Shown here: piece by piece, positions 1-49,363 of the stretch
Layout of the letters: every line of letters starts with the position of its first letter
How positions within the stretch are numbered: position 1 is the first letter of the stretch
DNA from: a virus
Strand: one strand, 5' to 3'
Virus record (IMG/VR): IMGVR_UViG_3300037465_000531
Length of the DNA: 49,363 bases
Made by a program: the position numbers and the translations under genes
The notes under the pieces: model-generated
Databases searched by the model: none
What the model saw: the letters and a program-made list of their open reading frames with translations, nothing else
What the model was told of the DNA's origin: nothing

Positions 1-127
1 TGCAGCCGATCATCCGCAGGCTGCGCGGTCAAGAGGTCGTGCATCCGCCGTACGACCGTCTGGTTCTGGCATCCGTGCCCCTGCTGGAGCAGTCCGGCGT
101 CTTCCCCCGGCCCGCCCTTCCAAGGAT
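1..127. repeat. Terminal direct repeat, left copy (identical to 49237..49363); circular closure or terminal redundancy
   Basis: tgcagccgatcatccgcagg...cccgcccttccaaggat reads identically at both window ends, 127 nt, no mismatch seen. Confidence 0.95.
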
Positions 128-581
128 GCTCTTTCACTTCGTTCGCATACAGTTGATGGACTCAGCCGACTATCGCAGAAAGGTCGGCAGAGAATACCCT
201 CCTTGGATTGTCCGCACCAACCGGATGTATGTGCCCGTATACCATGGCTGCGCTCTGGGCTTGGCGGGCACGGAAAGCCGGACGGGCAAACCGATCCACT
301 CCGCCGAGTCATCGAGCTGGGAAAAGACCCGCGCGTACTTCTACAAGGCCATTCGGGCCCGTGCGGGCGCAGCGACCAAGGAGGCCCGGGAACTGTTTTA
401 TCGGATCAACGACGAAGGCGGGCGCGACGGGCTCATATACGACGACGGCAGCCGACCGCTCATCGTCATCTTGGAGGGCAAGGGATCGAGGGACCCGGAA
501 TACGGGATCGTCGAGGCCCTTTGGAAAACCATCAAGGCCGTGTACCCCAACGTCGCGGCTCTCGCGGAGCTGAGCGTATGA
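1..581 (+). CDS. Family-A tandem paralogue 3, 3' part (gene starts at 49164 and crosses the junction); hypothetical protein
   Basis: ORF 39..581 stays open to the window start and is in frame with ATG 49164 once the 127-nt repeat is collapsed (217 aa). MYVPVY core. C-terminus VEALWKTIKAVYPNVAALAELSV is shared with neighbours. Confidence 0.8.
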   Translation, partial: QPIIRRLRGQEVVHPPYDRLVLASVPLLEQSGVFPRPALPRMLFHFVRIQLMDSADYRRKVGREYPPWIVRTNRMYVPVYHGCALGLAGTESRTGKPIHSAESSSWEKTRAYFYKAIRARAGAATKEARELFYRINDEGGRDGLIYDDGSRPLIVILEGKGSRDPEYGIVEALWKTIKAVYPNVAALAELSV

Positions 582-1177
582 TTCTGACCGGCGGAAAATG
601 GTTCTACAACTCGGATTTCACCGAGTGGCAGCAGGCGCAGGGGCCGGACATCCGCGACAGCCCGTCCGAGCTGGGCAGGATCCTGAGTGTGCTGGCCATG
701 CAGAAGACCGGACCGGCATTGGCGCTGGCGCACTTCATCTACGTCCGGCAGACAACCTACCTGATCATGATGCAGGGTTGGCTGGGAGGGCGCAGGAGCA
801 TCAAGCTGCCGAAGGGCGCGGAAGAATGGACCACCATGTGGGTGCCCGTGTATGGCAAGGCGATAGCAGCGGTTTTCCCCCGGGGATCCATGACCCTTTT
901 TGTTGTCAGACCGCACCCCGAAAAAGACCGCCACCACGGCTACCTGCTGCCGGAGTGCATCCGGCGGGACTGGGATGAAGCCGTCCAGTGCGTGCGGCGC
1001 GGCGTGGAGCGGCTGCACTCCAAAAGCCCGGTGCCGCGCTGGTTCCTAGGGTTCGGCGTGCCTCTCTACGTCAGCGAGAACCGGAGGCCGTCGCCGCGCG
1101 GGGTGCTGTACGACGCAATGCTGACGGCGGTAAGAGACCAGTTTCCTAACGAGGCCTTGTTGGCCGAAATGCTGTAA
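578..1177 (+). CDS. Family-A tandem paralogue 4; hypothetical protein
   Basis: ATGA overlap with upstream stop. MWVPVY core. C-terminus LYDAMLTAVRDQFPNEALLAEML. Confidence 0.8.
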   Translation: MILTGGKWFYNSDFTEWQQAQGPDIRDSPSELGRILSVLAMQKTGPALALAHFIYVRQTTYLIMMQGWLGGRRSIKLPKGAEEWTTMWVPVYGKAIAAVFPRGSMTLFVVRPHPEKDRHHGYLLPECIRRDWDEAVQCVRRGVERLHSKSPVPRWFLGFGVPLYVSENRRPSPRGVLYDAMLTAVRDQFPNEALLAEML

Positions 1178-1190
1178 AGGAGAAGCGCGG

Positions 1191-1370
1191 ATGATCGACC
1201 AGAAAACCGAATACTGGCTCAAGTGCAGCCCGGAGAGGCTGGCATGCGAGATTGAAATGGCCGTCTGGATGACCCAGCCGCTGCCAGAGGTGCTGTCCAC
1301 CCGGGACCGGGAGCGGCTGGAGGCCCGGATTCTGGAGGTCGTGGAGCTGCTCACGGTCCGGGAGGGGTGA
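1191..1370 (+). CDS. Small hypothetical protein (59 aa, below ORF-track cutoff)
   Basis: AAGGAGAAG a few nt upstream of ATG 1191. MIDQKTEYWLKCSPERLACEIEMAVWMTQPLPEVLSTRDRERLEARILEVVELLTVREG. Stop overlaps the next start (GTGATG). Confidence 0.55.
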   Translation: MIDQKTEYWLKCSPERLACEIEMAVWMTQPLPEVLSTRDRERLEARILEVVELLTVREG

Positions 1371-2137
1371 TGGCCAAACCGAAGCTCCTTCTGCTCGATC
1401 CGGCGGAGATCGAGCTGAGCGACAACATCCGGGGGGAGATCAGCGAGGACGACGCCCGGCGCATGGCGCAGGATCTGCTTGAGGCAGGCTGTCAGCTTCA
1501 GCCGGTCGGCGTGCGCCGGGTGCCCGGCGGCGGGTGGCGTCTGGTCTACGGACACCGGCGCGTGGCCGGTTTGCTCTGGCTGCAACGAAACGCTGCTCTG
1601 CCGGAGGACAGCCCGCTGCGGCAGGCATCCGCCATCGAGGTGCCGAGCCGGGAGGAGGAGCTCATCATCCAGATCCGGGAAAACAGCGCCCGGCGCAACC
1701 TGAAGCCGGTCGAGGAGGCCGAGCTTATCCGGGACCTGTTGGCCGACGGTCGCACCGTGGAGCAGGTAGCCCGCATATTTGGCCGCAGTGCAGGGTGGGT
1801 CACCCAGCGCCACACGCTGCTGTCACTGCCGCCCGAGGTCCTACAGGCAGTGGGAAGCCGCATCAGCCCCTACGATGGCTATCATCTGGCCCGGATGAAC
1901 CCCCGCGAGCGGGAGGCAAGGGTCAGGGAGCTGATTGGTGAAAAACCGGATTCGGGCGTCCGTGCTGTGCGTAGGAAACGACCCTCGTCCCGGGACGTCA
2001 GCCGCCTGCTCTCACGGCTGCGGAAGTCATGCCCGGAAGCGGGAGCACTATTAGACAACCTGATATTGTATTTGGAAGGGCAGCGTGATGGCGCGGAGGC
2101 AGAGAGACGGATCAGGGAGGTTCTGCAAAGACAATGA
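1367..2137 (+). CDS. ParB/Srx-like N-terminal domain protein with HTH
   Basis: ELSDNIRGE ... WRLVYGHRRVAGL (ParB-box-like), then TVEQVARIFGRSAGWVTQRH (HTH-like). GTG 1367 or ATG 1370 as start. Confidence 0.7.
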   Translation: MMAKPKLLLLDPAEIELSDNIRGEISEDDARRMAQDLLEAGCQLQPVGVRRVPGGGWRLVYGHRRVAGLLWLQRNAALPEDSPLRQASAIEVPSREEELIIQIRENSARRNLKPVEEAELIRDLLADGRTVEQVARIFGRSAGWVTQRHTLLSLPPEVLQAVGSRISPYDGYHLARMNPREREARVRELIGEKPDSGVRAVRRKRPSSRDVSRLLSRLRKSCPEAGALLDNLILYLEGQRDGAEAERRIREVLQRQ

Positions 2138-4299
2138 AATACGTCACCTATTACGACGGACTGTTCCGATGGCGCGGGCCCTACGACCTGCGTCTGGTTC
2201 CCAAGTACGCCGACTGGTGGTGGAACGTGCCCGCCCGCGAGTGGCAGACCGCCGACCACAAGAAGGCGCTCAAGCTGCAGCAGTACTTCGACGCCGCCGC
2301 CGAGGAGGAGATCCGAAGCTGGGAAGCCCGCCAGCGGCGCGAGCTGGAGGAGAGCCGGTCCGTCAAGGCCGACATCGAGATCCCCTGCCCTCCCGGGCTG
2401 AACTATCTCGATTACCAGAAGGCGGGCGTCGCCTACGCCGTCCGGCGCGACGGGACGCTGATCGCCGATGAGATGGGATTGGGAAAAACCATACAAGCCA
2501 TCGGGCTGATGAACTATCTTGGCGGCGACTGCCGCAACGTGCTCGTCATCTGCCCGGCCACGCTCAAGATCAACTGGCAGCGCGAGCTGGAGAAGTGGCT
2601 GGTTTTCGACCGCAGCATCGGCATCGTCGACGGCAAGACCGGGTGGAGGGACGAGGACATCATCATCGTCAACTACGACCTGCTGGACCGCTTCACCCGG
2701 GAGCTCAGAAGCCGCGTGTGGGACGTGGTGGTGCTCGACGAGGCGCACTACATCAAGAACCCGGAAGCCAAACGCACTGTCGCCGTTACAGGCAAGCGGG
2801 TGTTCGACATGGACCGCCGCCAGTGGGTGGTGCTCCAGCAGCCTGTGCCCGGGAAGAAGCGCCTGCTGCTGACCGGAACTCCTATCTACAACCGCCCGCA
2901 GGATCTCTGGACCATCGTCGACTACTGTTTGTCGGACGTGCCCATCAGCTCTCGGTTCAAGCACTTCCAGAGCAAGGGGACGTTCTGGAAGCGCTACGCC
3001 GGGTATACCCAGACCCGGCACGGGTGGGAGTTCACGGGGCCCATGAATCTGGACGAGCTGCAAGAGCAGATGCGAGTGCATATGATGATCCGCCGACTGA
3101 AATCTCAGGTGCTCACCGAGCTTCCGCCCAAGATCCGGCAGGTTGTCGAGCTGGACGCAAGAGGAGCCTCCTCCGTCATCAAGGCCGAGTACGAGCACGC
3201 CCGGAAGAAGCAGGACGCGCTCATCGCCGCGCAGGCCGAGATGGAGATCGCCAAGGCCACCGGCGACGACGAGGCCTACCGGGCCGCCGTCAAGAAGCTG
3301 CGGCAGGCTCACTCGGTTGCGTTCGAGGAGATGGCCAAGATCCGACACGAGGTCGGGCTGGCCACCGCCAAGGCGGCGCTCGGCTGCCTTGAGGACGCCG
3401 TGGAGAGCTCCGGCAAGCTCGTCATCTTCGCCCACCACCGGGACGTCATCGAGCTGATCGAGAACCACCTGACCGGCAAGGGTTGCAAGGTGGTCAAGGT
3501 CGTGGGCGGCATGAGTTCCTCGGACAAGCAGGCGGCGGTCGACAGCTTCCAGCAAAAGAAGGGCGGAGCGGACGTCTTCATCGGTTCGATCACCGCTGCA
3601 GGCGTCGGCATCACCCTGACCGCTTCGTCGCACGTCGTGTTCGTCGAGCTGGACTGGGTCCCGGCCAACATCGAGCAGGGCGAGGACCGGTGCCACCGCA
3701 TCGGGCAGGAGCAGCCGGTGCTCGTCCAGCACCTCGTGCTGGAGGGCTCGCTCACCGCACGCATCGCCCAGACCATCGTTGAGAAGCAGGAGACCAACCG
3801 CAAGGCGCTCGACAACAAGGGCGCTGGCACCGAGGAGAAGCCGGAGTTCCTCAACGAGCCTATCGTCCCCGCTGCGGTTGACAAGACCGAATCCGCGCCG
3901 TCCGCCGCGTCCACCGTGCTCACGCCGCGCCAGAGGCTGCAGCAGGAGGGCGAGTCGATGACCGATGAGCAGCGCCGTCTGACCCGCAGCGTCATCCGGT
4001 TCATCGCCGGTCTCTGTGACCGCGCCCGGAATCTGGACGACGTCGGCTTCAACAAGCTGGACTCGGCCATCGGACACCGTCTGGCACAGACCCCGGACGA
4101 GCTCTGGACGCCCGGCATGCACGCGCTGGCCAAGGTTGTCTGCCGCAAGTACCGGCGGCAGATCGTCGAGGGTCTCGGATCGGCCGTCTACGAGGGGTTG
4201 TACGGACCCGGGTCCGCCACACCGTCCGAAAGGCGGAAACGGAATCCCGAGCTGGCGGAGGACGAGCTGGACAGCAAAGTCATGTCAAGGGGAATGTAG
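2134..4299 (+). CDS. SNF2-family (SF2) helicase/ATPase
   Basis: ADEMGLGKTIQAI (motif I), VVLDEAHYIKN (II), LLLTGTPIYNRPQDLW (III), SITAAGVGITLTASSHVVFVELDWVPANIEQGEDRCHRIGQ (V-VI). ATGA overlap with the ParB-like gene. Confidence 0.9.
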   Translation: MKYVTYYDGLFRWRGPYDLRLVPKYADWWWNVPAREWQTADHKKALKLQQYFDAAAEEEIRSWEARQRRELEESRSVKADIEIPCPPGLNYLDYQKAGVAYAVRRDGTLIADEMGLGKTIQAIGLMNYLGGDCRNVLVICPATLKINWQRELEKWLVFDRSIGIVDGKTGWRDEDIIIVNYDLLDRFTRELRSRVWDVVVLDEAHYIKNPEAKRTVAVTGKRVFDMDRRQWVVLQQPVPGKKRLLLTGTPIYNRPQDLWTIVDYCLSDVPISSRFKHFQSKGTFWKRYAGYTQTRHGWEFTGPMNLDELQEQMRVHMMIRRLKSQVLTELPPKIRQVVELDARGASSVIKAEYEHARKKQDALIAAQAEMEIAKATGDDEAYRAAVKKLRQAHSVAFEEMAKIRHEVGLATAKAALGCLEDAVESSGKLVIFAHHRDVIELIENHLTGKGCKVVKVVGGMSSSDKQAAVDSFQQKKGGADVFIGSITAAGVGITLTASSHVVFVELDWVPANIEQGEDRCHRIGQEQPVLVQHLVLEGSLTARIAQTIVEKQETNRKALDNKGAGTEEKPEFLNEPIVPAAVDKTESAPSAASTVLTPRQRLQQEGESMTDEQRRLTRSVIRFIAGLCDRARNLDDVGFNKLDSAIGHRLAQTPDELWTPGMHALAKVVCRKYRRQIVEGLGSAVYEGLYGPGSATPSERRKRNPELAEDELDSKVMSRGM

Positions 4300-4301
4300 C
4301 C

Positions 4302-4730
4302 ATGACGGAAAAGACTGCCTATCACGGGTCCCCCAAGCCGGTCGAGAGGTTCCGGTCCGGGCACAGATCCAGACCTGACGAGAAACAGCAGCTGAACTTC
4401 GGCGTCCACTTTGCTGCAGAACCGGAGATCGCCCTGCTGTACGGGTGCTTCCTTCACCGCTGCCGCATCCGGTGGTCGCGCCTCTACGACGCGTCGCTGG
4501 TGGACGAGTGGGACAGGCTGCCCGCCGGGCACGCGGACGTGCTCCGCGAGATCATGGATCGGTCCCGCAACATCCCCGGCCACATAAGACAATGGCTGCT
4601 GGAACAGGATCTGGCCGCCACTGGCATGATCGAGAGGGCCAGCAACATTCTACCAGTCGATCATCACCGGCTACTCCGGCGCGTCGCTGGTCAAGAAAAA
4701 GACGCACGATGCCTACATCATCGTCGGTGA
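4302..4730 (+). CDS. Hypothetical protein, probably frame-disrupted; likely continues in the +1 frame at 4630..4806
   Basis: MTEKTAYHGSPKPVERF...NFGVHFAAEPEIALLYG. After ~4640 the listed frame turns Arg/His-rich and implausible, while the neighbouring frame reads protein-like. Confidence 0.55.
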   Translation: MTEKTAYHGSPKPVERFRSGHRSRPDEKQQLNFGVHFAAEPEIALLYGCFLHRCRIRWSRLYDASLVDEWDRLPAGHADVLREIMDRSRNIPGHIRQWLLEQDLAATGMIERASNILPVDHHRLLRRVAGQEKDARCLHHRR

Positions 4731-4806
4731 TCCAGAGCAGCAGGTGGACGTTCTGGAGATCGTGGAGGTGCCGCAGGCTGAGTGGCGGCGGCTGGCCGCA
4801 GGCTAG
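4630..4806 (+). pseudogene. Start-less ORF fragment in the +1 frame; candidate C-terminal continuation of gene 4302
   Basis: The frame opens after TGA 4627-4629 and has no ATG/GTG. It reads ...FYQSIITGYSGASLVKKKTHDAYIIVGDPEQQVDVLEIVEVPQAEWRRLAAG and ends at TAG 4804-4806. Confidence 0.4.
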
Positions 4807-5240
4807 CGGCACTCGGCCAGCACGACGTCGTCAGCCAGCGATGGATCGCCGCTGCCGTCGGTGAACCGCACCGCACCGCCGGAGACCGTGTAGTCGGACG
4901 CCTGCACCTGCCGGATGCCGTTGCGGTAGACCGCCCGCAGCGTGCAGCCCGAGGGCAGGGTCCAGCCGCCGTCGGCTGCGCGGGACAGAACGGCGTCGGT
5001 CCCTTGCGCTTGGGGCACCGCCCGCAGCTCCCAGCCGGTCGCCGTCTGCACAACCTCCACGCCAGCGCCCAGCGTGGCAAAGCCGATTCTCCCGCTGGCC
5101 AGCACCAGCACCCGCGCGTCCGGCAGAGCCGGACCCCGCAACTGGCTGGTGTGCGGCTTGGTCTGGGCCACCACGACCGGGAGGCTGGCGACCGCTGCAG
5201 CGGCCAGAATGCAGGCGGAGTAGACGAGCAGCTTCTTCAT
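4803..5240 (-). CDS. Secreted protein (Sec-type signal peptide)
   Basis: MKKLLVYSACILAAAAVASLPVVVAQ-TKP. Its stop shares CTAG with the convergent plus-strand stop. Confidence 0.75.
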   Translation of the reverse strand: MKKLLVYSACILAAAAVASLPVVVAQTKPHTSQLRGPALPDARVLVLASGRIGFATLGAGVEVVQTATGWELRAVPQAQGTDAVLSRAADGGWTLPSGCTLRAVYRNGIRQVQASDYTVSGGAVRFTDGSGDPSLADDVVLAECR

Positions 5241-5244
5241 GGGT

Positions 5245-5601
5245 TCATCTCCAGACGAGAATGGCCGCCGAGTAGGTCAGCCCCGGCGGGACGGTGACAG
5301 TTTGCGTCGCGCAGAGCCGCACCACGACCGAGTCTGCGCCAGCGTACATGATGCCGGAAACCTGCTTCGGCAGGTCGGGCGGCCAGCCCGGGGCGATCGC
5401 CAGCCCGGGCGAAACTCCATGCGCCGGAAAGCTGAGCTCGGCGCACTGGCCCGCCATGACGGAGCCGAAGCTCAGGCTGCCGTAGTACCAAGAGACAGCG
5501 CCATTGCCCGATGCGAGATAGCGCACCTGAGACGGCCCGTGCACCCGGGTCTGTCCGGCCAGCAGCAGGGCGAGCAGCAGGAGCAGGGCGGCGCGTTTCA
5601 T
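5245..5601 (-). CDS. Secreted protein (Sec-type signal peptide)
   Basis: MKRAALLLLLALLLAGQTRVHG-PSQ. Confidence 0.75.
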   Translation of the reverse strand: MKRAALLLLLALLLAGQTRVHGPSQVRYLASGNGAVSWYYGSLSFGSVMAGQCAELSFPAHGVSPGLAIAPGWPPDLPKQVSGIMYAGADSVVVRLCATQTVTVPPGLTYSAAILVWR

Positions 5602-5918
5602 TTGAGCATGGCGTGCAGGTTGGTTGACCAGATCCTCAGTCCGTCCTCTGCGTCGGAGAGCGCCTGCCGCAGATTCTCAGCGGCTCTCAGAGCTGATTTC
5701 AGGTCCTTGAGGATCTGTCTCAGATGATCGAAGTCGATTGAGTCCTCGATGTTCTCCAGCCGGTCTTCCAGATGCTCCAACCGCTCCAGCTTCTTCCGCA
5801 GGTCCGCCGGGCTGTGTTCGGACAACAGGTCCTCCAGCTCCACAAGCTTGTCGTTCGCGTCGTTGCCGAGAACGCTGACCGCCGTTTCCCCGATCTCGAT
5901 GAGCTCTTCATCCGTCAT
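5598..5918 (-). CDS. Acidic coiled-coil protein
   Basis: Heptad-like LVELEDLLSEH...LERLEHLEDRLENIEDSIDFDHLRQILKDLKSALRAAENLRQAL. ATGA overlaps at both ends. Confidence 0.7.
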   Translation of the reverse strand: MTDEELIEIGETAVSVLGNDANDKLVELEDLLSEHSPADLRKKLERLEHLEDRLENIEDSIDFDHLRQILKDLKSALRAAENLRQALSDAEDGLRIWSTNLHAMLK

Positions 5919-6196
5919 GCCAGCACCGTATGGGCGTAGACGACCCGTCCGTAGGGATCCACTACCCGGGTCGTCCGCCCTTCCTCGATCGCAAGCTGGT
6001 ATGCCCGGGCGGCGGCTTCCTCAATCGACTGGTAGTCGCTGTCGTCGTACCAGTGCTCGCGGTAGATGCACCGGTACTGCACGGTGTAAATGGAGCCAGC
6101 CGCCCGTGCAATCATCTGCGGCCAGTATACATCAGGTTCTCTTTTTCCGATCCAGAACCGGATTCGTTTTCGGCTGCTGCTGGTCCTCGGCTTCAT
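5915..6196 (-). CDS. Hypothetical protein (alternative start at 6117, MIARAAG...)
   Basis: ORF track. Starting at 6196 overlaps the upstream gene by 65 nt, so the internal ATG 6117 is equally plausible. Confidence 0.6.
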   Translation of the reverse strand: MKPRTSSSRKRIRFWIGKREPDVYWPQMIARAAGSIYTVQYRCIYREHWYDDSDYQSIEEAAARAYQLAIEEGRTTRVVDPYGRVVYAHTVLA

Positions 6197-8039
6197 CCTC
6201 CGACGCCCAGATCTGGTCGGCTGTGAAGAACTCGTGGAGGAAGCGCTCCCACTTCTGCGGAGTCTGCTTCACCACGTCCCAGATCGGAGGGAAGGTTTTG
6301 ATCACCGTGGACACGCTCAGCTCCCCCGCCTCGAGAATGGCGTCATAAATCTGGCGACCGCTGTAGGTGGGACCGAACAGCCCGGCGTCTGTCAGCTCGA
6401 TCAGGCGCTCGGCGTAATCGGCCCCGTTCTCTCCGTCCATGAACGATTTGAGAAGGCTGGGCCTGAGCATTGAAAGCAGGTTGTGGTATTGGGCCATCAT
6501 GTCCGGCTGCTGCTCCTGTTGCTGTGTCTGTTGCTGGTTTGCAGCCGCCTCCGCCGGAGGCGGAGGGACCGGGGCGGACGGCATCACCGGCTGCATCGGC
6601 ACCGGCTGTCCCTGCCCGGTCTTGGCGACCGCGAAGTTGTGCATCGCTGCTGCAAAGGTGGTCCCGAGGATGGTAACCGCCTTGAGGATGTCCGGCAGGT
6701 ACTCGGTCCAGCCGCCCTTGGACGGCTTCTCGTCATCGACGCCGAGCACTTCCCGCAACTGGTCCTTGAACTCGGCCATCTCCTTGAGCATGTCCTTGAG
6801 CGACTGCGGCTGGCTGGGGGCAGGCGCGGCTGCGGAAGCCTCCTGCCGCTTCGCAACGGCCTCCAGCAGCGCCTTCATCTGCTCTTCCTGCGTATGCAGG
6901 CGCTGGTTGGTCATCTGCACCATCTTGTCGACGTAGTCGCTGTTGACCTTGGTGATGGCGTTGGACATCTCCTTCATCGCCGTCAGGTAGCTGGTAACCA
7001 TCTCCGACGCCTTCTCGTCCGGCTTCGGCAGAAGGTCCTTGATCGCGCCCACCGTCTCGGCGATCAGCTTGGTGGGGTTCTGCTGCTGCTGCTGCAGCTC
7101 CGCAGTCCTCTCGTAAGCTTTCTGCATGATCTGGTTGGCTCCTTCGGTGGCTGTCTGGATCACCGCCACCATGGGCGCGACGGCGGCCATCCCGGGATCG
7201 GACGGGGCGGGCGTCTTGCGCTCGTCCTTCATCAGCCGGTCTGTTAGCTGGGTGTACTGGTTCAACAGGATCTTGGTTACCTCGGACACGTCCTTGTCCT
7301 CCTCGTTCTCGCCTTTCTTCCGCTTCGCGTCGCTTGTTTCCTCCCTGCCGGGCACCGCAATGCCGCGGCTTTCGCACCACTGCACATACCGCTCGTTGTG
7401 GGGGTTGGTCGTGTCCAGTCCGTCCAGATCCAGCAGCGGCGGGTACTCCGTGAGGCTGTAATTGCCGACCATCGTCACCTTGCAGTTGCAGATGGTGCGC
7501 CGCATCTTCTTGCTGGCTCCGGCGTCGTTCATCTTCAGGAAGTAGTCGCCGCAACCGAACAGCTTCAGCAGGTCCTCTTGCGGGAACGGCGCAAACGCCT
7601 TGGTAACCTGCCTCTTGCCTTCGACCATGACCGGCCACAGCCGGTAGATGTAGACGACGACCCGGTCGCGCAGCGCCGGGTCCTCGTAAACCTGCTTCCA
7701 GTACTCCCAGAAGGCCGAGGGACGCCCCCTCGGGTCCTTGTGGTCCGGGTGGAAGTTGGCGGTGAACGGGGGCGGGAACATCTTCATCGGGGGCTTGGGC
7801 TTCGCCTCTTCGTCCAGCCCCCGCAAAAGGCGTGATTTTCGGCTGCGGATTTCCCGCAAGTCGGAAATCGGAGCTTCGCTCTCGCTGCCCCGCGCCTCGG
7901 GCTCGCTGGCTCCCGCCTCTTCCCGGGAAATCAGAGCCGCTTCCTCTTCCCGCTGTTTCTCCATCTGTTCCAACATGATAGCCTCCGCCGGGTCGGGGGG
8001 CGGGGCCGGTTCCGGTGTCGCTTTGTGGTTCGGCATCAT
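6132..8039 (-). CDS. Large hypothetical protein (635 aa) with disordered N-terminus, Gln/Pro-rich linkers and acidic C-terminus
   Basis: GAGGTG precedes ATGATG (8039/8036). ORF codons upstream of that lie in an AT-rich repeat region. No P-loop seen. Confidence 0.75.
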   Translation of the reverse strand: MMPNHKATPEPAPPPDPAEAIMLEQMEKQREEEAALISREEAGASEPEARGSESEAPISDLREIRSRKSRLLRGLDEEAKPKPPMKMFPPPFTANFHPDHKDPRGRPSAFWEYWKQVYEDPALRDRVVVYIYRLWPVMVEGKRQVTKAFAPFPQEDLLKLFGCGDYFLKMNDAGASKKMRRTICNCKVTMVGNYSLTEYPPLLDLDGLDTTNPHNERYVQWCESRGIAVPGREETSDAKRKKGENEEDKDVSEVTKILLNQYTQLTDRLMKDERKTPAPSDPGMAAVAPMVAVIQTATEGANQIMQKAYERTAELQQQQQNPTKLIAETVGAIKDLLPKPDEKASEMVTSYLTAMKEMSNAITKVNSDYVDKMVQMTNQRLHTQEEQMKALLEAVAKRQEASAAAPAPSQPQSLKDMLKEMAEFKDQLREVLGVDDEKPSKGGWTEYLPDILKAVTILGTTFAAAMHNFAVAKTGQGQPVPMQPVMPSAPVPPPPAEAAANQQQTQQQEQQPDMMAQYHNLLSMLRPSLLKSFMDGENGADYAERLIELTDAGLFGPTYSGRQIYDAILEAGELSVSTVIKTFPPIWDVVKQTPQKWERFLHEFFTADQIWASEDEAEDQQQPKTNPVLDRKKRT

Positions 8040-8053
8040 ACACCTCTGCATAG

Positions 8054-8115
8054 GCTCGAAGTCGGAAATCCGAGTATATAGGATTTTCAATCGGTTCGGT
8101 TTTCCGACTTCGAGC
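8054..8115. promoter_or_regulatory. Perfect 15-bp inverted repeat (gctcgaagtcggaaa / tttccgacttcgagc) with a 32-nt AT-rich spacer, in the divergent control region
   Basis: 8054-8068 is the exact reverse complement of 8101-8115. The spacer contains gtatatagg. The 3' arm on the minus strand ends 5 nt before the GAGGTG of gene 8039. Confidence 0.7.
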
Positions 8116-8118
8116 ATA

Positions 8119-8143
8119 GTATACTGTATACTGTATACTGTAC
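8119..8143. repeat. Tandem heptamer GTATACT x3 plus partial copy
   Basis: gtatact gtatact gtatact gtac read directly. Each unit contains the palindrome GTATAC. Confidence 0.85.
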
Positions 8144-8183
8144 CTAGCGCGGATTTTCGCGCACCGGGCTACAATCCTCCCAG

Positions 8184-8852
8184 ATGCCCGGCACCACCTA
8201 CCTGCCCGGCTTCGGAGAGGTGAGGTACGACCTGACCCCGGTCGCCGATTACGGGGACGGCCAGACGTCTGCCGTCATCGGCCTGATGGCGAAGTACGCC
8301 GCCGAAGACAGCGAATCGACGGAAGTGCGTCAGGCGGTTGCCGCTGCACAGCGCCTGTATTCGGGCCTGACGCCGGAAGAGCAGGTCTACCGCTTCGCCC
8401 GCAGCCGCATCCGCTTCATCAACGACGAGGCGCTCAGCCAACCGTTCCAGCGCTGGTATCAGGACTACATCGTCGAAACCCTCATCCGGCCCCGCGACCT
8501 GCTCACCCTGCCCGTGCCCGTGGCGCAGGGCGACTGCGACGACTTCTCCATGCTCGTCGCCTCCATGCTGCTGGCGCAGGGCATCAAGGCCAGCTTCGTC
8601 ACCGTGGCCGCCGACGACCGCGACCCGAACCAGTTCAGCCATGTCTATGTCGCGAGCTACCGCGACGGCAAAAGGTTTCCCATCGATGCCAGCCACGGCC
8701 CCTTCGCCGGATGGGAGGTGCAGGGAGTCTACCGCCGGACGGAGTGGCCCGTCCGCAAGGCAGTCACTCTGGATCTGGACATCGACAGGATGCGGGTTCC
8801 CCTGATCGCGCTTGGCATCATCGGAGCCGTGGTCCTGTCATCGAGGAGATAA
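8184..8852 (+). CDS. Transglutaminase-like (papain-fold) protein with C-terminal membrane anchor
   Basis: Cys-His-Asp in family order: AQGDCDDFSMLVASML ... FSHVYVASY ... FPIDASH. C-terminus VPLIALGIIGAVVLSSRR. No SD; TACAAT ends 9 nt before the ATG. Confidence 0.6.
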   Translation: MPGTTYLPGFGEVRYDLTPVADYGDGQTSAVIGLMAKYAAEDSESTEVRQAVAAAQRLYSGLTPEEQVYRFARSRIRFINDEALSQPFQRWYQDYIVETLIRPRDLLTLPVPVAQGDCDDFSMLVASMLLAQGIKASFVTVAADDRDPNQFSHVYVASYRDGKRFPIDASHGPFAGWEVQGVYRRTEWPVRKAVTLDLDIDRMRVPLIALGIIGAVVLSSRR

Positions 8853-8858
8853 AGACTC

Positions 8859-9173
8859 ATGATGTACGCCGCGCAGCCGTGCTGCCAAGGATTAGCGGGA
8901 AGCTGGACCGACTGGTTCCAGTCCATCACCCAAGGGTGGAGCCAGACCGGCCAGCAGATCCTGCTCAATCAGAACCAGCCGCTGGTCATGGAGACCGGAG
9001 CTGGGGGAACGAAGGTCTACCAGACGGGGCCCGGCACCCCGGGTGCCGTGCTGCCAACACAACCATCCACGCCGGAGCGCGTCGTGCAGAGCAGCTTCTC
9101 GGGGCTATCGCTCCTGATTCTCGGCGGCGTAGCTCTGATTCTGCTGCTCAGAACACAAGGAGAAGGAGACTGA
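8859..9173 (+). CDS. Tail-anchored membrane protein
   Basis: No signal peptide. C-terminus LSLLILGGVALILLLRTQGEGD. Confidence 0.7.
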   Translation: MMYAAQPCCQGLAGSWTDWFQSITQGWSQTGQQILLNQNQPLVMETGAGGTKVYQTGPGTPGAVLPTQPSTPERVVQSSFSGLSLLILGGVALILLLRTQGEGD

Positions 9174-9177
9174 AACC

Positions 9178-9552
9178 ATGCCACTGCGAGTAAAGAACAT
9201 CGCTGCCGGATACTACGATTCCACGGGCTTCCACCCGATCCGGGCGTCTCAGGACTACGACCCGGGGCGCATCGGAGAAGCGGAGAAGTACAAAACCGCG
9301 AAGGGAAAGAAAGGCGCGAAGGGAAAGGCCAAGCGTGCGGCGGAGGTAGCCCGCACCAGCCGCGCGGCGCGGGCGACCCTGAAGCGGGCCTCCGGGCGCA
9401 GGAAGCGGGGAGAGGCGGCGCTCGAAGCCGCCAAGGCGGCGAAGAAGGCGGCCAAGCGGAAGAAGAATCCGATTCCCACCAACCGCTACGTCACGGCCAA
9501 GATCAAGCGTACGCGCAGCGGCGATCTGAAAGTCATCCTTCCCTTGAGGTAG
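9178..9552 (+). CDS. Highly basic Lys/Arg/Ala-rich protein (nucleic-acid-binding-like)
   Basis: KTAKGKKGAKGKAKRAAEVARTSRAARATLKRASGRRKRGEAALEAAKAAKKAAKRKKNP. Confidence 0.7.
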   Translation: MPLRVKNIAAGYYDSTGFHPIRASQDYDPGRIGEAEKYKTAKGKKGAKGKAKRAAEVARTSRAARATLKRASGRRKRGEAALEAAKAAKKAAKRKKNPIPTNRYVTAKIKRTRSGDLKVILPLR

Positions 9553-9555
9553 CTC

Positions 9556-10290
9556 ATGGCGCTTCGGCATCCGGTGCTCGGCGAATACGTCCCGTCAGTA
9601 GAAGACGTCGTCCTGCCGGACTACTCCGGCGGCGACTACTCGACGTGGCAGTCCGGCACCGCTGCGGCTTCTGGTGTCCTTGCCTCCGGCGTGGCGTCCG
9701 GCGCTCCGCTCGACGTCACGGCTGTCAATGCTGCGGGCGCAGCCCTAACCACGGCTGCGCCCACTTTTATGTCGGCAACCACCGCAGCAATCGCCATCCC
9801 GGTCATCGGCGCGGCGGTCGCCGGGGTCACCTTCTGGCTGATGCGGAACCGGTTGAACAACATCCGCAAGGAGAAGGCCACCCAGATCGTCAACGACGCC
9901 GAAGCCAAGATGAAGGAGAATCTGCAAGGCTATCTCAGCGGCCCTCGCACGATCTCCAGCCAGCGTCAGGCGCTGGCCAACTTCGACGCGCTGTGGGAGC
10001 ACATCGTGCAGGGTTGCACCGCCGTGGGCGGCGACCCGGGCCGCCGGTGCATCGAGGAGCGGCAGCGGGGAGGCAGCGCCCCGTGGTGCCCGACCGGCAC
10101 CGGCTGCGATTATTTCACGCTCTACCGCGACCCCATCGCCAACGACACGCCGCGCCCCGACCCGGTGCAGGCGACCATCGATCCTCTGACCGGCGAGATG
10201 GTTTCGTTCACCGGCGGCGGGCTGCTGCTGCCGTTGCTGCTGGCCGGTGCCGGGGTCCTGCTTCTGGTGTCGCGGAAGGAGGAAGAGTAG
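9556..10290 (+). CDS. Membrane protein with internal TM and C-terminal anchor
   Basis: AIAIPVIGAAVAGVTFWLM internal. C-terminus GGGLLLPLLLAGAGVLLLVSRKEEE. Confidence 0.75.
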   Translation: MALRHPVLGEYVPSVEDVVLPDYSGGDYSTWQSGTAAASGVLASGVASGAPLDVTAVNAAGAALTTAAPTFMSATTAAIAIPVIGAAVAGVTFWLMRNRLNNIRKEKATQIVNDAEAKMKENLQGYLSGPRTISSQRQALANFDALWEHIVQGCTAVGGDPGRRCIEERQRGGSAPWCPTGTGCDYFTLYRDPIANDTPRPDPVQATIDPLTGEMVSFTGGGLLLPLLLAGAGVLLLVSRKEEE

Positions 10291-10292
10291 CC

Positions 10293-10580
10293 ATGCCCAT
10301 GGTTCGCTTGGGATCCGCCGATTGCCAGTGCTTCGCGCCGCCATGCCCGTGCGATATGGAGGTGGTCTACAACGAGTCCGATTGCCCGGTCGGGACGCGT
10401 GCGGAGAGAATCTGGAGCGAGACGGCCCCGGGCACCACGGCGACAACCGTCATGCAGTACCGCTGCATGCCAACGTCTCCTGTCGGCAGCTCTGGCATCC
10501 ACCCGTCGTGGATGCTGATCGGTGCAGCTGCCGTTGCAGTGCTGCTTCTGTTCGGCGGCGGCGAAAAGGAGGACAACTGA
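10293..10580 (+). CDS. Cys-rich tail-anchored membrane protein (95 aa)
   Basis: ADCQCFAPPCPCDMEVVYNESDCP. C-terminus WMLIGAAAVAVLLLFGGGEKEDN. Confidence 0.7.
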   Translation: MPMVRLGSADCQCFAPPCPCDMEVVYNESDCPVGTRAERIWSETAPGTTATTVMQYRCMPTSPVGSSGIHPSWMLIGAAAVAVLLLFGGGEKEDN

Positions 10581-11797
10581 TGCAACTTCCGGTTCAGGGA
10601 AAGTTCGAGGAGCGGCCCGGCTGGGCGCTGCGCCCGGCGTGGGGCCAGCAGTACGGGCGCAGCCAGAGCGGCGGAGGCAAGCCCGTGTGGGGCCAGCAGT
10701 ACGGGCGCAGGGAAGCCGCCGTGGCGCTGCGGCCCGACAGCCCGTGGGCGCGGCAGAACGAGCGGTCCACATGGGGCAGGCAGCGGATGCCGGAGACGCG
10801 GGCGTTCCTGCGTGGACTGGGCGGCTACATCCCAGCCGCTCCGTTCTCCTACAACCCGCTGGAGGACATGAACCTCAAGGCGCAGTGGACGAACCAGTAC
10901 TACGCAAAGTCCGTGGAGTACGCGGACGGTGTGATCGCCGCGCTGCGAAGCATGGGCTTCGACGTTCAGGTGCTCGGCGTCGCCTGCGACCCCGCAGCGG
11001 GATGCCTCGGGATGATGCTCTATTCGGCCATCATCAACAAAGACGGCAAGACCATGGACACCAGCATCGGCAACCCGGTGCGGTACGACTCCCCGCAGCA
11101 GGAGGCGTCGGACATCGCCTACGTCTTCGGGATTTACGCAGTCCCGTCGCAGAGTTTCTCATCAGGGATCAACAACGACGCGCTCGTGCAGGCCGCCACA
11201 GTCCCGTCGTCGACTCCCACCTACGAGCAGTGGCTTCAGACGGCGACGCAAGCGCCTTCCGCGACCACGACGACGGCGACCGCAACCCAGACTACGACTG
11301 CGGCTGCGTCCTACCGCAAGGACGTTCAACTCCTCGCCCCCGACGGCTACCGCACCGGCGGCAGGTTCACCATGAAGATCTGGGGCAGCCCGGGCCAGAC
11401 CGTGGAGATCGAGGCGTGGCAGAACGGGCAGAGCCACGGCAGAAGCGCGTTCGGCACTACGGACGCCAGCGGCTACTACGAGATCTCCGGCTCGTGGCTG
11501 CCGGAGCACGCCGGGCGCTGGCAGGAGAACGTCTATGTCGGTGGCGAGGTCGTCGGCAGGCTGGACTTCGAGCTTGCCAACCCGGCGCAGACGGAACAGC
11601 CGGGCAACGTCACCGTCACGCCGGAGCTGCCTGAGGCCAACCAGCCGCCGCAGCCGGGCAGCGGGACGCCGGGCACCGGCGGCGGAACGATGACGCCGGG
11701 AGTGGTGCCGCCACCGCCGAGCGGAGGCTTCCCTTGGCTGCTGCTTGTCGGCGGCGGTCTGGCGCTGTTTCTCTTGGGAGGGAGCAAGGGCAAATAG
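10580..11797 (+). CDS. Large tail-anchored protein with WGQQYGR repeat, Thr/Ala-rich linker, beta-rich domain and Pro-rich stalk
   Basis: TGATG junction. TTTTATATQTTTAAAS linker. PPQPGSGTPGTGGGTMTPGVVPPPPSGG stalk. C-terminus FPWLLLVGGGLALFLLGGSKGK. Confidence 0.75.
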   Translation: MQLPVQGKFEERPGWALRPAWGQQYGRSQSGGGKPVWGQQYGRREAAVALRPDSPWARQNERSTWGRQRMPETRAFLRGLGGYIPAAPFSYNPLEDMNLKAQWTNQYYAKSVEYADGVIAALRSMGFDVQVLGVACDPAAGCLGMMLYSAIINKDGKTMDTSIGNPVRYDSPQQEASDIAYVFGIYAVPSQSFSSGINNDALVQAATVPSSTPTYEQWLQTATQAPSATTTTATATQTTTAAASYRKDVQLLAPDGYRTGGRFTMKIWGSPGQTVEIEAWQNGQSHGRSAFGTTDASGYYEISGSWLPEHAGRWQENVYVGGEVVGRLDFELANPAQTEQPGNVTVTPELPEANQPPQPGSGTPGTGGGTMTPGVVPPPPSGGFPWLLLVGGGLALFLLGGSKGK

Positions 11798-11798
11798 C

Positions 11799-12263
11799 AT
11801 GTCACCCGGAACCATTGTCTCGGCGCACAACGTGCTCTCCACCGTGCCGGTGAGCGAGCGCTACCTGTCGACATGCTACATGCCGACAAGCGGAGTGCTG
11901 CCGTCTCAGGTGACGTTCCGCATTTTCGTCGGCGGGATGAAGGTTTACGACGGACCGGGGAGCCCGGCGACTCCGACCTGCACCCGGCTTCCGTTCCCGC
12001 AGCAACTGGAAAACGGCGGAGAAGTCCGGGTGCAGGCCCTGCGCGACGGCGTCGTTTTGGCCGAGGACGTATACCATCATCAGGACATCGGGGCTCTGGA
12101 GCGCACGCTGCAGACGGTCGAGGGCACCGCTTCCTCGTTCGACTCACAGAAACTGTTCTTCCTCGTGCTGGTGGCTGCGGCTGTTTGGTTTTTCCTTCTT
12201 CGAGGCGGCGACAAGAAGGACGAAGACAATTTCGACTTCCTGCGGAGGATCAAGGTCAGATGA
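11799..12263 (+). CDS. Tail-anchored membrane protein
   Basis: C-terminal KLFFLVLVAAAVWFFLLRGGDKKDEDNFDFLRRIKVR. Confidence 0.7.
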   Translation: MSPGTIVSAHNVLSTVPVSERYLSTCYMPTSGVLPSQVTFRIFVGGMKVYDGPGSPATPTCTRLPFPQQLENGGEVRVQALRDGVVLAEDVYHHQDIGALERTLQTVEGTASSFDSQKLFFLVLVAAAVWFFLLRGGDKKDEDNFDFLRRIKVR

Positions 12264-12733
12264 ACACCGGATGGATCCTGATTGGCGGAGCGGTGCTGCT
12301 GTTGCTGTTGAACCGGCGACCGTCCCCTGCGACGGCGTCCGCGCCACGGATGCCCGAGACCGGCACCCCGGCTCCCGCGTCCGGGACCGGACAGCCCGCA
12401 GCCGACGCCGCTGGTGCCATGCCTGAGAGCGTGGGCGTCGCGCCGCCGGACGAGGTACTGGAGCAGGCGGCGATTGACCCGGCGAAGGCCTCGCTTGCGG
12501 GGGAGTGGAGGGTCAGCTGGCATGGGTGGAACTACTACCGGGCTCAGGCGGCCATCAAAGCCGGTTTGTGCGCCCCGCCGTGCTCGGAGTACGCGCCGGT
12601 GTTGGGAGAGCGCGTGGGACTGACCGACAATCAGGGCATCACCGCGAGCGAGTACCACGGATACCTCTCCCAGATCGGCATGAGCGGGGTGGCATGGCGG
12701 CGCGTGGCCGCCTACAGGAGGCCGTGGCAATGA
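12260..12733 (+). CDS. N-terminally anchored membrane protein
   Basis: ATGA overlap. MNTGWILIGGAVLLLLLNRRPSP followed by a Pro/Ala-rich linker. Confidence 0.7.
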   Translation: MNTGWILIGGAVLLLLLNRRPSPATASAPRMPETGTPAPASGTGQPAADAAGAMPESVGVAPPDEVLEQAAIDPAKASLAGEWRVSWHGWNYYRAQAAIKAGLCAPPCSEYAPVLGERVGLTDNQGITASEYHGYLSQIGMSGVAWRRVAAYRRPWQ

Positions 12734-13092
12734 TGGTGCGGAGTTCGCTTGGAACGGTTTACGACGACCCGGATCTGTGGATCGGAACGGTGTACGGCGA
12801 CAGCCCCGGATACGACGTGGCCGATTACATTCCTGCGGAGAATGTTCCTGCGTACTCTGTTACTGTCACAGACAGGGCAACGGAAGTGCCTCTCGTCTAC
12901 GCAGACACGTCCTCTTACGTCCTGCCCGGCGCGCAACAACAGACGCCCCATTCTGTCTGGAGCACAGCAGTTGGCGGGCAGATGACGGACGTCGCAAAGC
13001 AGGGACAGAGCCGGAGCCAGAGCGGCTTCGGCATCCCGCTACCGCTGGTGGCGGCGATTGCACTGGGATTGTTCCTCGGGCTGAGGAACTAG
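12730..13092 (+). CDS. Tail-anchored membrane protein
   Basis: ATGA overlap. C-terminus FGIPLPLVAAIALGLFLGLRN. Confidence 0.7.
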   Translation: MMVRSSLGTVYDDPDLWIGTVYGDSPGYDVADYIPAENVPAYSVTVTDRATEVPLVYADTSSYVLPGAQQQTPHSVWSTAVGGQMTDVAKQGQSRSQSGFGIPLPLVAAIALGLFLGLRN

Positions 13093-13104
13093 AGGGTTTC
13101 AGGC

Positions 13105-13284
13105 ATGATGTGCCAACTGCAGACGAACATGCCGGGAGCGGAGGGATGGAATCCGCTGGCGAGTCCTCCGAAGGAGGCTGCCGCCGCGCCGGAGACGAGC
13201 CCGCTGCTGGCGCTCGCTGTGGCCGCCGTCCTGATCCTGATCTTGTTCAGCGGAGGTGAAGCCGATGATGCTGGCTCCGATTAG
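13105..13284 (+). CDS. Small tail-anchored membrane protein (59 aa, below ORF-track cutoff)
   Basis: MMCQLQTNMPGAEGWNPLASPPKEAAAAPETSPLLALAVAAVLILILFSGGEADDAGSD. Same TM-GG-acidic tail as neighbours. Confidence 0.55.
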   Translation: MMCQLQTNMPGAEGWNPLASPPKEAAAAPETSPLLALAVAAVLILILFSGGEADDAGSD

Positions 13285-13558
13285 ACTTGGCGAAACGACG
13301 GATCCCTGCGGATCCGACTCGACCATGTGGGTGGTCATGAAGAGCACGGAGAACGGGAAGTGCTTCAACGTCTGCGTGGCGGACCCGACACAGATGTTCG
13401 AGGTCAGTTGCCCGGAGGCTGGCATCGAGACCGGAGGCATCAAGCCGAAGACTCCGAACCAGAGTCCGATGTCCGGTCAGACGATCATCCAAGGCGTGCC
13501 CAACTGGGTCGTCATCGGCGGAGCTGCTGTGCTGGGAGTGCTGCTGGCCAACAGGTGA
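13265..13558 (+). CDS. Cys-containing tail-anchored membrane protein
   Basis: GGAGG 8 nt before ATG 13265 (ORF track starts at GTG 13256). C-terminus VPNWVVIGGAAVLGVLLANR. Confidence 0.7.
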   Translation: MMLAPIRLGETTDPCGSDSTMWVVMKSTENGKCFNVCVADPTQMFEVSCPEAGIETGGIKPKTPNQSPMSGQTIIQGVPNWVVIGGAAVLGVLLANR

Positions 13559-13560
13559 TC

Positions 13561-13902
13561 ATGATGGAGAACCGCACCGGACGTCTGGATCTGTTGCTGC
13601 TCGGCATCGTCGAGCGGATCGCCAGCCGGGACCCTGTCTACGCGGCGGTGTACCAGACGTTCGAGCCGGAGATTCGAGCCGCGCTCGGCAATCTGGACTC
13701 CCCGCGCCTGCGCCGGGCGGTCAAGGCGCTGGCTTCCGGCGGCAGGGAGCAGGCTCGAGTAACGGGGAAGAGGAAAGAGGCCGAGCGCAAGCCGAAGACG
13801 GCTGCGCCCCGCAGGAAGAAGGCTGCGTTCAAAGCGCAGGTGCGAATCGCCAAGCCCAGCACGGAGCCGGTCGAGGTTGTGGAGGCAGAATGGGTCTCGT
13901 AG
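13561..13902 (+). CDS. Hypothetical protein with basic C-terminal half
   Basis: MMENRTGRLDLLLLGIVERIAS...KRKEAERKPKTAAPRRKKAAFKAQVRIAK. Confidence 0.65.
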   Translation: MMENRTGRLDLLLLGIVERIASRDPVYAAVYQTFEPEIRAALGNLDSPRLRRAVKALASGGREQARVTGKRKEAERKPKTAAPRRKKAAFKAQVRIAKPSTEPVEVVEAEWVS

Positions 13903-14375
13903 CTAAAGTCAGGATGGGAGCGTACCCGGAGGATCCGTACTACGATCCGAACCGGCCGTCGTGGCTGCCTTACTGGATCGACACTCCAACGGAATCCTAC
14001 CGGAAGTACAAGTACTATCTTTACGAGCTTCCAGCCACTGCGGACAAGCCGTACCCGGATCCGAATCCGCCTCCGGCTCCGTCGAGCCCGTCCAGCTTGG
14101 ATCTGGAGCATCAGCTGAGGACCGGGGACGTCGGGTCGTTCACCCCTGCCGACCAACTGAATCAGGATCGGTCTGCGTGGAACCAGTGGCGGCAGACCGC
14201 GATCCCCGAGACTCCGCTGGAAGCGCTGCGGAGGCAGGAAGAGGAAGAGAAAAAGCGGTCCGAGGAGGGCGGCCTGCCTCTCTGGGCGTGGCTGCTGATC
14301 ATCGGCGGCGGAGCTCTGGCGCTGGTCGTGGCGCTGAAGCCCAACATGCCTAGCGTAAGTTTCGGTTCGAGGTGA
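13890..14375 (+). CDS. Pro/Tyr-rich tail-anchored membrane protein
   Basis: C-terminal GGLPLWAWLLIIGGGALALVVALKPNMPSVSFGSR. Confidence 0.7.
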   Translation: MGLVAKVRMGAYPEDPYYDPNRPSWLPYWIDTPTESYRKYKYYLYELPATADKPYPDPNPPPAPSSPSSLDLEHQLRTGDVGSFTPADQLNQDRSAWNQWRQTAIPETPLEALRRQEEEEKKRSEEGGLPLWAWLLIIGGGALALVVALKPNMPSVSFGSR

Positions 14376-14379
14376 AACT

Positions 14380-14904
14380 ATGCCGTTCATCAACGTACAT
14401 CCCGCGCCGGGCCTAGGGGAGCTGACTCCGGGCTGGTTCATCGTGCCCAACAATCCGTTCCAGCTGCGACAGCCCGTGGCACGCACCACAGGCGTCGGCG
14501 AACTGGTCGCGGCGCACTGGACGCTGCCGCAGAATCCGCTGGCCAATCAACTGGCCACCATCGGCCTGCCCCCGGGGCAGAGTTCCCAGAAGGCGGTCAT
14601 ACAGGGGCTCGGTGCAATCGATCTCGGTTCGGAGTTCTCCTCGTGGGCGAATCCGGGCGAGTGGACGTTCAGCCAGTGGGCTCTGGTGATCGGCGTTGGC
14701 GCTCTGTTCCTTCTCACCATGCGGAAGGACCGCGCCGGTTACAAGGCCGCCAAGCTGCAAGCGAAAGCGGACTACTACCGCGCGTTGCAGGATGCGAGGT
14801 CGAAGCACAAGACTCTGGGCGGAAGAGCCGTCGACTACGCGAGGGAGCGGCGGGCGGCGGCTGCCGCTGCGGCTGCGAGGGCGGCTGTGGTTGCGGAGGG
14901 CTGA
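14380..14904 (+). CDS. Membrane protein with single TM followed by a basic helical tail
   Basis: WTFSQWALVIGVGALFLLTMRKDRAGYKAAKLQAKADYYRAL... Confidence 0.7.
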   Translation: MPFINVHPAPGLGELTPGWFIVPNNPFQLRQPVARTTGVGELVAAHWTLPQNPLANQLATIGLPPGQSSQKAVIQGLGAIDLGSEFSSWANPGEWTFSQWALVIGVGALFLLTMRKDRAGYKAAKLQAKADYYRALQDARSKHKTLGGRAVDYARERRAAAAAAAARAAVVAEG

Positions 14905-14905
14905 C

Positions 14906-15487
14906 ATGCCGGGCTACTACTTGATCGACGACCGGACCAAGACGATCACTCCCGTGACCGAGGAGGACTACGAGGAGCGCCGCCGGATCGAAAGCTCGAC
15001 CCGGCGCATCGTGCCCGCCTACAGCAGCGAGGTGCAGCGTTACCTGCGGATGGGCTACCGGCTGAAGAACCCCTACATGGGCTTTCGCAAGCTGGTGTCC
15101 GCGCTCAGGAAACGGGGCGCGGAAGACGCGCGGGCGCTGGCGGCGTGGATCGGGCGGCGGAAGTACGGCAAGGAGCGGTTCCAGAAGATGGCCGCCGATG
15201 GCCGGAGACGGAATCCCGGGTCGCCTGCCGAGGCCTACGAATACATGGTCACGCTGCATGACCGCTCCGGCCATCTTGTGGAGGCCGGGCACGCGGCTTC
15301 TCTGGCCGACGCGGCCAAGTACGCGTCCCGATCCGACGTCATCCGTGACGGTTACTTCGCCTTCTGGCGCGGGGGCAGGCAGATCGCTGGAGGCAAGTTC
15401 CGTTCCGGCATGAGCGAGGACCGCTGGGCCGAGGCGTTCGCCCGTGGCGGCATCCAGTGGAGACCGAAGCGGAGAAAGGAGGCTTGA
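14906..15487 (+). CDS. Hypothetical basic protein
   Basis: In-frame ATG 2 nt after the upstream stop. Contains RLKNP and GRRRNPGSP motifs. Confidence 0.7.
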   Translation: MPGYYLIDDRTKTITPVTEEDYEERRRIESSTRRIVPAYSSEVQRYLRMGYRLKNPYMGFRKLVSALRKRGAEDARALAAWIGRRKYGKERFQKMAADGRRRNPGSPAEAYEYMVTLHDRSGHLVEAGHAASLADAAKYASRSDVIRDGYFAFWRGGRQIAGGKFRSGMSEDRWAEAFARGGIQWRPKRRKEA

Positions 15488-16710
15488 TGGCGATCAACCT
15501 GAAGACTGCTGGCGGAGACTCGGCGGTCTGGACTGCTCGCGGGGGCAGCCGCCCGTTGGACAGCGGGGACGTCGCTCATCTGGATTTCGAGGCGGCGGTC
15601 GAGCTGCTGCGGATGCTGGGGTTCCGTGTGCGGAATCCGAGGAAGAAGGGCGGCGGGGAAGAAGGAGGAGCCCAGAAATGGGATGACATCTCCAGCGCTA
15701 AGGTGGAGCAGCTGATCAACTCGTCGGACCTTCAGGAGCGGTTCAAAGCGATCCGGGGAGCGCTTGTGGCCGCCGGGATGGCGAAGTCGAACAGGGAAGT
15801 ATCTTCCATCGTGCTGTGGTCGCCGCGCCGTCTGGCCAACGTGAGCATCAACAGCGGCAACTCGAAAACCGGGCCGACGATGTGCACCAACGTGTCTCAG
15901 GCAAGCTGCCCGGATGGGAGGAACAACGCGAGCGGATTCCGGTGCCCGCTGTACGACTCCGGCTGCTACGCCGAGTGGGGCACGCAATCCTTCGCTCACA
16001 CCAAGCACCTGAACGCGGCTTCCGGCATCAGCAGCAAGGCGACCGGCAAGGACCCGTCTAAGAGCCGCTACACGCCGGAGGACGTGGCCGAGGATGAAGC
16101 CGCCGTGCTTCGCCTCGCCCACCCGTTCTGGCAGCTGCTGCGGCTGAACAACGGCGTGCGCTTGCACGTCGTCGGCGACTGCGTCACTCCGTCCGCTGCG
16201 CGGACCGTGGGCGCTGCGGCCAAGCTCTTCGCCGAGGGACGGTTGACCGGCTCCGGTGTAAGGGAAGGCGGCGCGGCGGACGCGAAAAACGTCTGGAACT
16301 ACACGCATGGCTGGCGCGACGTGCCGCGCTCGGCGTGGCCGTCCGACATCAGCGTGCTGGCAAGCTGCGACACGGTGGACGATCTGGAAGAAGCGCACCG
16401 GCGCGGCTACGGGTCGTGCGTCGTCGTCCCGGAGTACCTGCAGAAGAAAGTCGGCGAGCAGGTTGTCCACTTGGGCAAGGCGATGATGACGGACAACGGG
16501 TTCCGGCTCATTCCCTGCCCGCACGAGGTGGCGGCGAAGAACGAGAAGAACGAGCGCGTCTGGTGCCTTGAGTGCAAGCTGTGCATGAGGGACGACTTCC
16601 TCCACCGCACCAAGAGCGTCATCGCCTTTGCCGCGCACGGAACCAAAAAGGCGCAGCAGACGGCGGCGCAGTTGATCAGCATCGAGGACATGAAAGGAGC
16701 GGCTGACTGA
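15487..16710 (+). CDS. Cys-rich hypothetical protein (407 aa)
   Basis: AAAGGAGG upstream, TGATG junction. NSGNSKTGPTMCTNVSQASCPDGRNNASGFRCPLYDSGCYAEWG and CPHEV...VWCLECKLC clusters suggest metal binding. I recall a similar Cys pattern in a phage family (GP88-like), unverified. Confidence 0.7.
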   Translation: MAINLKTAGGDSAVWTARGGSRPLDSGDVAHLDFEAAVELLRMLGFRVRNPRKKGGGEEGGAQKWDDISSAKVEQLINSSDLQERFKAIRGALVAAGMAKSNREVSSIVLWSPRRLANVSINSGNSKTGPTMCTNVSQASCPDGRNNASGFRCPLYDSGCYAEWGTQSFAHTKHLNAASGISSKATGKDPSKSRYTPEDVAEDEAAVLRLAHPFWQLLRLNNGVRLHVVGDCVTPSAARTVGAAAKLFAEGRLTGSGVREGGAADAKNVWNYTHGWRDVPRSAWPSDISVLASCDTVDDLEEAHRRGYGSCVVVPEYLQKKVGEQVVHLGKAMMTDNGFRLIPCPHEVAAKNEKNERVWCLECKLCMRDDFLHRTKSVIAFAAHGTKKAQQTAAQLISIEDMKGAAD

Positions 16711-18080
16711 TGGGCAAGCTGGAAAACTTTTACCGTTCCCTCGGCGTTCCCACTGTGAAGAACCCCTCCAGCAGCGAGGGCCGGGAGCTCGACCGCAAGG
16801 TGCGGGCGATCATGAACTATATCGACCGCCACGGCAAGGGTTACTTTGAATCCTTGTCGGACATCAACGCGCTGCTCGACCGCACCGCATCAGCCGCCGG
16901 TCTCAGCATGGTGGACTACGTCAACACCGCCGTTCCGTACGACCGGACGGTGAGCCTTCTGCTGGCGACGTCGGATCCCAACGTGTTCGTCCATGTGTCG
17001 ATCTACCGCATGCCGAGCGGGCGCTACGAGCTGGTGGCCTACCCCACCCGGGACTCGCTGCGGAAGCGCGGTCTGCAGGGCAAGAGAAGAAACCCTGCGG
17101 GCGACATGGAGGATGCTCTGGCCAACTACATCGCCCACAACGTCTACTGGAAGCTGCAGGAGGAGGCTGAACAGAGCGCGGGGATGAAGCCGGAGCACCG
17201 GGTGCCGATCCGCAGCGGGGTGGTGTTCGTGGCGAAGGTGGAGGCCTACGAGCCCGGACTCGGTCTGGCTCTTTCTGTCTGGACGGAGCGGGAAGAGGGC
17301 GTTCCGGAAAGCGAGGTACACCATCTGACGTGGAGGCAGTTCAGGACCCGGTTTGTCGATTCCTCCACTCTGGAGCCTCTGGTCGACGCACTGCACTATG
17401 CACTCCATCACGGGACTCTTAGCGGGTACCCCGGGTCCGGAGCGGAGGGGGAAGAGCCCGCACCTGTGCGGCAGAACCCTTCGATCCGTCTGGAGCGGAA
17501 CCCCGAGGGCGGGGGCGAGGAGCAGGAGCCCGTGGAGGAGTCCTACTCGGCTGGCGTGGAAGAGGTGCCGGAGCTGGAGGACAGCTACGAGGAAGCCGAG
17601 AAGGTATATGAAACCTTCCACGGCAGGGACAGCGACGAGGAGGTCGTCGTCGAGGAGGCGTTCGCGGTCAGGGACAATCTGGCCGCGCTCGGCATCCTGC
17701 AAGAGCTGTCTCTGACATCGCCCGCGAAGGTGAAGTTCAAGGTCGCCTTCGAGGACGACCAGCCGCTGTTGTGCTCCAGCGTCGATTCTCTGCAGCTCTA
17801 TATCATCGGCGGGGACCAGTCCATCGACGACGATACGCTGCTTGAGATCCTCGACGGGGACCAAGAGGCGGCCAACAAGGACAAGGTGCTGCTCGGCGTT
17901 CTGGACACGCTGGTGTACCAGACCGAGAAGGACTTCGACAATTTCGAAACCATCGACTACGAGCACGAGCTCGGAGAGGACGGCGGCTTCCAGCCCGCCG
18001 TCGTCTACGACCGGGTGAACAGACAGCTTGAGCTCGTCGGTGGGTCGTACAAGATCAAGCGGGAGGGAATCGTCAACTGA
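16710..18080 (+). CDS. Hypothetical protein (456 aa) with acidic central linker
   Basis: TGATG junction. KRRNPAG, VRQNPSIRLERNPEGGGEE motifs. C-terminal domain ...YETFHGRDSDEE...LYIIGGDQ...YEHELGEDGGFQPAVVYD...LVGGSYKIKREGIV. Confidence 0.75.
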   Translation: MGKLENFYRSLGVPTVKNPSSSEGRELDRKVRAIMNYIDRHGKGYFESLSDINALLDRTASAAGLSMVDYVNTAVPYDRTVSLLLATSDPNVFVHVSIYRMPSGRYELVAYPTRDSLRKRGLQGKRRNPAGDMEDALANYIAHNVYWKLQEEAEQSAGMKPEHRVPIRSGVVFVAKVEAYEPGLGLALSVWTEREEGVPESEVHHLTWRQFRTRFVDSSTLEPLVDALHYALHHGTLSGYPGSGAEGEEPAPVRQNPSIRLERNPEGGGEEQEPVEESYSAGVEEVPELEDSYEEAEKVYETFHGRDSDEEVVVEEAFAVRDNLAALGILQELSLTSPAKVKFKVAFEDDQPLLCSSVDSLQLYIIGGDQSIDDDTLLEILDGDQEAANKDKVLLGVLDTLVYQTEKDFDNFETIDYEHELGEDGGFQPAVVYDRVNRQLELVGGSYKIKREGIVN

Positions 18081-18138
18081 TGGTCGCCCTTCCCTTGATA
18101 TCCGCCATTGCGCGGAAACCACAGAAAGGAGAAACCGA

Positions 18139-18888
18139 ATGGCTGTGGTGAAAGTGGTGCGGCGAGTGGCGAATCCGCGCAGGAGAGCTCGCCGCAGGCT
18201 GAATCCGATCCGGCGGCGGAAAACGATCCGACGCCGCAATCCCGCGCTCGTGCTCACGCTCGGCGCAGTGAATCCCAAACGCAAAAGGAGAAAGAACCCC
18301 ATGGCTCGTATCAGTCGTCGCCGCCGGAATCCCCGGCGCAAGATGCTGTCCCTGTTCTCGGTGCCGGTGCGCCGCCGCCGGAATTCCCGTCGTCGCCGCC
18401 GGAACCCCGCTCTGGCTGTCTACCGCCGCCGCTACAGCCGCCGCCGCCGCAATCCGATGTTCGGCAGCGTGAAAGGCGCTGCTGTGCTCGGCGGCCTGAC
18501 CGGCGTCGCCGCCACCCGGCTGGTTTCCAAGATCATCCCGCCCGGCATCCTCGGCTTCGCGGGCCAGTTCGCCCCGCTGCTGAGCGACGGCATCAGCGCG
18601 ATGCTGGTGAGCTGGGCCGCCGAGAAGATGGGCGGCAATGGCGAAACGGCGCGGGACTTCAAGTCCGGCGTGCCCTTCGGCGCTCTGATGCTGGTCGGTT
18701 CGACGGCCATCAGCACCTTCGTTCCCGGTCTGCGGCAGTACGGCTTCGGCATCGGCGCTCTGGTGCCGGGCCAGTTCCCGATCCCGCAGAACCCGATCCG
18801 TCCCCTCGCTCTTCCGGCTCCCGCGCCGGACGCCAAGACCCGGGTCAACACCAGCGGTCTGAGCCGCGCGTTCGGCACCGCGTTCTAG
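18139..18888 (+). CDS. Protamine-like Arg-rich (RRNP)n repeat protein fused to a Gly-rich hydrophobic membrane domain
   Basis: AGAAAGGAGAAACCGA-ATG. About 8 R-rich blocks ending in NP in the first ~115 aa. After that: VLGGLTGVAATRLV, ILGFAGQFAPLL, GISAMLVSWAA, FGALMLVGSTAISTFVPGL. Confidence 0.8.
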   Translation: MAVVKVVRRVANPRRRARRRLNPIRRRKTIRRRNPALVLTLGAVNPKRKRRKNPMARISRRRRNPRRKMLSLFSVPVRRRRNSRRRRRNPALAVYRRRYSRRRRNPMFGSVKGAAVLGGLTGVAATRLVSKIIPPGILGFAGQFAPLLSDGISAMLVSWAAEKMGGNGETARDFKSGVPFGALMLVGSTAISTFVPGLRQYGFGIGALVPGQFPIPQNPIRPLALPAPAPDAKTRVNTSGLSRAFGTAF

Positions 18889-18894
18889 TTTTAC

Positions 18895-18920
18895 GGGGCG
18901 GAGGACGAACTCCCCGCCCC
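18895..18920 (+). terminator. GC-rich hairpin after gene 18139 (no U-tract)
   Basis: ggggcgg ... ccgcccc, 7-bp stem. A second hairpin cccggc-tca-gccggg follows, just before the AAGGAG of gene 18981. Confidence 0.3.
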
Positions 18921-18980
18921 AGTGCCAACACAAAGACCCAATGAAATCCCGGCTCAGCCGGGTGAAGGAGAACAACGACA

Positions 18981-19592
18981 ATGGCGAATGAACAGATCAT
19001 CCTCGACGCATTCCAGTCGCAGGTCTACGTCGAGAACCGGATGGACGTGCAGCACACCCCGCTGTACGACACCGTTTCTTGGAGCGCCGGTGATTCGGTG
19101 ACCGAGCTCACCGGGCAGTGGTTCACCAACGTGGGCCCGAGCTCCAGCAAGACGAAGGCCAAGACCAACATGACCCAGTCGCGGCGTCTGCCCGCGCCGG
19201 AGGCCTTCAGCGTGTTCGGCATCCGGGTCTACTGGAAGCCGAACGTCCTGCTGGCGGACCTCATCAGCGTGCTGGACAACTTCGCGCTCGAGTTCTACCT
19301 CGGGCAGAAGTCGTACAACCTCGGCCCGCTGTGGTACTACGCCGCCGGTGCTGGCATCGACGGCGTGGCTGCCACCACGGCCACCTCGACCACGATCACG
19401 TCGTGGCTCAACGGCGCTCCGCACCGCGAGTCGATGCACAAGCTGGCGCTGCCCATCGTCATCGAGAACCAGATGACGTTCTGGGCGCAGCTGGTCGGCA
19501 CCTCGACCACGCTGACCGCCAGTGGCAGCGGCGGCACCGGCCTGACCCTCACGGTCCTGCTCGACGGCTTCTACGCTCGCGGCGTGCAGTGA
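18981..19592 (+). CDS. Candidate abundant capsid protein, beta-rich (203 aa)
   Basis: The gene is insulated by ~90-nt and ~80-nt hairpin-containing spacers and has a strong AAGGAG. The sequence has alternating hydrophobic beta-like runs (FSVFGIRVYW, FALEFYLG, LALPIVIENQMTFWAQLVG, LTLTVLLDGFYARG). Confidence 0.55.
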   Translation: MANEQIILDAFQSQVYVENRMDVQHTPLYDTVSWSAGDSVTELTGQWFTNVGPSSSKTKAKTNMTQSRRLPAPEAFSVFGIRVYWKPNVLLADLISVLDNFALEFYLGQKSYNLGPLWYYAAGAGIDGVAATTATSTTITSWLNGAPHRESMHKLALPIVIENQMTFWAQLVGTSTTLTASGSGGTGLTLTVLLDGFYARGVQ

Positions 19593-19608
19593 TCGCTGCT
19601 CCCGATGG

Positions 19609-19643
19609 CATGGGAGGGGGGCTTCTCAAAGCCCTCCTCCATG
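19609..19643 (+). terminator. Imperfect GC-rich hairpin after gene 18981
   Basis: catgggaggggggctt-ctca-aagccctcctccatg. Confidence 0.35.
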
Positions 19644-19673
19644 CTGCAAACTTGAGGAGAGGAGAAAGAGTCC

Positions 19674-20102
19674 ATGCGATACAACCCCTACGCTCCACCG
19701 GCCATCCGGGGGCTCGGACAGACAGAGGACAAGGCCTACATCGACATCCCACGGTTCCACCGCATCGAGGTGTCGATGTCGGCGAGCGAATTCATCCGCG
19801 ATCGGGCGAGCGAGTTCAGCGACGAGGGGGACTTCATCCTCCGCGCCATCAGCGTGGCGTCGTTCACCGGCGCGTTCAGCGTGCAATTCACCGACGCCAA
19901 CGGCTACGCGATGTCGAACACGCTGATCAACCACTACGCCTTCCTCGGGGCGAGCAACAGCCCGGTGCCGTTCGTGATCTTCCCGGAAGTGGTGTTCCCC
20001 AAGAGCAGCAAGATCAGCTTGAACATCCTCAACCTGACGACGTCGGCCAACACCGTGATCTTCCTGTTGCACGGAGTGATGCGGGCGCAGGCGCTCAGGT
20101 AA
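19674..20102 (+). CDS. Small beta-rich protein, one copy of the recurrent ~130-aa unit (single-jelly-roll-like; penton candidate)
   Basis: DFILRAISV..FTDANGY..PFVIFPEVVFPKSSKISLNILNLT..VIFLLHGVMR parallels both halves of gene 20115. Confidence 0.5.
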   Translation: MRYNPYAPPAIRGLGQTEDKAYIDIPRFHRIEVSMSASEFIRDRASEFSDEGDFILRAISVASFTGAFSVQFTDANGYAMSNTLINHYAFLGASNSPVPFVIFPEVVFPKSSKISLNILNLTTSANTVIFLLHGVMRAQALR

Positions 20103-20114
20103 GGAGGGCGGGCG

Positions 20115-20939
20115 ATGGATTACTTCGACCTGCCGTTTTACTACGTCTACGACGCCTCGGGGCTGACCAACGGCCAGAGCTACGACGGGCTGGCGATTGC
20201 GGTTGACCGCGACGCGGAATTCCGGCTGCGGGCCGTGCTCGGCGTCAATCTGGTCTGCTCCGGCGGGATGTACTTCTACGACGGCGACGGGAAGCCCGCG
20301 ACGCCGCGCGGATTCATCCATCCGGGCGACCAGCCGCTGCTGGTGCAGCCGGAGATCGTCTATCCGCCAGCCGGTCAGATCCGGTTCTCTCTGTCGAACG
20401 TGCAGCGTGCGGCGCACAACTACACCGGCACGCAGAAGGCATATTACAGCCGCCTGTGCTTCTACGGCGTGAAGCGGTTCACCGGCGAACGCGCCCGGTC
20501 GATGCTCGATCAGCAGAAAGCCTCGGCGGCCTTCCGCCACTTCCCGTACCAGAATCGGAACGACCTGACCGTGAGCATCTACAGCCACGTCAGCCCGGGC
20601 TTCACGCAGGAGGAAGCGCCGCGCCAGTTCCGGGTCGAGGTGGACAACTACGGCTACGACTGGTTCGCTCTCGCGGGCGAGCCGGATCTGCTCAACAACA
20701 AGCTGCTGCTGATGCCCTACGACTCCAGTAGCACACGGCAGCTGGCGAGCGACTATGTGCCGTCGGCATTCCTCGCGTGGCGTCCGTACCGGCCATGGGC
20801 GTGCTTCCCGTCGGTTCCCCTGTTCTTCCCGGCCAACGGCATTCTGCGGCTGGACTGGATGAGCCGGTACACGGACGCCGACACGCTGCCTGCAACCGTG
20901 CCGATCACATTGATCGGGGCACGGAGGATCGGATGCTGA
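20115..20939 (+). CDS. Internally duplicated beta-rich protein (274 aa), two copies of the unit (double-jelly-roll-like capsid candidate)
   Basis: Half 1: AEFRLRAVLGV..FYDGDGK..LLVQPEIVYPPAGQIRFSLSNV..LCFYGVKR. Half 2: YDWFALAGE..MPYDSSS..PLFFPANGILRLDWMS..ITLIGARR. Confidence 0.5.
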   Translation: MDYFDLPFYYVYDASGLTNGQSYDGLAIAVDRDAEFRLRAVLGVNLVCSGGMYFYDGDGKPATPRGFIHPGDQPLLVQPEIVYPPAGQIRFSLSNVQRAAHNYTGTQKAYYSRLCFYGVKRFTGERARSMLDQQKASAAFRHFPYQNRNDLTVSIYSHVSPGFTQEEAPRQFRVEVDNYGYDWFALAGEPDLLNNKLLLMPYDSSSTRQLASDYVPSAFLAWRPYRPWACFPSVPLFFPANGILRLDWMSRYTDADTLPATVPITLIGARRIGC

Positions 20940-20952
20940 GGATGGAGGGCGT

Positions 20953-21480
20953 ATGCTGAGCGCAATTGCGGATGGATTCACGCTGCACCCGGGCATGATC
21001 GAGATTCCGGGCAGGTACGAGCCCATGGCCATCGCGCAGCTGGAGCTGCTGCGGCGATCGAAGACCTATCGTCCGTATTGGGTGAGAGTGCCGGAAGGAA
21101 GCCAGACGGTGGGGGCCTTCGGCAGCTTCCAGTATCAGGTGCATCTGAAACCGGGCAGCTGGCTCTACGGGCTGCAGCTGACCGTGCTTGACGTTCTGGA
21201 CCAGCCGGTGCTGTCGATGAACAGCGCCGTGCTGAGCATCCAGATCACGGAGACCTACAGCGGGGCGCAGTTGTTCAGCGAGCACAGCCGCACGCAGCCG
21301 CTGTGCAATCAGTGCTGGTTCGGCGACACATCCCGGCTGCAGTTTTTCCCGCTCGCAGAGCCGAAAGTGATCATCGATCCCGGAGATCTGGACATCGATG
21401 TCTGCAACCTGACCGATCTGGCCCGCAAGTGGGAGCTGATTCTGTTCACGGCGGAACCGTACGAGCTGGTGGAGGCCTGA
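20953..21480 (+). CDS. Beta-rich protein distantly related to the same unit
   Basis: LYGLQLTVLDV..SIQITETYSGAQLFSE..FFPLAEPKVIIDPGDLDIDVCNLT..ELILFTAEP. Confidence 0.45.
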   Translation: MLSAIADGFTLHPGMIEIPGRYEPMAIAQLELLRRSKTYRPYWVRVPEGSQTVGAFGSFQYQVHLKPGSWLYGLQLTVLDVLDQPVLSMNSAVLSIQITETYSGAQLFSEHSRTQPLCNQCWFGDTSRLQFFPLAEPKVIIDPGDLDIDVCNLTDLARKWELILFTAEPYELVEA

Positions 21481-21481
21481 C

Positions 21482-21841
21482 ATGGACGCGTATTTGACGA
21501 GAGCGGACATCCCCCTGCTGAAGCGGTCGGAGAAAAGCGCGGAGAAGCTCGTCGCAGCAGGCCTGCCGGTGCTGCAGCTTCGGAACATGCTTGCCAACCT
21601 GACGGCTTCTTTGGGCGTCTACAACGTCTACCGCACCTCCAGAAACCGGCTGGAGATCGTAGACGCCAAGGCCGAGTCCATCCGACACGCCAAGCTGGCG
21701 AAGAACGACTACACGGACCTTGCCAAGCGGATCGAGTCAGGCATCCCGGATCCGAAGGCCCGGAGGAAGATCCGCAAGGTTCTGGACGATGTCCACTTCG
21801 GAGTCATCCACCGCATGAGGGTGAGAAAGGACGGGCTCTGA
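21482..21841 (+). CDS. Hypothetical helical basic protein
   Basis: ORF track; tight spacing (starts 2 nt after the upstream stop, ends in a TGATG junction). Confidence 0.65.
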   Translation: MDAYLTRADIPLLKRSEKSAEKLVAAGLPVLQLRNMLANLTASLGVYNVYRTSRNRLEIVDAKAESIRHAKLAKNDYTDLAKRIESGIPDPKARRKIRKVLDDVHFGVIHRMRVRKDGL

Positions 21842-22374
21842 TGCTGCAAGGACAGTATGTTCCTCGAGCTACGGACGCGGACCGGGAGTTGTGGACAATC
21901 ACGTTGGAAACGCCCCGTTGGAAGAGCGACCGTCTGTTCGGGTCCAGCAAGTACAAGAGCGACCAGCCGCCGTGGCTGGTGATGCCGCCGAATGCGGTTC
22001 CGTTCCAGAAGTTCAGCTCCATCGCGCTGCCTGCGGCCAACGGTCAGGACAATACGGTGGTGCAGTTCACCGTGCCGCAGGGCTTCGATGGCGTGATCAG
22101 CTCTCTGGTGCAGCAGTACACGGGCACAGGGTTCGTCGAGGGCAGCGGCGATTTGAAGTGGCGCATCCGCATCGGCGACCGCTGGGCCGAGGACATGGGC
22201 AACATGATCACCCAGCTTGGCAGCCTCCAGTCGCCGTACCAGATCTACCGCAGCGGGGTGCGGCTGCGGGAGTCGGACACGGTCACCTACATCGTCAACC
22301 ATGCGACGGGGAGCGGTCTGACCGGCGGGCGCATCGTCTGCGGCTGTTTCGGGTGGTACTATCCCACCGCGTGA
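21841..22374 (+). CDS. Virion-associated candidate; paralogue of the C-terminal domain of gene 24842
   Basis: FTVPQGFDGV...YTGTGFVEGSGDLKWRIRIGD...RIVCGCFGWYYP vs FEVPEGYYGY...YTGTGYVEGSTDIYWRIKISD...RIIGGIRGWLYEP. Confidence 0.6.
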   Translation: MLQGQYVPRATDADRELWTITLETPRWKSDRLFGSSKYKSDQPPWLVMPPNAVPFQKFSSIALPAANGQDNTVVQFTVPQGFDGVISSLVQQYTGTGFVEGSGDLKWRIRIGDRWAEDMGNMITQLGSLQSPYQIYRSGVRLRESDTVTYIVNHATGSGLTGGRIVCGCFGWYYPTA

Positions 22375-22382
22375 GGTGACCG

Positions 22383-22787
22383 ATGGCGAACGGCCTGTAC
22401 CGCAAGGCGTGCGAGAGCTACAGCTTCCCCAACATCGTCGGGCACACCATCAAAGTGAGCCTGATTCGCACGGCTGGTGGCTACACGCCGAACCTGAACA
22501 CGGACCAGTTCTACTCGATCATTCCCGGCGCGGCGGTGATTTTCGACGGACCGGCGCTGACCGGGAAGAGTTTCACCGGCGGGGAGTTCAAGGCCGACGA
22601 CGTCAACTTCGGCGTGGTGCCCGCGAGTCCGGCGGCGGATGGCATGGTCATCTGGCGCGACAGCGGAAACCCGGCCACCAGCGAGCTGCTGGTGTGGTAT
22701 GACACGGTGCCCGGTCTGCCGGTGACGCCGGACGGATTCAACTACATCATTATCCAGTGGCCGACGACGTTCATTTTCCGGCTGTGA
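22383..22787 (+). CDS. Small beta-rich structural-module protein
   Basis: IKVSLIRTAGGYTPNLNTDQFYS...FTGGEFKADDVNFGVV...MVIWRDSGNPATSELLVWYD...IIIQWPTTFIFRL. Confidence 0.6.
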   Translation: MANGLYRKACESYSFPNIVGHTIKVSLIRTAGGYTPNLNTDQFYSIIPGAAVIFDGPALTGKSFTGGEFKADDVNFGVVPASPAADGMVIWRDSGNPATSELLVWYDTVPGLPVTPDGFNYIIIQWPTTFIFRL

Positions 22788-22794
22788 GGACGAG

Positions 22795-23805
22795 ATGGCG
22801 CACACGGTTCTGTGGATCGACGGCTTCGACGAGATCGCGAGCACGGATCAAAAATACTCGTCCACAGAGAGAAACCAGACGTGGGCCACGGATCCGACGC
22901 CGGCCTACGGCTACGGGAAGGCGATGCGAGTGCAGAACGGATGGGTCGCGCCGATTCTGACCGGGTCCCCGTACACAGTCCTGTTCGCTGCGTTCGACCT
23001 CCTGTTGTACACCACGTTCGACGTGAGTCAGCTCCAGTTGGAATTCTGGGACGATCTCGCAGGACAGGCGCAGTGCTATTTGAAGACTTCGCTCAACCAA
23101 TCCGCTTTGAAATACGATCTGGTGCTGTATCGAGGTGCCACCGCGCTGTATACATGGACTGCTGTTCTCGACCACGCCATTCACAACCATGTCAGCATCC
23201 GCTGCGAGGTCAACAGCAGCACCGGCAGCGTGACTTTGGCGGTAAACGGAGTGGACAAGGGGACTTTCACCGGCAACACGCAGAACACGACCAATACCCG
23301 GATCGACCGGTTCCGCATCAACATGACGGTGAACAACTCAAGAGTCGGAGTAGACAACTGGGTGATTGCCTCGGGGCTGATCACCGATCCACTGTTGCCT
23401 GTGACCCGGGTCTACGGAGCTAACATGCCCAACGCTAACATCGCCGTGGCGTGGACTCCGAGCACCGGGAGCAACTACCAGACGGTGGACGAGATCCCTC
23501 CGAGCGATACAGACTACAACAGCACGTCGACTTCCGGGGCGCAGGACGTGTTCTCCCACGCGGCGCTGTCCGGCGTCGGGGATCAGGTTCTGGCGGTGCG
23601 GGCCAACGCCCGGGCATGGAGAGACTCGACCGACACGATCCAGAATCTGGTGCGGGTTAGCGGCACGGACTACTATGGCTCGACGAAGACGCCGTCGTCG
23701 AGTTATCTGAGCTACGGCCATGTGTGGGCGCAGAATCCGGCGACGAGCGCGGCGTGGACGCCGAGCGACGCGATTGCCGCGCAATTCGGATACAGGAGGG
23801 TGTAA
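22795..23805 (+). CDS. Lectin/LamG-like two-domain protein, tandem paralogue 1 (spike/receptor-binding candidate)
   Basis: MAHTVLWIDGFDEI...VDNWVIASGLITDPLLP...DEIPPSDTDYNS...AQNPATSAAWTPSDAIAAQFGYR aligns along its full length with gene 23806. Confidence 0.6.
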   Translation: MAHTVLWIDGFDEIASTDQKYSSTERNQTWATDPTPAYGYGKAMRVQNGWVAPILTGSPYTVLFAAFDLLLYTTFDVSQLQLEFWDDLAGQAQCYLKTSLNQSALKYDLVLYRGATALYTWTAVLDHAIHNHVSIRCEVNSSTGSVTLAVNGVDKGTFTGNTQNTTNTRIDRFRINMTVNNSRVGVDNWVIASGLITDPLLPVTRVYGANMPNANIAVAWTPSTGSNYQTVDEIPPSDTDYNSTSTSGAQDVFSHAALSGVGDQVLAVRANARAWRDSTDTIQNLVRVSGTDYYGSTKTPSSSYLSYGHVWAQNPATSAAWTPSDAIAAQFGYRRV

Positions 23806-24840
23806 ATGGCGTACACGATTCTCTGGATGGACGGCTTCGACGAGATTGGAAACGCGAACCAGAAGTATACCGAAGGCGGCGAAATCAACTACGCGCAGGC
23901 TACGAACACGACAGTAGTCCCGTTTTCCTATGGCAGGTCGCTGAAGTTCAACAACTCCAACGAGGTGGTTCTCCAGAAGGTGATCTCAGGCGCACCGTAC
24001 ACGACGTTCTTCCTCGGGTTTCATTTCTACCTCAACTCCACGGACACCACGGAGAGGAACTTCATCCAGTTCTTGGACGCGCAGAACAACGTGGTGCAGA
24101 TCGAGCTTCGGCGCATCTGGGACAACGTTCTGCTGAAGCACGTCCTGCGTCTTTACCGCGGATCTACATTGTTGGCAGCTACCACGGACGGGATCCAGCA
24201 GGCGACTTGGACATGGATCAGCGTGAAGTACGTCTGTCATCCAAGCACCGGAACCGTCGAGGTCAAGATGAACAACTCCACGGTGCTGACCTTCACCGGA
24301 AACACCCAGAACGGAGCTGTGACTCAGGTGCATCGCCCTGTGATCCGCACCGGGTTGGCAATCACCGACTTCTATGTTGACAACCTCGTGGTGGCCACCG
24401 GACTGACAACGGACGATCTGTTGCCGGAATGCAGGATCTTCGGTGCCGTGGTGCCGACGTCGAACGACAGCATCGCGTTCACTCCGAACGCAGGCACGAA
24501 CTGGTCGAACGTGAACGAGATTCCGCCGAACGACGACACGAGCTACAACTACTCGAACACGGTTGGCGCAACGGACGTGTTCGTCTGCGCGCCGCCGACG
24601 CTGACCGGGGTGGTCTACGCCGTCAAAGTCAACTTCCGGGCGAGGAAGGACGACGCCGGAGTGCGGGAGCTGGCATCGGTCATCAAGCCCGGAACAACTG
24701 TCCATCAGGGGTCGGCCATCGAGATCACGTCGAACTACTTCAATCGCGGATACATGTGGCAGACGAACCCGGACACCGGCGTGGGCTGGAACCCCGGAGA
24801 TCTGACCAGTCTGAAATTCGGCTACAGGATCGTGACCTGA
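23806..24840 (+). CDS. Lectin/LamG-like two-domain protein, tandem paralogue 2
   Basis: MAYTILWMDGFDEI...VDNLVVATGLTTDDLLP...NEIPPNDDTSYNYS...QTNPDTGVGWNPGDLTSLKFGYR. Starts immediately after the paralogue 1 stop. Confidence 0.6.
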   Translation: MAYTILWMDGFDEIGNANQKYTEGGEINYAQATNTTVVPFSYGRSLKFNNSNEVVLQKVISGAPYTTFFLGFHFYLNSTDTTERNFIQFLDAQNNVVQIELRRIWDNVLLKHVLRLYRGSTLLAATTDGIQQATWTWISVKYVCHPSTGTVEVKMNNSTVLTFTGNTQNGAVTQVHRPVIRTGLAITDFYVDNLVVATGLTTDDLLPECRIFGAVVPTSNDSIAFTPNAGTNWSNVNEIPPNDDTSYNYSNTVGATDVFVCAPPTLTGVVYAVKVNFRARKDDAGVRELASVIKPGTTVHQGSAIEITSNYFNRGYMWQTNPDTGVGWNPGDLTSLKFGYRIVT

Positions 24841-24841
24841 C

Positions 24842-25759
24842 ATGGCGGTTCGAGTCAGCCAGACCAACAAAGAGATTGCGGGCACGTCGAGCACGCCTGC
24901 TTCCCGAGTCACGCAGGCGCAGGCCGAGATCCTGACCGGGCAGGCCAATACCAACGCCCGGGTGACGCAGCTCAGCACGGAGATCATCAGCACGCAGGCT
25001 GGGGCCAACGTGTGGGCGACACAGTCCACGGTTGAGATCCTGCTGTGGCTGAACAGCTGGATGATCTACGATGTGCCGAGTCTGGACGAGTCAAGTGTGC
25101 CCGCGCCGACCGTGGTGATGAGTCCGCCGCCGCCGCCGCCGGTTTTCTACTTCTACCCGTCCGGCGGCGGCAAAGTGCTCAAGTACAAGCCGACGACATC
25201 GGAGGCGGACACCCGGCTGCTGGAGCGGCAACGGTTGTGGGAGGCCTACGCGCGGGCGGCGGTGGAGGGCAGCGGGATGTCCGGTCTCAGGGTCTCTCTG
25301 GGTCGGATCACGAACGGGCTGCGATGGCTGGAGCCGGGCCGCCAGCGGCGGCGGTGGATGCGGCAGGGATCCATCGTCACGCCCGCACCGGCGGACGGGG
25401 ACGTGGCAGTGTGCGAGTTCGAGGTGCCGGAGGGCTACTACGGTTACCTGACCGGCTTCTGGTGGGCCTACACCGGGACCGGCTATGTGGAGGGCAGCAC
25501 GGACATCTACTGGCGTATCAAAATCAGCGACTGGTATCCGGAGGGCTACGGCGCGGTGCGGTTTCAGATGGGGACGCCAACGGACCCGCTGACGGTCACG
25601 GGGATGCTGCCTCTGCGCTCCCGGGAGACGGTGAAGCTGATCGTGTTCGTCAAGAACGACAGCGGGTTCATTCAGGTGGGCACCAGCAGGATCATCGGAG
25701 GGATCAGGGGATGGCTTTATGAACCGGAGGGCGGAACGGGAGGAGGCGTAAGGTGGTAA
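24842..25759 (+). CDS. Fibre-like protein: N-terminal V(T/S)Q...EI(L/I) repeats, Pro-rich hinge, C-terminal domain paralogous to gene 21841
   Basis: RVSQTNKEIAG / RVTQAQAEILTG / RVTQLSTEIIST / WATQSTVEILL repeats. MSPPPPPPVFYFYP hinge. Confidence 0.6.
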   Translation: MAVRVSQTNKEIAGTSSTPASRVTQAQAEILTGQANTNARVTQLSTEIISTQAGANVWATQSTVEILLWLNSWMIYDVPSLDESSVPAPTVVMSPPPPPPVFYFYPSGGGKVLKYKPTTSEADTRLLERQRLWEAYARAAVEGSGMSGLRVSLGRITNGLRWLEPGRQRRRWMRQGSIVTPAPADGDVAVCEFEVPEGYYGYLTGFWWAYTGTGYVEGSTDIYWRIKISDWYPEGYGAVRFQMGTPTDPLTVTGMLPLRSRETVKLIVFVKNDSGFIQVGTSRIIGGIRGWLYEPEGGTGGGVRW

Positions 25760-26046
25760 AGGACAACATGGACATCAAAATCAACGGTGATGAAGGCCCC
25801 TCCATCCGCTTTCGCATCGGACTGATGGCAATCGTGCAGGTAATCGCCACGTTCATTACGTTTGGCGTGGCGCTCCGAGTCCTCTCAGCGGACGTGGACC
25901 GGCTGAAGACGCAGAACGAGACCCTGCAGAGGGAAATGGTCATCATCCGGGAGACGCAAGCGAAGATCCTCGCAGTGATCGAGGATCTCCGGGACGACAT
26001 CCGCTACCAGCGGGAGCGGATCGACCGGAAGGTGGAGGGGCGGTGA
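25753..26046 (+). CDS. Type-II membrane protein with coiled coil (spanin-like); ATG 25768 is an alternative start
   Basis: IGLMAIVQVIATFITFGVAL, then DVDRLKTQNETLQREMVIIRETQAKILAVIEDLRDDIRYQRERI. Confidence 0.55.
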   Translation: MVKDNMDIKINGDEGPSIRFRIGLMAIVQVIATFITFGVALRVLSADVDRLKTQNETLQREMVIIRETQAKILAVIEDLRDDIRYQRERIDRKVEGR

Positions 26047-26047
26047 C

Positions 26048-26272
26048 ATGGTTTGGTACTGGCTGTTCGTAGTCGTGATGGCGGCCAGTTCGGCGCGGGA
26101 CGGGAAATGGGCTCTGGCTTCGGCGTTCCTGATCCTCGGGTCCCTGTTGTTCTGGCTCAGCAAGAAAGGAGAGGTTTCCGATGGGAAAGGTGAAGAAGAT
26201 TCTGATCATCGTTTTCAAGATTCTGCAGATCTTGGGTATTGGCGCGGGCACGGCGGCGCTCACGAACCCTGA
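26048..26272 (+). CDS. Small two-TM protein (holin-like); 3' end overlaps the next gene
   Basis: MVWYWLFVVVMAASS...WALASAFLILGSLLFWLSKKG. The 92-nt overlap with 26181 makes the true end uncertain. Confidence 0.45.
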   Translation: MVWYWLFVVVMAASSARDGKWALASAFLILGSLLFWLSKKGEVSDGKGEEDSDHRFQDSADLGYWRGHGGAHEP

Positions 26273-26396
26273 GGCGCTGTCAGGCATTCTTACCCCGGAG
26301 CAGATCGGGACTCTGGCGGCAGGCGCGGCGGTCGTGAACGCGTTCCTGCCGTCGGTGCTGGGGAAGAAAACCGGGTCGGAGCAGGGCAAAAGTTGA
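26181..26396 (+). CDS. Small membrane protein (holin-like)
   Basis: AAAGGAGAGG upstream. KILIIVFKILQILGIGAGTAAL and LAAGAAVVNAFLPSVLG. Confidence 0.6.
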   Translation: MGKVKKILIIVFKILQILGIGAGTAALTNPEALSGILTPEQIGTLAAGAAVVNAFLPSVLGKKTGSEQGKS

Positions 26397-26614
26397 CATA
26401 AATTATGTAACATCGATGAGACAGAAACAGGAATATATACTTCGTATATATTCCTCTGTTTCTGTCTCAGGTGTAATGTCACATTCAAGGTGCTCCTATT
26501 ACTTCGCGGTATTATAATAATATGACCCCTTATTACGCGCGCGCGCGATTTGGTATTTGTATTTGAGGTTTGGAGATTGTCATTGCCGCCGAGACCGGCG
26601 ACCGGAGGTGAGCC
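26397..26614. promoter_or_regulatory. AT-rich intergenic island with nested palindromes (candidate terminator/promoter/origin region)
   Basis: In a GC-rich genome this stretch contains the 26418-26468 hairpin, aatgtcacatt (26475-26485), tattataata (26510-26519), (CG)6 (26536-26547) and a TATAAT hexamer inside ggtattataataat. Confidence 0.6.
26418..26468. terminator. Long near-perfect hairpin (11 bp + 2-nt bulge + 12 bp, 3-nt loop)
   Basis: gagacagaaacaggaatatatac-ttc-gtatatattcctctgtttctgtctc, paired base by base. 22 nt after the last gene of the long rightward operon. No U-tract. Confidence 0.45.
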
Positions 26615-27232
26615 ATGGCGACCTACAAGGATCTGGCTGACGCCATCATCCAGCAGGAGGGAGCGTTCAACCCGCGCAGCGTCAACATGCGGCTGGTTAC
26701 CCAGCACGGGCTCTGGAACGTCGGCCATCTGGAATGGCGCAGCCAGCGCGGCGCTGTGCCGGTCGACATCAACGGGCGGCTGTGGGCCGGGTGGCCCAGC
26801 TACGAGGACTCCTACGACGGACTCCTGCGCCAGCTCTGGCTCTACGTTGGCAGAGGCCTGACTCTGGAGCAGATGATCTACAAGTACGCTCCCCCGCAGG
26901 AAAACTACACTGAAAAGTACATCGCCTTCGTCAGCTCGCGCACCGGCATCCCCCGCGACGGCAGGCTAGCAGACTACCTGCCGGAGGAAACCTACTTCCA
27001 GTACGCGGGGCGCAAGGCCGACCAGACGCCAACGCCGGACAGACCGTCGCCTCCCGCAGAATCAGCCGTGCCGGAGCAGGTATCCGGGTGGCCCCTCCCT
27101 CTCCTCACCGACGCCGGGGACGAATCCGCCGAGCCCGGCGTCGAAACCGCAGAACTCGGCGGATCAGCCGGAGCCTTCATCCTCCTCGCCGCAGTCGGAG
27201 CAGCAGCGGCAATCCTCCTCAAACGAGGGTGA
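26615..27232 (+). CDS. SLT/GH23-like lytic transglycosylase with C-terminal membrane anchor
   Basis: LADAIIQQEGAFNPRSVN...TQHGLWNVG resembles the SLT motif (..ES-gfnP.a.s..GA.GLMQ). GGAGGTG RBS. C-terminus GGSAGAFILLAAVGAAAAILLKRG. Confidence 0.5.
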   Translation: MATYKDLADAIIQQEGAFNPRSVNMRLVTQHGLWNVGHLEWRSQRGAVPVDINGRLWAGWPSYEDSYDGLLRQLWLYVGRGLTLEQMIYKYAPPQENYTEKYIAFVSSRTGIPRDGRLADYLPEETYFQYAGRKADQTPTPDRPSPPAESAVPEQVSGWPLPLLTDAGDESAEPGVETAELGGSAGAFILLAAVGAAAAILLKRG

Positions 27233-27243
27233 GACGCAGGAGG

Positions 27244-27292
27244 CCGGACCCCGGACCCCGGACGCAGCAGCCCGGACTCCGGACGCAGCAGC
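27244..27292. repeat. Iteron-like array of CCGGAC(C) units plus a 14-bp direct repeat ccggacgcagcagc x2
   Basis: ccggacc ccggacc ccggacg (27244-27264), ccggac at 27272 and 27279. ccggacgcagcagc at 27258-27271 and 27279-27292 (21-bp period). Confidence 0.75.
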
Positions 27293-27496
27293 TGGCATCC
27301 GGTGGCTGGCCCGGCAGGCGTGGGGGCTGTGGCTCCGGCTCTGGCGCTAGGACCGGGCGTGCTGCGGCGGAAAGGGCCCTAGGACGAGACGTTCCGGTTC
27401 CGGGGTCCTCGGGGCGCTCCCCGGCCCCGGCGAACGCTCACAGGCCGATCCGACGCAGGTGTTGATCCTGCGCCGCGCCCGCTGCATACTGGGGCC

Positions 27497-28027
27497 ATGA
27501 CCCCAATGCAAATCGTGCTTCCCGCCGCCGAGGGCGTCAACCCGGCGGTCCTCATCGACTGCGGCGGCGCGTCCCTGCCGGATGTGCTGGGCTACTGCAG
27601 CCGGAGCCTCGGGTGGTCCCGGGTCCTCCTGTCCTTGGGCGAGCAGGACGGAGGGCGCGGGATTATGGCGAACATCGGAGACTTGCTGGCCGAACAGATC
27701 GAGGCGGCCAGCCTTGAGATGGTCGTCGAGGCCATCCCCAAGGGCGCAACGATCCGGCGCATCATCATCGGCAACGGCGTGCTGGCCACAGTCAGCCAGC
27801 CGGACGGAACCATTCTCGACAACGCCATCGAGGCCGTCAACGACGTCGAGAATCCGCCGCTCAGCCTGTCCCCGGGTTTCTATGACATCGACGAGGAAGA
27901 GGACGAGGACTGGGACGACGAGGACCTCGAAGAAGGCGAAGACGAGGAGCTCGAAGACGAAGACGAGGAGGACGAGGAGGAGGAATCCGATGCCGAGGAT
28001 CAGGCGAAGACTGCAGCGATTGACTGA
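27497..28027 (+). CDS. Protein with extreme poly-acidic C-terminal tail
   Basis: ...FYDIDEEEDEDWDDEDLEEGEDEELEDEDEEDEEEESDAEDQ. GC-rich third codon positions from ATG 27497. Confidence 0.7.
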   Translation: MTPMQIVLPAAEGVNPAVLIDCGGASLPDVLGYCSRSLGWSRVLLSLGEQDGGRGIMANIGDLLAEQIEAASLEMVVEAIPKGATIRRIIIGNGVLATVSQPDGTILDNAIEAVNDVENPPLSLSPGFYDIDEEEDEDWDDEDLEEGEDEELEDEDEEDEEEESDAEDQAKTAAID

Positions 28028-28220
28028 CCGTCTCCTGATCCTCCTCCGACCCACCGTCCTTTGGGCGATCTGCATCTCCCTGCTGTTCTTGGCCACCCGC
28101 CGCAATCCGGTGGACTTCGTGCTGGCCGTGGCCGGGCTCTTCTTCCTCGGCCCGGCGGTTTACGCCACCGAGGATGCCATCTTGGAATGGGGCCTCGCCA
28201 AAGATCTCGACGAGTTCTAA
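27990..28220 (+). CDS. Small two-TM membrane protein (76 aa)
   Basis: GAGGAGGAGGAATCCG-ATG. LLILLRPTVLWAICISLLFLA and FVLAVAGLFFLGPAVYA. Overlaps the acidic tail coding region by 38 nt. Confidence 0.6.
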   Translation: MPRIRRRLQRLTDRLLILLRPTVLWAICISLLFLATRRNPVDFVLAVAGLFFLGPAVYATEDAILEWGLAKDLDEF

Positions 28221-28277
28221 GACCTGTGGCATGATGTGTTCAAGGGCGAAAGCTAACTCCTCCGGCTTGTGCCCAAG

Positions 28278-28317
28278 CGCCCCCTCCGGCGCACTCCCCC
28301 TGCCGCCGGAGGGGGCG
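28278..28317. terminator. Very stable GC hairpin (14-bp stem, 12-nt loop)
   Basis: cgccccctccggcg-cactccccctgc-cgccggagggggcg; ~58 nt downstream of the 28220 stop; no U-tract. Confidence 0.35.
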
Positions 28318-28395
28318 AGCGACCCCGGAAACTCCCCCCGCCAAAACCCTCTTCTGGAAGCGCATTTTTCTGTGCGTAGTGTCTCGTTCAGGCGC

Positions 28396-28413
28396 TTTTT
28401 TAGCGCCTAAAAA
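28396..28413. promoter_or_regulatory. Palindromic motif site 1: T6-AGCGCCT-A5 (operator candidate), nested in AGGCGCT/AGCGCCT inverted repeat
   Basis: 28398-28413 is the exact reverse complement of 31379-31394 (16 nt). 77 nt upstream of ATG 28490. Confidence 0.65.
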
Positions 28414-28489
28414 CTCTAAGTCCCTTGATTCCGTAAGCAAGGGGCCGGACAATATATTCAAACCGTCTCATCAGACGAAAGGAGAGCAC

Positions 28490-29035
28490 ATGATCATCTA
28501 TCCCAAGCCGGACGTCCCAATCGCCTCCGCTCAGGAGCCGATCCAGTCAATTTACCTCTTCCCGCTCATGCAGACCCGGGATGACTACCGCGAGGTGTTT
28601 TCGTCCGAGCCCCCGCCCCCGGACCCCTCGATCCGAGCCAAGAACTGGCTCGACCCGGGTTACGCCGGAATGGCCGAGGACGACGGCGAGGAGGTCAGCT
28701 ACACCATCCTGTCCGTCGACCCCAAGACCGGATCCTACCGCGTCCGCGAAGACGGCACCCCGGTTCTGACCACCCTCACCATCAGCAAGTACCTCGCTGG
28801 CCGGGTCAACATCCCAACCGGCCAGACCAACGAGTTTCCTTCCACGGCACCCATCTCCAAGTTCATCCCCCTGCCGGTGCCCCTGCGCCAGCTCCACCCG
28901 GACGAGTACCTCGCCATGAGCGGCGGCATCTTCCCCCAGCCCGTCGTCATCAACCGCCGCAAGATCACTACCACCGCCAAGGACATCGCAGCCAAGATCC
29001 GTGCGCTGCTCGACGAGCTGGACAGCAAGCTGTAA
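28490..29035 (+). CDS. Hypothetical Pro-rich protein
   Basis: GAAAGGAGAG upstream of ATG 28490; stop overlaps the integrase start (TAATG). Confidence 0.7.
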   Translation: MIIYPKPDVPIASAQEPIQSIYLFPLMQTRDDYREVFSSEPPPPDPSIRAKNWLDPGYAGMAEDDGEEVSYTILSVDPKTGSYRVREDGTPVLTTLTISKYLAGRVNIPTGQTNEFPSTAPISKFIPLPVPLRQLHPDEYLAMSGGIFPQPVVINRRKITTTAKDIAAKIRALLDELDSKL

Positions 29036-29664
29036 TGCCGAGGATCAAGTACGCAACCAAGGAACAGATCGACGCGCTGCTGGCGGCGTCCTACTCCGAC
29101 GTCCGGGACCACGCCATCCTGACCCTCATGTTCTGGCGCGGTCTCCGGGCTTCGGAGGTCGGCATGCTGCGGCTGGAAGACTACAACCGCGCCGACGGAC
29201 GGCTCTACGTCCACCGGGCCAAGGGCAGCCTCAGCGCCGAGTATCTGCTCTCGCCTCAGGAGCGCAAGGCGATGGACGCGTGGACCCGCGTGCGGGGCAC
29301 TGATCCCGGCCCCCTGTTTGTCAGCCGGAAACGGGGACCCATAACCCGGCAGCAGCTTCATCGGATGGTCCAGCGCTACGCCCGCAAGGCCGGGTGGCCC
29401 GAGGAGCTCTGCCACCCGCACACGCTGCGGCACTCTGTCGCCGTCCACCTTGTGGAGCAGGGCGTCGACCTGCTCGCCATCAAGGACTGGCTCGGCCACA
29501 AGGCGATCACGTCCACCACGGTTTACGCGCAGATTACCAACAAGGCCCGGGATGCGGTGGCCGAGAGAGTGTACTCCGCTTCCGAGCCCGCTGTGGTGAA
29601 AGTCAACTGGTCCAGAAACCGGCGAGGCCGCAGAAGGACAGCAGGATCCGGAGCGAGCTCATGA
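29035..29664 (+). CDS. int: Minimal tyrosine recombinase (catalytic domain only, 209 aa)
   Basis: WRGLRASEV (Arg I), HPHTLRHSVAVHLVEQGVDLLAIKDWLGHKAITSTTVYAQ (H-x-x-R, H, Tyr). Arg I lies at about residue 37, so there is no room for an N-terminal core/arm-binding domain. Confidence 0.9.
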   Translation: MPRIKYATKEQIDALLAASYSDVRDHAILTLMFWRGLRASEVGMLRLEDYNRADGRLYVHRAKGSLSAEYLLSPQERKAMDAWTRVRGTDPGPLFVSRKRGPITRQQLHRMVQRYARKAGWPEELCHPHTLRHSVAVHLVEQGVDLLAIKDWLGHKAITSTTVYAQITNKARDAVAERVYSASEPAVVKVNWSRNRRGRRRTAGSGASS

Positions 29665-30266
29665 CAATGGAGAGATTCGTGCTCAAAACGGTTGGCGGAC
29701 GGGAGTTCGACCAGCTCCTCAGGTACACATACGGAGGCAGCCTGAAACGGTTTCTCGAAGCCAACGACATGTCGTCTCTGGAGGATTTCCTAGACGAATT
29801 CGGCGGGGACGAGGAAAAAGCCAGACAGTGGCTTTGGGAAATGGTCTCCGATCAAGTGAGAGAGATGGAAGAAAGCATGGAGGAGGATCGGAAGCGGCTC
29901 GAGCGGGAAGAGGAAGAGAACCGCATCCACCGCATCTGGATCGAGCAAGTCCAGCCGCTTAGAGACCGCGCGGTCGAATACGCGCGGCGGATGCCCGACG
30001 TCTACTCCATCCGCGAAAACGTCTCAAGCACTTACATCCAAGGACCGTCCGGAACGATCCGGTTCAGCGACCATCCGCAGAAGGTCGACTATGACAACCG
30101 TGGCCGCTCGGTGGTGCGCGGCGGCTGGGCCAAAGGCAGCCATATATGGTCCGGGGACTACTATCCTTCGGCTGACTACTCGGTGGATCCGTCCAACGCG
30201 GGCCGGTTTTCATGGAGCGATGTGCTGTCGTGGCTCAAGGATATCGCCAAGGAGGAACAGGAATGA
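29661..30266 (+). CDS. Hypothetical protein with acidic coiled-coil centre
   Basis: ATGA overlap; REMEESMEEDRKRLEREEEENRIHRIW. Confidence 0.7.
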   Translation: MTMERFVLKTVGGREFDQLLRYTYGGSLKRFLEANDMSSLEDFLDEFGGDEEKARQWLWEMVSDQVREMEESMEEDRKRLEREEEENRIHRIWIEQVQPLRDRAVEYARRMPDVYSIRENVSSTYIQGPSGTIRFSDHPQKVDYDNRGRSVVRGGWAKGSHIWSGDYYPSADYSVDPSNAGRFSWSDVLSWLKDIAKEEQE

Positions 30267-30790
30267 ACACAACCGTCGGGGTCGCCTTCCGCAAGGCCAT
30301 GGCGGGAGGGTTGTTCGACAAGATCATCGGACTCCGCGCCGGTCTGCCCGGCATGGTTTACAGCCACTGCGAGTTCTGCTGGCCCGCCAAGAGTTTCGTC
30401 GTCACCGCCAAGTTCATCGGCTGGAAACGGCAGCAATACGATCCGTCAGAGTGGGACGTCATGCCTCTGCCTGTCGACGCCGAGGAGTCGGAGCATCTGG
30501 CGCACCTGTGCGAGGAACTGCTGCAGTCCAAGCCGCGCTACGACTGGCCCGGGCTGTTCAGCGTCGGTGCCCTCCACCTAGCCGGTCGGGAGCTGCCCAA
30601 GTGGTGGTTCTGCTCGGAACAGGTGGCGTGGGCGCTCCGCAAGCTGGGATACGTCGACCTGTTCTGCCTCCACAAAGAAGCCTATACGCCTTCGCTGGTC
30701 GCCTACACCATCTCCCAATGGCTCGGCCTGCCTCAACCGGTAGCCGATGCGCTGGCGTCGCTGGCAAGGGCGAGGAGGGGAAGGAAATGA
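30263..30790 (+). CDS. Permuted papain-fold (YiiX/NlpC-P60-like) peptidase/amidase candidate
   Basis: His before Cys: GMVYSHCEF ... KWWFCSEQVAWALRKLG. ATGA overlap. Confidence 0.45.
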   Translation: MNTTVGVAFRKAMAGGLFDKIIGLRAGLPGMVYSHCEFCWPAKSFVVTAKFIGWKRQQYDPSEWDVMPLPVDAEESEHLAHLCEELLQSKPRYDWPGLFSVGALHLAGRELPKWWFCSEQVAWALRKLGYVDLFCLHKEAYTPSLVAYTISQWLGLPQPVADALASLARARRGRK

Positions 30791-30999
30791 AGACCAAGGC
30801 CGGACGCACAGCCAACTGGCACGACGTGCTGGACCGCCACCGCTTCAGGGTCACCCTGTCCTGCGGCGTGGACAGCCGCGTGCTCATCGTCACCAGCGTG
30901 GCGGTGGCCAAAACTGGACTGGAGCCCGGATGGCGGGTATCCCAAGTCGATCAATGGGACCCGGCCCGCTGCTGCTGGTTCTCTCTCGAAGTCTTCTGA
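30787..30999 (+). CDS. Small hypothetical protein (70 aa)
   Basis: ATGA overlap with the upstream gene; convergently overlaps the HTH gene by 49 nt. Confidence 0.5.
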   Translation: MKTKAGRTANWHDVLDRHRFRVTLSCGVDSRVLIVTSVAVAKTGLEPGWRVSQVDQWDPARCCWFSLEVF

Positions 31000-31256
31000 C
31001 TCTCCCGCCTCAGCGCGGTGTACGACTGCACCGCGCGTTCCAGACGCCGCACGAACTCTCCGTGCGCGATCCCCAGCGCTTTGGCCAGCCTCATTGAAAC
31101 GGTGCGGTTCGGCACCAGCATTCCGCGCAGGATCTTGTAGGCGTGAGGCCTGCGGAGACCGGCTTTCCACGCAATGTCAGCCACGCGCACGCTCGGAGGC
31201 AGATTCCAGAGCTGCTCGACCAGATCCCTCCACTTCGTCCTTGGAGCCAGAGGCAT
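30951..31256 (-). CDS. HTH (Cro/CI-type-like) transcriptional regulator, repressor candidate
   Basis: VADIAWKAGLRRPHAYKILRGMLVPNRTVSMRLAKALGI. One of the few minus-strand genes, and divergent from the replication operon. Confidence 0.65.
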   Translation of the reverse strand: MPLAPRTKWRDLVEQLWNLPPSVRVADIAWKAGLRRPHAYKILRGMLVPNRTVSMRLAKALGIAHGEFVRRLERAVQSYTALRRESQKTSRENQQQRAGSH

Positions 31257-31378
31257 GCCATTATTCTACAACGGTTTGCAATTTCCTGCGTGTATTTTCT
31301 TACACCGCAACCTGTAGCGGTCGTTTGTGCGGACTCTGCATCTTGCGCTGGATTGTGCGCGACCCGGGGCGTAGATTC

Positions 31379-31394
31379 TTTTTAGGCGCTAAAA
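31379..31394. promoter_or_regulatory. Palindromic motif site 2: T5-AGGCGCT-A4 (operator candidate)
   Basis: Arms TTTTAG/CTAAAA around GCG. Ends 4 nt before ATG 31399. Contains a TAAAAT hexamer. Confidence 0.65.
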
Positions 31395-31398
31395 TCCT

Positions 31399-31668
31399 AT
31401 GACACCCGGACCCATCTCACTAGAACAGCTCAGACAGCTCCAAGACGCAATGCAGCGTGATTTGGACAGGATTCAGACTCTGATTGACATGATCCAGTCG
31501 CTGCCGGAGGACGCGAAAGCAGAAGAAATGCTTCGGGTTCTGTTGGAGATCAGCCGGAAGAACCTCTTGGCCCAGTCCACCGATCTCAGACAGAAGCTGG
31601 ACAGCCTGCGACCGGCCATGGCCAACATCATTCTCGCCACCCCGATGCCGGGAGGTCCGAGGTCATGA
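31399..31668 (+). CDS. Small helical hypothetical protein
   Basis: ORF track; no SD; first gene of the rightward replication operon. Confidence 0.65.
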   Translation: MTPGPISLEQLRQLQDAMQRDLDRIQTLIDMIQSLPEDAKAEEMLRVLLEISRKNLLAQSTDLRQKLDSLRPAMANIILATPMPGGPRS

Positions 31669-32276
31669 GGAAGAGGCCAGCGAAAGTTCAAGAAGAGCTG
31701 TGGACGGAGAGCACAGCGCAGCCGTCGGAGAACGCAGTCGAGTTCAGCGAGGAGGAGTGGCAGCAACCGGCGGCGGACAACAAGGGGCACTCGGCTAAAG
31801 TTTCCTGCCGCGTGCCCCCGCCGGTGACGCGGATGATCGACTCCATTGTAGCAAGCCAGAGGTTTCCCTACCAGACCGCCGACGACCTGCTCCGGCACGC
31901 CGTCGTCCGACACCTCTACGCCCTCCACGCCTACGACCAGACCCTGCCCCGCACGCTCTACACCACGGCCATGGCCATCATCCGCATGGTGCAGGACCAC
32001 GAGGCCATGACCACCATGAGGGAGTCCGTGGTCCGAGCCGCAGGCATGTTGCAGGAGCTCGCTCAGGAGCAGGACTGGGCTGAGATCGCCCGGCGCATCG
32101 CCTTCGTCGACGCCGCCATCGCGCAGATGCCAGCCACCAGTCCGTGGCGGCGCAAGTTCGAGTCGCAGTGGCGCAAGAAAACCGAGAAGTACCGGCAGGC
32201 GGTCGAGGACTCGGGGGACGGCGACAGGCCAGCAGGCCCCTGCCCCAGCACGCTGCCAGCCCACATCGACATCTAG
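31665..32276 (+). CDS. Hypothetical protein (possible ribbon-helix-helix start)
   Basis: ATGA overlap. AKVSCRVPPPVTRMIDSIVAS resembles an RHH strand-helix. Confidence 0.65.
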   Translation: MRKRPAKVQEELWTESTAQPSENAVEFSEEEWQQPAADNKGHSAKVSCRVPPPVTRMIDSIVASQRFPYQTADDLLRHAVVRHLYALHAYDQTLPRTLYTTAMAIIRMVQDHEAMTTMRESVVRAAGMLQELAQEQDWAEIARRIAFVDAAIAQMPATSPWRRKFESQWRKKTEKYRQAVEDSGDGDRPAGPCPSTLPAHIDI

Positions 32277-32305
32277 ACGTAGTCTCGCAGGGGGAAACAC
32301 AGACA

Positions 32306-33781
32306 ATGATCCCGGGAGGATTCTCTTCTCTTCGCCCGGCTCAGGAAACCATGTCCGGGCTCATCGAACACGCGTGCCGCAGCGGAGACTCGGTCACCCA
32401 GTGCCACTGCGCCCCGACCGGCACGGGAAAGACTCTGGCCTACATCACAGGTTGTTGTCGTTCTGGCTCCCGCACGGCGGTTCTGACCCAGACAAAGTCT
32501 CTGCAGAACCAGATCCTGAGGGACTTTCGGGCCGAGGTGATGGATGTTCGCGGCGCGTCGAATTTCCCCTGCTCCCGATGGGGAACGTGCGAGCGCGGCA
32601 GGATCCGCGGCTGCTCAGGGGTTTCGTGCCCCTATTTGGCGCAGTTCGAGGACGCAAAGCTTTACAAGATCATCGTAACCAATTACGCCATGTGGGCCTC
32701 CATGGTGCTCGGCAACGCACCGGCAGGCTCGTTCAGCGCCGTGGTCTGCGACGAGGCGCACATGCTCGACAGCGCTTTGGATTCGGCGTTCAGCGTCCGT
32801 GTGACAAATGACGAGTCCCGGCTGCTGCGGCTGCCTTCAGGGCCGGATCTGCTGACTCCGTCCGAGCTGCAGTCCAGCCTCTCGCTGCTCGAAACGCTGA
32901 AGCCGAAAACCGACGAAGACGCCCTTCGATTGGAGCGCAACAAAAGGGTGTGGGGCGCATTGCTAGGCATGCGGAATCCGCCGCAGATCGTTCTCCGCCG
33001 GGAGGGTGAGTACAACGTGATGTCGACCCTCTGGCCAGCGCCATGGTTCCGCTACGCCGTTCGGAAGCAGACCAAGGCCGTCATCCTGACCTCGGCCACC
33101 ATCAGCGAGGTCGAGCTGACGCGTCTGTTCGGGCTCCAGAGGACAGAGTTCGAAAGCTACGATTACCCGTGCCCGTTTGATCCTCGCAAAGGGCCTGTCT
33201 GCCTGCTGCCGAGGGGAAAGATGAACCACGCGGCCAAGGAAGACGTGATCTCGCGCGTGTTCAAGACGGCGCTGGACATCGCCAAGTCAAGGCCCGGAAC
33301 CCGCGGCATCGTCCACACCGTCAGCCATGCCCGGGCGCAGAAGCTGATCGAATACGCCGCGCTGAACCAGCCAGATGTTTCTCACCGCCTTACAAGCAGC
33401 ATCGAAGCCTATCTCAGTTCTCCCGACGCCGTGCTGGTCAGCGCCAGCGTCGGAACCGGGCACGACTTCCCGGACGATCTCTGCCGCTGGCAGGTGGTCG
33501 TCAAGGCACCGTACCCGAATCTCGGCGACCCTGTCGTCAAGCTGCGCTCGGAGTCCGACCCGGGCTACATGCAGATGGTCATGCTCGCCAACCTGACACA
33601 GATTTGCGGGCGCAACGTCAGGCACGAGGACGATTACGGAGAAACGTTCGTCCTCGACACCAACGCCTGCGATGCGCTCTCGTCCAGCGGCACCGGACTC
33701 GTCCCGGACTGGCTGCAGGCAAGGGTGCGGCGGATATCCTCCGTACCCAGACAGAAACCACACAACAACACCAAGGAGTGA
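32306..33781 (+). CDS. XPD/DinG/Rad3-like SF2 helicase with Fe-S cluster Cys set
   Basis: CAPTGTGKTLAY (I), four Cys in FPCSRWGTCERGRIRGCSGVSCPY, VVCDEAHML (DEAH), ILTSATI (III), TQICGRNVRHEDD (VI). Confidence 0.85.
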   Translation: MIPGGFSSLRPAQETMSGLIEHACRSGDSVTQCHCAPTGTGKTLAYITGCCRSGSRTAVLTQTKSLQNQILRDFRAEVMDVRGASNFPCSRWGTCERGRIRGCSGVSCPYLAQFEDAKLYKIIVTNYAMWASMVLGNAPAGSFSAVVCDEAHMLDSALDSAFSVRVTNDESRLLRLPSGPDLLTPSELQSSLSLLETLKPKTDEDALRLERNKRVWGALLGMRNPPQIVLRREGEYNVMSTLWPAPWFRYAVRKQTKAVILTSATISEVELTRLFGLQRTEFESYDYPCPFDPRKGPVCLLPRGKMNHAAKEDVISRVFKTALDIAKSRPGTRGIVHTVSHARAQKLIEYAALNQPDVSHRLTSSIEAYLSSPDAVLVSASVGTGHDFPDDLCRWQVVVKAPYPNLGDPVVKLRSESDPGYMQMVMLANLTQICGRNVRHEDDYGETFVLDTNACDALSSSGTGLVPDWLQARVRRISSVPRQKPHNNTKE

Positions 33782-33784
33782 GCC

Positions 33785-34573
33785 ATGAGCATCAGTCTCA
33801 ACCCCAAGACGTTCGTTTCCGGCGGACTTCTCAACGATGTCGATGTCGAGATCGTAGAAGCCCGCTATGCGTTGTTCGACTATCAGGGCACCGTGGACGC
33901 GGCCAACATGAGAACCGCGCTGCGGCTGCAGATGAGGACCCTCGACGGGTCGCAGGAAGCCACCGAGCACCTTACGCTCGGGGCTACCGGCGACTTCGTC
34001 CCCAACGACAGCGACGGCGGGCTCACGCTGCGCCCGCTGTCCGGGAAAACCTCCCTGACCAAGCGGTCGAAACTGTACTTCTTCCTCCAGTCTCTGACCG
34101 ACGCGGGAGCGGACATGAGCCGCCTCGACAACGGGCGTGCGGACGAGCTGGAGGGTCTGAAGTTCCATTTCGTCCGCAAACCGATGCCGGACATGGGCGG
34201 GCTGGAGGTCACCCGGCGGGGCAAGAACCCGGACCAAGCCATCGAGTACATCCACGTCACCAAGCTGATCGAGTGGCCCGCCAAGAAGGCCGCGCCCTCC
34301 GCTCAGGCACCGGCAGCCGCATCCGGAGGGCCGTCGCCCGAGGCCGAGGCCGCCGCGACCGAGATCCTGATGGAGCTGGCCAAGCCCGGCATGACGCTCC
34401 AGCGGCTCGGCATGGAGGCCATGAAGCGCAGCGCCAAGCTCGACGTCAAGCTCCGCAACCAGATCAGCCGCCTGCTGGTCAACGAGCAGTGGCTGTCGAA
34501 TCAGGGGGTCGTCGTCGAGAACAAGCAACTGGTGCTTGTTCCGTGGGCGGCGGAGGACGAGGTGCCGTTCTAG
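33785..34573 (+). CDS. SSB-like protein candidate (acidic aromatic C-terminal tip)
   Basis: Ends ...VPWAAEDEVPF, like the acidic ...DDDIPF / ...DDF tips of known SSBs. Position is next to the recombination genes. Confidence 0.4.
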   Translation: MSISLNPKTFVSGGLLNDVDVEIVEARYALFDYQGTVDAANMRTALRLQMRTLDGSQEATEHLTLGATGDFVPNDSDGGLTLRPLSGKTSLTKRSKLYFFLQSLTDAGADMSRLDNGRADELEGLKFHFVRKPMPDMGGLEVTRRGKNPDQAIEYIHVTKLIEWPAKKAAPSAQAPAAASGGPSPEAEAAATEILMELAKPGMTLQRLGMEAMKRSAKLDVKLRNQISRLLVNEQWLSNQGVVVENKQLVLVPWAAEDEVPF

Positions 34574-34584
34574 GGTACGCCGCA

Positions 34585-35121
34585 ATGCGCTGCTCCCACC
34601 TCGGACAAGCCGACCTCAAGCTGCCCGCCGGAAACCGGTCCTCCGGCATCCACCTCAGCGGCATCATCCGGCGCATCATGGCCGACATGGGCCGCAAGTG
34701 GGCGGAGGAGGACGAGCCCGGGCACGACGGCATCTGCCGCATGGCCATGGGACTGGCTTGGGAGGAATGGTACGGCCCCCTGACTTTCGGGGACAACTAC
34801 CACCCGGGCGAGTTCGAGTTCGACGGCGTCCTGTTCACCCCGGACGCCGTCGACTGGGAGCGGCGCACGGTTTACGAGATCAAGACCACCAGCAAACGGA
34901 GCTCCTGTCCCGCCGACGCGCTCCACTGGCTGCTGCAGATCAAAGGCGAGCTGTGGGCCATCGGCGGGGGCGAGTGGAGCCGCGGAGAGTTCCACGTCCT
35001 GCATCTGTCTCCGCCGCAGAGGGTCGACGTCTGGGGGCTGTCCTTCGATGCGGACGACCTGAGAAGGACGTGGGAGATGATCGTCAGCTACAAATCCAAA
35101 GCTAAGCCGGAGGTTTGGTAA
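34585..35121 (+). CDS. PD-(D/E)XK nuclease candidate
   Basis: FTPDAVDWERRTVYEIKTTS fits D-x(n)-E-x-K. Confidence 0.5.
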   Translation: MRCSHLGQADLKLPAGNRSSGIHLSGIIRRIMADMGRKWAEEDEPGHDGICRMAMGLAWEEWYGPLTFGDNYHPGEFEFDGVLFTPDAVDWERRTVYEIKTTSKRSSCPADALHWLLQIKGELWAIGGGEWSRGEFHVLHLSPPQRVDVWGLSFDADDLRRTWEMIVSYKSKAKPEVW

Positions 35122-35891
35122 TGAGCCTGTTCAAGAAGATTTCCAATGACGTCACGCCGTCGCTGAGCGTGTGCTCCAGCGGAAAGGAGAAGCGCGGCAA
35201 AACATTCTGGGCGATGTCTGCGCCGGGCCCGATTGCCGTCATCGCATCCGATCCGGGCACCGAGAGCGCCGTGAGGCAGTGGCAGAAGGCGGGCAAGGAC
35301 ATCGCCTGCTTCTTCCACGTCCTGCCCGGGACCGGCCAGAAGATCGAGGTTTACGAAGCTGCGTGGGCCAAGGTCGCCGCTGCGTTCGACGAGGCGGTCA
35401 ACTCGGCGGCGATCCGCACCATCGTCATCGACACAGCCACCGAGATCTGGGAGCTGCTGCGGCTGGCGCGGTTCGGTCGGCTGACTCAGGTCATGCCCCA
35501 CCACTACGGGCCCGTCAACGCCGAGTTCCGCTCGCTGTTCCACCGCGTCGCCGGGCGCGGCAAAAACAGCATCTGGATCCACAAGGTCAAGAAGGAGTAC
35601 GCCACCAACAAGGAGGGCAAGGACTCTTGGACCGGCAAGTGGGAGCGCAACGGCTTCGGGGGTTTCGAGTACCTCGTCGATCTGGTCGTCGAGCACGACT
35701 TGATCGTGTCCGAATCCGGTCCGCCGGAGTTCTCCGTGCGGGTCGTCGACAGTCGCTACCACCCGACACGGGTCACCGGCGAGGTGTTCACCGGCGCGAT
35801 GTGCTCGTTCCCGGCGCTGGCTTCCACGATCATGCCGGACTACGACTTCTCGGCGTGGGATGACGGCGTGGCGTCGCCCGTGGCGGATTAG
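35121..35891 (+). CDS. Sak4/RecA-like P-loop ATPase
   Basis: GGAGG upstream. Walker A SSGKEKRGKTFW, Walker B-like RTIVIDTATEIWELL, NSIWIHKVKKEY. Confidence 0.6.
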   Translation: MSLFKKISNDVTPSLSVCSSGKEKRGKTFWAMSAPGPIAVIASDPGTESAVRQWQKAGKDIACFFHVLPGTGQKIEVYEAAWAKVAAAFDEAVNSAAIRTIVIDTATEIWELLRLARFGRLTQVMPHHYGPVNAEFRSLFHRVAGRGKNSIWIHKVKKEYATNKEGKDSWTGKWERNGFGGFEYLVDLVVEHDLIVSESGPPEFSVRVVDSRYHPTRVTGEVFTGAMCSFPALASTIMPDYDFSAWDDGVASPVAD

Positions 35892-35901
35892 GGAGGCTGT
35901 G

Positions 35902-36246
35902 ATGAGGCTCTACTGCATCAGGAAAACCGAAATCCTAGAGGTCTGGTGCGACGACGACTACAGGATCCAGTGCATCGGGCGGATCGTCGTCGACAACCCC
36001 GGCAGCCCGCTGGCCGTGTCCTCTCTGCTGGACCAGATGGAGCAGATAATCGGAGAGATCAGCTACCAGTATCTGGAGGAAGGCCCGGACGACCCGCTGC
36101 CGGTGGACAAGGACGCCGTGGAGAAAGCCGTGGAGAAGCTTCGGCTGGCTCACAGCGAACTGTCGGCGGTGTGCCGTCAGACAGAGGATGCACTGGCAGC
36201 CGTGGAGGAGGTCATGGACCTGCTGCCGGTCGTGGAAGGCGAATGA
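35902..36246 (+). CDS. Hypothetical acidic protein
   Basis: GGGAGG upstream of ATG 35902. Confidence 0.65.
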   Translation: MRLYCIRKTEILEVWCDDDYRIQCIGRIVVDNPGSPLAVSSLLDQMEQIIGEISYQYLEEGPDDPLPVDKDAVEKAVEKLRLAHSELSAVCRQTEDALAAVEEVMDLLPVVEGE

Positions 36247-36250
36247 ACCG

Positions 36251-36994
36251 ATGCTGCTGGTGGACAGCCGCGAGGGCAGCCGAGACCTGTCCATCCCTCT
36301 CCGTTCGGAGGGCCTTGAAGCCGAGCTCGCCGAGCTGGAGTACGCCGACGTCTGCTGGATGGGGCAAGGGCCCGGGGGTCTGATCCCTGTCGGCGTCGAG
36401 CTGAAAACCGTGCGCGACCTGCTGTCCTCCATGCGCAGCGGGCGTCTGGCCGGTCGGCAGATCCCGGGGATGCTGGCCTCCTACGACTACAGCTACCTTC
36501 TCGTCGAGGGAGTCTTCCGTCCGAACCCGCAGACGGGCGTTCTTGAGGAGCCGCGGCGCGGCGGCTGGCAGGAACTGCGGCTGGGAGCCAGCCGGTTCTA
36601 CTACGACGACGTCGAGCTGTTTCTGACGTCGCTGGACACGCTAACGCCGCTCCGCGTCCGCCGCACGCGCTCCCGCACGGAGACCATCCGCGCCATCCTG
36701 CTGCTGTACCGCTGGTGGCAAAAGCCGTGGGAAGACCATGGCAGCCTGAAGGTGCTCTACGGAGGCCCGCCGCCAAGCCCGCTGCCGGTCGAGCACAGCC
36801 TGCTGAGGAAGTTCGCCGTGCAGCTGCCCGGCGTCGGCTGGGAGCGCAGCGCGGCGGTGGAGAGGTCCTTTTCCTCGGTGGCCGAAGCCGTGTCTGCAAA
36901 TGAGAGTCGCTGGCGTCAGATCGACGGAATAGGCAAGGTTTTGTCAAGGAGAATCGTCAATGCAATTCATAATCGAACCTCAACCAATCCCTGA
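36251..36994 (+). CDS. ERCC4 (XPF/Mus81)-type nuclease with C-terminal helix-hairpin-helix motifs
   Basis: LLVDSREGS ... YADVCW ... VGVELKTVRDLLSS (ERKxxxD-like). LPGVGWERSAAV and IDGIGKVLSRRI (HhH). Confidence 0.65.
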   Translation: MLLVDSREGSRDLSIPLRSEGLEAELAELEYADVCWMGQGPGGLIPVGVELKTVRDLLSSMRSGRLAGRQIPGMLASYDYSYLLVEGVFRPNPQTGVLEEPRRGGWQELRLGASRFYYDDVELFLTSLDTLTPLRVRRTRSRTETIRAILLLYRWWQKPWEDHGSLKVLYGGPPPSPLPVEHSLLRKFAVQLPGVGWERSAAVERSFSSVAEAVSANESRWRQIDGIGKVLSRRIVNAIHNRTSTNP

Positions 36995-37400
36995 CGGAGA
37001 AGCGGATGCTCTGCTGGTCGGACTGTCCGACAAGGAACACGGTCGGTCGCTGTACGCTGTCGTCATTCGCGGGGCAGGATACGATGGCGAGGATGTGGCC
37101 GTGGCCGCCATGTCCCTGTCAGCCGACGACGATGAGCATGTATCTGCACGCTCTCTGGCCCACAACATCGTAGCCTGCCTTCGGATGGCTGACGAATCCT
37201 CTGACTGGAAGGACGAAGCGTTCCGCTTTCTGTGCAGGCACTCCCTGCTGCGTCTGGACTCCTGCCTCAGGAGCTCCGTGCCGGAGGCCGGAATGCTGGC
37301 GATGATGGTGACCCCGGAAGACAGCTACTTTTTCGAGGACGCCACCGATATGATCATCCGGTTCTGCCTCGGCAAGCTGGCGGAGGAGACCGGGACGTGA
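36960..37400 (+). CDS. Hypothetical protein
   Basis: ORF track; 35-nt overlap upstream, GTGA junction downstream. Confidence 0.55.
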   Translation: MQFIIEPQPIPDGEADALLVGLSDKEHGRSLYAVVIRGAGYDGEDVAVAAMSLSADDDEHVSARSLAHNIVACLRMADESSDWKDEAFRFLCRHSLLRLDSCLRSSVPEAGMLAMMVTPEDSYFFEDATDMIIRFCLGKLAEETGT

Positions 37401-38932
37401 CCAGCCGGGAATGCCCCTGTTACAAGCAGGGCTTGTGCCCGGCCAATGCGAACGTGGTTCCGTTCCACGGACCGGAGACCGCGCGGCTGGTGGTGGTCGG
37501 CGAAGCGCCGGGCGCGACCGAAAACGCGAAAGGGATCCCCTTCTGCGGCGACAGCGGGCGGGAGCTGGACCAGTTGTACCTGCCCGCCGCTGGCATGGCG
37601 CGGCAGGATGTGTATGTGGCCAACGCCATCCGGTGCCTGCCGGACAAGAGCCCTCCGCCGCTTGAGCTGGTCCGGCACTGCTCGCAAAACTTCCTCTTGC
37701 CTTACATCCGCGAGCGGAAGTCGAAGGCCGTGTTCATGGCGCTGGGAAAGACCGCCGAGGGAGTCCTGCGGCAGATGCTGTACCCGGCGGACGCGGTCCT
37801 GTCCCAGACGCCCGGCGCGGTGCGCCGGTTTCCCAAGGGCTGGACCATCGCTGCCCCGCACCCGGCGGCGGCGATGCGCGACGAGAGCCGCACCGGACAG
37901 ATCATGGACCAGATCCTGTTGGCGTTCCGCCAAGCCGGGCGTCTCCTGCACGGCCTGAGGACGCGGCGAAAAGCCCCGGACGAGATTGTCCACTCGGGCT
38001 TGGCGTCCTGCTGGGACGATCTGGTCCTCGGTCTGTCCGAACCGGACGCAGTGTCTCTGGACACGGAGACCGTGGGCGTATCCGGTCCGCTGCTGTGCCT
38101 GTCGTTCGCCTGCCGCAGGGAACGGGGCCTGCTGCACAGCCTGACGATCTACGCAAACAGGATTCGGGACTGGGAAGAGGCAATCGGGTGGCTGTGCAAG
38201 CGAAAGGTGATCATGCACCACGCGCTCTACGACATCGAGGCCGTCGCGGTCGCTGCGGGCTGGGATCTGGCCCGCCGGTTGCTGGGCGTCGTCGAGGACA
38301 CCATGCTGCTGGCATACGAGGTCCGGGGCCTGCCGCTGGGCCTGAAAGCTCTGGCCGACCTGCTGGCGGGAATGCCGATGAAGAGCTTCGAATCGGCCAT
38401 GGAGGGCCCGTTCACCCGCGCCATGCAGAGGCATATGGAAACCGTTCGGAAGTGGCTGGAGTCCCGGCACGAGCCGGAGGCGCGGGTGTCGGGCTGCCTG
38501 TTCGAAGATGCATGCGGAATCCCGGAGCGGCTGCTGATGCGGGCGGGCGAGACGCTGTCCGACTACCAGAGCCGTCTGCGGTCTCTGGCCGACGAGGATC
38601 TGGCTCCTCTGGCAGGACGGGCCGTCTCATCCCGGCAAGGCAAGGCCGGGGCCAAGGAAGCGGCCATTCTGGTGCGGGAAGTGAATCGCCGCTTCTCTTG
38701 GCTGGAAGCCCTGTCCGTGTTGGGACGCGCCGAGCGGCTGCTGGACGGCACGATGGAGGGACTCGATGACTTTCTCTCTAAGGCGAGGGAATGCGGCCTG
38801 CTGCAGCCGCTCCTGCCGGAGAAGTTCTACGAGCTGATCACGGTTGCCTCGGAGAAAGAGGTGGCGAAGTACGCAAACGAGGACGCCGTCGCCACTCTGC
38901 TTGTGTGGGAGGAACTCAGGAAGCTGAAATGA
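37397..38932 (+). CDS. Family-4 uracil-DNA-glycosylase-like domain fused to DnaQ-type 3'-5' exonuclease (N-terminal part of a split Pol I)
   Basis: GEAPGATENAKGIPFCGDSGRELD, ANAIRCLP, VRHCSQNF, APHPAAAMR (UDG4). SLDTETVG (Exo I), HHALYDIEAV (Exo II), YANEDAVATL (Exo III). GTG 37397 overlaps the upstream TGA. Confidence 0.85.
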   Translation: MTSRECPCYKQGLCPANANVVPFHGPETARLVVVGEAPGATENAKGIPFCGDSGRELDQLYLPAAGMARQDVYVANAIRCLPDKSPPPLELVRHCSQNFLLPYIRERKSKAVFMALGKTAEGVLRQMLYPADAVLSQTPGAVRRFPKGWTIAAPHPAAAMRDESRTGQIMDQILLAFRQAGRLLHGLRTRRKAPDEIVHSGLASCWDDLVLGLSEPDAVSLDTETVGVSGPLLCLSFACRRERGLLHSLTIYANRIRDWEEAIGWLCKRKVIMHHALYDIEAVAVAAGWDLARRLLGVVEDTMLLAYEVRGLPLGLKALADLLAGMPMKSFESAMEGPFTRAMQRHMETVRKWLESRHEPEARVSGCLFEDACGIPERLLMRAGETLSDYQSRLRSLADEDLAPLAGRAVSSRQGKAGAKEAAILVREVNRRFSWLEALSVLGRAERLLDGTMEGLDDFLSKARECGLLQPLLPEKFYELITVASEKEVAKYANEDAVATLLVWEELRKLK

Positions 38933-39423
38933 AACCGAAGGTATTCCCAATCGACAAGTCACAATACGCTCTGTTGGCAGGACGATGCGGCGCAGCGGTG
39001 TTCGAGCTCCGGGACGACGGCGAGGTCTGGGCGTCCGGCATCCACGGCCCCATGGACGAGGAGATCGCCGAGGCGCTCGCTGTCGGAGCTGCCGGAGCCC
39101 GGACGCTGGCGGAGGCGCTGGAGCGAAACCGGCTGTCGGACCCGCGTGCCGAGTGCTTCATCGAGCTGGGGCACCTGCTGTTCGCCGTCGGGGTGGTGCG
39201 CTGCCACTCCGATCTGGCCCGTCTGTGCGGTCTGAGCACGCAGAGGGTTTACCAGTTGATGAGCGACCCCACCAGCATGCCGTCGAAGGCCGCGATGGAC
39301 CGGCTGCGGGAGTCTCTGGCCGGACTGAAGATCCCGTGCAGGAAGGCGATGGCCGAGCTGGCAGATTGCATCGCCAGCCGGGCGCGGTCGAAGCTGGGGT
39401 CTCTGTACGAGCGCGGGAGCTGA
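38929..39423 (+). CDS. HTH-containing protein inserted between the exonuclease and polymerase genes
   Basis: ATGA overlap. LARLCGLSTQRVYQLMSDP. Confidence 0.6.
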   Translation: MKPKVFPIDKSQYALLAGRCGAAVFELRDDGEVWASGIHGPMDEEIAEALAVGAAGARTLAEALERNRLSDPRAECFIELGHLLFAVGVVRCHSDLARLCGLSTQRVYQLMSDPTSMPSKAAMDRLRESLAGLKIPCRKAMAELADCIASRARSKLGSLYERGS

Positions 39424-39426
39424 GCA

Positions 39427-40836
39427 ATGGATCGGTTTCCGTTCGACTCGGATCAGGAACTGTGGGGCGGCGTGCGCTTCCTCGACGAGCCTGACCCGTG
39501 GAACGTTTACCTGCTGGACCGCAACGCGCTGCCGATGATCGCCGAATACCGTCGCAACGGCATTCTGCTGGACGCCGGGTGGCTGCGGCGGATGGAAGAG
39601 GAGATCAGCGCCGAGCTGGAGGGCATCGAGCGCCGCTTGCGTGACATCGCCGGAGCGGATTTCAACCCGGGCAGCGGGCCGCAAGTGCGGGAGCTGCTGT
39701 TCGAGAAGCTGAAGTTGCGCCGGGGCAGGCAGACTGCTTCCGGTGAAGATTCGACCGACAGCGAGACGCTGAAATCGCTGGCCGGTGAGCACGAGGCGGT
39801 GCGCCTGCTGCTGGAATGGCGAGCGCTGTCGAAGCTGATGGGAACCTACATCCGCTCGCTGCCGCAGATGGCGGGCCCCGATGGACGGGTGCGGACACGG
39901 TATCTGTACACGTCGACCGAGACCGGGCGCTTGTCCAGCGAGAAGCCGAACCTGCAGAACATCCCGGCGAGAACGAAGCTGGGACTCCGGGTGCGGGGAG
40001 CTTTCATCGCAGGCGACGGCATGACTCTGGTGGGCTGCGACCTGAGCCAGATCGAGGTTGTCTGGGCCGCGCATCTGAGCGCGGACGAGCGGCTGCTGGA
40101 GGCCATCGAACGAGGCGAGGACACCCACACGCTGACGGCGCTTGCGGCGTTCGACGTCCGGGATCCGGAGCGGTCGCGCATCCTCGGTTTGAGCCGGAAG
40201 GCGAAGGCGGAAGACGCCGGGCAGAAGGTGGAGTGGACCAATGAAGAGCGCAAGCTGTGGAAGTCGTTCAAGCAGGACAAGCGCCTGCCAGCGAAGACGG
40301 TTACCTTCGGCATCCTGTACGGGCAGACGGCGCAGGGAGCGCAGGCCAACATCCGGGCGCAGGGCGGGCCGGAGATGAGCGAGAGGCAGTGCCAGCAGTT
40401 GATCGACCGCTTCTTCGACTCCTACCCCGGCGTGGCCCGCTGGATGCGGCTGCAGCGGGACCGGGCTCTGGAAACCGGTAAGGTGTGGGACGCATTCGGG
40501 CGCGTGCGGCGGGTGACCGGCGCTCTCAGCACGCTGAAGCGGATCCGGGCGAAGGCGCTGAGGGAAGCGGGCAACATGCCTATCCAGTCGAGCGCTCAGG
40601 GGATGATCAAGCTGTGCATGGCCGAGTCGATGGACATGGTCAACCGGCTGCGGGAGGCCGGGATGCGTATTCTGCCGCTGCTGCAGATCCACGATGAGCT
40701 GATCTTCGAGGTCGAGGAGCGGGAGGCGGAAGAGTTCGGGCAGTTGCTGCGGGAGATATTCCGCAACTGCTGCCGATTGCGGGTGGCTCATGATGCGAGC
40801 TGCTCGTCGGGCAAACGATGGAACGAACTGAAATGA
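39427..40836 (+). CDS. Family-A DNA polymerase, polymerase domain only
   Basis: KPNLQNIP, DLSQIEVVWAAHLS (motif A), RLPAKTVTFGILYGQ (motif B), LLQIHDELIFEV (motif C). Confidence 0.92.
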   Translation: MDRFPFDSDQELWGGVRFLDEPDPWNVYLLDRNALPMIAEYRRNGILLDAGWLRRMEEEISAELEGIERRLRDIAGADFNPGSGPQVRELLFEKLKLRRGRQTASGEDSTDSETLKSLAGEHEAVRLLLEWRALSKLMGTYIRSLPQMAGPDGRVRTRYLYTSTETGRLSSEKPNLQNIPARTKLGLRVRGAFIAGDGMTLVGCDLSQIEVVWAAHLSADERLLEAIERGEDTHTLTALAAFDVRDPERSRILGLSRKAKAEDAGQKVEWTNEERKLWKSFKQDKRLPAKTVTFGILYGQTAQGAQANIRAQGGPEMSERQCQQLIDRFFDSYPGVARWMRLQRDRALETGKVWDAFGRVRRVTGALSTLKRIRAKALREAGNMPIQSSAQGMIKLCMAESMDMVNRLREAGMRILPLLQIHDELIFEVEEREAEEFGQLLREIFRNCCRLRVAHDASCSSGKRWNELK

Positions 40837-40847
40837 GGACGAGGACA

Positions 40848-41177
40848 ATGGCAGACGACAAATACATCGCGATTGAGGAAAGCGGGCTCGGCGTAGAGTT
40901 CGTGGACGAGATGGAGCAGCTGGTTGTGCTCCGGGAGCAGATGTCCGAGCTGGAGAGCCGGGCGAAGTCGCTGAGGGAGTCGATCCAGTCCCGGATGCTG
41001 GACCGGGGCGTGGTCGCCGTGCGCGGCGCGGGCTACCGGGTGACGGTCGCGGTGAGAGAGCGCAAGGCGCTCAACGCCGACAAGCTGGTGGCGCTGGGCG
41101 TGTCGCCGGAGATCCTGCAGCAGGCTACGGATGTGAGCAGCTACACGGTGCTGGACGTGCGGAAGGAGCGGCAATGA
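40848..41177 (+). CDS. Hypothetical coiled-coil protein (ATG 40833 alternative)
   Basis: GAGGACGAGGACA-ATG. VVLREQMSELESRAKSLRESIQSRM. Confidence 0.65.
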   Translation: MADDKYIAIEESGLGVEFVDEMEQLVVLREQMSELESRAKSLRESIQSRMLDRGVVAVRGAGYRVTVAVRERKALNADKLVALGVSPEILQQATDVSSYTVLDVRKERQ

Positions 41178-41524
41178 GAGTCGTGATGATGAACCCTCGC
41201 CTGCGCTGCGGCATCAAGCGGCGGCACTCGACGGTGTTCGTGCTGGAGGAGTACGGGCACCAGATCGAGCTGATCTTCACCTCGATGCGGGCTCTGGAGC
41301 AGCTTGCGGATTCGGTTGACGAGTGTGCGGAGACGCTGATGGCCGCCGCTCCGGCTACGGAGTGGTGGAATCCGAGGGTGCCTGCGGACCGTCGTCGTCC
41401 GCCGGAGCATCTGGACCTGCTGCATGAGGAGAGCCTGCTGGAGACGCCGGAGTTTGTGCGCCGGAGAGCGGTTGCCGTACGCCGAGTCTCACCTCCAGCC
41501 AAGCCCCCGGCGGCAGGGGGATAG
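41174..41524 (+). CDS. Hypothetical protein
   Basis: ATGA overlap. Third-position GC stays high to about 41470; the tail overlaps the convergent gene. Confidence 0.6.
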   Translation: MRVVMMNPRLRCGIKRRHSTVFVLEEYGHQIELIFTSMRALEQLADSVDECAETLMAAAPATEWWNPRVPADRRRPPEHLDLLHEESLLETPEFVRRRAVAVRRVSPPAKPPAAGG

Positions 41525-41885
41525 CGTGACGGTTGCCGGGCGTCTGCGAGGCGGGGCAGACGTCCGGCTCCTCGTCGAGCAGGCGCAGGATGGCGGACCA
41601 GATATGATAGCTGCGGAGGACGCGATGGAGCACGCCGCCGTGGGCCCAGAGTTCGCGGTGCCGGGACCGGTCGAACTTGGGGCTGGACTCGATGATGGAA
41701 ACCGCAGACCGGGCCGCGCTCTCGGCTGCGCGGAACAGGCTGAGGAGCCCGGGCTCCAGAGTGCGGAGGGCCTTGTAGTTGTCCTGCTGCGCCAACCGGC
41801 ATTCCGGGCAGCGTCCGCCTTCGCCGGACCGCAGCCGCTGGTAGGTGGAGCCGCAGTAGGGGCAGGCGACAACCGCACGGGTCAC
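41355..41885 (-). CDS. Zinc-ribbon protein (start uncertain, GTG 41885 proposed)
   Basis: CPYCGSTYQRLRSGEGGRCPECR. Third-position GC is high from ~41880 down to ~41510. The upstream part of the listed ORF lies in an AT-rich promoter region. Confidence 0.5.
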   Translation of the reverse strand: MTRAVVACPYCGSTYQRLRSGEGGRCPECRLAQQDNYKALRTLEPGLLSLFRAAESAARSAVSIIESSPKFDRSRHRELWAHGGVLHRVLRSYHIWSAILRLLDEEPDVCPASQTPGNRHAIPLPPGAWLEVRLGVRQPLSGAQTPASPAGSPHAAGPDAPADDDGPQAPSDSTTP

Positions 41886-41995
41886 AGCACCATTGTACCA
41901 GACAGTGTAAATGTGTACACTGCCGGAGCCGGTAGTTCTAGCGTTCTGTAACCACAATAGTCTGGAAGTTGTTGAAAACAAAAGGAACAAAAGTA

Positions 41996-42024
41996 TTGAC
42001 TCATTAAATGGAAACGGGTAATGT
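41996..42024 (+). promoter_or_regulatory. Sigma70-like promoter TTGACT-N17-TAATGT, predicts a leaderless or near-leaderless mRNA for gene 42031
   Basis: TTGACT 41996-42001, 17-nt spacer, TAATGT 42019-42024, ATG at 42031. No SD in agaagc. Confidence 0.55.
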
Positions 42025-42030
42025 AGAAGC

Positions 42031-43122
42031 ATGGAGACGAAAAGCTTTCTGATCAGCAAGGCCCTAGCGACCAACGTACCCGCTCTCCTGTGGGGCGAGC
42101 CGGGCGTTGGAAAAACAGCCCGACTCGCGGCGTTTGCCCGTGAGACGGGCTTTGCCTTTTTCCCAGTAGTGCTTTCGCACTACGACCCCGTGGAGTTCCA
42201 CGGGGTCCTCACTGTTGACCCCGCGACACGGCGGGTCCACCGCGCCCTGCCCGACTGGGCGGGGCCGGAGGTGTTCGACCCTGAGGTCGACAGCATCATC
42301 TTCCTCGACGAGCTGTCGACCTCGACCCCGGCTCAGCAGGCCGCTGCCCTTAAGCTTTTGTCCGAGCGCGAGCTCGGCGGGAGGAAGCTCTCCTCTCGCT
42401 GCCGCATCATCGCGGCAGCCAATCCCCCGGAGTGCGCTGCCGGGGGGCAGGATCTGGTCGCTCCCACCGCCAACCGCTTTGCCCATATCCGCGTGGGGGC
42501 GGATGCGGCGGACTTCGCCGCGCACTTCCCGAGCATGTGGGCCGATTGCGGCTCCGGGCTCGCCCAATTGCCGGAGCCCTCTGAGGAGGAGAGGATCAGG
42601 GCCCGCGCCCTGATCGCCGCGTTCCTGCAGCGGCGGCCCAACCTGCTGCATGCGATGCCGCAGGATCCCCTGCAGCAGGGGGGCCCGTGGCCCTCCCCCC
42701 GGAGCTGGGAGCTCTGCTCCCGGCTGATGGCCGGGGAAACCGACTCCGAGCGGATCCTCGCCGCGGCCGCCGCCACAGTCAGCGAGGCGGCGGCGGTCGA
42801 GCTCGCCGCCTTCCTCCGGGATGCCAATATCCCGGATCCGGAGTCGGTCCTCGCCGATCCGGAGTCCGCGCCCATCCCCGGGCGCGGGGACATTCTCTAC
42901 GCCGCCATCAGCGGCGCGGCGGCGGCGGCAGTCGCCCGCCCGTCCCGTGAGCGCGTCCGGGCAGCGTGGGTCTACCTCCGTCGTGTCGCGGAGGCGGGCC
43001 ACGCCGATGTCTGCGGGCCCGTTATCCGCCCGCTCGTGCAGGGCGGAGGCCAGCACTTCTCGCCGGTCAGCGAGCCGTCCCTGCTCGCGCCGTTTCGCCG
43101 CGTCCTCGACGCGGCCAAGTAG
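42031..43122 (+). CDS. MoxR-like (AAA_5-type) AAA+ ATPase
   Basis: LLWGEPGVGKTARL (Walker A), SIIFLDELSTS (Walker B), CRIIAAANPPE (sensor 1). Confidence 0.85.
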   Translation: METKSFLISKALATNVPALLWGEPGVGKTARLAAFARETGFAFFPVVLSHYDPVEFHGVLTVDPATRRVHRALPDWAGPEVFDPEVDSIIFLDELSTSTPAQQAAALKLLSERELGGRKLSSRCRIIAAANPPECAAGGQDLVAPTANRFAHIRVGADAADFAAHFPSMWADCGSGLAQLPEPSEEERIRARALIAAFLQRRPNLLHAMPQDPLQQGGPWPSPRSWELCSRLMAGETDSERILAAAAATVSEAAAVELAAFLRDANIPDPESVLADPESAPIPGRGDILYAAISGAAAAAVARPSRERVRAAWVYLRRVAEAGHADVCGPVIRPLVQGGGQHFSPVSEPSLLAPFRRVLDAAK

Positions 43123-43131
43123 TAGTAGTAG
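43120..43131 (+). repeat. Four consecutive in-frame TAG stop codons
   Basis: aag tag tag tag tag agg read directly at the end of gene 42031. Confidence 0.95.
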
Positions 43132-43307
43132 AGGTGGTTGCATCCGGCAGTATACTGATTTTGGAGGTCTACCGCCAGCGCTACAACGACCACTGGCTCG
43201 TGGAGAGTCTCAGGTTTCAATCCCCGCGGCAGGCCCGTCAAAGGCTGCTTGCCCTCGAGGCTGCTGCACGATGATAATCGAAAAAAACTGTCCAAAGGAG
43301 GTTATCC

Positions 43308-43559
43308 ATGTTTATCTTTAGTGTGAGATTGTATCGGGGTGGGAGAGAACTGGGCCAAATTTGGTCTCAGCCCGTCCCAAGCGAGGTAGCCCATGCTTTG
43401 GAGCAACTGGTCGACATCCTCGGTGACGTGTACGAAATCGAGGCAGAACCTAAAGTGAAACATGTGTCTAGCACGCAGATTCACGATGGCACTTCATGGC
43501 CGTCCTTTGAAGATCATGGAGTGGTGTGGAGTTATAGCGCAGAATTCGAACAAGAATAA
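43308..43559 (+). CDS. Hypothetical protein in a visibly lower-GC patch
   Basis: CAAAGGAGG upstream of the ATG. Confidence 0.65.
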   Translation: MFIFSVRLYRGGRELGQIWSQPVPSEVAHALEQLVDILGDVYEIEAEPKVKHVSSTQIHDGTSWPSFEDHGVVWSYSAEFEQE

Positions 43560-43589
43560 AATGCCAATGTGCATTGAGGATGTAAAGAT

Positions 43590-43874
43590 ATGAGATACAT
43601 TCCCAGAAAACCCAGCCCAACGTTTGAAGTAATCCAGAAACTGCTGCAGAGGCTTGGTTCTATACCAGCCGCGCTGGTGCCGGTGGGGATGGCCCGCGCC
43701 CGGGCCGCCGGTTCGCCTGTCATAGAGGTTATTCCCGGCACCATCTCCGACTACGGGCGTCAGATACTGTTTGAGCTCGGCTCGTTCGCCCGGCGGTTCT
43801 CTTTGCCGTCCAGCATCTCCATCGGGGATCTGGAGCGGGAGGTGGGCAGACGGCTGCCGGGACTTGTTGGCTGA
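43590..43874 (+). CDS. Hypothetical protein
   Basis: ORF track. Confidence 0.6.
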   Translation: MRYIPRKPSPTFEVIQKLLQRLGSIPAALVPVGMARARAAGSPVIEVIPGTISDYGRQILFELGSFARRFSLPSSISIGDLEREVGRRLPGLVG

Positions 43875-43907
43875 GGTGCGGAACATCGAAACCCTGAGGT
43901 CGCTGTC

Positions 43908-44363
43908 ATGACCCGCACCATCGTGTTTGACCAAGGCGCGCTGGACAGAGACCCGCTTCTCGCAGCGCTGGCCGCAGTCCTGAAGCGGATGGCCGCGCTG
44001 CAATACGACAACCGGCTGATGATGCCATACACTCTGGTCGTGCGTCATGGCAGCCGGGAGTATGCGGCTTTGTACGAGTCCCGGATGTATAGCCTGTGGG
44101 TCCACTACGGCTGGTTGTATGCAGACGACCGCAAACTGGGCCACGGCTCGACTGCGGACCGTGCGTGGCAGCCGCTGGAAGCCCGGAAATACCACCGGGA
44201 CGGACTGCCGGAGCGAAGGCAGCGCATCTCCGAGCTAGGCTACCGTGGGATGCTGTCAGAGGCGCTGCGCTATGCACTGCGATACATAGACTGGATCTGG
44301 CTCGGCAGGCCGGAGCTGCGGGCCGAGGCCGAGTCGGCGCTCGTGCTGGGGGACTTGACATGA
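43908..44363 (+). CDS. Hypothetical protein
   Basis: ORF track; first gene of an ATGA-coupled chain. Confidence 0.65.
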   Translation: MTRTIVFDQGALDRDPLLAALAAVLKRMAALQYDNRLMMPYTLVVRHGSREYAALYESRMYSLWVHYGWLYADDRKLGHGSTADRAWQPLEARKYHRDGLPERRQRISELGYRGMLSEALRYALRYIDWIWLGRPELRAEAESALVLGDLT

Positions 44364-44770
44364 TCGTTCGATACCACGACGCTCTCCAACCGGTGGAAGA
44401 GGACATCCTCAGGCGCATGTCCCGGGCCTTTGGAGGTGTGCTTCAGGTGCCTATCATCAGCCGGATGACGCTGCAGAACAAGAGTGTGCTGCACTTCGGA
44501 GACCAAGTCGTCTTCGCTCTGGAAGGTTCGGCGCTGAAGATGTTCTCCATCCCTACGTTCCCGTGCAAGGACAGGCGCAAGCTTGCCGATCAGATGTCGG
44601 ACGCAGCCATCCCTGCCGGGTTGCGGCCCTACGCCCGCCGCGAGCGTGAGACGCAGATTGCCGTGGCCGACCTGCTGCGCCATCTGTCCCGCATCCAGCC
44701 GGTGGTCGAGGCGTGCCCGTGGCTGCCGGAGCAGTTGTCGGTTCTGCAGACTCTGGAGGAGATTTCATGA
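44360..44770 (+). CDS. Family-B paralogue 1
   Basis: ATGA overlap. C-terminus VVEACPWLPEQLSVLQTLEEIS. Confidence 0.7.
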   Translation: MIVRYHDALQPVEEDILRRMSRAFGGVLQVPIISRMTLQNKSVLHFGDQVVFALEGSALKMFSIPTFPCKDRRKLADQMSDAAIPAGLRPYARRERETQIAVADLLRHLSRIQPVVEACPWLPEQLSVLQTLEEIS

Positions 44771-45183
44771 CTCCTGCCAAGGCGCTGATGATGGACACCC
44801 TGTGGGAGATGTGCTCCGTCGCTGATTGCGTCTCCCCAAAGCCGTTCTTCGCTGCCATGATCCTGCGGTCCAGCAGCCCGGCATGGGGCATCTGGTATCG
44901 CGTCTGCGCGGTGCAATGGGTGTACCGGAGGCCGGAATCCTACGAGAGGCTCGTGCTCGAAACCGGATTCTGGCCGTCCAGCATGTCAGAGGCGCACGAG
45001 TGGGCGGCGAAGAACGTCGCGCCTCCGCCGTTCTTCGCCCCCTGCACAGACCCGGATTTCTACTCGCAGCAGACGATGCTGCATGATCTGAGATACTTCG
45101 CTTCCGTCCCACGAGTGCTGGACCGGTGCCCGTGGCTGCCGGAGCGGCTGTCTGCAGTCGAGTTGCTGGAGGAGATCTCATGA
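44767..45183 (+). CDS. Family-B paralogue 2
   Basis: ATGA overlap. C-terminus VLDRCPWLPERLSAVELLEEIS. Confidence 0.7.
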   Translation: MTPAKALMMDTLWEMCSVADCVSPKPFFAAMILRSSSPAWGIWYRVCAVQWVYRRPESYERLVLETGFWPSSMSEAHEWAAKNVAPPPFFAPCTDPDFYSQQTMLHDLRYFASVPRVLDRCPWLPERLSAVELLEEIS

Positions 45184-45953
45184 TCCCGATCACCGAGGAC
45201 GTCGTCAAGAGTCTGGTCAGCATAGGACAGCAGTCCGTAGCCGCCTACGTCAAAGCCTGCGCGGCCACGGGTCATTTCCCGTTCAGCGTCATCAGCATCC
45301 CGGATGTGGACGCAGGCATCGACATACCGGCTCTGTACTACATGCCCCGCCGGTGCTGGAACGAGTACGAAACCTGCTACCGGGTCCTGCCGCTGGTTCC
45401 GGGCGCGTGGAAGCTGCGCCGCAAGCGGGTCATCCGTCTCTCAGACAGCATCCAGCTTTCGTCCTCCAGCGAAGCTAAAACGTCCCTGTTCCGTCTGCTG
45501 TCGTTTGTTGCCTTCAGCGAGGTCAGCACCCGCCATCCGGGGAGCGGCATTGTCCGAACGACATTTCCCGCCCTGCTGGTGTGGAGGGAAAGCGTGAGCG
45601 GGGACGGCAGGTGCGTCTACCGGTATGCAATGGCTGGATACCCAGCCGTGTTTTCGGACTCAGAACAAACCATTCGGTGGAACAGCTATAATCAGGGCCC
45701 CGTATCCCGGGACCGGTTGCCCGGTCTTTTGGACGTGCCGCGCGGAGTCGTCAGCCGTACAGAGGACGCGGCGATCCGGTACGCCGAGTCCCTGCTGGCC
45801 GGATACGATCCCCGTTCGTTCGTCACCGCCTGCCGCAGGGCTTCTCCTGTGGAGTACTCCGGCTCGTCGTCCATCGTCATCGAATGGGCGGACGCGCTGG
45901 AAGCAGCAACCCGCAAGTGGCCGGGGTACGCCACTCTGGCCGAGATGATGTGA
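45180..45953 (+). CDS. Hypothetical protein; C-terminus resembles family A
   Basis: ATGA overlap. Ends ...ALEAATRKWPGYATLAEMM (compare ...FPNEALLAEML). Confidence 0.65.
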   Translation: MIPITEDVVKSLVSIGQQSVAAYVKACAATGHFPFSVISIPDVDAGIDIPALYYMPRRCWNEYETCYRVLPLVPGAWKLRRKRVIRLSDSIQLSSSSEAKTSLFRLLSFVAFSEVSTRHPGSGIVRTTFPALLVWRESVSGDGRCVYRYAMAGYPAVFSDSEQTIRWNSYNQGPVSRDRLPGLLDVPRGVVSRTEDAAIRYAESLLAGYDPRSFVTACRRASPVEYSGSSSIVIEWADALEAATRKWPGYATLAEMM

Positions 45954-45971
45954 GCCTATTGGAGGATTGCC

Positions 45972-46076
45972 ATGACCTGTACATACTGTGAGCATGGGGA
46001 CCACGAGTTCCCCGCGCCGGATTGCGAATGTGATTGCCCGTGCCATGGGGGTTGCCATGCGGAAGCCGAATCCTGA
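45972..46076 (+). CDS. Cys/His-rich micro-protein (34 aa) candidate
   Basis: GGAGGATTGCC-ATG. MTCTYCEHGDHEFPAPDCECDCPCHGGCHAEAES (7 Cys, 5 His). Overlaps the proposed start of the next gene by 20 nt. Confidence 0.4.
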   Translation: MTCTYCEHGDHEFPAPDCECDCPCHGGCHAEAES

Positions 46077-47442
46077 ATTGCCGGAGATCCTGCAGTACGC
46101 CCGTCTGAAGCTGCTGAAGGAGCGCCCGTATCTGGCGCACATCGTGTTCCGCATGGTGCCGGTGCCGACGCCGGGGCTCGGCACCCTTGCCGTGGACCGC
46201 TGGTGGAGGTTCTACTACGACCCGCAGATCCACGAGAAGATGACGGCGAAGGAAGCCGTGGCAGCGATCTACCACGAGGTCCACCACATTCTCCGGCAGC
46301 ACGCGACGCGCCACGCGTGGATGAGTGAGCAGAACCCGCAATTGGCAAACATCTGCACGGACCTGTCGATCAACAGCGATATCCGCGAGGAGCGGTGGGA
46401 GACCGAGGGGGTTAGGCTGCCGGACTGGGTGCTGCAACCGGAGCAGTTCAAACTGCCGCCGAAGCAGACGCCGGAAGAATACTGGGACGCACTCCAGCAG
46501 CAGCAGCAGCAAGGGCAAGGGCAAGGGCAAGGGCAAGGGCAGCAGGCACCCGGTCAGCAGTCCTCGGGCGGGGGCAAAGGGAAGGGGAAAGGGGCTGGCA
46601 AGGGCGCAGGCAAGGGATCCGGCGGCCAGAGCGGCTCCCAGAGCCCGGGGGCAGGGGGCAGGGCGCAGGGGCCCGGCTCCGGTTCGTCTGAGGGCCACGC
46701 AGCGCCCGGGGCGGGTGGCTGCGGATCCTGCGCCGGTGGACCCCGCCGGGAGTGGGAGCTGCCCAGCCCCGGCGAATCCGGCGTCGATGGCGTCGGCCAG
46801 ATCGAGGGGGAGGTCATCCTCGGGGATGTCGCCCGGGAGATCGCCGAGCACGCCCGAGGCCGGGGCAACGTCCCCGGCAGCCTCAAGCGGTGGGCCGAGC
46901 AGTTCGTCCAACCGGCCAAGGTCGACTGGCGCAAGCTTCTGGCCAGCTACATCCGCCGCGCGGCGGCCACCCGTTACGGCAGCATGGACTATTCGTTCCG
47001 CCGAACCAGCCACCGCGCCGCCGCTCGCGGCATCATCCAGCCCGGGCTCGTAACCCCGGATCCGACAGTCGCCGTCGTGCTCGACACCAGCGGCTCCATG
47101 GGCCAGAAGGAATTGCAGGCGGCCCTCAGCGAGGTGCAGGGCATCCTGCGCTCGCTCGGTCTGCGCGAGCTCACGCTGCTCGACGTCGACGCCAAGGCGC
47201 ACCGCGCCCGCAAGGTGAGCACCCTTCGCCGTATCGAGGCACTCGGCGGCGGAGGCACGGACATGCGCGTCGGCATCGACGCCGCGCTCAAACTCAAACC
47301 ACGACCGGAAATCATCATCGTGCTGACCGACGGCTACACCCCGTGGCCGGACGCCGCACCCTCGGTGCCGGTCGTCGTAGGCCTCGTCGCCGGGGACATG
47401 GAGGTCCCGAAATGGGCGAAGAAAGTGGTCGTCGAGCAGTGA
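46057..47442 (+). CDS. HExxH metallopeptidase-like N-domain + low-complexity linker + von Willebrand A domain protein
   Basis: AAIYHEVHHILRQH. VAVVLDTSGSMG (MIDAS DxSxS), GGGTDM, IIIVLTDGYTPWP. The start could also be GTG 45988 or ATG 46045. Confidence 0.85.
   Translation: MRKPNPELPEILQYARLKLLKERPYLAHIVFRMVPVPTPGLGTLAVDRWWRFYYDPQIHEKMTAKEAVAAIYHEVHHILRQHATRHAWMSEQNPQLANICTDLSINSDIREERWETEGVRLPDWVLQPEQFKLPPKQTPEEYWDALQQQQQQGQGQGQGQGQQAPGQQSSGGGKGKGKGAGKGAGKGSGGQSGSQSPGAGGRAQGPGSGSSEGHAAPGAGGCGSCAGGPRREWELPSPGESGVDGVGQIEGEVILGDVAREIAEHARGRGNVPGSLKRWAEQFVQPAKVDWRKLLASYIRRAAATRYGSMDYSFRRTSHRAAARGIIQPGLVTPDPTVAVVLDTSGSMGQKELQAALSEVQGILRSLGLRELTLLDVDAKAHRARKVSTLRRIEALGGGGTDMRVGIDAALKLKPRPEIIIVLTDGYTPWPDAAPSVPVVVGLVAGDMEVPKWAKKVVVEQ
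46495..46539 (+). repeat. In-frame microsatellites (CAG)5 then (CAAGGG)5
   Basis: Read directly; encodes QQQQQ(QG)5 at the start of a Gly/Lys/Ser/Gln low-complexity linker. Confidence 0.9.
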
Positions 47443-47867
47443 GAGTCTTTCAGGCTGCCGGAATCCGTGGCACGTCCCAGCACGCGCGGGTGGTCATGAA
47501 CTACATCCGACAGCGTGGCGAGGCAATGGGACAACTGCCGAGGCTCCGTGTCGGACTGCTCTTCTGGGGCGAAAACAGGACCCTCATCCACGGCGAGGTT
47601 TTCATCCTCGATCCGCAAGGGTATCAGTACGACGGCATCGTCAGCTCGCTTGTGAACTCGCCGGAGGAAGGCGAGCAGGCGATGCAGTCCGAGATCCGCG
47701 CCATGATCGACGAGCACGCTCCCGAATACATCATTTTCAGCCGGGGCCGGATGTCCGTGCAGGACGCCTGCGCCGAGCTCATCAGCTATTGGTCGCAATG
47801 GCCGGAGATGCTGCCCGGCTTCGACGGGCGGGCTGCGTTGACTTTGGCAGAATTGGAGGTTGCCTGA
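47439..47867 (+). CDS. Hypothetical protein, possible distant family-A member (ATG 47496 alternative)
   Basis: GTGA overlap with the upstream stop. Ends ...RAALTLAELEVA. Confidence 0.6.
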   Translation: MRVFQAAGIRGTSQHARVVMNYIRQRGEAMGQLPRLRVGLLFWGENRTLIHGEVFILDPQGYQYDGIVSSLVNSPEEGEQAMQSEIRAMIDEHAPEYIIFSRGRMSVQDACAELISYWSQWPEMLPGFDGRAALTLAELEVA

Positions 47868-48535
47868 TGGGATTCTGGTCTTTCACCAGCCAGCACTTCA
47901 TGGAACGCGGAGACCTCCCGTTCCTTTTCGATGACATGCACAAGCTCAGAGCGATGGTGTCTTACTCGTCGGTGAGGGCCCTGTCGCCGGACGTCGACCG
48001 CCTGCCCGCCGTGCTGGACGTCATCATGCAGACGTCCGGTATAAGAACCGTGCTGGCTCACGCGGTCCGGATCCCCAAGATGTCTCTGCAGACTCTGGCC
48101 AGAACCGCCTACCCGGCCTATCTGGAGTTCCGGGACGCGATGCGGCGCGTGTCGCCGTCGTTTTCCGACACCGGCACGCAGACGGTCTGGGTTCCGATGT
48201 ACTGCGCCTACCAAGCGGAGTTCTTCGGCAACGGGCCGATACGGTGGAGCTTGTCAAGGCGGAAGGGCGGTCCGTTCATGATCGGCAATGCCGCCCGCCC
48301 CAAGGTGAAGGACGCGGTTGCGGAGGCGGCCCGCTACATCGAACAATACCGGAGCAACGTGGGAAGCACCGGGCGGAAAGGCATGTTGCTGCTGGATCCG
48401 AAAGCGCCCGAACTGCACTGGTTCCACCGCCCGCCGCTGGCGTCGGATCCGGCAGCCGTGGCCGTCGAGTCGATTTGGCGGACCGTCAAACAGCAATACC
48501 CGAACGAGGTCACGCTTGCGGAGCTTGCCATATGA
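47867..48535 (+). CDS. Family-A tandem paralogue 1
   Basis: TGATG junction. LSPDVDRLPAVLDVI, VWVPMY, C-terminus VESIWRTVKQQYPNEVTLAELAI. Confidence 0.8.
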   Translation: MGFWSFTSQHFMERGDLPFLFDDMHKLRAMVSYSSVRALSPDVDRLPAVLDVIMQTSGIRTVLAHAVRIPKMSLQTLARTAYPAYLEFRDAMRRVSPSFSDTGTQTVWVPMYCAYQAEFFGNGPIRWSLSRRKGGPFMIGNAARPKVKDAVAEAARYIEQYRSNVGSTGRKGMLLLDPKAPELHWFHRPPLASDPAAVAVESIWRTVKQQYPNEVTLAELAI

Positions 48536-49167
48536 GCGTGCATACACTGTTCGACCACGTCAACACACTGTATTTGCAAATGGGAAGTCCGCCTTCCAGA
48601 CACGCGTCCATCGCCGCGCAACCGGCTCTTTCGCCGGACATCGACCGCATGGGGGCTGTCTTGGAGATCGTGCGAGACGCTCATAAAATCGACAGGCTGT
48701 TCGCTCACAGCATCCGGCTGGAGCAGATGACCTTTTCCTCGCTCGGCAGGCGCGACTACACCCTGTACCTGCAGGTTTTTGAAATCATCCGGCGGGAGAC
48801 GCCGCTACGGCTGATCAGACAGACCGACCGCGTCTATGTGCCGATTTACCGGGTCTACCTCGCTGACTACGGAGACAACAGCGGCTGGACCGTGAGCGCC
48901 GTGACATCGCAGGGGGAAGTCATCCCGGAGTCTGTGCACTCGCGCAGGTCATCCGCAGTGGACAAGGCACTCTTCCGGCTGCGCGGCTTGGTGGAGCACA
49001 AAGTGAGCCTGCGCCGATCCCACGAGTCGCTGCTGCAGACCCCGGTGTCCGTGTTCGACAAGCCGCCGATCTCCAAGGACGCCGACGCCACGATGGTGGA
49101 GGCGCTCTGGCGGACGCTGAAGCGCCGGTTTACAAACGAAGTTCTTTTGTCGGAGCTGAGCGCATGA
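48532..49167 (+). CDS. Family-A tandem paralogue 2
   Basis: ATGA overlap. LSPDIDRMGAVLEIV, VYVPIY, C-terminus VEALWRTLKRRFTNEVLLSELSA. Confidence 0.8.
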   Translation: MSVHTLFDHVNTLYLQMGSPPSRHASIAAQPALSPDIDRMGAVLEIVRDAHKIDRLFAHSIRLEQMTFSSLGRRDYTLYLQVFEIIRRETPLRLIRQTDRVYVPIYRVYLADYGDNSGWTVSAVTSQGEVIPESVHSRRSSAVDKALFRLRGLVEHKVSLRRSHESLLQTPVSVFDKPPISKDADATMVEALWRTLKRRFTNEVLLSELSA

Positions 49168-49363
49168 CAGATATCGTTTCCTCTCCCTATTGGCTGAAGA
49201 TGGACGAGCCGTCAGTCAGGATCCGTCCGTTCGACATGCAGCCGATCATCCGCAGGCTGCGCGGTCAAGAGGTCGTGCATCCGCCGTACGACCGTCTGGT
49301 TCTGGCATCCGTGCCCCTGCTGGAGCAGTCCGGCGTCTTCCCCCGGCCCGCCCTTCCAAGGAT
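49164..49363 (+). CDS. Family-A tandem paralogue 3, 5' part (continues at window base 128 once the repeat is collapsed)
   Basis: ATGA overlap. MTDIVSSPYWLKMDEPSVRIRPFDMQPIIRRLRGQEVVHPPYDRL... runs without a stop into the terminal repeat. Confidence 0.8.
   Translation, partial: MTDIVSSPYWLKMDEPSVRIRPFDMQPIIRRLRGQEVVHPPYDRLVLASVPLLEQSGVFPRPALPR
49237..49363. repeat. Terminal direct repeat, right copy (identical to 1..127)
   Basis: Same 127-nt string as the window start. Confidence 0.95.

Follow-up and report, generated by a model that had tools for sequence, protein, structure and literature searches.

Ten C-terminally anchored membrane proteins in a complete circular phage genome, a probable membrane-protein set of a tailless phage with an internal lipid membrane

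In phage PM2, which has a circular genome, capsomers are put in register by the transmembrane proteins P3 and P6, and enclosure of the genome may take place as the shell forms (PMC6356626). The PM2 proteins P3, P8 and gp j, as well as P7/P14 and P22 of PRD1, show the same C-terminally anchored design as the proteins described herein. The membrane-containing phage SSIP-1 carries nine anchored proteins in its structural block (gp34, gp35, gp39, gp41, gp42, gp50, gp52, gp53 and gp54), three of which (gp34, gp41 and gp53) have been annotated as structural proteins. An earlier note on the present DNA knew of no described phage gene cluster organised in this way; these examples provide precedents.

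The window, i.e. the whole stretch of 49,363 nucleotides analysed, comprises one entire circular genome (49,236 bp, 64% GC), bases 1-127 being identical to 49237-49363. Positions 8184-14375 encode ten unrelated proteins, each with a predicted C-terminal transmembrane helix and no signal peptide. The corresponding open reading frames (named, as all genes here, by position: 8184, 8859, 9556, 10293, 10580, 11799, 12730, 13105, 13265 and 13890) are real, with GC3 values of 0.71-0.87, and orthologues of most of them are present in the related loci L001, L003, L005 or L007; for 10293, 12730 and 13890 no orthologue was detected in the relatives. Between neighbouring array genes the gaps measure only -20 to +12 nt, a tight spacing that agrees with the translational coupling proposed earlier. 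Each anchor is an uncharged hydrophobic stretch of at least 15 residues, followed by 2-21 residues up to the C-terminus, and such an end was found in 10 of the 15 genes of the block versus 1 of 43 elsewhere (Fisher p = 5.7e-7). The lack of an N-terminal signal peptide was also borne out, since the peak 9-residue hydropathy in the first 35 residues of the ten proteins does not exceed 1.24, whereas the true signal peptides encoded by genes 4803 and 5245 reach 2.7-3.6. Helix insertion was scored with a simplified Hessa-type scale and a cut-off of 1.5 kcal/mol; of the ten array helices, six fell below this value, as did the helix of 26615, while those of 12730 and 10580 were borderline, and those of 8184 and 13265 were weak because their hydrophobic stretches are short. 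The N-terminal domains showed no detectable paralogy, BLASTP aligning the hydrophobic helices only, so that their mutual unrelatedness stands as originally described. Moreover, no DNA cassette common to the array genes was found, and the DNA repeats between the helices are only GCTGCTG-type runs of Leu, Ala and Gly codons.

The block lies on the plus strand and begins with a transglutaminase-like Cys-His-Asp peptidase of 222 aa (8184..8852; helix 205-219, tail RR). It is followed by a tail-anchored protein of 104 aa (8859..9173; helix 83-97, tail RTQGEGD) with orthologues in L001, L003 and L005, and by a soluble Lys/Arg-rich protein of 124 aa devoid of any hydrophobic segment (9178..9552), the C-terminus of which (KKNPIPTNRY...KVILPLR) is conserved and which has orthologues in L001, L003, L005 and L007. 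The next protein, of 244 aa, has two helices (9556..10290; helices 77-93 and 224-238, tail SRKEEE), the first being followed by a basic flank, a four-Cys domain and the C-terminal helix; its residues 76-231 are kept as far as L005 and L007. A Cys-rich tail-anchored protein of 95 aa (10293..10580; helix 74-88, tail GGGEKEDN) precedes the largest member of the array, of 405 aa, which contains a Thr-rich linker and a Pro-rich stalk (10580..11797; helix 387-401, tail GGSKGK; orthologues in L001 and L003). The protein of 154 aa encoded next (11799..12263; helix 119-133) ends with a charged tail of 21 residues. As had been recognised, the 157-aa product of 12260..12733 is anchored at its N-terminus instead, with helix 3-17 followed by NRR, and it is kept to L005. 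Three further tail-anchored proteins follow: a Tyr/Pro/Asp-rich one of 120 aa (12730..13092; helix 104-118, tail RN), one of 59 aa (13105..13284; helix 34-48, tail SGGEADDAGSD) and a Cys-containing one of 97 aa (13265..13558; helix 81-95, tail NR), the last kept to L005. A soluble basic protein of 113 aa (13561..13902; orthologues in L001, L003 and L007) separates them from the tenth, a Pro/Tyr-rich protein of 161 aa (13890..14375; helix 135-149, 12-residue tail). The 174-aa membrane protein of 14380..14904, conserved in L003, L005 and L007, has a central helix (96-114) followed by a basic C-terminal region of 60 residues and is not tail-anchored; the eleven C-terminally anchored genes counted previously are accordingly ten. 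Nor is the run of membrane proteins unbroken, because the highly basic products of 9178-9552 and 13561-13902 are interleaved, as is that of 14906..15487, a soluble protein of 193 aa with an RRRNP motif encoded by the final gene ahead of a DUF7227 protein.

The comparison of the ten array tails showed no common sequence motif, and GG follows the helix immediately in only four of them. In nine of the ten genes it is the Shine-Dalgarno sequence of the following gene that encodes the charged or glycine residues of the tail (RR, EGD, KEE, KED, KG, GGE, SR). Thus, the EGD of 8859 is specified by the Shine-Dalgarno sequence of the gene behind it, the KED of 10293 by AAGGAGG, the ribosome-binding site of 10580, and the GGE of 13105 by GGAGGTG, that of the overlapping gene 13265. 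Similar C-terminal ends are also found in soluble genes of this operon. In L005, where the ribosome-binding site is often not contained in the upstream gene, most tails consist of plain K/R; the SSIP-1 tails, unlike some of those in the array, have no GG after the helix. The GG and charged residues therefore arise mainly because the next Shine-Dalgarno sequence sits in the last codons, and the shared TM-GG-charged module, together with its interpretation as a specific sorting signal, had to be given up: the common element is a generic tail anchor.

Two of the anchored proteins resemble enzymes. The 8184 product matches Pfam Transglut_core (E 2e-4) and is homologous to the SSIP-1 structural protein gp34 (BLASTP, 24% over 144 aa, E 8e-8); C118, H153 and D168 do not vary among 40 sequences, gp34 being one of them, in keeping with the transglutaminase-like domain assigned earlier. 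The family has 243 members, most of those read ending with a hydrophobic helix. The second enzyme, a peptidoglycan-hydrolase-like protein of 205 aa encoded outside the block (26615..27232, plus strand), carries the same C-terminal anchor as the array, as previously noticed (helix 188-202, tail KRG). Its PHROG matches are endolysin, tape-measure and injection transglycosylase families (E 3e-7 to 6e-3), and a 45-residue motif, residues 83-127, is 49% identical to the PM2 structural protein P5 (E 2e-11).

A candidate major capsid protein of 274 aa is encoded at 20115..20939 (plus strand). Its AlphaFold2 model, obtained with 108 sequences (pLDDT 94.9, pTM 0.92), consists of two homologous beta-sandwiches linked by a helix, the N- and C-terminal halves matching each other with an hhalign probability of 99% (E 4e-18). 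The family comprises 276 representative clusters. Foldseek matches include the capsid proteins PBCV-1 Vp54, PR772/PRD1 P3, and those of phiCjT23 and STIV at E 3e-4 to 6e-3, but with TM-scores of only 0.19-0.23, a poor global superposition. Double jelly-roll capsid proteins dominate among the viral fold matches; non-viral two-sandwich proteins, e.g. peptidylglycine monooxygenase, score as well. Sequence-profile comparison gave no match to PM2 P2, PRD1 P3/P31 or SSIP-1 gp44-48. The adjacent gene (19674..20102, plus strand) encodes a single beta-sandwich of 142 aa, a candidate penton or second capsid protein, which matches the N-half of the 274-aa protein with an hhalign probability of 98% (E 4e-14) and its C-half with E 1e-12; BLASTP gave E 5e-4.

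Taken together, these data make it probable (about 0.65) that the block 8184-15487 is the membrane-protein set of an icosahedral phage that lacks a tail, contains an internal lipid membrane and belongs to the SSIP-1/PM2/PRD1 architectural type. This interpretation is based on the complete circular genome with no detected tailed-phage hallmark gene, on the two-beta-sandwich capsid-like protein and its single-domain paralogue, on the homology of 8184 to an SSIP-1 virion protein and the motif common to 26615 and PM2 P5, and on the presence of C-terminally anchored proteins of the same kind in SSIP-1 and PM2. The virus-associated membrane suggested in the earlier note is retained, on computational grounds, in its internal PRD1/PM2-type form. 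The homology to SSIP-1 is limited to one enzyme domain and could be explained by horizontal transfer; a counterpart of its virion ATPase, gp40, is absent from the block, and no FtsK/HerA-type packaging ATPase was found.

An unlikely alternative is a tailed phage with head and packaging genes diverged beyond recognition; its anchored proteins would be ejection or non-virion proteins with a part in remodelling of the host membrane, superinfection exclusion, control of lysis or a DNA channel across the envelope. Such a phage is suggested by the structural-module proteins 22383, 22795 and 23806, whose homologues occur in tailed phages only: 22795 and 23806 (phrog_2448) match, in Sphingomonas phage Kimi, the gene that immediately follows the tape-measure gene, as well as genes of Brevundimonas and Caulobacter siphophages, and 22383 (phrog_644) matches mycobacteriophage proteins that carry the annotation minor tail subunit. 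Tape-measure and tail-injection proteins, too, contain the hydrolase motif found in 26615. However, receptor-binding modules are commonly shared by tailed and tailless phages. When the complete genome was searched with Pfam, PHROGs and NCBIfam, neither a terminase nor a portal, an HK97 capsid or a tape-measure protein was recovered, although no phage genes are usually easier to detect than those for the terminase large subunit and the portal. No open reading frame has the length or the repeats expected for a tape-measure protein, Walker A was not detected in the proteins encoded at 6132-29035 save for one chance match in the 134-aa 22383, and the conserved 274-aa protein has two beta-sandwiches and not the HK97 fold.

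A dedicated sorting signal, by which a sortase- or exosortase-like system based on the co-encoded peptidase would cleave or cross-link cargo after membrane targeting, appears quite improbable. The block starts with the peptidase gene in the window, L001, L003, L005, L007, L008 and SSIP-1, the peptidase is itself anchored with an invariant triad, and the GG of several tails resembles double-glycine processing sites; against this, no tail motif is conserved within the window or between orthologues, the tail residues have the origin described above, the L005 tails are mostly plain K/R, those of SSIP-1 lack GG after the helix, and no sortase, exosortase or rhombosortase is encoded. Still less probable is a plasmid-like or conjugative element with a secretion or mating apparatus. 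The ParB-like protein (1367-2137), the integrase (29035-29664) and the lytic transglycosylase-like protein occur on such elements too, but ATPases of the VirB4, VirD4 or relaxase type were not detected, and there are a holin- and spanin-like lysis pair (25753-26396), jelly-roll-like paralogues, homologues of phage tail and spike modules, and a relative in IMG/VR. A compositional artefact, in which 64% GC yields stretches rich in Ala, Gly, Leu and Val and mis-called frames or starts mimic C-terminal helices, is scarcely credible. It would suit the Gly-, Ala- and Leu-rich helices, the codon-run repeats and the three genes for which no orthologue was detected; yet 42 of the 43 genes of equal composition outside the block have no such end, orthologues of 30-85% identity and the relative of 58% GC retain the position, length and uncharged nature of the anchors, and the gene calls are backed by GC3 and ribosome-binding sites.

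If the block does encode an internal-membrane proteome, the coupled operon would yield, late in infection, about ten proteins with the C-terminal helix as the sole membrane determinant. As they have no signal peptide, post-translational insertion from the cytoplasmic side of the host inner membrane is expected, and the functional N-terminal domains would remain cytoplasmic. Most tails, however, have a basic residue directly after the helix, for which the positive-inside rule alone favours the opposite topology. A virus-specific membrane patch might then be pinched off with capsomers assembling on it, and the array proteins would enter the virion with their N-terminal domains between membrane and capsid, on the outer face of the vesicle, where they could register capsomers and carry entry functions. 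Among the roles that may be proposed for individual proteins, 8184 and 26615 are candidates for crossing the cell wall, and the basic proteins 9178, 13561 and 14906, with the Arg-rich 18136, for connecting the circular genome to the membrane or condensing it there.

Upstream of the block, a divergently transcribed minus-strand gene (6132..8117) encodes a 661-aa protein for which searches gave no family or solved-structure match; in L003, L005, L007 and L008 a minus-strand gene for 620-708 aa adjoins the transglutaminase-like gene at the equivalent position. The arrangement of anchored genes is retained in L001, L003 (58% GC), L005 and L007 (a 61-kb contig), and a shorter run in L011 and L012, loci within large Terriglobia MAG contigs. 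The phage group is large and apparently undescribed, with some members integrated in the genomes of soil Acidobacteria.

The genes from 8184 to 18080, called from codon-position GC and ORF length in a window of 64% GC, constitute a single unbroken plus-strand operon with intergenic gaps of -20 to +12 nt and a Shine-Dalgarno sequence upstream of nearly all starts. Hydropathy scans (Kyte-Doolittle windows of 15, 17 and 19 residues and a simplified Hessa scale) detected, in the part of this operon referred to as the block (8184-15487), a single terminal hydrophobic helix followed by 2-21 residues in the products of ten genes, designated by their starts as 8184, 8859, 9556, 10293, 10580, 11799, 12730, 13105, 13265 and 13890; besides its C-terminal helix, 9556 has an extra one at residues 77-93. 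A tail anchor was defined as one helix no more than about 30 residues from the C-terminus of a protein devoid of an N-terminal signal or anchor. This design was found in the ten block proteins and in 26615 (26615-27232), a peptidoglycan-hydrolase-like protein encoded outside the block, which had been claimed to carry the same tail. The earlier note had counted eleven tail-anchored genes, of which ten stand, but 14380 falls out, having a central helix (residues 96-114) followed by 60 basic residues; the N-terminal helix ascribed to 12260 was present. The scans thus gave twelve membrane proteins within 8184-14904, plus 26615. When the small holin-like 26181 is set aside, 26615 is the only protein outside the block with such a C-terminal helix, the frequencies being 10 of 15 within the block versus 1 of 43 outside (Fisher p = 5.7e-7). 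The pattern of anchored genes is real and far beyond chance. It does not form the unbroken run that had been described, as soluble, very basic proteins are interposed at 9178-9552, 13561-13902 and 14906-15487.

None of the ten anchored proteins has anything resembling a signal peptide, in agreement with the earlier note. Textbook signal peptides are present in the small products of two minus-strand genes, 4803-5240 and 5245-5601, which shows that the phage does use them where export is intended. These two genes adjoin the conserved minus-strand gene 6132, coding for a 661-aa protein, and their signal peptides are unlike everything in the anchored block. The N-terminal domains are unrelated, as had been proposed: BLASTP among the block proteins aligned the helices only, and these domains are not detectably paralogous. 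A search of the block DNA for a shared tail cassette found only codon repeats of the GCTGCTG type. Comparison of the block proteins with Pfam and PHROGs gave no match except a weak transglutaminase one, and NCBIfam gave none for 8184 or the other key proteins scanned.

The tails themselves do not support the shared sorting signal (transmembrane helix, GG, charged residues) that had been suggested. The GG pair stands straight after the helix in four tails only, and no motif is common to the tails. When the best Shine-Dalgarno match was mapped upstream of each next start codon, it fell in nine of the ten anchored genes inside the last one to four codons, where it encodes the very residues noticed earlier: AGGAG encodes RR, AAGGAG encodes EGD, AAGGAGG encodes KEE and KED, GGAGGTG encodes GGE, and GAGGTGA encodes SR. 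For the same reason the soluble proteins of the operon end in KEA, KGA or AEG. Over 8184-16710 the Shine-Dalgarno of almost every downstream gene lies in the last 1-4 codons of the gene upstream. On L005, the contig of a relative, short gaps between the genes often hold the ribosome-binding sites, and most tails consist of plain K/R. Taken together, these two observations indicate that the feature at protein level is a generic tail anchor, that is, a helix with a short polar or basic tail, and that the Gly/acidic character of the tails is largely an imprint of translational coupling. Some caution is thus advisable in tightly coupled operons, where recurrent Gly/Glu/Lys/Arg C-terminal "motifs" can reflect the ribosome-binding site of the next gene.

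The sorting systems that come closest, LPXTG/sortase, PEP-CTERM/exosortase and GlyGly-CTERM/rhombosortase, resemble the block in that a hydrophobic helix and a charged tail end diverse cargo proteins, but their cargo needs an N-terminal signal peptide as well as a conserved signature motif preceding the helix, and each system depends on its own sorting enzyme. No such motif, no signal peptide on an anchored protein and no sortase, exosortase or rhombosortase was found in the genome of the window; moreover, the GG of the block stands after the helix, unlike in GlyGly-CTERM proteins, and is explained by the ribosome-binding sites. A further parallel is offered by bacterial tail-anchored proteins, for example those of the E. 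coli ElaB/YqjD type, in which a soluble N-terminal domain without signal peptide is joined to a single helix at the very C-terminus, and only a short polar or basic tail follows. The block proteins have the same build, which would imply post-translational insertion from the cytoplasm; in cells, however, such proteins are encoded by scattered single genes, whereas here ten unrelated cargo domains occur consecutively in one viral operon. The generic tail anchor is the form in which many unrelated cargo domains, without signal peptides, are presented by the block.

The arrangement is conserved, and the block genes are co-transcribed with structural genes. Only 11 relatives of the 16710-18080 protein, encoded downstream of the block, were detectable among 5.8 billion proteins. 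Their contigs have a common layout comprising a large minus-strand gene, a transglutaminase-like gene, a run of small genes, a DUF7227 protein and a protein ending in "...GIVN". This layout is kept in L001 (72% identity), L003 (46% identity, 58% GC) and L005 (41% identity, 54.8-kb contig), and in all three a hydrophobic helix terminates nearly all members of the small-gene run. The family of 8184, the transglutaminase-like peptidase encoded by the first gene of the block, comprises 243 matches, mostly of 200-300 aa, on contigs that reach 45-75 kb; most members have a terminal hydrophobic helix and a basic tail. Two of these contigs, L007 (61 kb) and L008 (64 kb), have the start of the block arranged as in the window. 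A core set (8184, 8859, 9178, 9556, 12260, 13265, 13561, 14380 and 14906) is kept as far as L005 or L007; 10293, 12730 and 13890 are lineage-specific.

Bases 1-127 of the window are 100% identical to bases 49237-49363, and it therefore represents a complete genome of 49,236 bp, either circular or assembled as a circle. A 98,579-bp contig with the same proteins has about twice the unit length and may be a concatemer assembly. The replication and recombination genes include ParB, two helicases, an ERCC4 nuclease, an AAA_24 protein and a split family A DNA polymerase (37232-40836), the parts of which are a UDG and 3'-5' exonuclease part (37232-38932) and a polymerase part (39427-40836). A tyrosine integrase, a holin- and spanin-like pair and a MoxR-like AAA ATPase (42031-43122), near its DUF2201 metallopeptidase/VWA partner (45988-47442), were also recognisable. 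No tRNA genes were found in the window.

Among the called proteins of this complete genome no terminase, portal, HK97 capsid or tape-measure protein was found by Pfam, PHROGs or NCBIfam, and the same searches gave no prohead protease in the structural module. Sequence searches of the PDB with the 456-aa protein, the 661-aa protein and the 108-sequence capsid profile were negative. With tailed phages the genome is linked only through 22383 (phrog_644) and a pair of paralogues, 22795 and 23806 (phrog_2448). Homologues of 22383 occur in more than 200 tailed phages, some of them annotated as minor tail subunit, and the tandem paralogues match a gene that immediately follows the one for the tape-measure protein in Sphingomonas phage Kimi. 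These three genes look like exchangeable host-recognition modules, and the modules at 22383-24840 appear to be common to tailed phages and this apparently tailless genome.

The candidate for the major capsid protein is 20115 (274 aa, 20115-20939), with 276 representative relatives. An AlphaFold2 model built with 108 sequences (pLDDT 94.9, pTM 0.92), which replaced a first model from 6 sequences (pLDDT 63), has two beta-sandwich domains with a helix between them. The two halves are homologous to one another (hhalign probability 99%, E 4e-18), and the 142-aa protein 19674 (19674-20102), encoded just upstream, is a single-domain homologue of both (E 4e-14 and 1e-12). Foldseek comparison of the model with the PDB returned the capsid proteins of PBCV-1 (Vp54), PR772/PRD1 (P3), phiCjT23, STIV and Melbournevirus at E 3e-4 to 6e-3; the global TM-scores with double jelly-roll capsid proteins were only 0.19-0.23, and non-viral two-sandwich proteins scored equally. 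In view of the confident two-sandwich model, the homologous halves and the capsid fold matches on the one hand, and the low TM-scores on the other, 20115 is graded as a likely capsid protein on the predicted structure. Alignment of the capsid profiles by hhalign with gp44-48, 49, 56 and gp45+46 of the membrane-containing phage SSIP-1, PM2 P2 and PRD1 P3/P31 gave nothing significant; a colinear alignment with PM2 P2 was non-significant and was set aside. The best BFVD match to the first, low-confidence model was I1ZBI0 (256 aa), which is equal in length to SSIP-1 gp47 and whose cluster shows UniParc identifiers only.

The pair 19674 and 20115 looks like a sequence-level trace of the duplication and fusion of a single into a double beta-barrel, an event that to our knowledge has so far been inferred from structures only; the homology may thus be of interest for research on capsid evolution. 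A second paralogous pair is formed by 21841-22374 (177 aa) and the C-terminal 120 residues of 24842-25759 (305 aa), with 38% identity and E 4e-18, and L005 has a corresponding pair in its 197-aa and 624-aa proteins. The shared domain may be a vertex or spike base domain, and, judged from sequence, 19674 and the 21841/24842 C-terminal pair are penton candidates.

An architectural counterpart is SSIP-1 (JN880423), for which the statements on the virion are drawn from GenBank notes and two reviews; according to the reviews, this phage has a T=49 capsid, an internal membrane, two types of capsid protein and a circular genome of 44 kb (PMC6356626, PMC6260650). Both genomes are circular dsDNA of similar size (43.8 kb versus 49.2 kb) with integrase-like genes, and in both the structural block contains a run of C-terminally anchored proteins headed by an anchored transglutaminase-like Cys-His-Asp protein. 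Independently of the I1ZBI0 match, BLASTP related 8184 to the SSIP-1 protein gp34 (24% over 144 aa, E 8e-8), the catalytic DCD...HVYV of the two coinciding in the alignment, and Cys118, His153 and Asp168 are invariant in 40 family members including gp34. The transglutaminase-like domain previously assigned to 8184 is supported, and gp34 passes the Pfam Transglut_core cut-off. The SSIP-1 protein is annotated as structural, is C-terminally anchored and heads SSIP-1's own anchored run (gp34, 35, 39, gp41 and 42, with 50, 52, gp53 and 54 further downstream). The paralogous small beta-rich proteins gp45 and gp46 in its capsid region recall 19674/20115 and are consistent with the two capsid protein types of the reviews, but they are two separate proteins of about 210 aa, whereas the window has one fused double-domain and one single-domain protein.

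Besides 8184/gp34 no homologous protein pair was found by BLASTP between SSIP-1 and the window. Five structural-family profiles did not match gp44-gp49 or ORF56, and gp44-gp48, the giant gp43 (2319 aa) and the virion RecA-like ATPase gp40 have no window homologue by BLASTP, HMM or hhalign; the last two, in particular, distinguish SSIP-1 from this genome. The RecA/KaiC-like gp40 (L006, 24775-25737; Pfam AAA_25, E 5e-11) lies inside SSIP-1's own anchored block and, from its sequence family, is a candidate packaging enzyme without counterpart in the block of the window. A kinship between the "...GIVN" end of the 456-aa protein and the "...GILN" end of gp43 was considered and rejected as coincidence, the HMM of the conserved C-terminal domain having no match in gp43. 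Hosts differ as well, SSIP-1 infecting a halophilic member of the Bacteroidota and the relatives of the window occurring in Terriglobia MAGs, and a search of IMG/VR for SSIP-1 relatives yielded SSIP-1 alone. With a single homologous protein in common, SSIP-1 is an architectural analogue sharing one homologous hallmark gene, not a close relative. We know of no other membrane-containing tailless isolate above 40 kb.

The Pseudoalteromonas phage PM2 (Corticoviridae; membrane proteins P3-P10) likewise has a circular dsDNA genome; its capsid protein P2, a small double jelly-roll, has 269 aa as compared with 274 aa here, although no sequence-level relation between P2 and 20115 was detected. In its membrane proteins P3, P8 and gp j the C-terminus is formed by a single helix and a short basic tail. 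A 45-residue motif is shared between 26615 (residues 83-127) and the PM2 structural protein P5 (residues 88-128), with 49% identity (E 2e-11); it also matches PHROG families whose annotations are endolysin, tape-measure protein and tail-injection transglycosylase. In PM2, transmembrane proteins have been proposed to register the capsomers in a co-assembly with the circular genome, which fits the genome of the window (PMC6356626). Its genome is, however, five times smaller (10 kb), its anchored proteins are few and all short, and it has a putative ATPase, P9. PRD1 (Tectiviridae; P7/P14, P11, P16, P18, P20, P22, P32 and P34) resembles the window in a compact late block of small membrane proteins, which make up about half of its virion protein species. 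The C-terminal-helix design of the block proteins recurs in P22 and in the transglycosylase P7/P14, where the helix lies near the C-terminus as in 26615; most PRD1 membrane proteins are nevertheless anchored N-terminally or centrally, and its linear genome, terminal protein, protein-primed polymerase and packaging ATPase P9 have no equivalent here. In view of the comparable membrane-protein sets of SSIP-1, PM2 and PRD1, the opinion that no described phage cluster is organised in this way is not supported: the block is a new, enlarged variant of a known arrangement.

The main interpretation of the earlier note, proteins of a virus-associated lipid membrane, is the best supported one, here as an internal membrane and with a probability of about 0.65. 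In its favour are the anchors and, by sequence comparison, the homology of 8184 and 26615 to the virion proteins gp34 and P5. Against it, an FtsK/HerA-type packaging ATPase was not found among the called proteins and the structural module contains no ATPase, those of the genome being the helicases 2134 and 32144 and the AAA_24 protein at 35115, all of replication or recombination types, and the MoxR-like AAA at 42031. The packaging ATPase remains the main missing hallmark; its absence could fit a PM2-like co-assembly around a circular genome.

Under the internal-membrane reading, the anchored proteins would insert from the cytoplasm into the host inner membrane as tail-anchored proteins. The absence of signal peptides is the one observation from which Sec-independent insertion and a cytoplasmic N-terminal domain are inferred. 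The basic flanks that follow the first helix of 9556 and the N-terminal one of 12260 are consistent with large domains located in the cytoplasm. The bulk domains would stay cytoplasmic and, in line with the assembly models for PRD1 and PM2, come to lie on the face of the internal vesicle turned towards the capsid, the PRD1 route passing through a virus-specific patch of the host inner membrane (PMC6356626). Candidates for penetrating the cell wall during entry, in the manner of PRD1 P7, would be the anchored peptidase and the anchored hydrolase; the basic proteins would be candidates for genome-membrane contacts. If this is correct, the delivery and sorting of viral proteins into a virus-specific membrane patch in bacteria could be studied with the block, in which nature has attached some ten unrelated cargo domains to the same generic tail anchor.

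More distant relatives (L011 and L012) were located inside Terriglobia (Acidobacteriota) MAG contigs of 642 kb and 206 kb (JBGPPK010000002.1 and DASZFU010000164.1). Each has four anchored proteins directly upstream of a "...KREGIVN" protein and jelly-roll-like genes, and both are probably integrated prophages. Their context gives a first host assignment for the wider group and, with the integrase of the window, suggests that at least some of its members are temperate phages of Acidobacteria, the window's own host being a separate matter. Literature searches returned nothing that matched the lineage of the window, which appears to be undescribed. The 276 clusters of the capsid protein and the 243 or more homologues of the anchored peptidase would suggest, tentatively and at chances just short of even, a large undescribed lineage of family level or higher. 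Its members would be temperate, tailless, membrane-containing phages of about 45-75 kb, some in Terriglobia MAGs, with an unusually rich tail-anchored virion proteome (a Cys-His-Asp peptidase packaged in the particle and at least ten cargo domains unrelated to one another) and capsid genes that retain a detectable single-to-double jelly-roll duplication and fusion. Membrane-containing phages without tails are regarded as under-sampled, and very few viruses are known from Acidobacteria, although this phylum is dominant in soil. If the reading holds, the group extends to Acidobacteria, and an anchored transglutaminase-like peptidase leading into a tail-anchored run, with jelly-roll paralogues adjoining, would serve as a simple genomic signature in metagenomes, even where the capsid protein is unrecognisable.

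A few further features of the genome may be mentioned. The motif [RK][RK]NP occurs nine times versus 0.31 expected from shuffles, in the products of 9178-9552, 14906-15487, 16710-18080 and 18136-18888 and also of 2134-4299. In the 250-aa protein of 18136-18888 five copies form the Arg-rich N-terminal half, and the C-terminal half is Gly-rich and hydrophobic; the relative P0007 (775 aa) has NP-containing junctions between repeated modules. The motif may mark a site of cleavage, by a protease or by the protein itself, or may bind DNA. The two polymerase parts are separated by an inserted ORF (approximately 38926-39423, about 165 aa) in which one segment resembles a helix-turn-helix, and a VWA_CoxE protein is also encoded by L008. 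The genes 39-581 and 47789-48535, near the circular junction, are paralogous, with 37% identity over the last 60 residues.

Follow-up and report, generated by a model that had tools for sequence, protein, structure and literature searches.

The window analysed here is the whole 49,363-nt stretch of viral DNA (IMG/VR record IMGVR_UViG_3300037465_000531), a complete, circular genome of 49.2 kb. An open reading frame on its plus strand runs from an ATG at 18139 to a TAG at 18886-18888 and encodes a protein of 249 aa. The features of this gene and its flanks are as follows.

18126 to 18131, plus strand: Shine-Dalgarno sequence AAGGAG, read from the sequence, which precedes the main ATG (18139) by 7 nt.
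18139 to 18888, plus strand: the gene, 249-aa long form plus stop (ORF, translation, codon-position substitutions, homologues).
18139 to 18300, plus strand: segment unique to the long form, residues 1-54, with the conserved motifs MAxVKxVRRxANP and NPALVVTLGAVNP (alignments).
18139 to 18462, plus strand: Arg/NP-rich basic arm, residues 1-108, predicted to be disordered (composition, shuffle test, AF2, alignment).
18285 to 18303, plus strand: internal Shine-Dalgarno sequence AAGGAG (18285-18290) and in-frame ATG (18301-18303, Met55), the predicted start of a 195-aa short form.
18475 to 18720, plus strand: three-helix, Gly/Ala/Ser-rich hydrophobic domain, residues 113-194 (AF2, Foldseek, hydrophobicity).
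18745 to 18801, plus strand: tail motif FGIGALVPGQFPIPQNPIR, family consensus G[LM]G[ED]LxP[GA]xFx[VI]P[QE]NP[LI] (alignment).
18856 to 18885, plus strand: conserved C-terminus GLSRAFGTAF, with G240 and R243 nearly invariant.
18892 to 18962, plus strand: pair of GC-rich stem-loops in the gap between this gene and the following one (RNA fold -38.4 kcal/mol, z = -2.7).

Substitutions at codon positions 1, 2 and 3 of the gene number 20, 8 and 57 against homologue L004, and 48, 31 and 105 against homologue L013. Homology searches returned 310 relatives at E<=0.01, and clustering at 50% identity divides the family into at least 587 clusters, whose members are all unannotated and derive from viral contigs of ~47-84 kb. 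Judged by the accumulation of substitutions at codon position 3 and by the size of this family, the gene is a true one with a real reading frame; the same codon-position bias, together with hundreds of homologues, rules out a chance or artefactual ORF in GC-rich DNA. No split gene or frameshift was seen between the N-terminal segment and the remainder. The first-pass annotation of the locus had pointed to a strong ribosome-binding site, which is borne out by the AAGGAG at 18126-18131, 7 nt before the ATG. It also knew of no described phage protein with such an architecture, and the searches agree: the protein has no match in Pfam, PHROGs or NCBIfam, none by tblastn in 50,697 phage genomes, and its family profile (A4) has none among PDB sequences at E<=10. 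A search of the literature on protamine-like or Arg-rich phage membrane proteins, or on this virus group, found only eukaryotic-virus analogues to be relevant. Downstream of the gene, neither stem-loop is followed by a T-run, and the scan detected no plus-strand terminator in the gap, the sole match there being the second stem-loop on the minus strand. Scans of the window for tRNA and Rfam families were empty.

The N-terminal arm is extreme in composition. Residues 1-116 contain 40 Arg, 7 Lys and no Asp or Glu, and residues 1-108 contain 40 Arg, 9 Asn and 9 Pro, the last two forming eight NP dipeptides that begin at residues 12, 22, 34, 45, 53, 64, 89 and 105. Shuffling of residues 1-108 reached eight NP in none of 200,000 permutations, the highest number being five. 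The eight contexts listed in the first-pass annotation (RRVANP, RRRLNP, IRRRNP, AVNP, KRRKNP, RRRRNP, RRRRRNP and RRRRNP) are all present. The arm carries a net charge of about +47, with a maximum of 16 within 30 residues, and AF2 models it at a pLDDT of about 50 without secondary structure.

These properties extend beyond a single genome. In an alignment of 75 family sequences with a mean identity of 33%, N12, P35, N45, P46, N105 and P106 are invariant, and neither Ser, Thr nor Asp ever takes the place of Asn at five conserved NP positions. In full-length members the arm has a median of 36% Arg+Lys, no more than about one acidic residue and a median of six NP; 67% of all arm Pro are preceded by Asn, and RR-NP-RR is the most frequent context. 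Clusters of four or more Arg, short neutral spacers, near absence of acidic residues and predicted disorder, the hallmarks of a protamine-like sequence, are thus found in this protein and family-wide. By alignment, the basic, NP-punctuated arm is kept across the whole family. Of the homologues in databases, about 12-20% have a length of roughly 200 aa or less, and in all four such entries inspected at their loci (L013, L015, L017 and L024) the full arm lies in frame without a stop. A dispensable arm is ruled out, these four being start-codon miscalls. The earlier annotation had named a non-conserved or dispensable Arg-rich half as the outcome that would overturn its proposal; this expectation fails, as hundreds of relatives share the architecture.

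The miscalls themselves draw attention to the internal start. Gene callers picked the Met55-equivalent codon in L013, L015 and L017 despite an open upstream frame, and in L024, where the upstream frame is open too, a later in-frame ATG was chosen. In 12 of 12 loci the homologous site has a Shine-Dalgarno-like motif 4-12 nt upstream of an in-frame ATG or GTG; in L009 this motif is encoded by Gly-Gly. The Met55 column of the alignment holds Met in 45 and Val in 27 of the 75 sequences, and the next column holds Ala in 66. Two in-frame products, the 249-aa long form and a 195-aa short form from Met55, are probable, and would be made from two equally strong ribosome-binding sites. A similar nested in-frame pair is P7/P14 of PRD1, as annotated in NC_001421.

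The C-terminal part, with 20 Gly and 17 Ala in 133 residues, is predicted by AF2 to form helices at residues 113-132, 137-164 and 169-194 (pLDDT about 80), with a disordered tail thereafter. The helical domain is flanked exactly by the invariant NP at 105-106 and by the NP at 218-219. Of the three or four Gly/Ala-rich hydrophobic segments proposed initially, the composition and three helices hold; a fourth helix does not appear, and the hydrophobicity is marginal. The best 19-residue Kyte-Doolittle mean is 1.5-1.6, and apparent insertion energies run from +3.8 to +8.7 kcal/mol (best 19-mer +3.8, family median +4.2), those of the transmembrane segments of neighbouring genes being about -2 to +2.3 kcal/mol for most. 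The three helices have a uniform mean hydrophobicity of 0.43-0.50 and a low hydrophobic moment; such uniform, moderate hydrophobicity with low amphipathicity is as in the helices of multi-helix or oligomeric membrane proteins. Foldseek returned weak matches, nearly all of them to PsaL, a protein with three TM segments (E 0.2-1). Polar residues K127, Q185, S188 and N192 are conserved within the helices. With insertion energies of +5 to +9 kcal/mol for the helices and conserved K127, Q185 and N192, stable transmembrane insertion is therefore uncertain.

Beyond the helices, the tail motif has invariant P216 and N218 and a nearly invariant P219. Its core, GLGELxPGxFxVPQNP, recurs twice at the N-terminus of p174 and of its orthologues; no other gene family in the scanned loci has it. 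The last residue is Phe or Tyr in most family sequences. This gene, p174 and the other neighbours of interest are arranged as follows.

8184 to 14904, plus strand: cassette of about 10-11 small proteins, each containing a single strongly hydrophobic segment (translations, insertion-energy scan).
9178 to 9552, plus strand: p124, a Lys/Ala-rich basic protein of net charge +27, with a GFHPIRASxDY module.
14380 to 14904, plus strand: p174, with two PGxFxVPQNP copies, one TM segment and a basic, Ala-rich C-tail (sequence, insertion-energy scan).
16710 to 18080, plus strand: p456, an acidic, syntenic protein (net charge -37) encoded immediately upstream, with a conserved RRNPxGDxED.
18981 to 19592, plus strand: p203 (203 aa), a predicted beta-sandwich and the most conserved protein of the block (377 homologues, AF2 pLDDT 77).
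19674 to 20939, plus strand: p142 (19674-20102) and p274 (20115-20939), a one-domain protein and a paralogue in which that domain is duplicated in tandem (hhalign).

The cassette of small single-pass membrane proteins is thus placed upstream of the gene. A candidate membrane-anchored, transglutaminase-like cysteine peptidase is encoded at 8184-8852, its score lying under the Pfam cut-off. The GFHPIRASxDY module of p124 is found inserted into three homologues of the 249-aa protein (P0047, P0052 and L008), and another basic protein of the same module, p193, scored a net +33 as an extended ORF at 14696-15487. The layout of p174 is that of the 249-aa protein, with the hydrophobic segment(s) lying between a basic region and a PQNP motif, and p174 is likely, from its sequence, to be a partner or analogue. 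Acidic p456 has a 60-residue window at net -19. What weakens its reading as a dedicated charge chaperone is that distant relatives encode only mildly acidic homologues (net 0 to -24), which do not always adjoin the homologues of the 249-aa gene, other genes lying in between. The [RK]NP unit is conserved in several neighbouring module proteins, p456 included.

The block formed by the gene, p203, p142 and p274 is kept in every locus examined (contigs of 47 to 84 kb), and the replication module lies far away, at 32-47 kb. Foldseek matches of p203, at E 0.005-0.5, include capsid proteins of SPV1, SH1, HHIV-2, a nodavirus, a bromovirus and a circovirus, and also C1q/TNF domains; the jelly-roll resemblance is weak, with all matches above E 0.001, and sequence-level comparison with the PDB gave only noise. 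In hhalign, p142 aligns on residues 1-123 (98.8%, E 1e-16) and again on residues 135-273 (97.2%, E 3e-11) of p274, and by these alignments the two appear to resemble a penton plus double-barrel capsid pair. Neither PM2 P2 nor any PDB chain is similar to p274 in sequence, and a profile search added 15 close relatives, none annotated. The first-pass annotation had taken the adjacent gene for the best capsid candidate; its product, p203, has a beta-sandwich model and only weak jelly-roll matches, and the 274-aa protein two genes on is the better double-barrel candidate. All three putative shell proteins are nearly neutral in charge.

Among scanned ORFs of at least 100 aa over the whole genome, and within the sensitivity of the HMMs, there was no match to a terminase, a portal or an HK97-type capsid protein, nor was an FtsK/HerA-type packaging ATPase found in this complete circular genome. 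P-loop proteins are limited to helicases, an AAA_24 (Sak4-like) protein and a MoxR-type AAA+ protein, all in the replication half. Since these scans of the whole genome gave no terminase, portal or capsid gene of the tailed-phage kind, the idea of an internal protein of a tailed phage was rejected. The membrane cassette upstream and the beta-sandwich and duplicated-domain candidates downstream are suggestive of a lipid-containing virion, and the group probably consists, as far as gene content can tell, of uncultivated, tail-less, lipid-containing dsDNA viruses of bacteria. A hint at the host range comes from p336 and p344, which are similar to tail-fibre module proteins of phages of Brevundimonas, Caulobacter and Sphingomonas.

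Several known proteins resemble parts of this architecture. Adenovirus VII and pre-Mu (pX), baculovirus P6.9 and ascovirus P64 are likewise Arg-rich and protamine-like, and condense dsDNA within an icosahedral particle. Adenovirus is itself a member of the double-barrel capsid lineage. Ascovirus P64 is a large two-domain cationic protein (PMC6163548), a layout that recurs here. Unlike the 249-aa protein, however, these proteins serve viruses of eukaryotic hosts, have neither a hydrophobic or membrane domain nor NP punctuation, and share no sequence similarity with it (Pfam). In the SPKK and SPRR(R) turns of sperm histones and of the hepatitis B virus core C-terminal domain, a turn residue and Pro are flanked by basic residues in a disordered, nucleic-acid-binding tail. 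The RR-NP-RR unit is similarly a short, repeated turn plus Pro between basic residues, but its Asn is invariant, with Ser or Thr never found at conserved sites, so that the [ST]-P-basic-basic unit is replaced by N-P and phospho-regulation of these units would not be expected.

Disordered, highly positive, genome-neutralizing arms are also known from capsid proteins of small icosahedral ssRNA and ssDNA viruses and from Microviridae J, and the present arm is alike in composition. Those arms are fused to a jelly-roll shell domain or exist as free peptides, whereas this one is carried by an all-helical (AF2) three-helix domain in a dsDNA genome of 49 kb. Motor-packaging phages have no Arg-rich arms of that kind (PMC7096446). 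Small viral membrane proteins encoded beside capsid genes include PRD1 P16, P11, P18, P32, P34 and P7/P14 and PM2 P3-P10, of which PM2 P3 and P6 have been proposed to register capsomers on the membrane (PMC6356626). The maximum net charge per 30 residues is at most 7 in PRD1 and PM2 virion proteins and 10 in the PRD1 terminal protein, against 16 here, and tblastn detected no similarity to the PRD1 or PM2 membrane proteins. Sulfolobus polyhedral virus 1 (SPV1, Portogloboviridae) keeps its circular dsDNA in a nucleoprotein core, which is enclosed by a lipid layer and a jelly-roll shell. Its capsid proteins are among the weak matches of p203 (E 0.06-0.07, not significant), but the virus is archaeal and of about 20 kb, and we know of no Arg/NP membrane protein in it.

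Taken together with the AF2 model, these features are best explained by a structural, membrane-anchored, protamine-like protein that condenses and tethers the genome, a tentative reading to which we give slightly less than an even chance. The protein probably links viral DNA to an internal membrane, a role that no known phage protein plays. The disordered arm, with about +47 charges in Arg clusters split by Asn-Pro turns, would neutralize and condense the circular 49-kb genome, and the three small-residue-rich helices would sit in, or oligomerize within, the viral membrane. With an odd number of helices, the tail would exit on the face opposite the arm, where its GLGELxPGxFxVPQNP motif may dock onto the protein shell, as p174 might do with the same motif. 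We infer in this way DNA binding, membrane insertion, orientation, virion presence and copy number. PM2 offers a precedent for enclosure of DNA during membrane and capsid formation (PMC6356626).

Besides the uncertain membrane insertion, several considerations count against a DNA tether. Under the positive-inside rule, the +47 arm should be placed on the cytoplasmic face of the host membrane, and in PRD1-type vesicle formation that face comes to face the capsid, not the DNA (PMC6356626); by analogy, this orientation raises a problem for the model. The strict Asn-Pro invariance goes beyond what simple charge neutralization requires. Further, [RK]NP recurs in neighbours that are not obviously DNA-binding, such as p456, which also speaks against it.

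A broader scheme would dispense with the pumping of DNA into a preformed shell. The membrane-anchored protamine, aided by other basic proteins such as p124, would condense the circular 47-84 kb genome on a nascent internal membrane, around which capsid and membrane then close, in an adenovirus- or PM2-like core strategy new to phages in which Asn-Pro may mark sites of maturation cleavage; in this full form we consider it rather unlikely. Charge-driven condensation is attractive in view of the missing matches to terminase, portal, HK97-type capsid protein and FtsK/HerA-type ATPase. Condensation of dsDNA by proteins counts as a feature of eukaryotic viruses and of some archaeal ones. Known dsDNA phages use ATP-driven motors and lack protamine-like arms (PMC7096446). 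The union of about 47 positive charges, a membrane-type domain and a putative shell-docking motif, in hundreds of uncultivated genomes without recognizable packaging machinery, suggests that bacterial viruses have an assembly route still to be explored and that these genomes form a sizeable lineage outside current classification. The family provides a marker gene for such viruses, a natural pair of short and long isoforms and a strictly conserved Asn-Pro code.

A role in entry is unlikely, though compatible with the genome-tethering explanation. The protein would be stored in the particle, its helices inserting into the host envelope as a conduit while the Arg arm escorts the DNA end, a role uniting those of the membrane DNA-delivery proteins of PRD1 and of phiX174 H and J. 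Marginally hydrophobic, glycine-zipper-like helices with small-xxx-small patterns and with K127, Q185, S188 and N192 suit oligomeric pore formers better than static anchors, and PRD1 supplies precedents in its DNA-delivery proteins P18, P32, P34 and P11 and the nested P7/P14 (NC_001421). A +47 arm and the estimated need for hundreds of copies, however, fit bulk neutralization better than a vertex-limited pilot, and the tail motif held in common with p174 suggests static docking.

The topology that troubles the tether would suit an outward cement between membrane and capsid, in which the arm lies between membrane and shell and binds acidic capsid surfaces or p456, with the PQNP tail facing the lumen. 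This arrangement follows from the positive-inside rule combined with PRD1-type budding (PMC6356626), and is favoured by the syntenic p456 (net -37, with its -19 window of 60 residues) and by the same basic-side and motif-side arrangement in p174. We regard it as distinctly unlikely: distant p456 homologues are much less acidic (0 to -24) and non-adjacent, p203, p142 and p274 are near neutral, and at least 40 Arg per copy without acidic residues are typical of nucleic-acid binders.

It is very unlikely, in our estimate, that the protein is a polyprotein precursor cut at Asn-Pro by Asn cyclization or a viral protease, releasing short Arg-rich, adenovirus-mu-like DNA-condensing peptides and a free hydrophobic fragment 106-218. 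Conserved Asn-Pro, here at N12, N45-P46, N105-P106 and N218, is also seen in the asparagine peptide lyases (MEROPS N6 FlhB/YscU, N7 reovirus mu1); Asn|Pro self-cleavage is documented in FlhB/YscU and Asn-dependent self-cleavage in several viral coat proteins (PMC3207474). The absence of Ser, Thr or Asp at the five positions in 75 sequences of 33% mean identity, the 67% of arm Pro that follow Asn, the exact flanking of the helical domain by conserved NP, the [RK]NP in several other module proteins and the sub-threshold peptidase candidate at 8184-8852 would all accord with cleavage. However, known Asn lyases need a folded catalytic environment, which in FlhB/YscU is an NPTH loop in a folded beta-sheet/helix domain (PMC3207474), whereas the NP sites here lie in predicted disordered regions, none in an NPTH context, and cleavage of all NP bonds would also abolish the tether to the membrane.

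A non-structural, unpackaged protein, acting as a membrane-bound organizer that brings viral or host DNA to the cytoplasmic membrane in replication or assembly or as a compactor of the host nucleoid, would suit a cytoplasm-facing DNA binder under the positive-inside rule but is highly improbable, since the gene has membrane-protein genes on one side and capsid-like genes on the other, within an invariant block that lies a long way from the replication module. A holin or lysis protein was likewise rejected, the gene sitting in the structural block and lysis-like genes elsewhere (26181-27232). The lysis candidates span 25768-27232, and those at 26181-27232 comprise a 71-aa protein with two TM segments and a 205-aa protein with a C-terminal TM segment.

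The gene for the 249-aa Arg/NP protein coincides exactly with the interval reported in the first-pass annotation, and an internal start with its own ribosome-binding motif is predicted within it:

18139-18888, + strand, open reading frame of 249 aa (ATG 18139, TAG 18886-18888)
7 nt upstream of ATG 18139, + strand, Shine-Dalgarno (SD) motif AAGGAG, read from the sequence
18285-18290, + strand, internal AAGGAG, a conserved SD with an in-frame start 10 nt on (ATG 18301, Met55)

Other reading frames are also open here owing to the high GC content. The annotated frame is the coding frame, with substitutions at codon positions 1/2/3 numbering 20/8/57 and 48/31/105 against the related loci L004 and L013, respectively. 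Each of the eight NP contexts that the first-pass annotation listed was found in the translation, and its Arg-rich first half was borne out (40 Arg, 7 Lys and no Asp or Glu in residues 1-116). In the Arg/NP-rich N-terminal arm (residues 1-108), Pro follows eight of nine Asn and Asn precedes eight of nine Pro; in 200,000 shuffles of this stretch, eight NP dipeptides were never reached and the maximum was five. In the remaining 133 residues, Gly occurs 20 times and Ala 17 times. Between this gene and that for p203, the next protein downstream, lie two GC-rich stem-loops that lack T-runs (18892-18962; fold z = -2.7); rather than terminating transcription, they could serve in mRNA processing or stability.

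A word-indexed search returned 310 homologues at E<=0.01, and an exhaustive profile search that used only the C-terminal 149 residues as query returned 587 clusters at 50% identity (298 at E<=1e-10). No member carries a name or a Pfam domain. The sources are metagenomes, IMG/VR viral contigs of 47-58 kb and contigs of up to 84 kb; in GTDB, a relative occurs on only two short MAG contigs, and no isolate genome is similar to the window at the DNA level or encodes this protein or p203. The protein founds a large, unannotated new family in an unclassified virus lineage. Dispensability or non-conservation of the Arg-rich half had been named as evidence against the original reading, and the arm proved to be conserved family-wide. 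In full-length members it spans 110-200 residues, with a median of 36% Arg+Lys, about one acidic residue at most and a median of six NP dipeptides (minimum four). Across 112 sequences, 725 of 1082 arm Pro are preceded by Asn and 725 of 1108 arm Asn are followed by Pro, most commonly in the context RR-NP-RR. The invariant columns of a 75-sequence alignment (mean identity 33%) are N12, P35, G42, N45, P46, N105, P106 and N218. Database entries of about 200 aa or less start at internal Met codons, and at all four short-entry loci inspected the upstream arm is in frame without a stop; its dispensability was rejected.

In each of 12 loci, an SD-like motif stands 4-12 nt ahead of an in-frame ATG or GTG at the homologous site. 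It is kept despite differing encoded residues, L009 spelling it with Gly-Gly codons, and in the window it takes two of the gene's five AGR Arg codons (CGN codons number 41). The Met55 column holds Met in 45 and Val in 27 of 75 sequences, followed by Ala in 66. Because this internal SD and start are conserved among the loci, the gene likely yields two products, of 249 aa (long form) and 195 aa (short form).

In an AlphaFold2 model built on the 75-sequence alignment, residues 1-112 and the tail (195-249) are disordered and three helices are predicted (113-132, 137-164 and 169-194; pLDDT about 80). Foldseek against the PDB gave no significant match; almost all weak matches (E 0.2-1) were to PsaL, a three-helix membrane subunit. 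The helices are uniformly and moderately hydrophobic (Eisenberg mean 0.43-0.50, moment near 0.1), and their apparent insertion energies, on the scale of Hessa et al. (2005), are +5 to +9 kcal/mol; the evident transmembrane segments of neighbouring proteins lie between -2 and +2. They contain many small-xxx-small patterns and conserved K127, Q185, S188 and N192. A membrane domain is plausible for these modelled helices, more likely as an oligomer. Of the three or four Gly/Ala-rich hydrophobic segments proposed earlier, the Gly/Ala richness stands and the hydrophobicity is only moderate.

The tail carries one copy of the motif G[LM]G[ED]LxP[GA]xFx[VI]P[QE]NP[LI] (18745-18801). Two copies of GLGELxPGxFxVPQNP open p174 (14380-14904) and its orthologues, followed by a single clear transmembrane segment and then a basic tail; the motif occurs in no other gene family among the loci scanned. 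In both proteins, the motif and a basic region would thus lie on opposite sides of the membrane segment(s). Another basic protein, the Lys/Ala-rich p124 (9178-9552), carries a GFHPIRASxDY module that is inserted in the arm of the homologues P0047, P0052 and L008 (L008 9605-10717), a gene-fusion link joining two basic proteins. Conserved [RK]NP motifs recur in orthologues of p193 (LKNPYMGF, RRNP) and p456 (RRNPxGDxED), both encoded within 14906-18080, and of p124 (KKNPIP), and p142 begins with NP[YF]A[PT]P (NPYAPP in the window, 19674-19700); NP is at chance level in the remaining proteome. VRNP is also present in p407.

Upstream, 8184-14904 holds a run of about eleven small ORFs, each with a single strongly hydrophobic segment that is mostly C-terminal, and the arrangement is similar to the membrane-protein cassette found in internal-membrane phages. 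The first of these ORFs (8184-8852) weakly matches transglutaminase-like cysteine peptidases, below the Pfam cut-off. Downstream, p203, p142 and p274 follow in every locus examined. The most conserved is p203 (377 homologues), modelled by AlphaFold2 as a beta-sandwich (pLDDT 77); its Foldseek matches are weak (E 0.005-0.5), mostly to jelly-roll capsid proteins and C1q/TNF domains, and SPV1, SH1 and HHIV-2 are among them. Each half of p274 shows homology to p142 (hhalign 98.8% for residues 1-123 and 97.2% for 135-273), and this pair of a single and a tandem-duplicate protein is like the penton and double-barrel capsid protein of PRD1- and PM2-type viruses. PM2 P2 has 269 aa against 274 for p274; in sequence searches, p274 matched neither P2 nor any PDB chain.

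The two ends of the window overlap exactly over 127 bp, and the same Arg/NP protein is encoded on contigs measuring 49,266 bp and 98,579 bp (double the genome length); the genome is thus complete and circular or circularly permuted, at about 49.2 kb. Its replication/recombination half encodes SNF2 and DEAD-box helicases, an AAA_24 protein, an ERCC4 nuclease, a MoxR ATPase, a DUF2201/VWA protein, a ParB-like HTH protein, a tyrosine integrase and a family-A DNA polymerase split over two adjacent genes (37232-40836), the first with a uracil-DNA-glycosylase-like domain fused to a 3'-5' exonuclease. Pfam, PHROGs and NCBIfam searches of 8184-25759 and the remaining ORFs detected no gene for a terminase, portal, HK97-type capsid protein, tail protein or FtsK/HerA-type packaging ATPase, and tRNA and Rfam scans gave no match.

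The best-supported model, a tentative one, is that of a protamine-like genome binder anchored in a membrane. Its arm would neutralise DNA, its three helices would be embedded in the viral membrane, its tail motif would dock to the shell as in p174, and other basic proteins, p124 among them, would contribute. By a back-of-envelope estimate, neutralising 25-50% of 98,000 phosphate charges would take roughly 500-1000 copies, for which a vesicle of about 30 nm radius would have room. A circular genome without a detected packaging motor recalls PM2, whose DNA is thought to be enclosed while membrane and capsid form (PMC6356626); Arg arms are absent from motor-packaging phages (PMC7096446). Unlike this protein, with a maximum net charge of 16 per 30 residues, PRD1 and PM2 virion proteins reach at most 7 (PRD1 terminal protein, 10) and have nothing comparable to its basic arm. 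An entry or pore-forming pilot protein is an unlikely alternative. Against genome binding, the positive-inside rule would keep the arm on the cytoplasmic face, which in PRD1-type budding ends toward the capsid (PMC6356626); an outward-facing capsid-membrane cement is a quite improbable alternative role. A charge role also leaves the Asn-Pro invariance unexplained, and a precursor cleaved at Asn-Pro, for which FlhB/YscU self-cleavage at Asn|Pro is a documented precedent (PMC3207474), is very unlikely. A non-structural DNA-membrane organiser is the least probable role. If the genome-binder model holds, the protein would be of a viral genome-condensing type, with fusion to a membrane-type domain as its new element. 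The first-pass observation is thus confirmed and extended, and its interpretation is partly supported. It had noted no described phage protein of this architecture; database and literature searches likewise found no phage precedent, and we know of none.

Further downstream, p336 and p344 are tandem paralogues (22795-24840) with relatives, such as 5878-6888 of Brevundimonas phage Leszy (L019), encoded next to the tip-attachment protein in tailed phages of Brevundimonas, Caulobacter and Sphingomonas; p336 and p344 are therefore probably receptor-binding proteins or spikes, and hint at an alphaproteobacterial host. p177 (21841-22374) shares homology with the last 180 residues of p305 (24842-25759; hhalign 100%, E 5e-55). 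Just upstream of p456, a Cys-rich DUF7227 protein (15487-16710; phrog_2554) is syntenic in most, not all, loci, with a weak GP88 match in a relative. Distant relatives carry, between the p456 homologue and the Arg/NP gene, one to three tandem paralogues of ~95-118 aa that the window lacks (L015 9286-9630, L017 8546-9629, L022 8829-9951, L023 9629-9967), most starting MAVTVTYxYPVAG. A candidate lysis cassette (25768-27232) encodes a coiled-coil protein that also contains a TM segment, a holin-like protein of 71 aa with two TMs, and a protein of 205 aa whose TM lies at the C-terminus. It is followed by the 209-aa tyrosine integrase (29035-29664), which suggests that the virus may be temperate.

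Follow-up and report, generated by a model that had tools for sequence, protein, structure and literature searches.

A putative virion-shell module of jelly-roll proteins in the complete genome of an uncultured, probably tailless bacterial virus

Introduction

What kind of particle is built by a virus whose genome has no recognizable terminase, portal or HK97 capsid gene? The window analysed here (the whole stretch of DNA, 49,363 nucleotides) raises this question at positions 18981–22787, where a preliminary description had read a capsid module and proposed either a new group of tailless, membrane-containing viruses or hallmark proteins too diverged to be recognized by eye. On balance, we favor the view that the virion shell is encoded here, and that the genome represents a large, widespread and uncultured family of dsDNA bacterial viruses that are tailless and probably have an internal membrane. 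Jelly-roll proteins, and not an HK97-fold capsid protein, a portal and a terminase, appear to make up the particle in this family.

Results

A complete genome with a conserved seven-gene core

The window is a complete replicon, as indicated by its terminal direct repeat: bases 1–127 are identical to bases 49237–49363, so that the genome, whether circular or terminally redundant, measures 49,236 bp. All of the open reading frames previously noted in the capsid region are present and are coding-type in composition (GC3 0.83–0.93).

1..127, unstranded: terminal direct repeat, 127 nt

Related loci (~15) lie on contigs of 47–76 kb; the related contigs cluster at 47–58 kb and carry a viral call in IMG/VR, and one relative sits on a 358-kb Bryobacteraceae MAG contig. 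Seven core genes keep their order in all ~15 loci, encoding the g16710 domain, an Arg-rich membrane protein, the 203-, 142-, 274- and 175-aa proteins, and the g21841 domain. The genome also encodes a ParB, a small tyrosine recombinase and a replication module typical of tailed phages; no conjugation or secretion genes were found in it. A comparison with 50,697 phage records gave no homologues for the 203- and 274-aa proteins, nor for g16710 and g6132.

A 203-aa single jelly-roll protein is the best candidate for the shell

18981..19592, + strand: 203-aa single jelly-roll protein (g18981), candidate principal capsid (shell) protein, from AF2, Foldseek and conservation

Structures were modelled (AlphaFold, AF2) for two proteins, the 203-aa g18981 and the 274-aa g20115. 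The g18981 model (pLDDT 79.8) is an 8–10-strand sandwich with an N-terminal helix. Its best Foldseek match in the PDB is chain 6oj0_A, the capsid protein of SPV1 (E 7e-3, prob 0.99), and below it rank SPMV, FHV, C1q/TNF, HCIV-1 and SH1; receptor-binding heads of the C1q/TNF type thus also match the model. For both modelled proteins the Foldseek E-values are modest and the TM-scores low (0.2–0.4).

Searches of Pfam, PHROG, PDB sequences, INPHARED and PLSDB gave no match to g18981. Homologues form 377 clusters at E<=1e-3, and the best 120 of the 377 are 58–100% identical. At about 60% identity, retained even where neighbouring genes drop to 25–35%, g18981 is the module's most conserved protein, and the GC3 of its gene (0.93) is the maximum for the genome. 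The preliminary description listed g18981 for modelling and passed it over both as a jelly roll and as the most conserved module protein; the model is a jelly roll, and among the module's proteins g18981 is our leading candidate for the principal shell component. Stem-loops occur on both flanks of the gene.

A beta-rich unit occurs once and twice in tandem

19674..20102, + strand: 142-aa protein g19674 with one copy of the beta-rich unit, single jelly roll by homology
20115..20480, + strand: N-terminal jelly-roll unit (residues 1–122) of g20115, 274 aa (AF2 strands within residues 3–123)
20520..20939, + strand: C-terminal jelly-roll unit of g20115, residues 136–274 (AF2 strands 140–273)
20953..21480, + strand: 175-aa conserved protein g20953, possible strongly diverged fourth copy of the unit (weak hhalign match)

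The preliminary description saw one ~130-aa unit in g19674, in both halves of g20115 and in g20953. As single sequences, g19674 aligned to the N-terminal half of g20115 with a Smith-Waterman z of 9.2 and to the C-terminal half with a z of 2.4; the two halves of g20115 gave no significance against each other. We built unit profiles from 14–15 related loci and compared them by hhalign, using block-shuffled nulls as controls. The 142-aa family matched the N-terminal half of the 274-aa family at E 3e-19 (99.2%; score 113.6 vs a null maximum of 35.0) and the C-terminal half at E 1.3e-14 (98.3%; 89.0 vs 26.8), and the two halves matched each other at E 4.8e-12 (97.5%; 73.7 vs 24.9). Because these scores lie far above the shuffled nulls, with E-values of 3e-19 to 4.8e-12, we take the homology predicted by the profiles, with one copy in the 142-aa protein and two in tandem in the 274-aa protein, to be real. 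The same profiles are only suggestive of a fourth copy in g20953, which matched the 142-aa family weakly (E 1.7e-4, probability 49%) and the merged unit with a score of 25.1 (null maximum 15.5). The g20953 gene is kept in every related locus that reaches far enough. The g19674 gene has a GC3 of 0.92 and lies directly 3' of the 203-aa gene in every related locus.

The g20115 model (m4d32afe48d06; pLDDT 91.4, pTM 0.89) predicts with high confidence two jelly-roll-type beta sandwiches, joined by a helix at residues 124–134. Its best Foldseek match in the PDB is DUF2961 (4kq7, E 5.9e-5); PHM, PRD1 P3 (E 2.5e-4), PBCV-1 Vp54, SGIV MCP and Melbournevirus MCP also match, the overall range being 6e-5 to 1e-3. 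These neighbors cover three of the four double-jelly-roll fold families described in PMC8812541, in keeping with the jelly-roll reading of the preliminary description. The TM-scores to double-jelly-roll capsid proteins are low (0.2–0.27); given these and the modest E-values, the model does not establish that the two domains are oriented toward each other as in a double jelly roll. The MCP/penton roles that the preliminary description suggested from size for the 274- and 142-aa proteins are candidate assignments. A BFVD search placed tail-fibre, hydrolase and galactose-binding tandem beta-sandwich proteins on top, with E-values similar to those from the PDB.

The g20115 family comprises 497 representatives at 50% identity, and some forms are enlarged by insertions of roughly 100 or 400 aa. 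In relatives whose 203-aa protein keeps about 60% identity, the 142-, 274- and 175-aa proteins fall to 23–39%; by this comparison they diverge much faster, as surface or host-interaction proteins do. The Shine-Dalgarno sequence of g20115 (-12.6 kcal/mol) is the strongest among the 31 genes examined.

Hallmark genes of tailed phages and packaging ATPases

No plausible gene of the complete replicon matched a terminase, portal, HK97 capsid, tube, sheath, tape-measure or FtsK/HerA ATPase family in Pfam or in the 38,880 families of PHROG. The reported lack of terminase, portal, HK97 capsid and packaging ATPase genes is thus borne out at the HMM level. The count of four P-loop proteins likewise held: a six-frame Walker-A scan located XPD, Sak4 and MoxR in real genes, together with an incidental GPALTGKS in g22383, and Pfam detected SNF2; the scan gave no spare P-loop protein beyond these four. 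Setting g6132 (661 aa, helical) aside, the functionally unassigned ORFs of at least 400 aa lack conservation across the family (g10577, DUF7227) or show it only in a domain of ~165 aa (g16710), and are therefore incompatible with TerL, portal or HK97 capsid protein. It had also been argued that a packaging ATPase accompanies all known jelly-roll dsDNA viruses. This is incorrect, since SPV1 and FLiP are jelly-roll viruses without one (PMC8812541), and they provide a precedent for its absence here.

Membrane proteins and a lysis-like cassette

8184..14904, + strand: block of small proteins, 8–9 with a single, mostly C-terminal hydrophobic helix (hydropathy scan)
16710..18080, + strand: 456-aa g16710, candidate virion or assembly factor (C-terminal ~165 aa conserved)
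18139..18888, + strand: Arg-rich candidate DNA-condensing membrane protein g18139 (sequence, composition)
25753..27232, + strand: candidate lysis or entry cassette (TM/coiled-coil protein, 2-TM holin-like protein, lysozyme-like protein with a C-terminal TM helix)

The helix-bearing proteins of the upstream block gave no PHROG matches and are candidate virion membrane proteins, which fits the membrane-containing virion proposed earlier; g8184 has a weak match to a transglutaminase core. Both g16710 and g18139 are universal in the related loci. In g16710, which has no Pfam, PHROG, PDB or INPHARED match, family-wide conservation is limited to the C-terminal domain, which follows an (R/K)NP motif. 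The N-terminal region of g18139 is Arg-rich (58 K+R, 5 D+E) with five [RK]NP motifs. Its C-terminal region, glycine-rich, moderately hydrophobic and below the hydropathy threshold used, is homologous to the membrane protein g14380, and we read it as membrane-associated. In the same hydropathy scan the 203-, 142- and 274-aa proteins had no signal peptide or TM segment. Within the cassette, g26615 matches the phrog_873 endolysin (E 9e-7).

Appendage-like genes related to siphophage tail tips

21482..21841, + strand: 119-aa basic accessory protein (closest relatives only)
21841..22374, + strand: 177-aa protein g21841, candidate anchor for variable spikes (conserved ~140–170-aa domain)
22383..22787, + strand: 134-aa homologue (g22383) of the Bxb1 gp31 'tail wing arm' (phrog_644; Pfam Gp80 in relatives)
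22795..24840, + strand: tandem paralogues g22795 and g23806, 336 and 344 aa (phrog_2448, E 1.5e-13 and 1.4e-22)
24842..25759, + strand: 305-aa g24842, N-terminal repeats and a C-terminal g21841-type domain, candidate spike

The 119-aa protein has only 5 matches, all close relatives, and no Pfam or PHROG family match. The g21841 domain, for which there was no PDB or PHROG match, is present in 2–3 copies in each genome and invariably forms the C-terminus of the paralogues of 305–693 aa; relative L019 has it joined to an N-terminal part resembling phrog_2448. g22383 matches mycobacteriophage Bxb1 gp31 (PDB 9d93_Ra, E 3.4e-9), the tail wing arm of that phage (PMC12646305), as well as phrog_644 (E 4.6e-22), and its homologue in relative L011 matches PF23140. 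The phrog_2448 homologues g22795 and g23806 are likely host-surface-binding appendage proteins; in Sphingomonas phage Kimi and TvV-S20 a member of this family is the next gene after the tape measure, and further members are found in phiCbK-like and Brevundimonas phages. Because siphophage tail tips contain homologues of genes 22383–24840, the earlier statement that there are no tail genes is not strictly true.

Discussion

The 142-, 274- and 175-aa proteins could instead be vertex spikes, decoration or carbohydrate-binding adhesins (CBM-like beta sandwiches), with the 203-aa jelly roll forming the shell by itself or together with other partners. Their lower identity, the 100–400-aa insertions in the 274-aa family, the BFVD neighbors of the 274-aa model, its TM of only about 0.2 to double-jelly-roll capsid proteins, and the glycosyltransferases inside the modules of two relatives (L015 and L019) all point that way. 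We nevertheless consider this reading unlikely, if a serious contender: the PDB neighbors of the 274-aa model are specifically double-jelly-roll families, with PRD1 P3 and NCLDV capsid proteins among them; all three genes are universal and keep strict synteny with the 203-aa gene; g20115 has the strongest ribosome-binding site of the 31 genes examined and g19674 a GC3 of 0.92; and a separate appendage-like gene set already lies at 22383–25759.

That the virus is a tailed phage (Caudoviricetes) with hallmarks diverged beyond HMM recognition, its jelly rolls serving in the tail tip, baseplate or decoration, strikes us as very improbable. The siphophage tail-tip accessory homologues, the replication module and the unassigned g6132, g10577 and g16710 would suit such a phage, whereas a complete genome without a single terminase, portal or capsid match in Pfam or PHROG, the lack of a P-loop protein to spare, the poor conservation of the large ORFs other than g6132, the absence of homologues of the 203- and 274-aa proteins, g16710 and g6132 from the 50,697 phage records and the clustering of 8–9 small membrane proteins beside the structural genes would not. 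We give still less credence to a non-autonomous element, plasmid-like or a satellite, that has no capsid or borrows that of a helper and has jelly rolls as secreted or surface proteins. ParB, the recombinase, the packaging enzyme not found by Pfam, PHROG or Walker-A scan, and the relative on the MAG contig are compatible with one; against it stand the lack of conjugation or secretion genes and of further P-loop ATPases, the lysis-like cassette, the size and viral classification of the related contigs, the 203-, 142- and 274-aa proteins lacking signal peptides and TM segments, and a conserved structural-type operon whose jelly-roll folds are likest viral capsid proteins.

The genome thus looks like that of a new, abundant family of tailless, probably membrane-containing jelly-roll bacterial viruses, whose protein roles we infer as follows. 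The new group proposed in the preliminary description is upheld in part, by the jelly rolls, the hallmarks missing at the HMM level and the membrane-protein block, and is qualified by the siphophage tail-tip homologues. The 203-aa g18981 would be the principal, strongly constrained shell protein, and the 142-aa g19674 and its duplicated 274-aa paralogue g20115 would supply further capsomer or vertex components, as g20953 may also do. g18139 would probably condense the genome, which would then be enclosed together with a vesicle carrying the 8–9 small membrane proteins encoded upstream; by analogy with SPV1, a packaging ATPase probably does not drive the genome into the particle. The g21841 domain may anchor variable spikes, whose distal modules (g22383, g22795, g23806 and the N-terminus of g24842) would be exchanged with siphophage tail tips. 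The genes for g22795 and g23806 are 79% identical over their first 62 nt.

A complete genome and its gene content

Bases 1-127 of the 49,363-nt window (GC 61-68%) are an exact direct repeat of bases 49237-49363. This makes the window a complete genome (49,236 bp), either circular or terminally redundant, so absences from the replicon can be tested. Genes were called by third-position GC; the plus strand holds nearly all of them, and all ORFs named in the preliminary description exist (genes are designated here by start coordinate). Replication and recombination genes were assigned as follows:

ParB, small tyrosine recombinase, SNF2 helicase, XPD/DinG-like helicase: phage-like family matches
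UDG-plus-exonuclease protein, family A polymerase, MoxR-type AAA+ with VWA partner: phage-like family matches
Sak4/AAA_24, ERCC4 nuclease: phage-like family matches

No gene of the complete genome matched a terminase, portal or HK97 capsid family in Pfam or PHROGs, and whole-genome searches of the same collections detected no tube, sheath, tape measure or podovirus adaptor/nozzle. An FtsK/HerA packaging ATPase was absent from all genes by Pfam, PHROGs and a six-frame Walker-A scan. Among real genes the scan returned only XPD, Sak4, MoxR and an incidental match within the beta-rich g22383, leaving no P-loop protein unassigned (SNF2 was picked up by Pfam). As hidden packaging ATPases, Sak4 (AAA_24) is unlikely because of its recombination/replication context and MoxR because it adjoins a VWA-domain partner. 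The unassigned ORFs of at least 400 aa, g6132 apart, appear to be poor candidates for diverged hallmark proteins, because they are not universal among the family (g10577 and a DUF7227 protein) or have just one short conserved domain (g16710, limited to ~165 C-terminal residues; alignment A4). A homologue of g6132 was recovered from the closest relative only. Large ORFs in the structural modules of relatives gave no hallmark match, the sole find being a methyltransferase/GT2 fusion.

Megablast of 24 kb of the window against 50,697 phage records gave no match, and tblastn found no homologue of the 203-aa (g18981), 274-aa (g20115), g16710 or g6132 proteins in the same records; the 203-aa protein also had no match among PLSDB plasmids. 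Pfam and PHROG scans of the structural proteins gave nothing beyond phrog_644 and phrog_2448, member-by-member scans of alignments A1 and A3 (Pfam) and A5 (PHROGs) gave no supporting family, and PDB sequence and profile searches with the 203-aa, 274-aa, g16710, g21841-domain and DUF7227 proteins gave nothing meaningful. 'Serglycin' matches were spurious, arising from GS linkers that joined concatenated proteins. No tRNA genes were found in the window, and scans for sigma-70 promoters and terminators were at or below chance.

A conserved structural module with a duplicated unit

The core of the structural module has an identical order in every related locus that extends far enough:

g16710: 456-aa protein, conserved as a ~165-aa C-terminal domain
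g18139: Arg-rich protein
g18981: 203-aa protein
g19674: 142-aa protein
g20115: 274-aa protein
g20953: 175-aa protein
g21841: 177-aa protein of the g21841-domain family

The preliminary description had proposed a recurring ~130-aa beta-rich unit, present once in g19674, twice in tandem in g20115 and once more in g20953. Between single sequences, Smith-Waterman comparison of g19674 was significant with the N-half of g20115 (z = 9.2) and marginal with the C-half (z = 2.4); the two halves did not match each other significantly, nor was any g20953 comparison significant. We then used family profiles from ~15 related loci (IMG/VR, metagenome and MAG contigs). Iterated HMM searches merged the 142-aa and 274-aa families, and hhalign profile-profile scores lay far above the maxima of block-shuffled controls.

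Profile-profile comparison (hhalign) of the recurring units, with null maxima from block-shuffled controls
142 aa vs 274 N-half: E 3e-19; 99.2%; score 113.6; null maximum 35.0
142 aa vs 274 C-half: E 1.3e-14; 98.3%; score 89.0; null maximum 26.8
274 N-half vs C-half: E 4.8e-12; 97.5%; score 73.7; null maximum 24.9

The single copy and the tandem pair are thus real. The signal for g20953 is weak yet above the null (E 1.7e-4 with the 142-aa family; score 25.1 with the merged unit, null maximum 15.5), making it a possible fourth copy. At the sequence level we rejected the 203-aa protein as a fifth copy (hhalign E 0.17-0.41), and the g21841 and g22383 families showed no relation to the unit by hhalign.

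Predicted structures of the 274-aa and 203-aa proteins

Searched as a single sequence, the 274-aa protein had only five homologues; a profile reached 21, and an exhaustive profile search extended the family to 497 representatives (clustered at 50% identity), with E < 1e-30 for 260. The gene has the strongest Shine-Dalgarno sequence of 31 genes examined. The model, built with 21 diverse homologues (pLDDT 91.4, pTM 0.89), consists of two eight-stranded sandwiches with a connecting helix at residues 124-134. Its top PDB match is the DUF2961 protein 4kq7 (E 5.9e-5, prob 0.94), and its further neighbours include PHM (peptidylglycine hydroxylating monooxygenase), PRD1 P3 (2.5e-4), PR772, PBCV-1 Vp54 and the SGIV and Melbournevirus capsid proteins. 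These matches span three of the four double-jelly-roll fold families listed in PMC8812541, which, for a predicted model, argues for a double-jelly-roll fold rather than two arbitrary sandwiches. TM-scores to the PDB neighbours are only 0.2-0.27. Among predicted viral structures (BFVD), tail-fibre/hydrolase tandem-sandwich proteins rank top, followed by NCLDV capsid proteins, and SPV1 VP4 matches a single domain of the model (prob 1.00). For g20115, a putative double-jelly-roll arrangement is suggested by the two modelled sandwiches and their double-jelly-roll neighbours, and is tempered by the low TM-scores and the mixed BFVD matches. The 142-aa protein, because it is homologous to each half, would by inference also be a jelly roll.

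The 274-aa family also contains a 370-410-aa subclass and variants of 650-745 aa (P0188, P0194, P0223, P0254, P0280 and P0285), whose N- and C-terminal units match as separate stretches with ~400 residues between them. The extra length would come from large insertions, placed between the two jelly rolls or inside one of them and resembling capsomer towers or spikes.

The preliminary description listed g18981 among its coordinates and left it out of its argument; the 203-aa protein is now central. Its model shows one jelly roll plus a helix at the N-terminus (pLDDT 79.8, with a low-confidence stretch at residues ~121-160). The best match is the SPV1 capsid protein 6oj0_A (prob 0.99, E 7e-3, TM 0.37-0.41), and the next are satellite panicum mosaic virus, nodavirus and picornavirus capsid proteins, C1q/TNF domains, HCIV-1 and SH1. 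Homologues fall into 377 clusters, the best 120 of which are 58-100% identical and none of them named. In distant relatives the 203-aa protein keeps 49-66% identity, while the 142-, 274-, 175- and 177-aa proteins fall to 18-47%. No other gene of the genome reaches the GC3 of the 203-aa and 142-aa genes (0.93 and 0.92), and the 203-aa gene is bordered by stem-loops. We infer that the 203-aa protein is the principal shell protein.

In the close relatives L004 and L005 (IMG/VR contigs 3300035183_000834 and 3300028735_000001), the otherwise slow-evolving 203-aa protein is just 65-67% identical to that of the window. Since the neighbouring 142-, 274-, 175- and 177-aa proteins are 80-88% identical, this mosaicism suggests that recombination has swapped the putative main capsid gene, or else a variable loop within it (compare the low-confidence stretch of the model). 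A Lysinibacter MAG contig (L013, JBBAQX010000046.1) carries two 203-aa homologues ~10 kb apart (3472-4110 and 13329-14030), the second with just 27% identity to that of the window. The latter may be a second paralogue, or the contig may hold two adjacent elements.

Putative membrane, internal and spike proteins

The genes flanking the core include the following:

8184-14904, upstream: eight or nine small proteins, each with a single hydrophobic helix that is mostly C-terminal (hydropathy scan)
15457-16710: Cys-rich DUF7227 protein, adjoining the capsid module
g22383: 134-aa sequence homologue of the Bxb1 "tail wing arm" protein gp31
g22795 and g23806: tandem paralogues of the phrog_2448 family
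25753-27232, downstream: looks like a lysis or entry cassette
26429-26455: perfect 12-bp AT-rich inverted repeat between holin-like and lysozyme-like genes

The small proteins of 8184-14904 gave no PHROG match. The Arg-rich g18139 contains 58 K+R and 5 D+E, with repeated RRRNP motifs followed by glycine-rich hydrophobic segments that stayed below the hydropathy threshold. Its C-terminal region is homologous to the membrane protein g14380, and we read this region as probably membrane-associated.

Bxb1 gp31 is a tail-tip accessory protein whose homologue is absent from the related phage Hami1 (PMC12646305), and members of phrog_2448 lie directly 3' of the tape-measure gene in phages Kimi and TvV-S20. 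The statement that the window has no tail genes thus holds for the tail core and not for tail-tip accessory proteins, of which g22383, g22795 and g23806 are homologues. The g21841 domain occurs in two or three copies per genome, always C-terminal within 305-693-aa paralogues (including g24842), and one relative (L019) has it joined to an N-terminal part of phrog_2448 type. Because of this C-terminal recurrence and the L019 fusion, the sequences suggest that the domain may be a common anchor carrying variable distal modules.

The inverted repeat at 26429-26455 (AGGAATATATAC ttc GTATATATTCCT) is intergenic. It stands out against the 64% GC of the genome and may act as a terminator or operator. 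The motif [RK]NP occurs 16 times in the proteome, with 12 occurrences in g9178, g14906, g15457, g16710 and g18139 (9178-18888; ~0.45 expected); these five virion-module proteins are all encoded upstream of the capsid genes. In the g16710 family a near-N-terminal NP is invariant, and a second (R/K)NP immediately precedes the sole conserved domain. Such motifs may be sites of processing or signals that target internal proteins.

The DUF7227 protein is present in many, not all, relatives and in L017 is fused to a g14906/g16710-type domain (694-711 aa). Among cultured phages, it is most similar to genes annotated 'DNA methyltransferase' in phages of Tunturiibacter (Acidobacteriota), at 37.6% identity. 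In L019 a GT2 gene (12194-12880) sits between the 274- and 175-aa genes, and in L015 a 1004-aa methyltransferase+GT2 fusion (5557-8571) precedes the Arg-rich protein gene. Glycosyltransferase genes in these capsid modules hint at glycosylated virion proteins.

Comparison with known virus groups

Siphophage tail tips (Bxb1 gp31; phrog_2448 of Kimi, TvV-S20 and phiCbK) share sequence homologues with the window, but here no tape-measure, tube or terminator gene precedes g22383, g22795 and g23806. Judged from gene content, membership of the Caudoviricetes fails for lack of terminase, portal, HK97 capsid and tail core. The likeness to Bamfordvirae (Tectiviridae PRD1, Corticoviridae PM2, Autolykiviridae and FLiP) lies in a gene for a ~270-aa predicted two-jelly-roll protein adjoining one for a ~140-aa putative single-jelly-roll protein (the sizes of PM2 P2 and PRD1 P31), in PRD1 P3, PR772 and NCLDV capsid proteins among the top PDB matches of the 274-aa model, and in many small membrane proteins with no tail module. 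However, TM-scores between Bamfordvirae capsid proteins and this model are only about 0.2, the single and double units of the window are still recognisable as homologous by sequence, and its genome is ~three to five times the size of those of known prokaryotic double-jelly-roll viruses. Canonical membership fails on the absence of an FtsK/HerA-type packaging ATPase and on the extra, dominant and far more conserved 203-aa single jelly roll. The cellular DUF2961 family supplies the top PDB match of the 274-aa model (4kq7), and is itself a double-jelly-roll protein whose two domains are still structurally alike (PMC8812541). In contrast, the 274-aa protein is ~100 residues shorter and sits in a virion-type operon, and none of 22 members of its family matched Pfam DUF2961.

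Helvetiavirae (Sphaerolipoviridae, Simuloviridae and Matshushitaviridae: SH1, HCIV-1 and P23-77) have an internal membrane and vertex spikes. They have more than one single-jelly-roll capsid gene, adjacent to one another, for which the neighbouring 203-aa and 142-aa genes of the window would be the candidate counterparts, and HCIV-1 and SH1 capsid chains match the 203-aa model. Unlike the window, they have genomes of 16-31 kb; their proteins have no sequence similarity to those of the window, and we know of no fused double unit among them. Membership fails because the window has no packaging ATPase, which Helvetiavirae encode as a homologue of that of double-jelly-roll viruses (PMC8812541). 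Among Portogloboviridae, SPV1 provides the capsid protein that best matches the 203-aa model, although the match is weak (E 7e-3, TM about 0.4). The SPV1 genome is ~20 kb (49 kb here), and its virion contains an internal membrane together with a basic core protein that condenses the DNA. SPV1 has no packaging ATPase, which contradicts the earlier assertion that one accompanies all known jelly-roll dsDNA viruses; FLiP likewise has none (PMC8812541). The window shares the missing ATPase and has a basic candidate in g18139, with its putatively membrane-associated C-terminal region; by analogy, g18139 and the membrane-protein block would correspond to the SPV1 core protein and membrane. Membership of the Portogloboviridae fails, as SPV1 has an archaeal host, no sequence similarity to the window and no double-unit paralogue of its jelly-roll protein. 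SPV1 would be the closest functional analogue, with no relationship by sequence.

A possible virion architecture and its implications

By analogy, the virus would work most like an internal-membrane jelly-roll virus; the genes relevant to a membrane, eight or nine tail-anchored small proteins and g18139, are all encoded beside the capsid genes. The 203-aa protein would be the main building block of a jelly-roll shell, to which the 142/274 paralogues would add further capsomer or vertex components, perhaps along with the 175-aa protein. Inside the shell would lie a membrane vesicle with the small tail-anchored proteins, and condensation of the genome on g18139, the Arg-rich putative membrane protein, would replace pumping by a motor. 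Vertex spikes would be anchored via the g21841 domain and carry distal modules common to siphophage tail tips.

The observations of the preliminary description are mostly confirmed and its interpretation is partly supported, to be re-centred on the 203-aa protein. We consider it probable, with some reserve, that the window represents a new group (of family rank or higher) of tailless jelly-roll viruses, in which the duplication from a single to a double jelly roll can be detected by sequence; the roles of individual proteins are held more weakly than this overall reading. Our literature searches found no description of this virus family. More doubtful, and offered tentatively, is the wider proposal of a high-rank undescribed lineage of bacterial jelly-roll-capsid viruses that is abundant in metagenomes, shows tentative host links to Acidobacteriota, has the largest such genomes, is without a packaging ATPase and keeps a single gene beside its own double derivative. 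At 47-58 kb and more, its genomes would exceed those of all other known prokaryotic jelly-roll dsDNA viruses.

If true, these genomes would hold a living record of a double-jelly-roll virion protein arising by duplication within a virus genome, which bears on viral duplication versus capture of a cellular DUF2961-like protein as its origin. Single and double jelly rolls that can be aligned by sequence inside one operon are a rare case, and they would make the origin of double-jelly-roll capsids testable by sequence phylogenetics, beyond structure comparison. If the roles hold, this would be a large, widespread and unstudied bacterial virus family beyond the tailed phages (377 and 497 clusters for the 203-aa and 274-aa proteins), without a recognisable packaging motor and with genomes ~three times larger than those of known tailless membrane-containing phages. 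Host-recognition modules would then be exchanged between tailless viruses and siphophage tail tips.

Host and additional features of the genome

MAG matches included a 358-kb Bryobacteraceae contig (JAXLQN010000013.1), another Acidobacteriota MAG, and Lysinibacter and Saccharibacteria bins. With the similarity of the DUF7227 protein to Tunturiibacter phage genes, this makes Acidobacteriota plausible candidate hosts.

On the minus strand there is just one operon of any size (4803-8117). Its products are g6132, a helical Q/P-rich protein of 661 aa, two small proteins and a further two with N-terminal signal-peptide-like segments; the relative L020 has a 708-aa minus-strand ORF at the same position. 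Three tandem paralogous genes span the circular junction (47789-49167 and 39-581; blastp E 8e-27 to 6e-7) and share the C-terminal tail '...E(A/S)(L/I)W(K/R)T(I/L/V)K...(L/V)(A/L/S)EL(S/A)'. A duplicated 5' end is common to g44713 and g45126 (repeat D2, 75% over 69 nt).

Follow-up and report, generated by a model that had tools for sequence, protein, structure and literature searches.

The window analyzed here, the whole stretch of 49,363 nucleotides, represents a circularly permuted phage genome of about 49.2 kb, the ends of which repeat each other (1-127 = 49237-49363) as a 127-bp assembly overlap. One operon was identified in which a MoxR-like AAA+ gene (AAA_5, bpMoxR-like), a run of small genes, a DUF2201 metallopeptidase/VWA gene, a gene for 142 residues, an array of related genes, a gene for 59 residues, a ParB-like gene and an SNF2 helicase gene follow one another in the same direction, so that the MoxR-like and VWA genes share an operon. 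The array consists of four diverged head-to-tail paralogs (A1, A2, A3 and A4; family A) in this replication-type operon. As had been proposed from the sequence, it spans the contig ends, which fall within A3; the junction itself is an assembly overlap only and is without biological meaning.

A1 (47867..48535, +) encodes an a-type paralog of 222 aa with a pI of 9.7, and A2 (48532..49167, +) a b-type paralog of 211 aa, the ATGA start of which overlaps the A1 stop codon. The 5' part of A3 (49164..49363, +) leaves the window at its end and resumes at window position 128, the 3' part (1..581, +) beginning with the assembly duplicate. With the redundancy removed A3 is in frame, encodes 217 aa and is identical to an uninterrupted gene in an independent assembly (L001). 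A4 (578..1177, +; 199 aa) is the most divergent paralog and the last in the array, and is followed by a 13-nt spacer. The GC3 of the array genes is 0.77-0.83.

The gene at 46057..47442 (+), which forms context only, encodes the DUF2201_N metallopeptidase-like and DUF2201/VWA protein (Pfam E-values 5e-40 and 3e-20), and a MIDAS-type motif, DTSGS (DxSxS), was read from its translation. It lies directly upstream of, and is coupled to, the 142-aa gene (47439..47867, +), whose GTG start overlaps the stop codon of the VWA gene (GTGA), whose product ends in ...ALTLAELEVA and whose stop codon overlaps the A1 start (TGATG). L005, L007 and L010 have, at the equivalent position, orthologs of 142 aa that start with MRIF, and the gene is confined to this clade of phages. 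Further upstream is a gene for 257 aa (45180..45953, +), which has only the C-terminal peptide in common with family A. On the other side of the array, the conserved 59-aa gene (1191..1370, +), found after the array in all relatives, is followed by the ParB-like gene (1370-2137) and the SNF2 helicase gene (2134-4299).

The four array genes had been predicted to form a tandem paralog family, and true paralogy was borne out at these coordinates. Based on blastp with the database size set to 1e7, E-values were 1e-24 for A1-A2, 5e-4 for A2-A3, 4e-3 for A1-A3 and 0.07 for A1-A4. A family HMM run against all six-frame ORFs of the window matched A1-A4, all at E <= 1e-64, and no further ORF at E up to 1. 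The predicted SPD(V/I)DR, AH..R and (V/M)(W/Y)VP.Y boxes are present; A1 and A2 have them in clean form, whereas those of A3 and A4 are degenerate. All members are basic proteins (pI 8.6-9.7) of about 200-220 aa. With only 20-27% identity to every other member, A3 and A4 are, judged by sequence divergence, old copies and not recent duplicates.

The original prediction could not place the family, and none of the known families was matched in our searches either. No match was obtained in Pfam, PHROGs, NCBIfam, PADLOC, PDB or Foldseek; the best profile matches were at chance level (E >= 0.01, far below the cut-offs of Pfam, PHROGs, PADLOC and NCBIfam), and Foldseek gave E-values no better than 0.2 (PDB) and 0.08 (BFVD), neither being a fold match. 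The AF2 model was weak overall (mean pLDDT 62), with an alpha/beta core at pLDDT 70-88 over residues ~60-120 and 140-160 and a tail below 50.

A word-indexed search for family A gave 8 matches, and when 1.84 billion proteins (1.84e9 representatives) were scanned exhaustively with HMMER, 7 true relatives were identified, all from one small phage clade, to which the family as seen so far appears to be confined. At least one relative came from a hot-spring mat. A1 orthologs were found in every related contig covering the A1 position, and complete A2 orthologs downstream of an a-type gene in those contigs long enough to show them. No ortholog of A3 or A4 was found outside this phage in the exhaustive protein search (P0006 being the sole representative of A3, and P0002 the entry for A4). 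Copy number was checked across the related contigs; the relatives have a conserved pair of one a-type and one b-type copy, and only this phage has four.

Compared with relative L010, A1 and A2 show 69% and 50% identity, while the flanking MoxR, VWA, ParB, SNF2 and 59-aa genes show 78-81% amino-acid identity. In the same comparison dN/dS was 0.29-0.35 for the array and 0.14-0.23 for the flanking genes; individual values were 0.29 for A1 against L010a and 0.27-0.35 for A2, and the overall range for family A was 0.27-0.49. The faster evolution of the array would fit an accessory or host-interaction role. The original prediction had taken arrays of diverging paralogs as a signature of host-takeover or anti-defense functions; that the array outpaces the flanking enzymes is in line with this, but such a role is fitted, not proved, by the rates, and no PADLOC or PHROGs entry was matched.

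All five junctions of the chain are overlaps of the predicted kinds: GTGA at 47439, TGATG at 47867 and ATGA at 48532, 49164 and 578. The same junction types occur in the relatives. Each downstream ATG is preceded at 7-8 nt by GGAG lying within the upstream gene. The Shine-Dalgarno sequence of A1, GGAGG (47855..47859, +), lies 7 nt before the ATG within Leu-Glu-Val codons of the 142-aa gene. Those of A2 (48520..48523, +), A3 (49152..49155, +) and A4 (566..569, +) are all GGAG at 8 nt, and correspond to the GCG GAG (Ala-Glu) codons of the A1 LAELAI tail, the TCG GAG (Ser-Glu) codons of the A2 LSELSA tail and the GCG GAG codons of the A3 LAELSV tail, respectively. After A4, a free-standing GGAG (1179..1182, +) is located in the spacer, 8 nt before the 59-aa gene.

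Because of these start/stop overlaps and the GGAG 7-8 nt upstream, translational coupling of the array genes is well supported as a reading of the sequence. Of the proposed translation of the series by termination-reinitiation the coupling therefore stands, but reinitiation and fresh initiation are inseparable at the sequence level. No RNA structure masking the array starts was predicted (z -0.4 to +1.0), and no intergenic promoter or terminator signals above chance were detected in the chain. Coupled chains of the ATGA type with the downstream Shine-Dalgarno sequence in the upstream coding sequence occur in pairs of the E. coli trp operon and in many phage operons. The chain described here resembles them in its 1- or 4-nt stop/start overlaps and in the GGAG at a constant 7-8 nt inside the upstream gene. 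It differs from the usual chains, besides the coupling being read from sequence, in that the Shine-Dalgarno site lies in the most conserved peptide of a paralog family. For this reason the same peptide occurs with the site (GCG GAG) or without it (GCC GAA), depending on array position.

The conserved tail was described in the original prediction as common to each member. The pattern W(R/K)T.K..(Y/F)(P/T)N....L(A/S)EL fits A1-A3, but A4 deviates (MLTAVRDQFPNEALLAEML), and "each" is slightly too strong. The A4 tail, LLAEML, is encoded with GCC GAA and hence without GGAG. Among gene ends with an overlapping downstream gene, 11 of 13 carry GCG/TCG-GAG codons, the two exceptions to a perfect GGAG being L008a (GCG GAA) and L020a (GCA GAG), while array-terminal genes retain LAE(L/M) but encode it with GCC-GAA without exception (8 of 8). 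Genome-wide, 56% of Ala-Glu dicodons are GCC GAG, 19% GCG GAG and 5% GCC GAA. Within the b-type the codons switch with the presence of a next gene, the coupled W_A2 and L013b reading xCG GAG and seven last-in-array ends GCC GAA. Allowing for shared ancestry, the codon-switch contrasts as a whole amount to only some two to three independent events. As far as the compared gene ends go, the Shine-Dalgarno-bearing codon choice thus tracks coupling, with overlapping genes mostly GCG/TCG-GAG and last genes GCC-GAA. Spacers homologous to the one behind A4 follow the b-type gene in relatives (AAGGAGAAGC), and the A4 3' end, spacer included, may have a common origin with that of the b-type.

Two further genes, 47439 (the 142-aa gene) and 45180, had been put forward as remote members, which would make an array of five or six highly diverged paralogs; we regard this extension as doubtful. 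Neither product was matched by the family HMM even at E 10 with filters off, or by blastp, and the hhalign probabilities were only 2.6% (47439) and 0.2% (45180). For 47439, hhalign returned E 0.018 over 35 ungapped columns covering E.R..(I/M)....P.(Y/F) and the VP..CA core, with z = 4.0 and 0 of 30 column shuffles reaching the score, and the protein also bears a TLAEL tail; as 21 family pairs were compared, this E-value is not compelling. There is a weak hint of homology, and 47439 may be a remote, shortened relative. Residues 41-44 of the 45180 product read PDVD, like A1, and it also has the tail and a V(Y/W)R(Y/M) box, but its profile score (14.7) equals the column-shuffled null (14.5 +/- 2.2; z = 0.1). 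Its best hhalign alignment (E 0.3) comprises only the last 15 columns, and its tail aligns in register with the stop codon (RKWPGYATLAEMM against DQFPNEALLAEML). With likeness limited to the last ~15-17 residues, the assignment of 45180 to the family was not upheld.

The recurrence of the tail in different families could also mean that distinct small proteins of the operon carry, in L(A/S)E(L/M) at the C-terminus, one short linear motif, a docking peptide or degron that would direct them to a single partner; candidates would be the MoxR-like AAA+/VWA (MIDAS) pair or a host protease reading non-polar C-termini. Within the sub-operon spanning 43908 to 1177, 3 of the 6 gene families have such ends, compared with 0 of ~55 other gene tails of the genome. 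Aligned in register at the stop codon, 45180 and A4 match for 17 residues, with no homology detectable elsewhere. The VWA protein with its DxSxS motif (DTSGS) is flanked by tail-bearing genes, and MIDAS sites bind acidic ligand residues. MoxR-type AAA+ proteins form chaperone pairs with VWA (MIDAS) proteins in RavA-ViaA, CbbQ-CbbO and NorQ-NorD; like these, the operon has a MoxR-like AAA+ protein and a DxSxS VWA protein, here bracketing small genes with acidic C-terminal tails. Unlike in pairs of the RavA-ViaA type, the VWA protein is of the DUF2201 metallopeptidase-VWA type, and the genes alone give context, not membership. An interaction with the pair would be deduced from neighborhood and the DxSxS motif; helices encoded by GC-rich genomes are, moreover, commonly rich in L, A and E, the motif was defined post hoc, after the data had been seen, and remote common ancestry of the three families, with the weak hhalign signal of 47439, would explain it equally well. 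A shared docking peptide or degron is, on this evidence, improbable.

It was also considered that the tail likeness is a nucleotide-level by-product of the embedded Shine-Dalgarno sequence and the overlap, the peptide having no function. In unrelated small-gene families of the operon the amino acids of the last five codons vary (LEE, LGR, LGG, LAR, LEG, LEA), yet the distance between a GGAG/GGGAGG-like core and the ATG that follows stays constant, and coupled genes outside the array also have Glu near the end (WEELRKLK, IREVLQRQ, VREG). This accounts for the likeness of the very last residues between different families. Within family A, however, LAE(L/M) is kept where there is no overlapping gene and where GCC GAA forms no Shine-Dalgarno sequence, conservation reaches ~20 codons upstream, far past Shine-Dalgarno range, and third codon positions show no excess conservation over the other two, the last 60 nt of A1-A3 generally being more alike at positions 1 and 2 than at position 3. 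In addition, the LAE(L/M) codons of 47439 (GCA GAA) and 45180 (GCC GAG) are not the Shine-Dalgarno site. A by-product without peptide function is thus distinctly improbable. From its codon pattern, the tail peptide ...WRT.K..YPNE..LAEL is conserved as protein sequence, and the Shine-Dalgarno sequence is overlaid on it by synonymous codon choice.

Conservation at the DNA level would be expected if the 3' ends were recombination boundaries for gain and loss of cassettes, giving two versus four copies. Close relatives do differ in copy number, the A2 and A3 ends share CGGAGCTGAGCG(C/T)ATGA, and the homology of the A4 spacer to those after b-type genes of relatives points the same way. In the last 60 nt, however, third-position identity is 0.40-0.60 against 0.60-0.70 at first and second positions; since it is not raised there, no sign of recent gene conversion or exchange is seen. 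The low identity of A3 and A4 to all other members also speaks against this reading, which we hold to be highly improbable.

Finally, the idea that the gene boundaries cut through a (winged) helix-turn-helix unit, the C-terminal peptide being its first helices and the N-terminus of the next gene its recognition helix, finds no support and is extremely improbable, whether a fusion product or a relic of duplication phasing is assumed: every last-in-array gene has the same tail, followed by a stop codon, a spacer and an unrelated gene of 58-59 aa, and no conservation is seen among the N-termini of the a-type, the b-type, A3 and A4, where most of residues 8-38 are modeled at pLDDT below 50. By eye, (Y/F)PNE..LAEL resembles the start of many HTH domains, and the C-terminus modeled by AF2, with low confidence, runs from a helix through the PNE turn into a short helix; as tail pLDDT is below 50, a helix-turn-helix shape is not established. 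Concatenation of the A1 C-terminus with the A2 N-terminus gave one continuous helix over the junction, not a helix-turn-helix, in an unreliable AF2 model (pLDDT 45). No Pfam HTH match was obtained for the single proteins or for five concatenated junction peptides, the latter having no Pfam match at all at E up to 10. As had been noted, no X_XXY_YYZ slippery heptamer that could fuse the genes is present at any junction; the only one found lies inside A4. The likeness to HTH and winged-helix domains is thus superficial, consisting solely of the hydrophobic-Pro-Asn-Glu..LAEL tail on proteins that are also basic; unlike in those domains, the array protein stops where the recognition helix would begin, and there is no fold match.

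The locus as a whole is probably best explained as a coupled array of diverged, clade-restricted basic paralogs with a Shine-Dalgarno sequence overlaid on a conserved tail and with an accessory role. Among phage accessory-gene arrays it is tidy but of an ordinary type. Phage early regions contain tandem series of accessory or host-takeover genes that diverge from one another, as in the SPO1 host-takeover module and clustered anti-defense loci. As in these, the array genes are small, limited to one phage group, devoid of known domains, variable in copy number and faster evolving than their neighbors. Unlike in those loci, array members match no PADLOC or PHROGs entry, and any takeover or anti-defense role would be putative. 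The array also has no early region of its own but lies inside a replication-type operon, between the VWA gene and the ParB/SNF2 pair.

Any function given to family A is purely a matter of inference. The chain would lead to coupled, roughly equimolar synthesis of the array proteins. The invariable a/b pairing suggests that the paralogs may act together, for example as a putative hetero-oligomer, and the C-terminal helix-Pro-Asn-helix of the models would be a candidate interaction element. An accessory role during replication or early infection, in binding nucleic acids or host factors, is suggested by the basic charge, the location beside ParB and SNF2 and an evolutionary rate higher than that of the neighboring enzymes. 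Our best guess is that family A comprises co-produced, fast-evolving, basic accessory proteins of this phage clade.

An exact 127-bp direct repeat occupies the two ends of the window (1-127 is identical to 49237-49363) and is an assembly overlap. The window therefore represents one unit, about 49,236 bp long, of a genome that is circular or circularly permuted. The "genome junction" used as a landmark in the original prediction is the site of an assembler cut and not a biological feature; independently assembled contigs of this element (49,254 and 49,263 bp) are cut elsewhere, and in them the array is uninterrupted. A 98,579-bp contig in the protein collection, carrying the same proteins, is about two units long and might come from a doubled assembly. 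The array consists of A1 (47867-48535, 222 aa), A2 (48532-49167, 211 aa), A3 (49164 to 581, across the window ends, 217 aa) and A4 (578-1177, 199 aa). A3 is in frame once the 127-bp redundancy is removed, and the joined protein is identical to that of the gene in L001, an independent assembly.

The four genes do form a tandem paralogue family, as predicted. For a database size of 1e7, the blastp E values were 1e-24 (A1-A2), 5e-4 (A2-A3), 4e-3 (A1-A3) and 0.07 (A1-A4). Searched against every six-frame ORF of the window, an HMM built from A1-A4 recovered exactly these four and no other ORF at E values up to 1. The sequence boxes originally described are present, though degenerate in A3 and A4. 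All members are basic (pI 8.6-9.7). Their GC3 of 0.77-0.83 is in line with the rest of the genome, and orthologue comparisons gave dN/dS of 0.27-0.49; by these two measures the genes look expressed and are under purifying selection.

The start/stop overlaps were confirmed as GTGA at the 142-aa gene 5' of A1 (start 47439), TGATG at A1 (47867) and ATGA at A2, A3 and A4 (48532, 49164 and 578). A GGAG precedes each downstream ATG by 8 nt, or by 7 nt at A1, and in the array it comes from the Ala/Ser-Glu codons in the LAEL with which the conserved C-terminal peptide (the tail, ...WRT.K..YPNE..LAEL) ends. Across the clade, 11 of 13 ends overlapped by a downstream gene read GCG GAG or TCG GAG, giving GGAG. 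All eight last-in-array ends read GCC GAA and lack GGAG while still encoding LAE(L/M); there, a spacer of 13-15 nt carries its own AAGGAG. Genome-wide, Ala-Glu dicodons are GCC GAG in 56%, GCG GAG in 19% and GCC GAA in 5% of cases. Among the b-type genes (orthologues of A2) the switch tracks the following gene, which is present for A2 and the b-type gene of contig L013 and absent for seven others, although only about two to three of these contrasts are independent after shared ancestry is counted, and the A4 and b-type 3' ends may themselves share ancestry.

Because the codons switch with the following gene while LAE(L/M) stays encoded, the tail is two-layered, a conserved peptide upon which a ribosome-binding site is superimposed by synonymous choice. 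Conservation of the tail reaches about 20 codons upstream, codon positions 1 and 2 being generally more conserved than position 3. The clade thus offers a natural experiment, in which the same conserved peptide is found with a Shine-Dalgarno site if a gene follows and without one if none does, showing cleanly how one set of codons serves both the protein sequence and translational signals. RNA structure gave no signal at the array junctions (z-scores -0.44 to +0.96), and ribosomes may either reinitiate or load afresh.

The proposal that gene boundaries cut through an HTH-like unit, made of the tail and the N-terminus of the next gene, was rejected. Terminal genes bear the tail without a partner, the N-termini that would supply the recognition helix differ from paralogue to paralogue and have low-confidence predictions, there is no slippery or frameshift site at any junction, and a Pfam search with the five concatenated junction peptides gave no match. 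An AlphaFold2 (AF2) model of concatenated neighbours had one long helix spanning the junction, with a pLDDT of 45, which is weak evidence. The N-termini of A3 (MTDIVSSPYWLK, 49164-49210) and of the 59-aa gene 3' of the array (MIDQKTEYWLK, 1191-1235) have M.D....YWLK in common; this likeness (PYWLK and EYWLK) is too short, reads EYKLK in relatives and is probably due to chance.

Resemblance among tails extends to many unrelated small genes of the operon, which end in L-(E/G/A)-(E/R/G)-L-x. Despite differing amino acids, these tails carry a GGAG or GGGAGG core at a fixed distance from the next ATG, and their likeness is a by-product of the Shine-Dalgarno site. Like C-termini in chained genes should not be taken in annotation as evidence of homology or of split domains. 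The two suggested remote members end in LAEMM (257-aa gene, start 45180) and TLAELEVA (47439); in neither do the LAE codons form the Shine-Dalgarno site. The 257-aa gene shows no homology to family A past the tail, its hhalign score equalling that of a column-shuffled null. For 47439 a weak hhalign signal (E 0.018, z 4.0) covers 35 ungapped columns over the VP core, and this gene could be a shortened fifth member.

L(A/S)E(L/M) lies within the last few residues in three of six sub-operon families versus none of about 55 other gene tails (for three hits that all fall in those six, C(6,3)/C(61,3) is about 6e-4, by our own arithmetic and for a motif defined post hoc). Such a C-terminus, following an aromatic-Pro-(Gly/Asn) turn, might be a portable docking or degradation tag common to at least three otherwise unrelated or remotely related small-protein families flanking the MoxR-like AAA+ and MIDAS-VWA pair, a reading that we consider improbable. 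If it were true, these would be fast-evolving client or adaptor proteins recognised through a shared acidic C-terminal peptide by one remodelling machine or by a host protease, with the Shine-Dalgarno site of the next gene written into the tag itself.

As originally stated, the family cannot be placed. Scans of the Pfam, PHROGs, NCBIfam and PADLOC profile libraries with family A members gave nothing, and a profile search of PDB sequences gave chance matches alone (E of 0.13 or higher). Among 5.8 billion clusters, a word-indexed search matched eight proteins. HMMER, run exhaustively over 1.84 billion representative proteins, yielded seven true relatives, all on syntenic contigs of a single small phage clade and none outside it, together with two long repetitive proteins whose matches look fortuitous. 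Scans of viral, genome and metagenome collections returned the same clade only. By blastn, 44000-49363 had no match in 50,697 GenBank phage records, and the phage is very distant from any of them. The source sample of one relative (IMG 3300032356) is described in bioRxiv 10.1101/2022.09.30.510284 as a hot-spring mat metagenome. An a-type (A1 orthologue) and b-type pair was also found on L015 (DAOTZV010000057.1, 2,608 bp), binned as an Anaerolineae MAG; this may be a weak hint of a Chloroflexota host or a binning artefact, and it proves no host because the contig is too short (2.6 kb).

Every relative long enough to judge has exactly two copies, one a-type (48-69% identity to A1) and one b-type (about 50% to A2). 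The exhaustive scan found no orthologues of A3 or A4 elsewhere among the 1.84 billion representatives, and these two share just 20-27% identity with each of the other members; they are old or imported copies and not fresh duplicates. L013 (746 bp), which holds the closest relative of A2, ends in an ATGA overlap with GGAG, a hint of a third copy. At 713-746 of this contig the first codon of an ORF (MSHYLIPKPYI...), probably the third member of its array, lies in a TTATGA overlap preceded by GCG GAG; the contig end cuts the ORF off after 11 codons.

Compared with the phage of contig L010, the MoxR, VWA, ParB, SNF2 and 59-aa genes are 78-81% identical in amino acids, A1 69%, A2 50%, the 257-aa gene 33% and the family-B gene 30%. 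The corresponding dN/dS values are 0.29-0.35 for A1 and A2 versus 0.14-0.23 for the former five genes. For 45180-45953 and 44767-45183 (33% and 30% identity to the genes at the corresponding positions in L010) dN/dS was 0.67 and 0.99, and the local rate contrast of these two genes with the flanking enzymes (about 79% identical) is strong. Array 3' ends were also considered as recombination boundaries and rejected, third-codon-position identity not being raised there.

The array lies within one long co-directional block. In order, the genes 5' of the array encode a UDG-domain protein that weakly matches DNA polymerases, a PolA-type polymerase and the MoxR-like AAA+ protein (42031-43122); then come a run of small genes of variable make-up, the 257-aa gene, a DUF2201 metallopeptidase/VWA gene (46057-47442) and the 142-aa gene. 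A1-A4 are followed by the 59-aa gene and by genes for a ParB-like protein and an SNF2 helicase. Based on scans against shuffled sequence, no promoter- or terminator-like sites were found between the array genes; counts were close to those in the shuffles, the terminator count equalling the expectation and four promoter-like sites being found versus 1.0 expected. Two gene-free gaps in the otherwise tightly packed operon, 41525-42030 (506 nt) and 43123-43307 (185 nt), may be regulatory regions, and a sigma-70-like match lies at 43249-43278.

The small genes between the MoxR-like and VWA genes (window 43308-45953; L005 2688-6726; L007 4370-8044; L010 2678-5606) vary in number and content among relatives, with five to eight genes from at least seven families unrelated by blastp. 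Almost every one of them finishes with (aromatic/Arg/His)-Pro-(Gly/Glu/Asp/Asn) and then a terminal amphipathic helix, hhalign links two of the families (probability 56%, E 1e-4), and together they may be one very diverged superfamily. The run includes a second tandem paralogue pair, 44360-44770 and 44767-45183 (136 and 138 aa; blastp 1e-4), present as one copy in relatives. Both end in ...CPWLPE.LS....LEEIS with ATGA overlaps, CTG GAG GAG being the Shine-Dalgarno site. The VWA gene has a low-complexity insert (QQQQQGQGQGQGQGQQAPGQQSSGGGKGKGKGAGKGAGKGSGG..., about 46500-46750) in its DUF2201_N putative metallopeptidase domain and a DTSGS (DxSxS) MIDAS-type motif in the VWA part; the PHROGs label of its family, "HNH endonuclease", is at odds with the Pfam domains. 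Some public gene calls disagree with the probable starts. The 142-aa gene was called by JGI as 123 aa from ATG 47496, and 142-aa orthologues favour the overlapping GTG at 47439; b-type genes called as 172 aa in L007 (10783) and L008 (6111) have frames open to an ATGA-overlap ATG, giving about 210 aa.

An AF2 model of A1 from a nine-sequence alignment (mean pLDDT 62, pTM 0.60) has a reasonably confident alpha/beta core (residues about 60-120 and 140-160, pLDDT 70-88) and a poorly defined N-terminus and tail. Foldseek searches with it against the PDB and BFVD gave no match at E of 0.001 or lower. The view of the array as probably accessory, a chained paralogue family that cannot be placed, is reasonable. 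We propose that the a/b pair would be made by coupled translation in near-equimolar amounts and act together, as a fast-evolving accessory factor with nucleic acid, or a partner from the host or the phage, as its target. Interaction would take place through the conserved C-terminal element, and A3 and A4 would be a second such pair.

Family A is new, and its kind, an array of phage accessory genes with translational coupling, is familiar; the family and the codon switch both fit well-known principles and leave current understanding unchanged. The search of 1.84 billion representative proteins gave it no relative beyond one small phage clade, and fold comparison gave no match. Its novelty, a rate of evolution above that of the neighbouring genes and a variable copy number make a host-interaction function a reasonable proposal for it, in phages that are related to one from a hot-spring mat.
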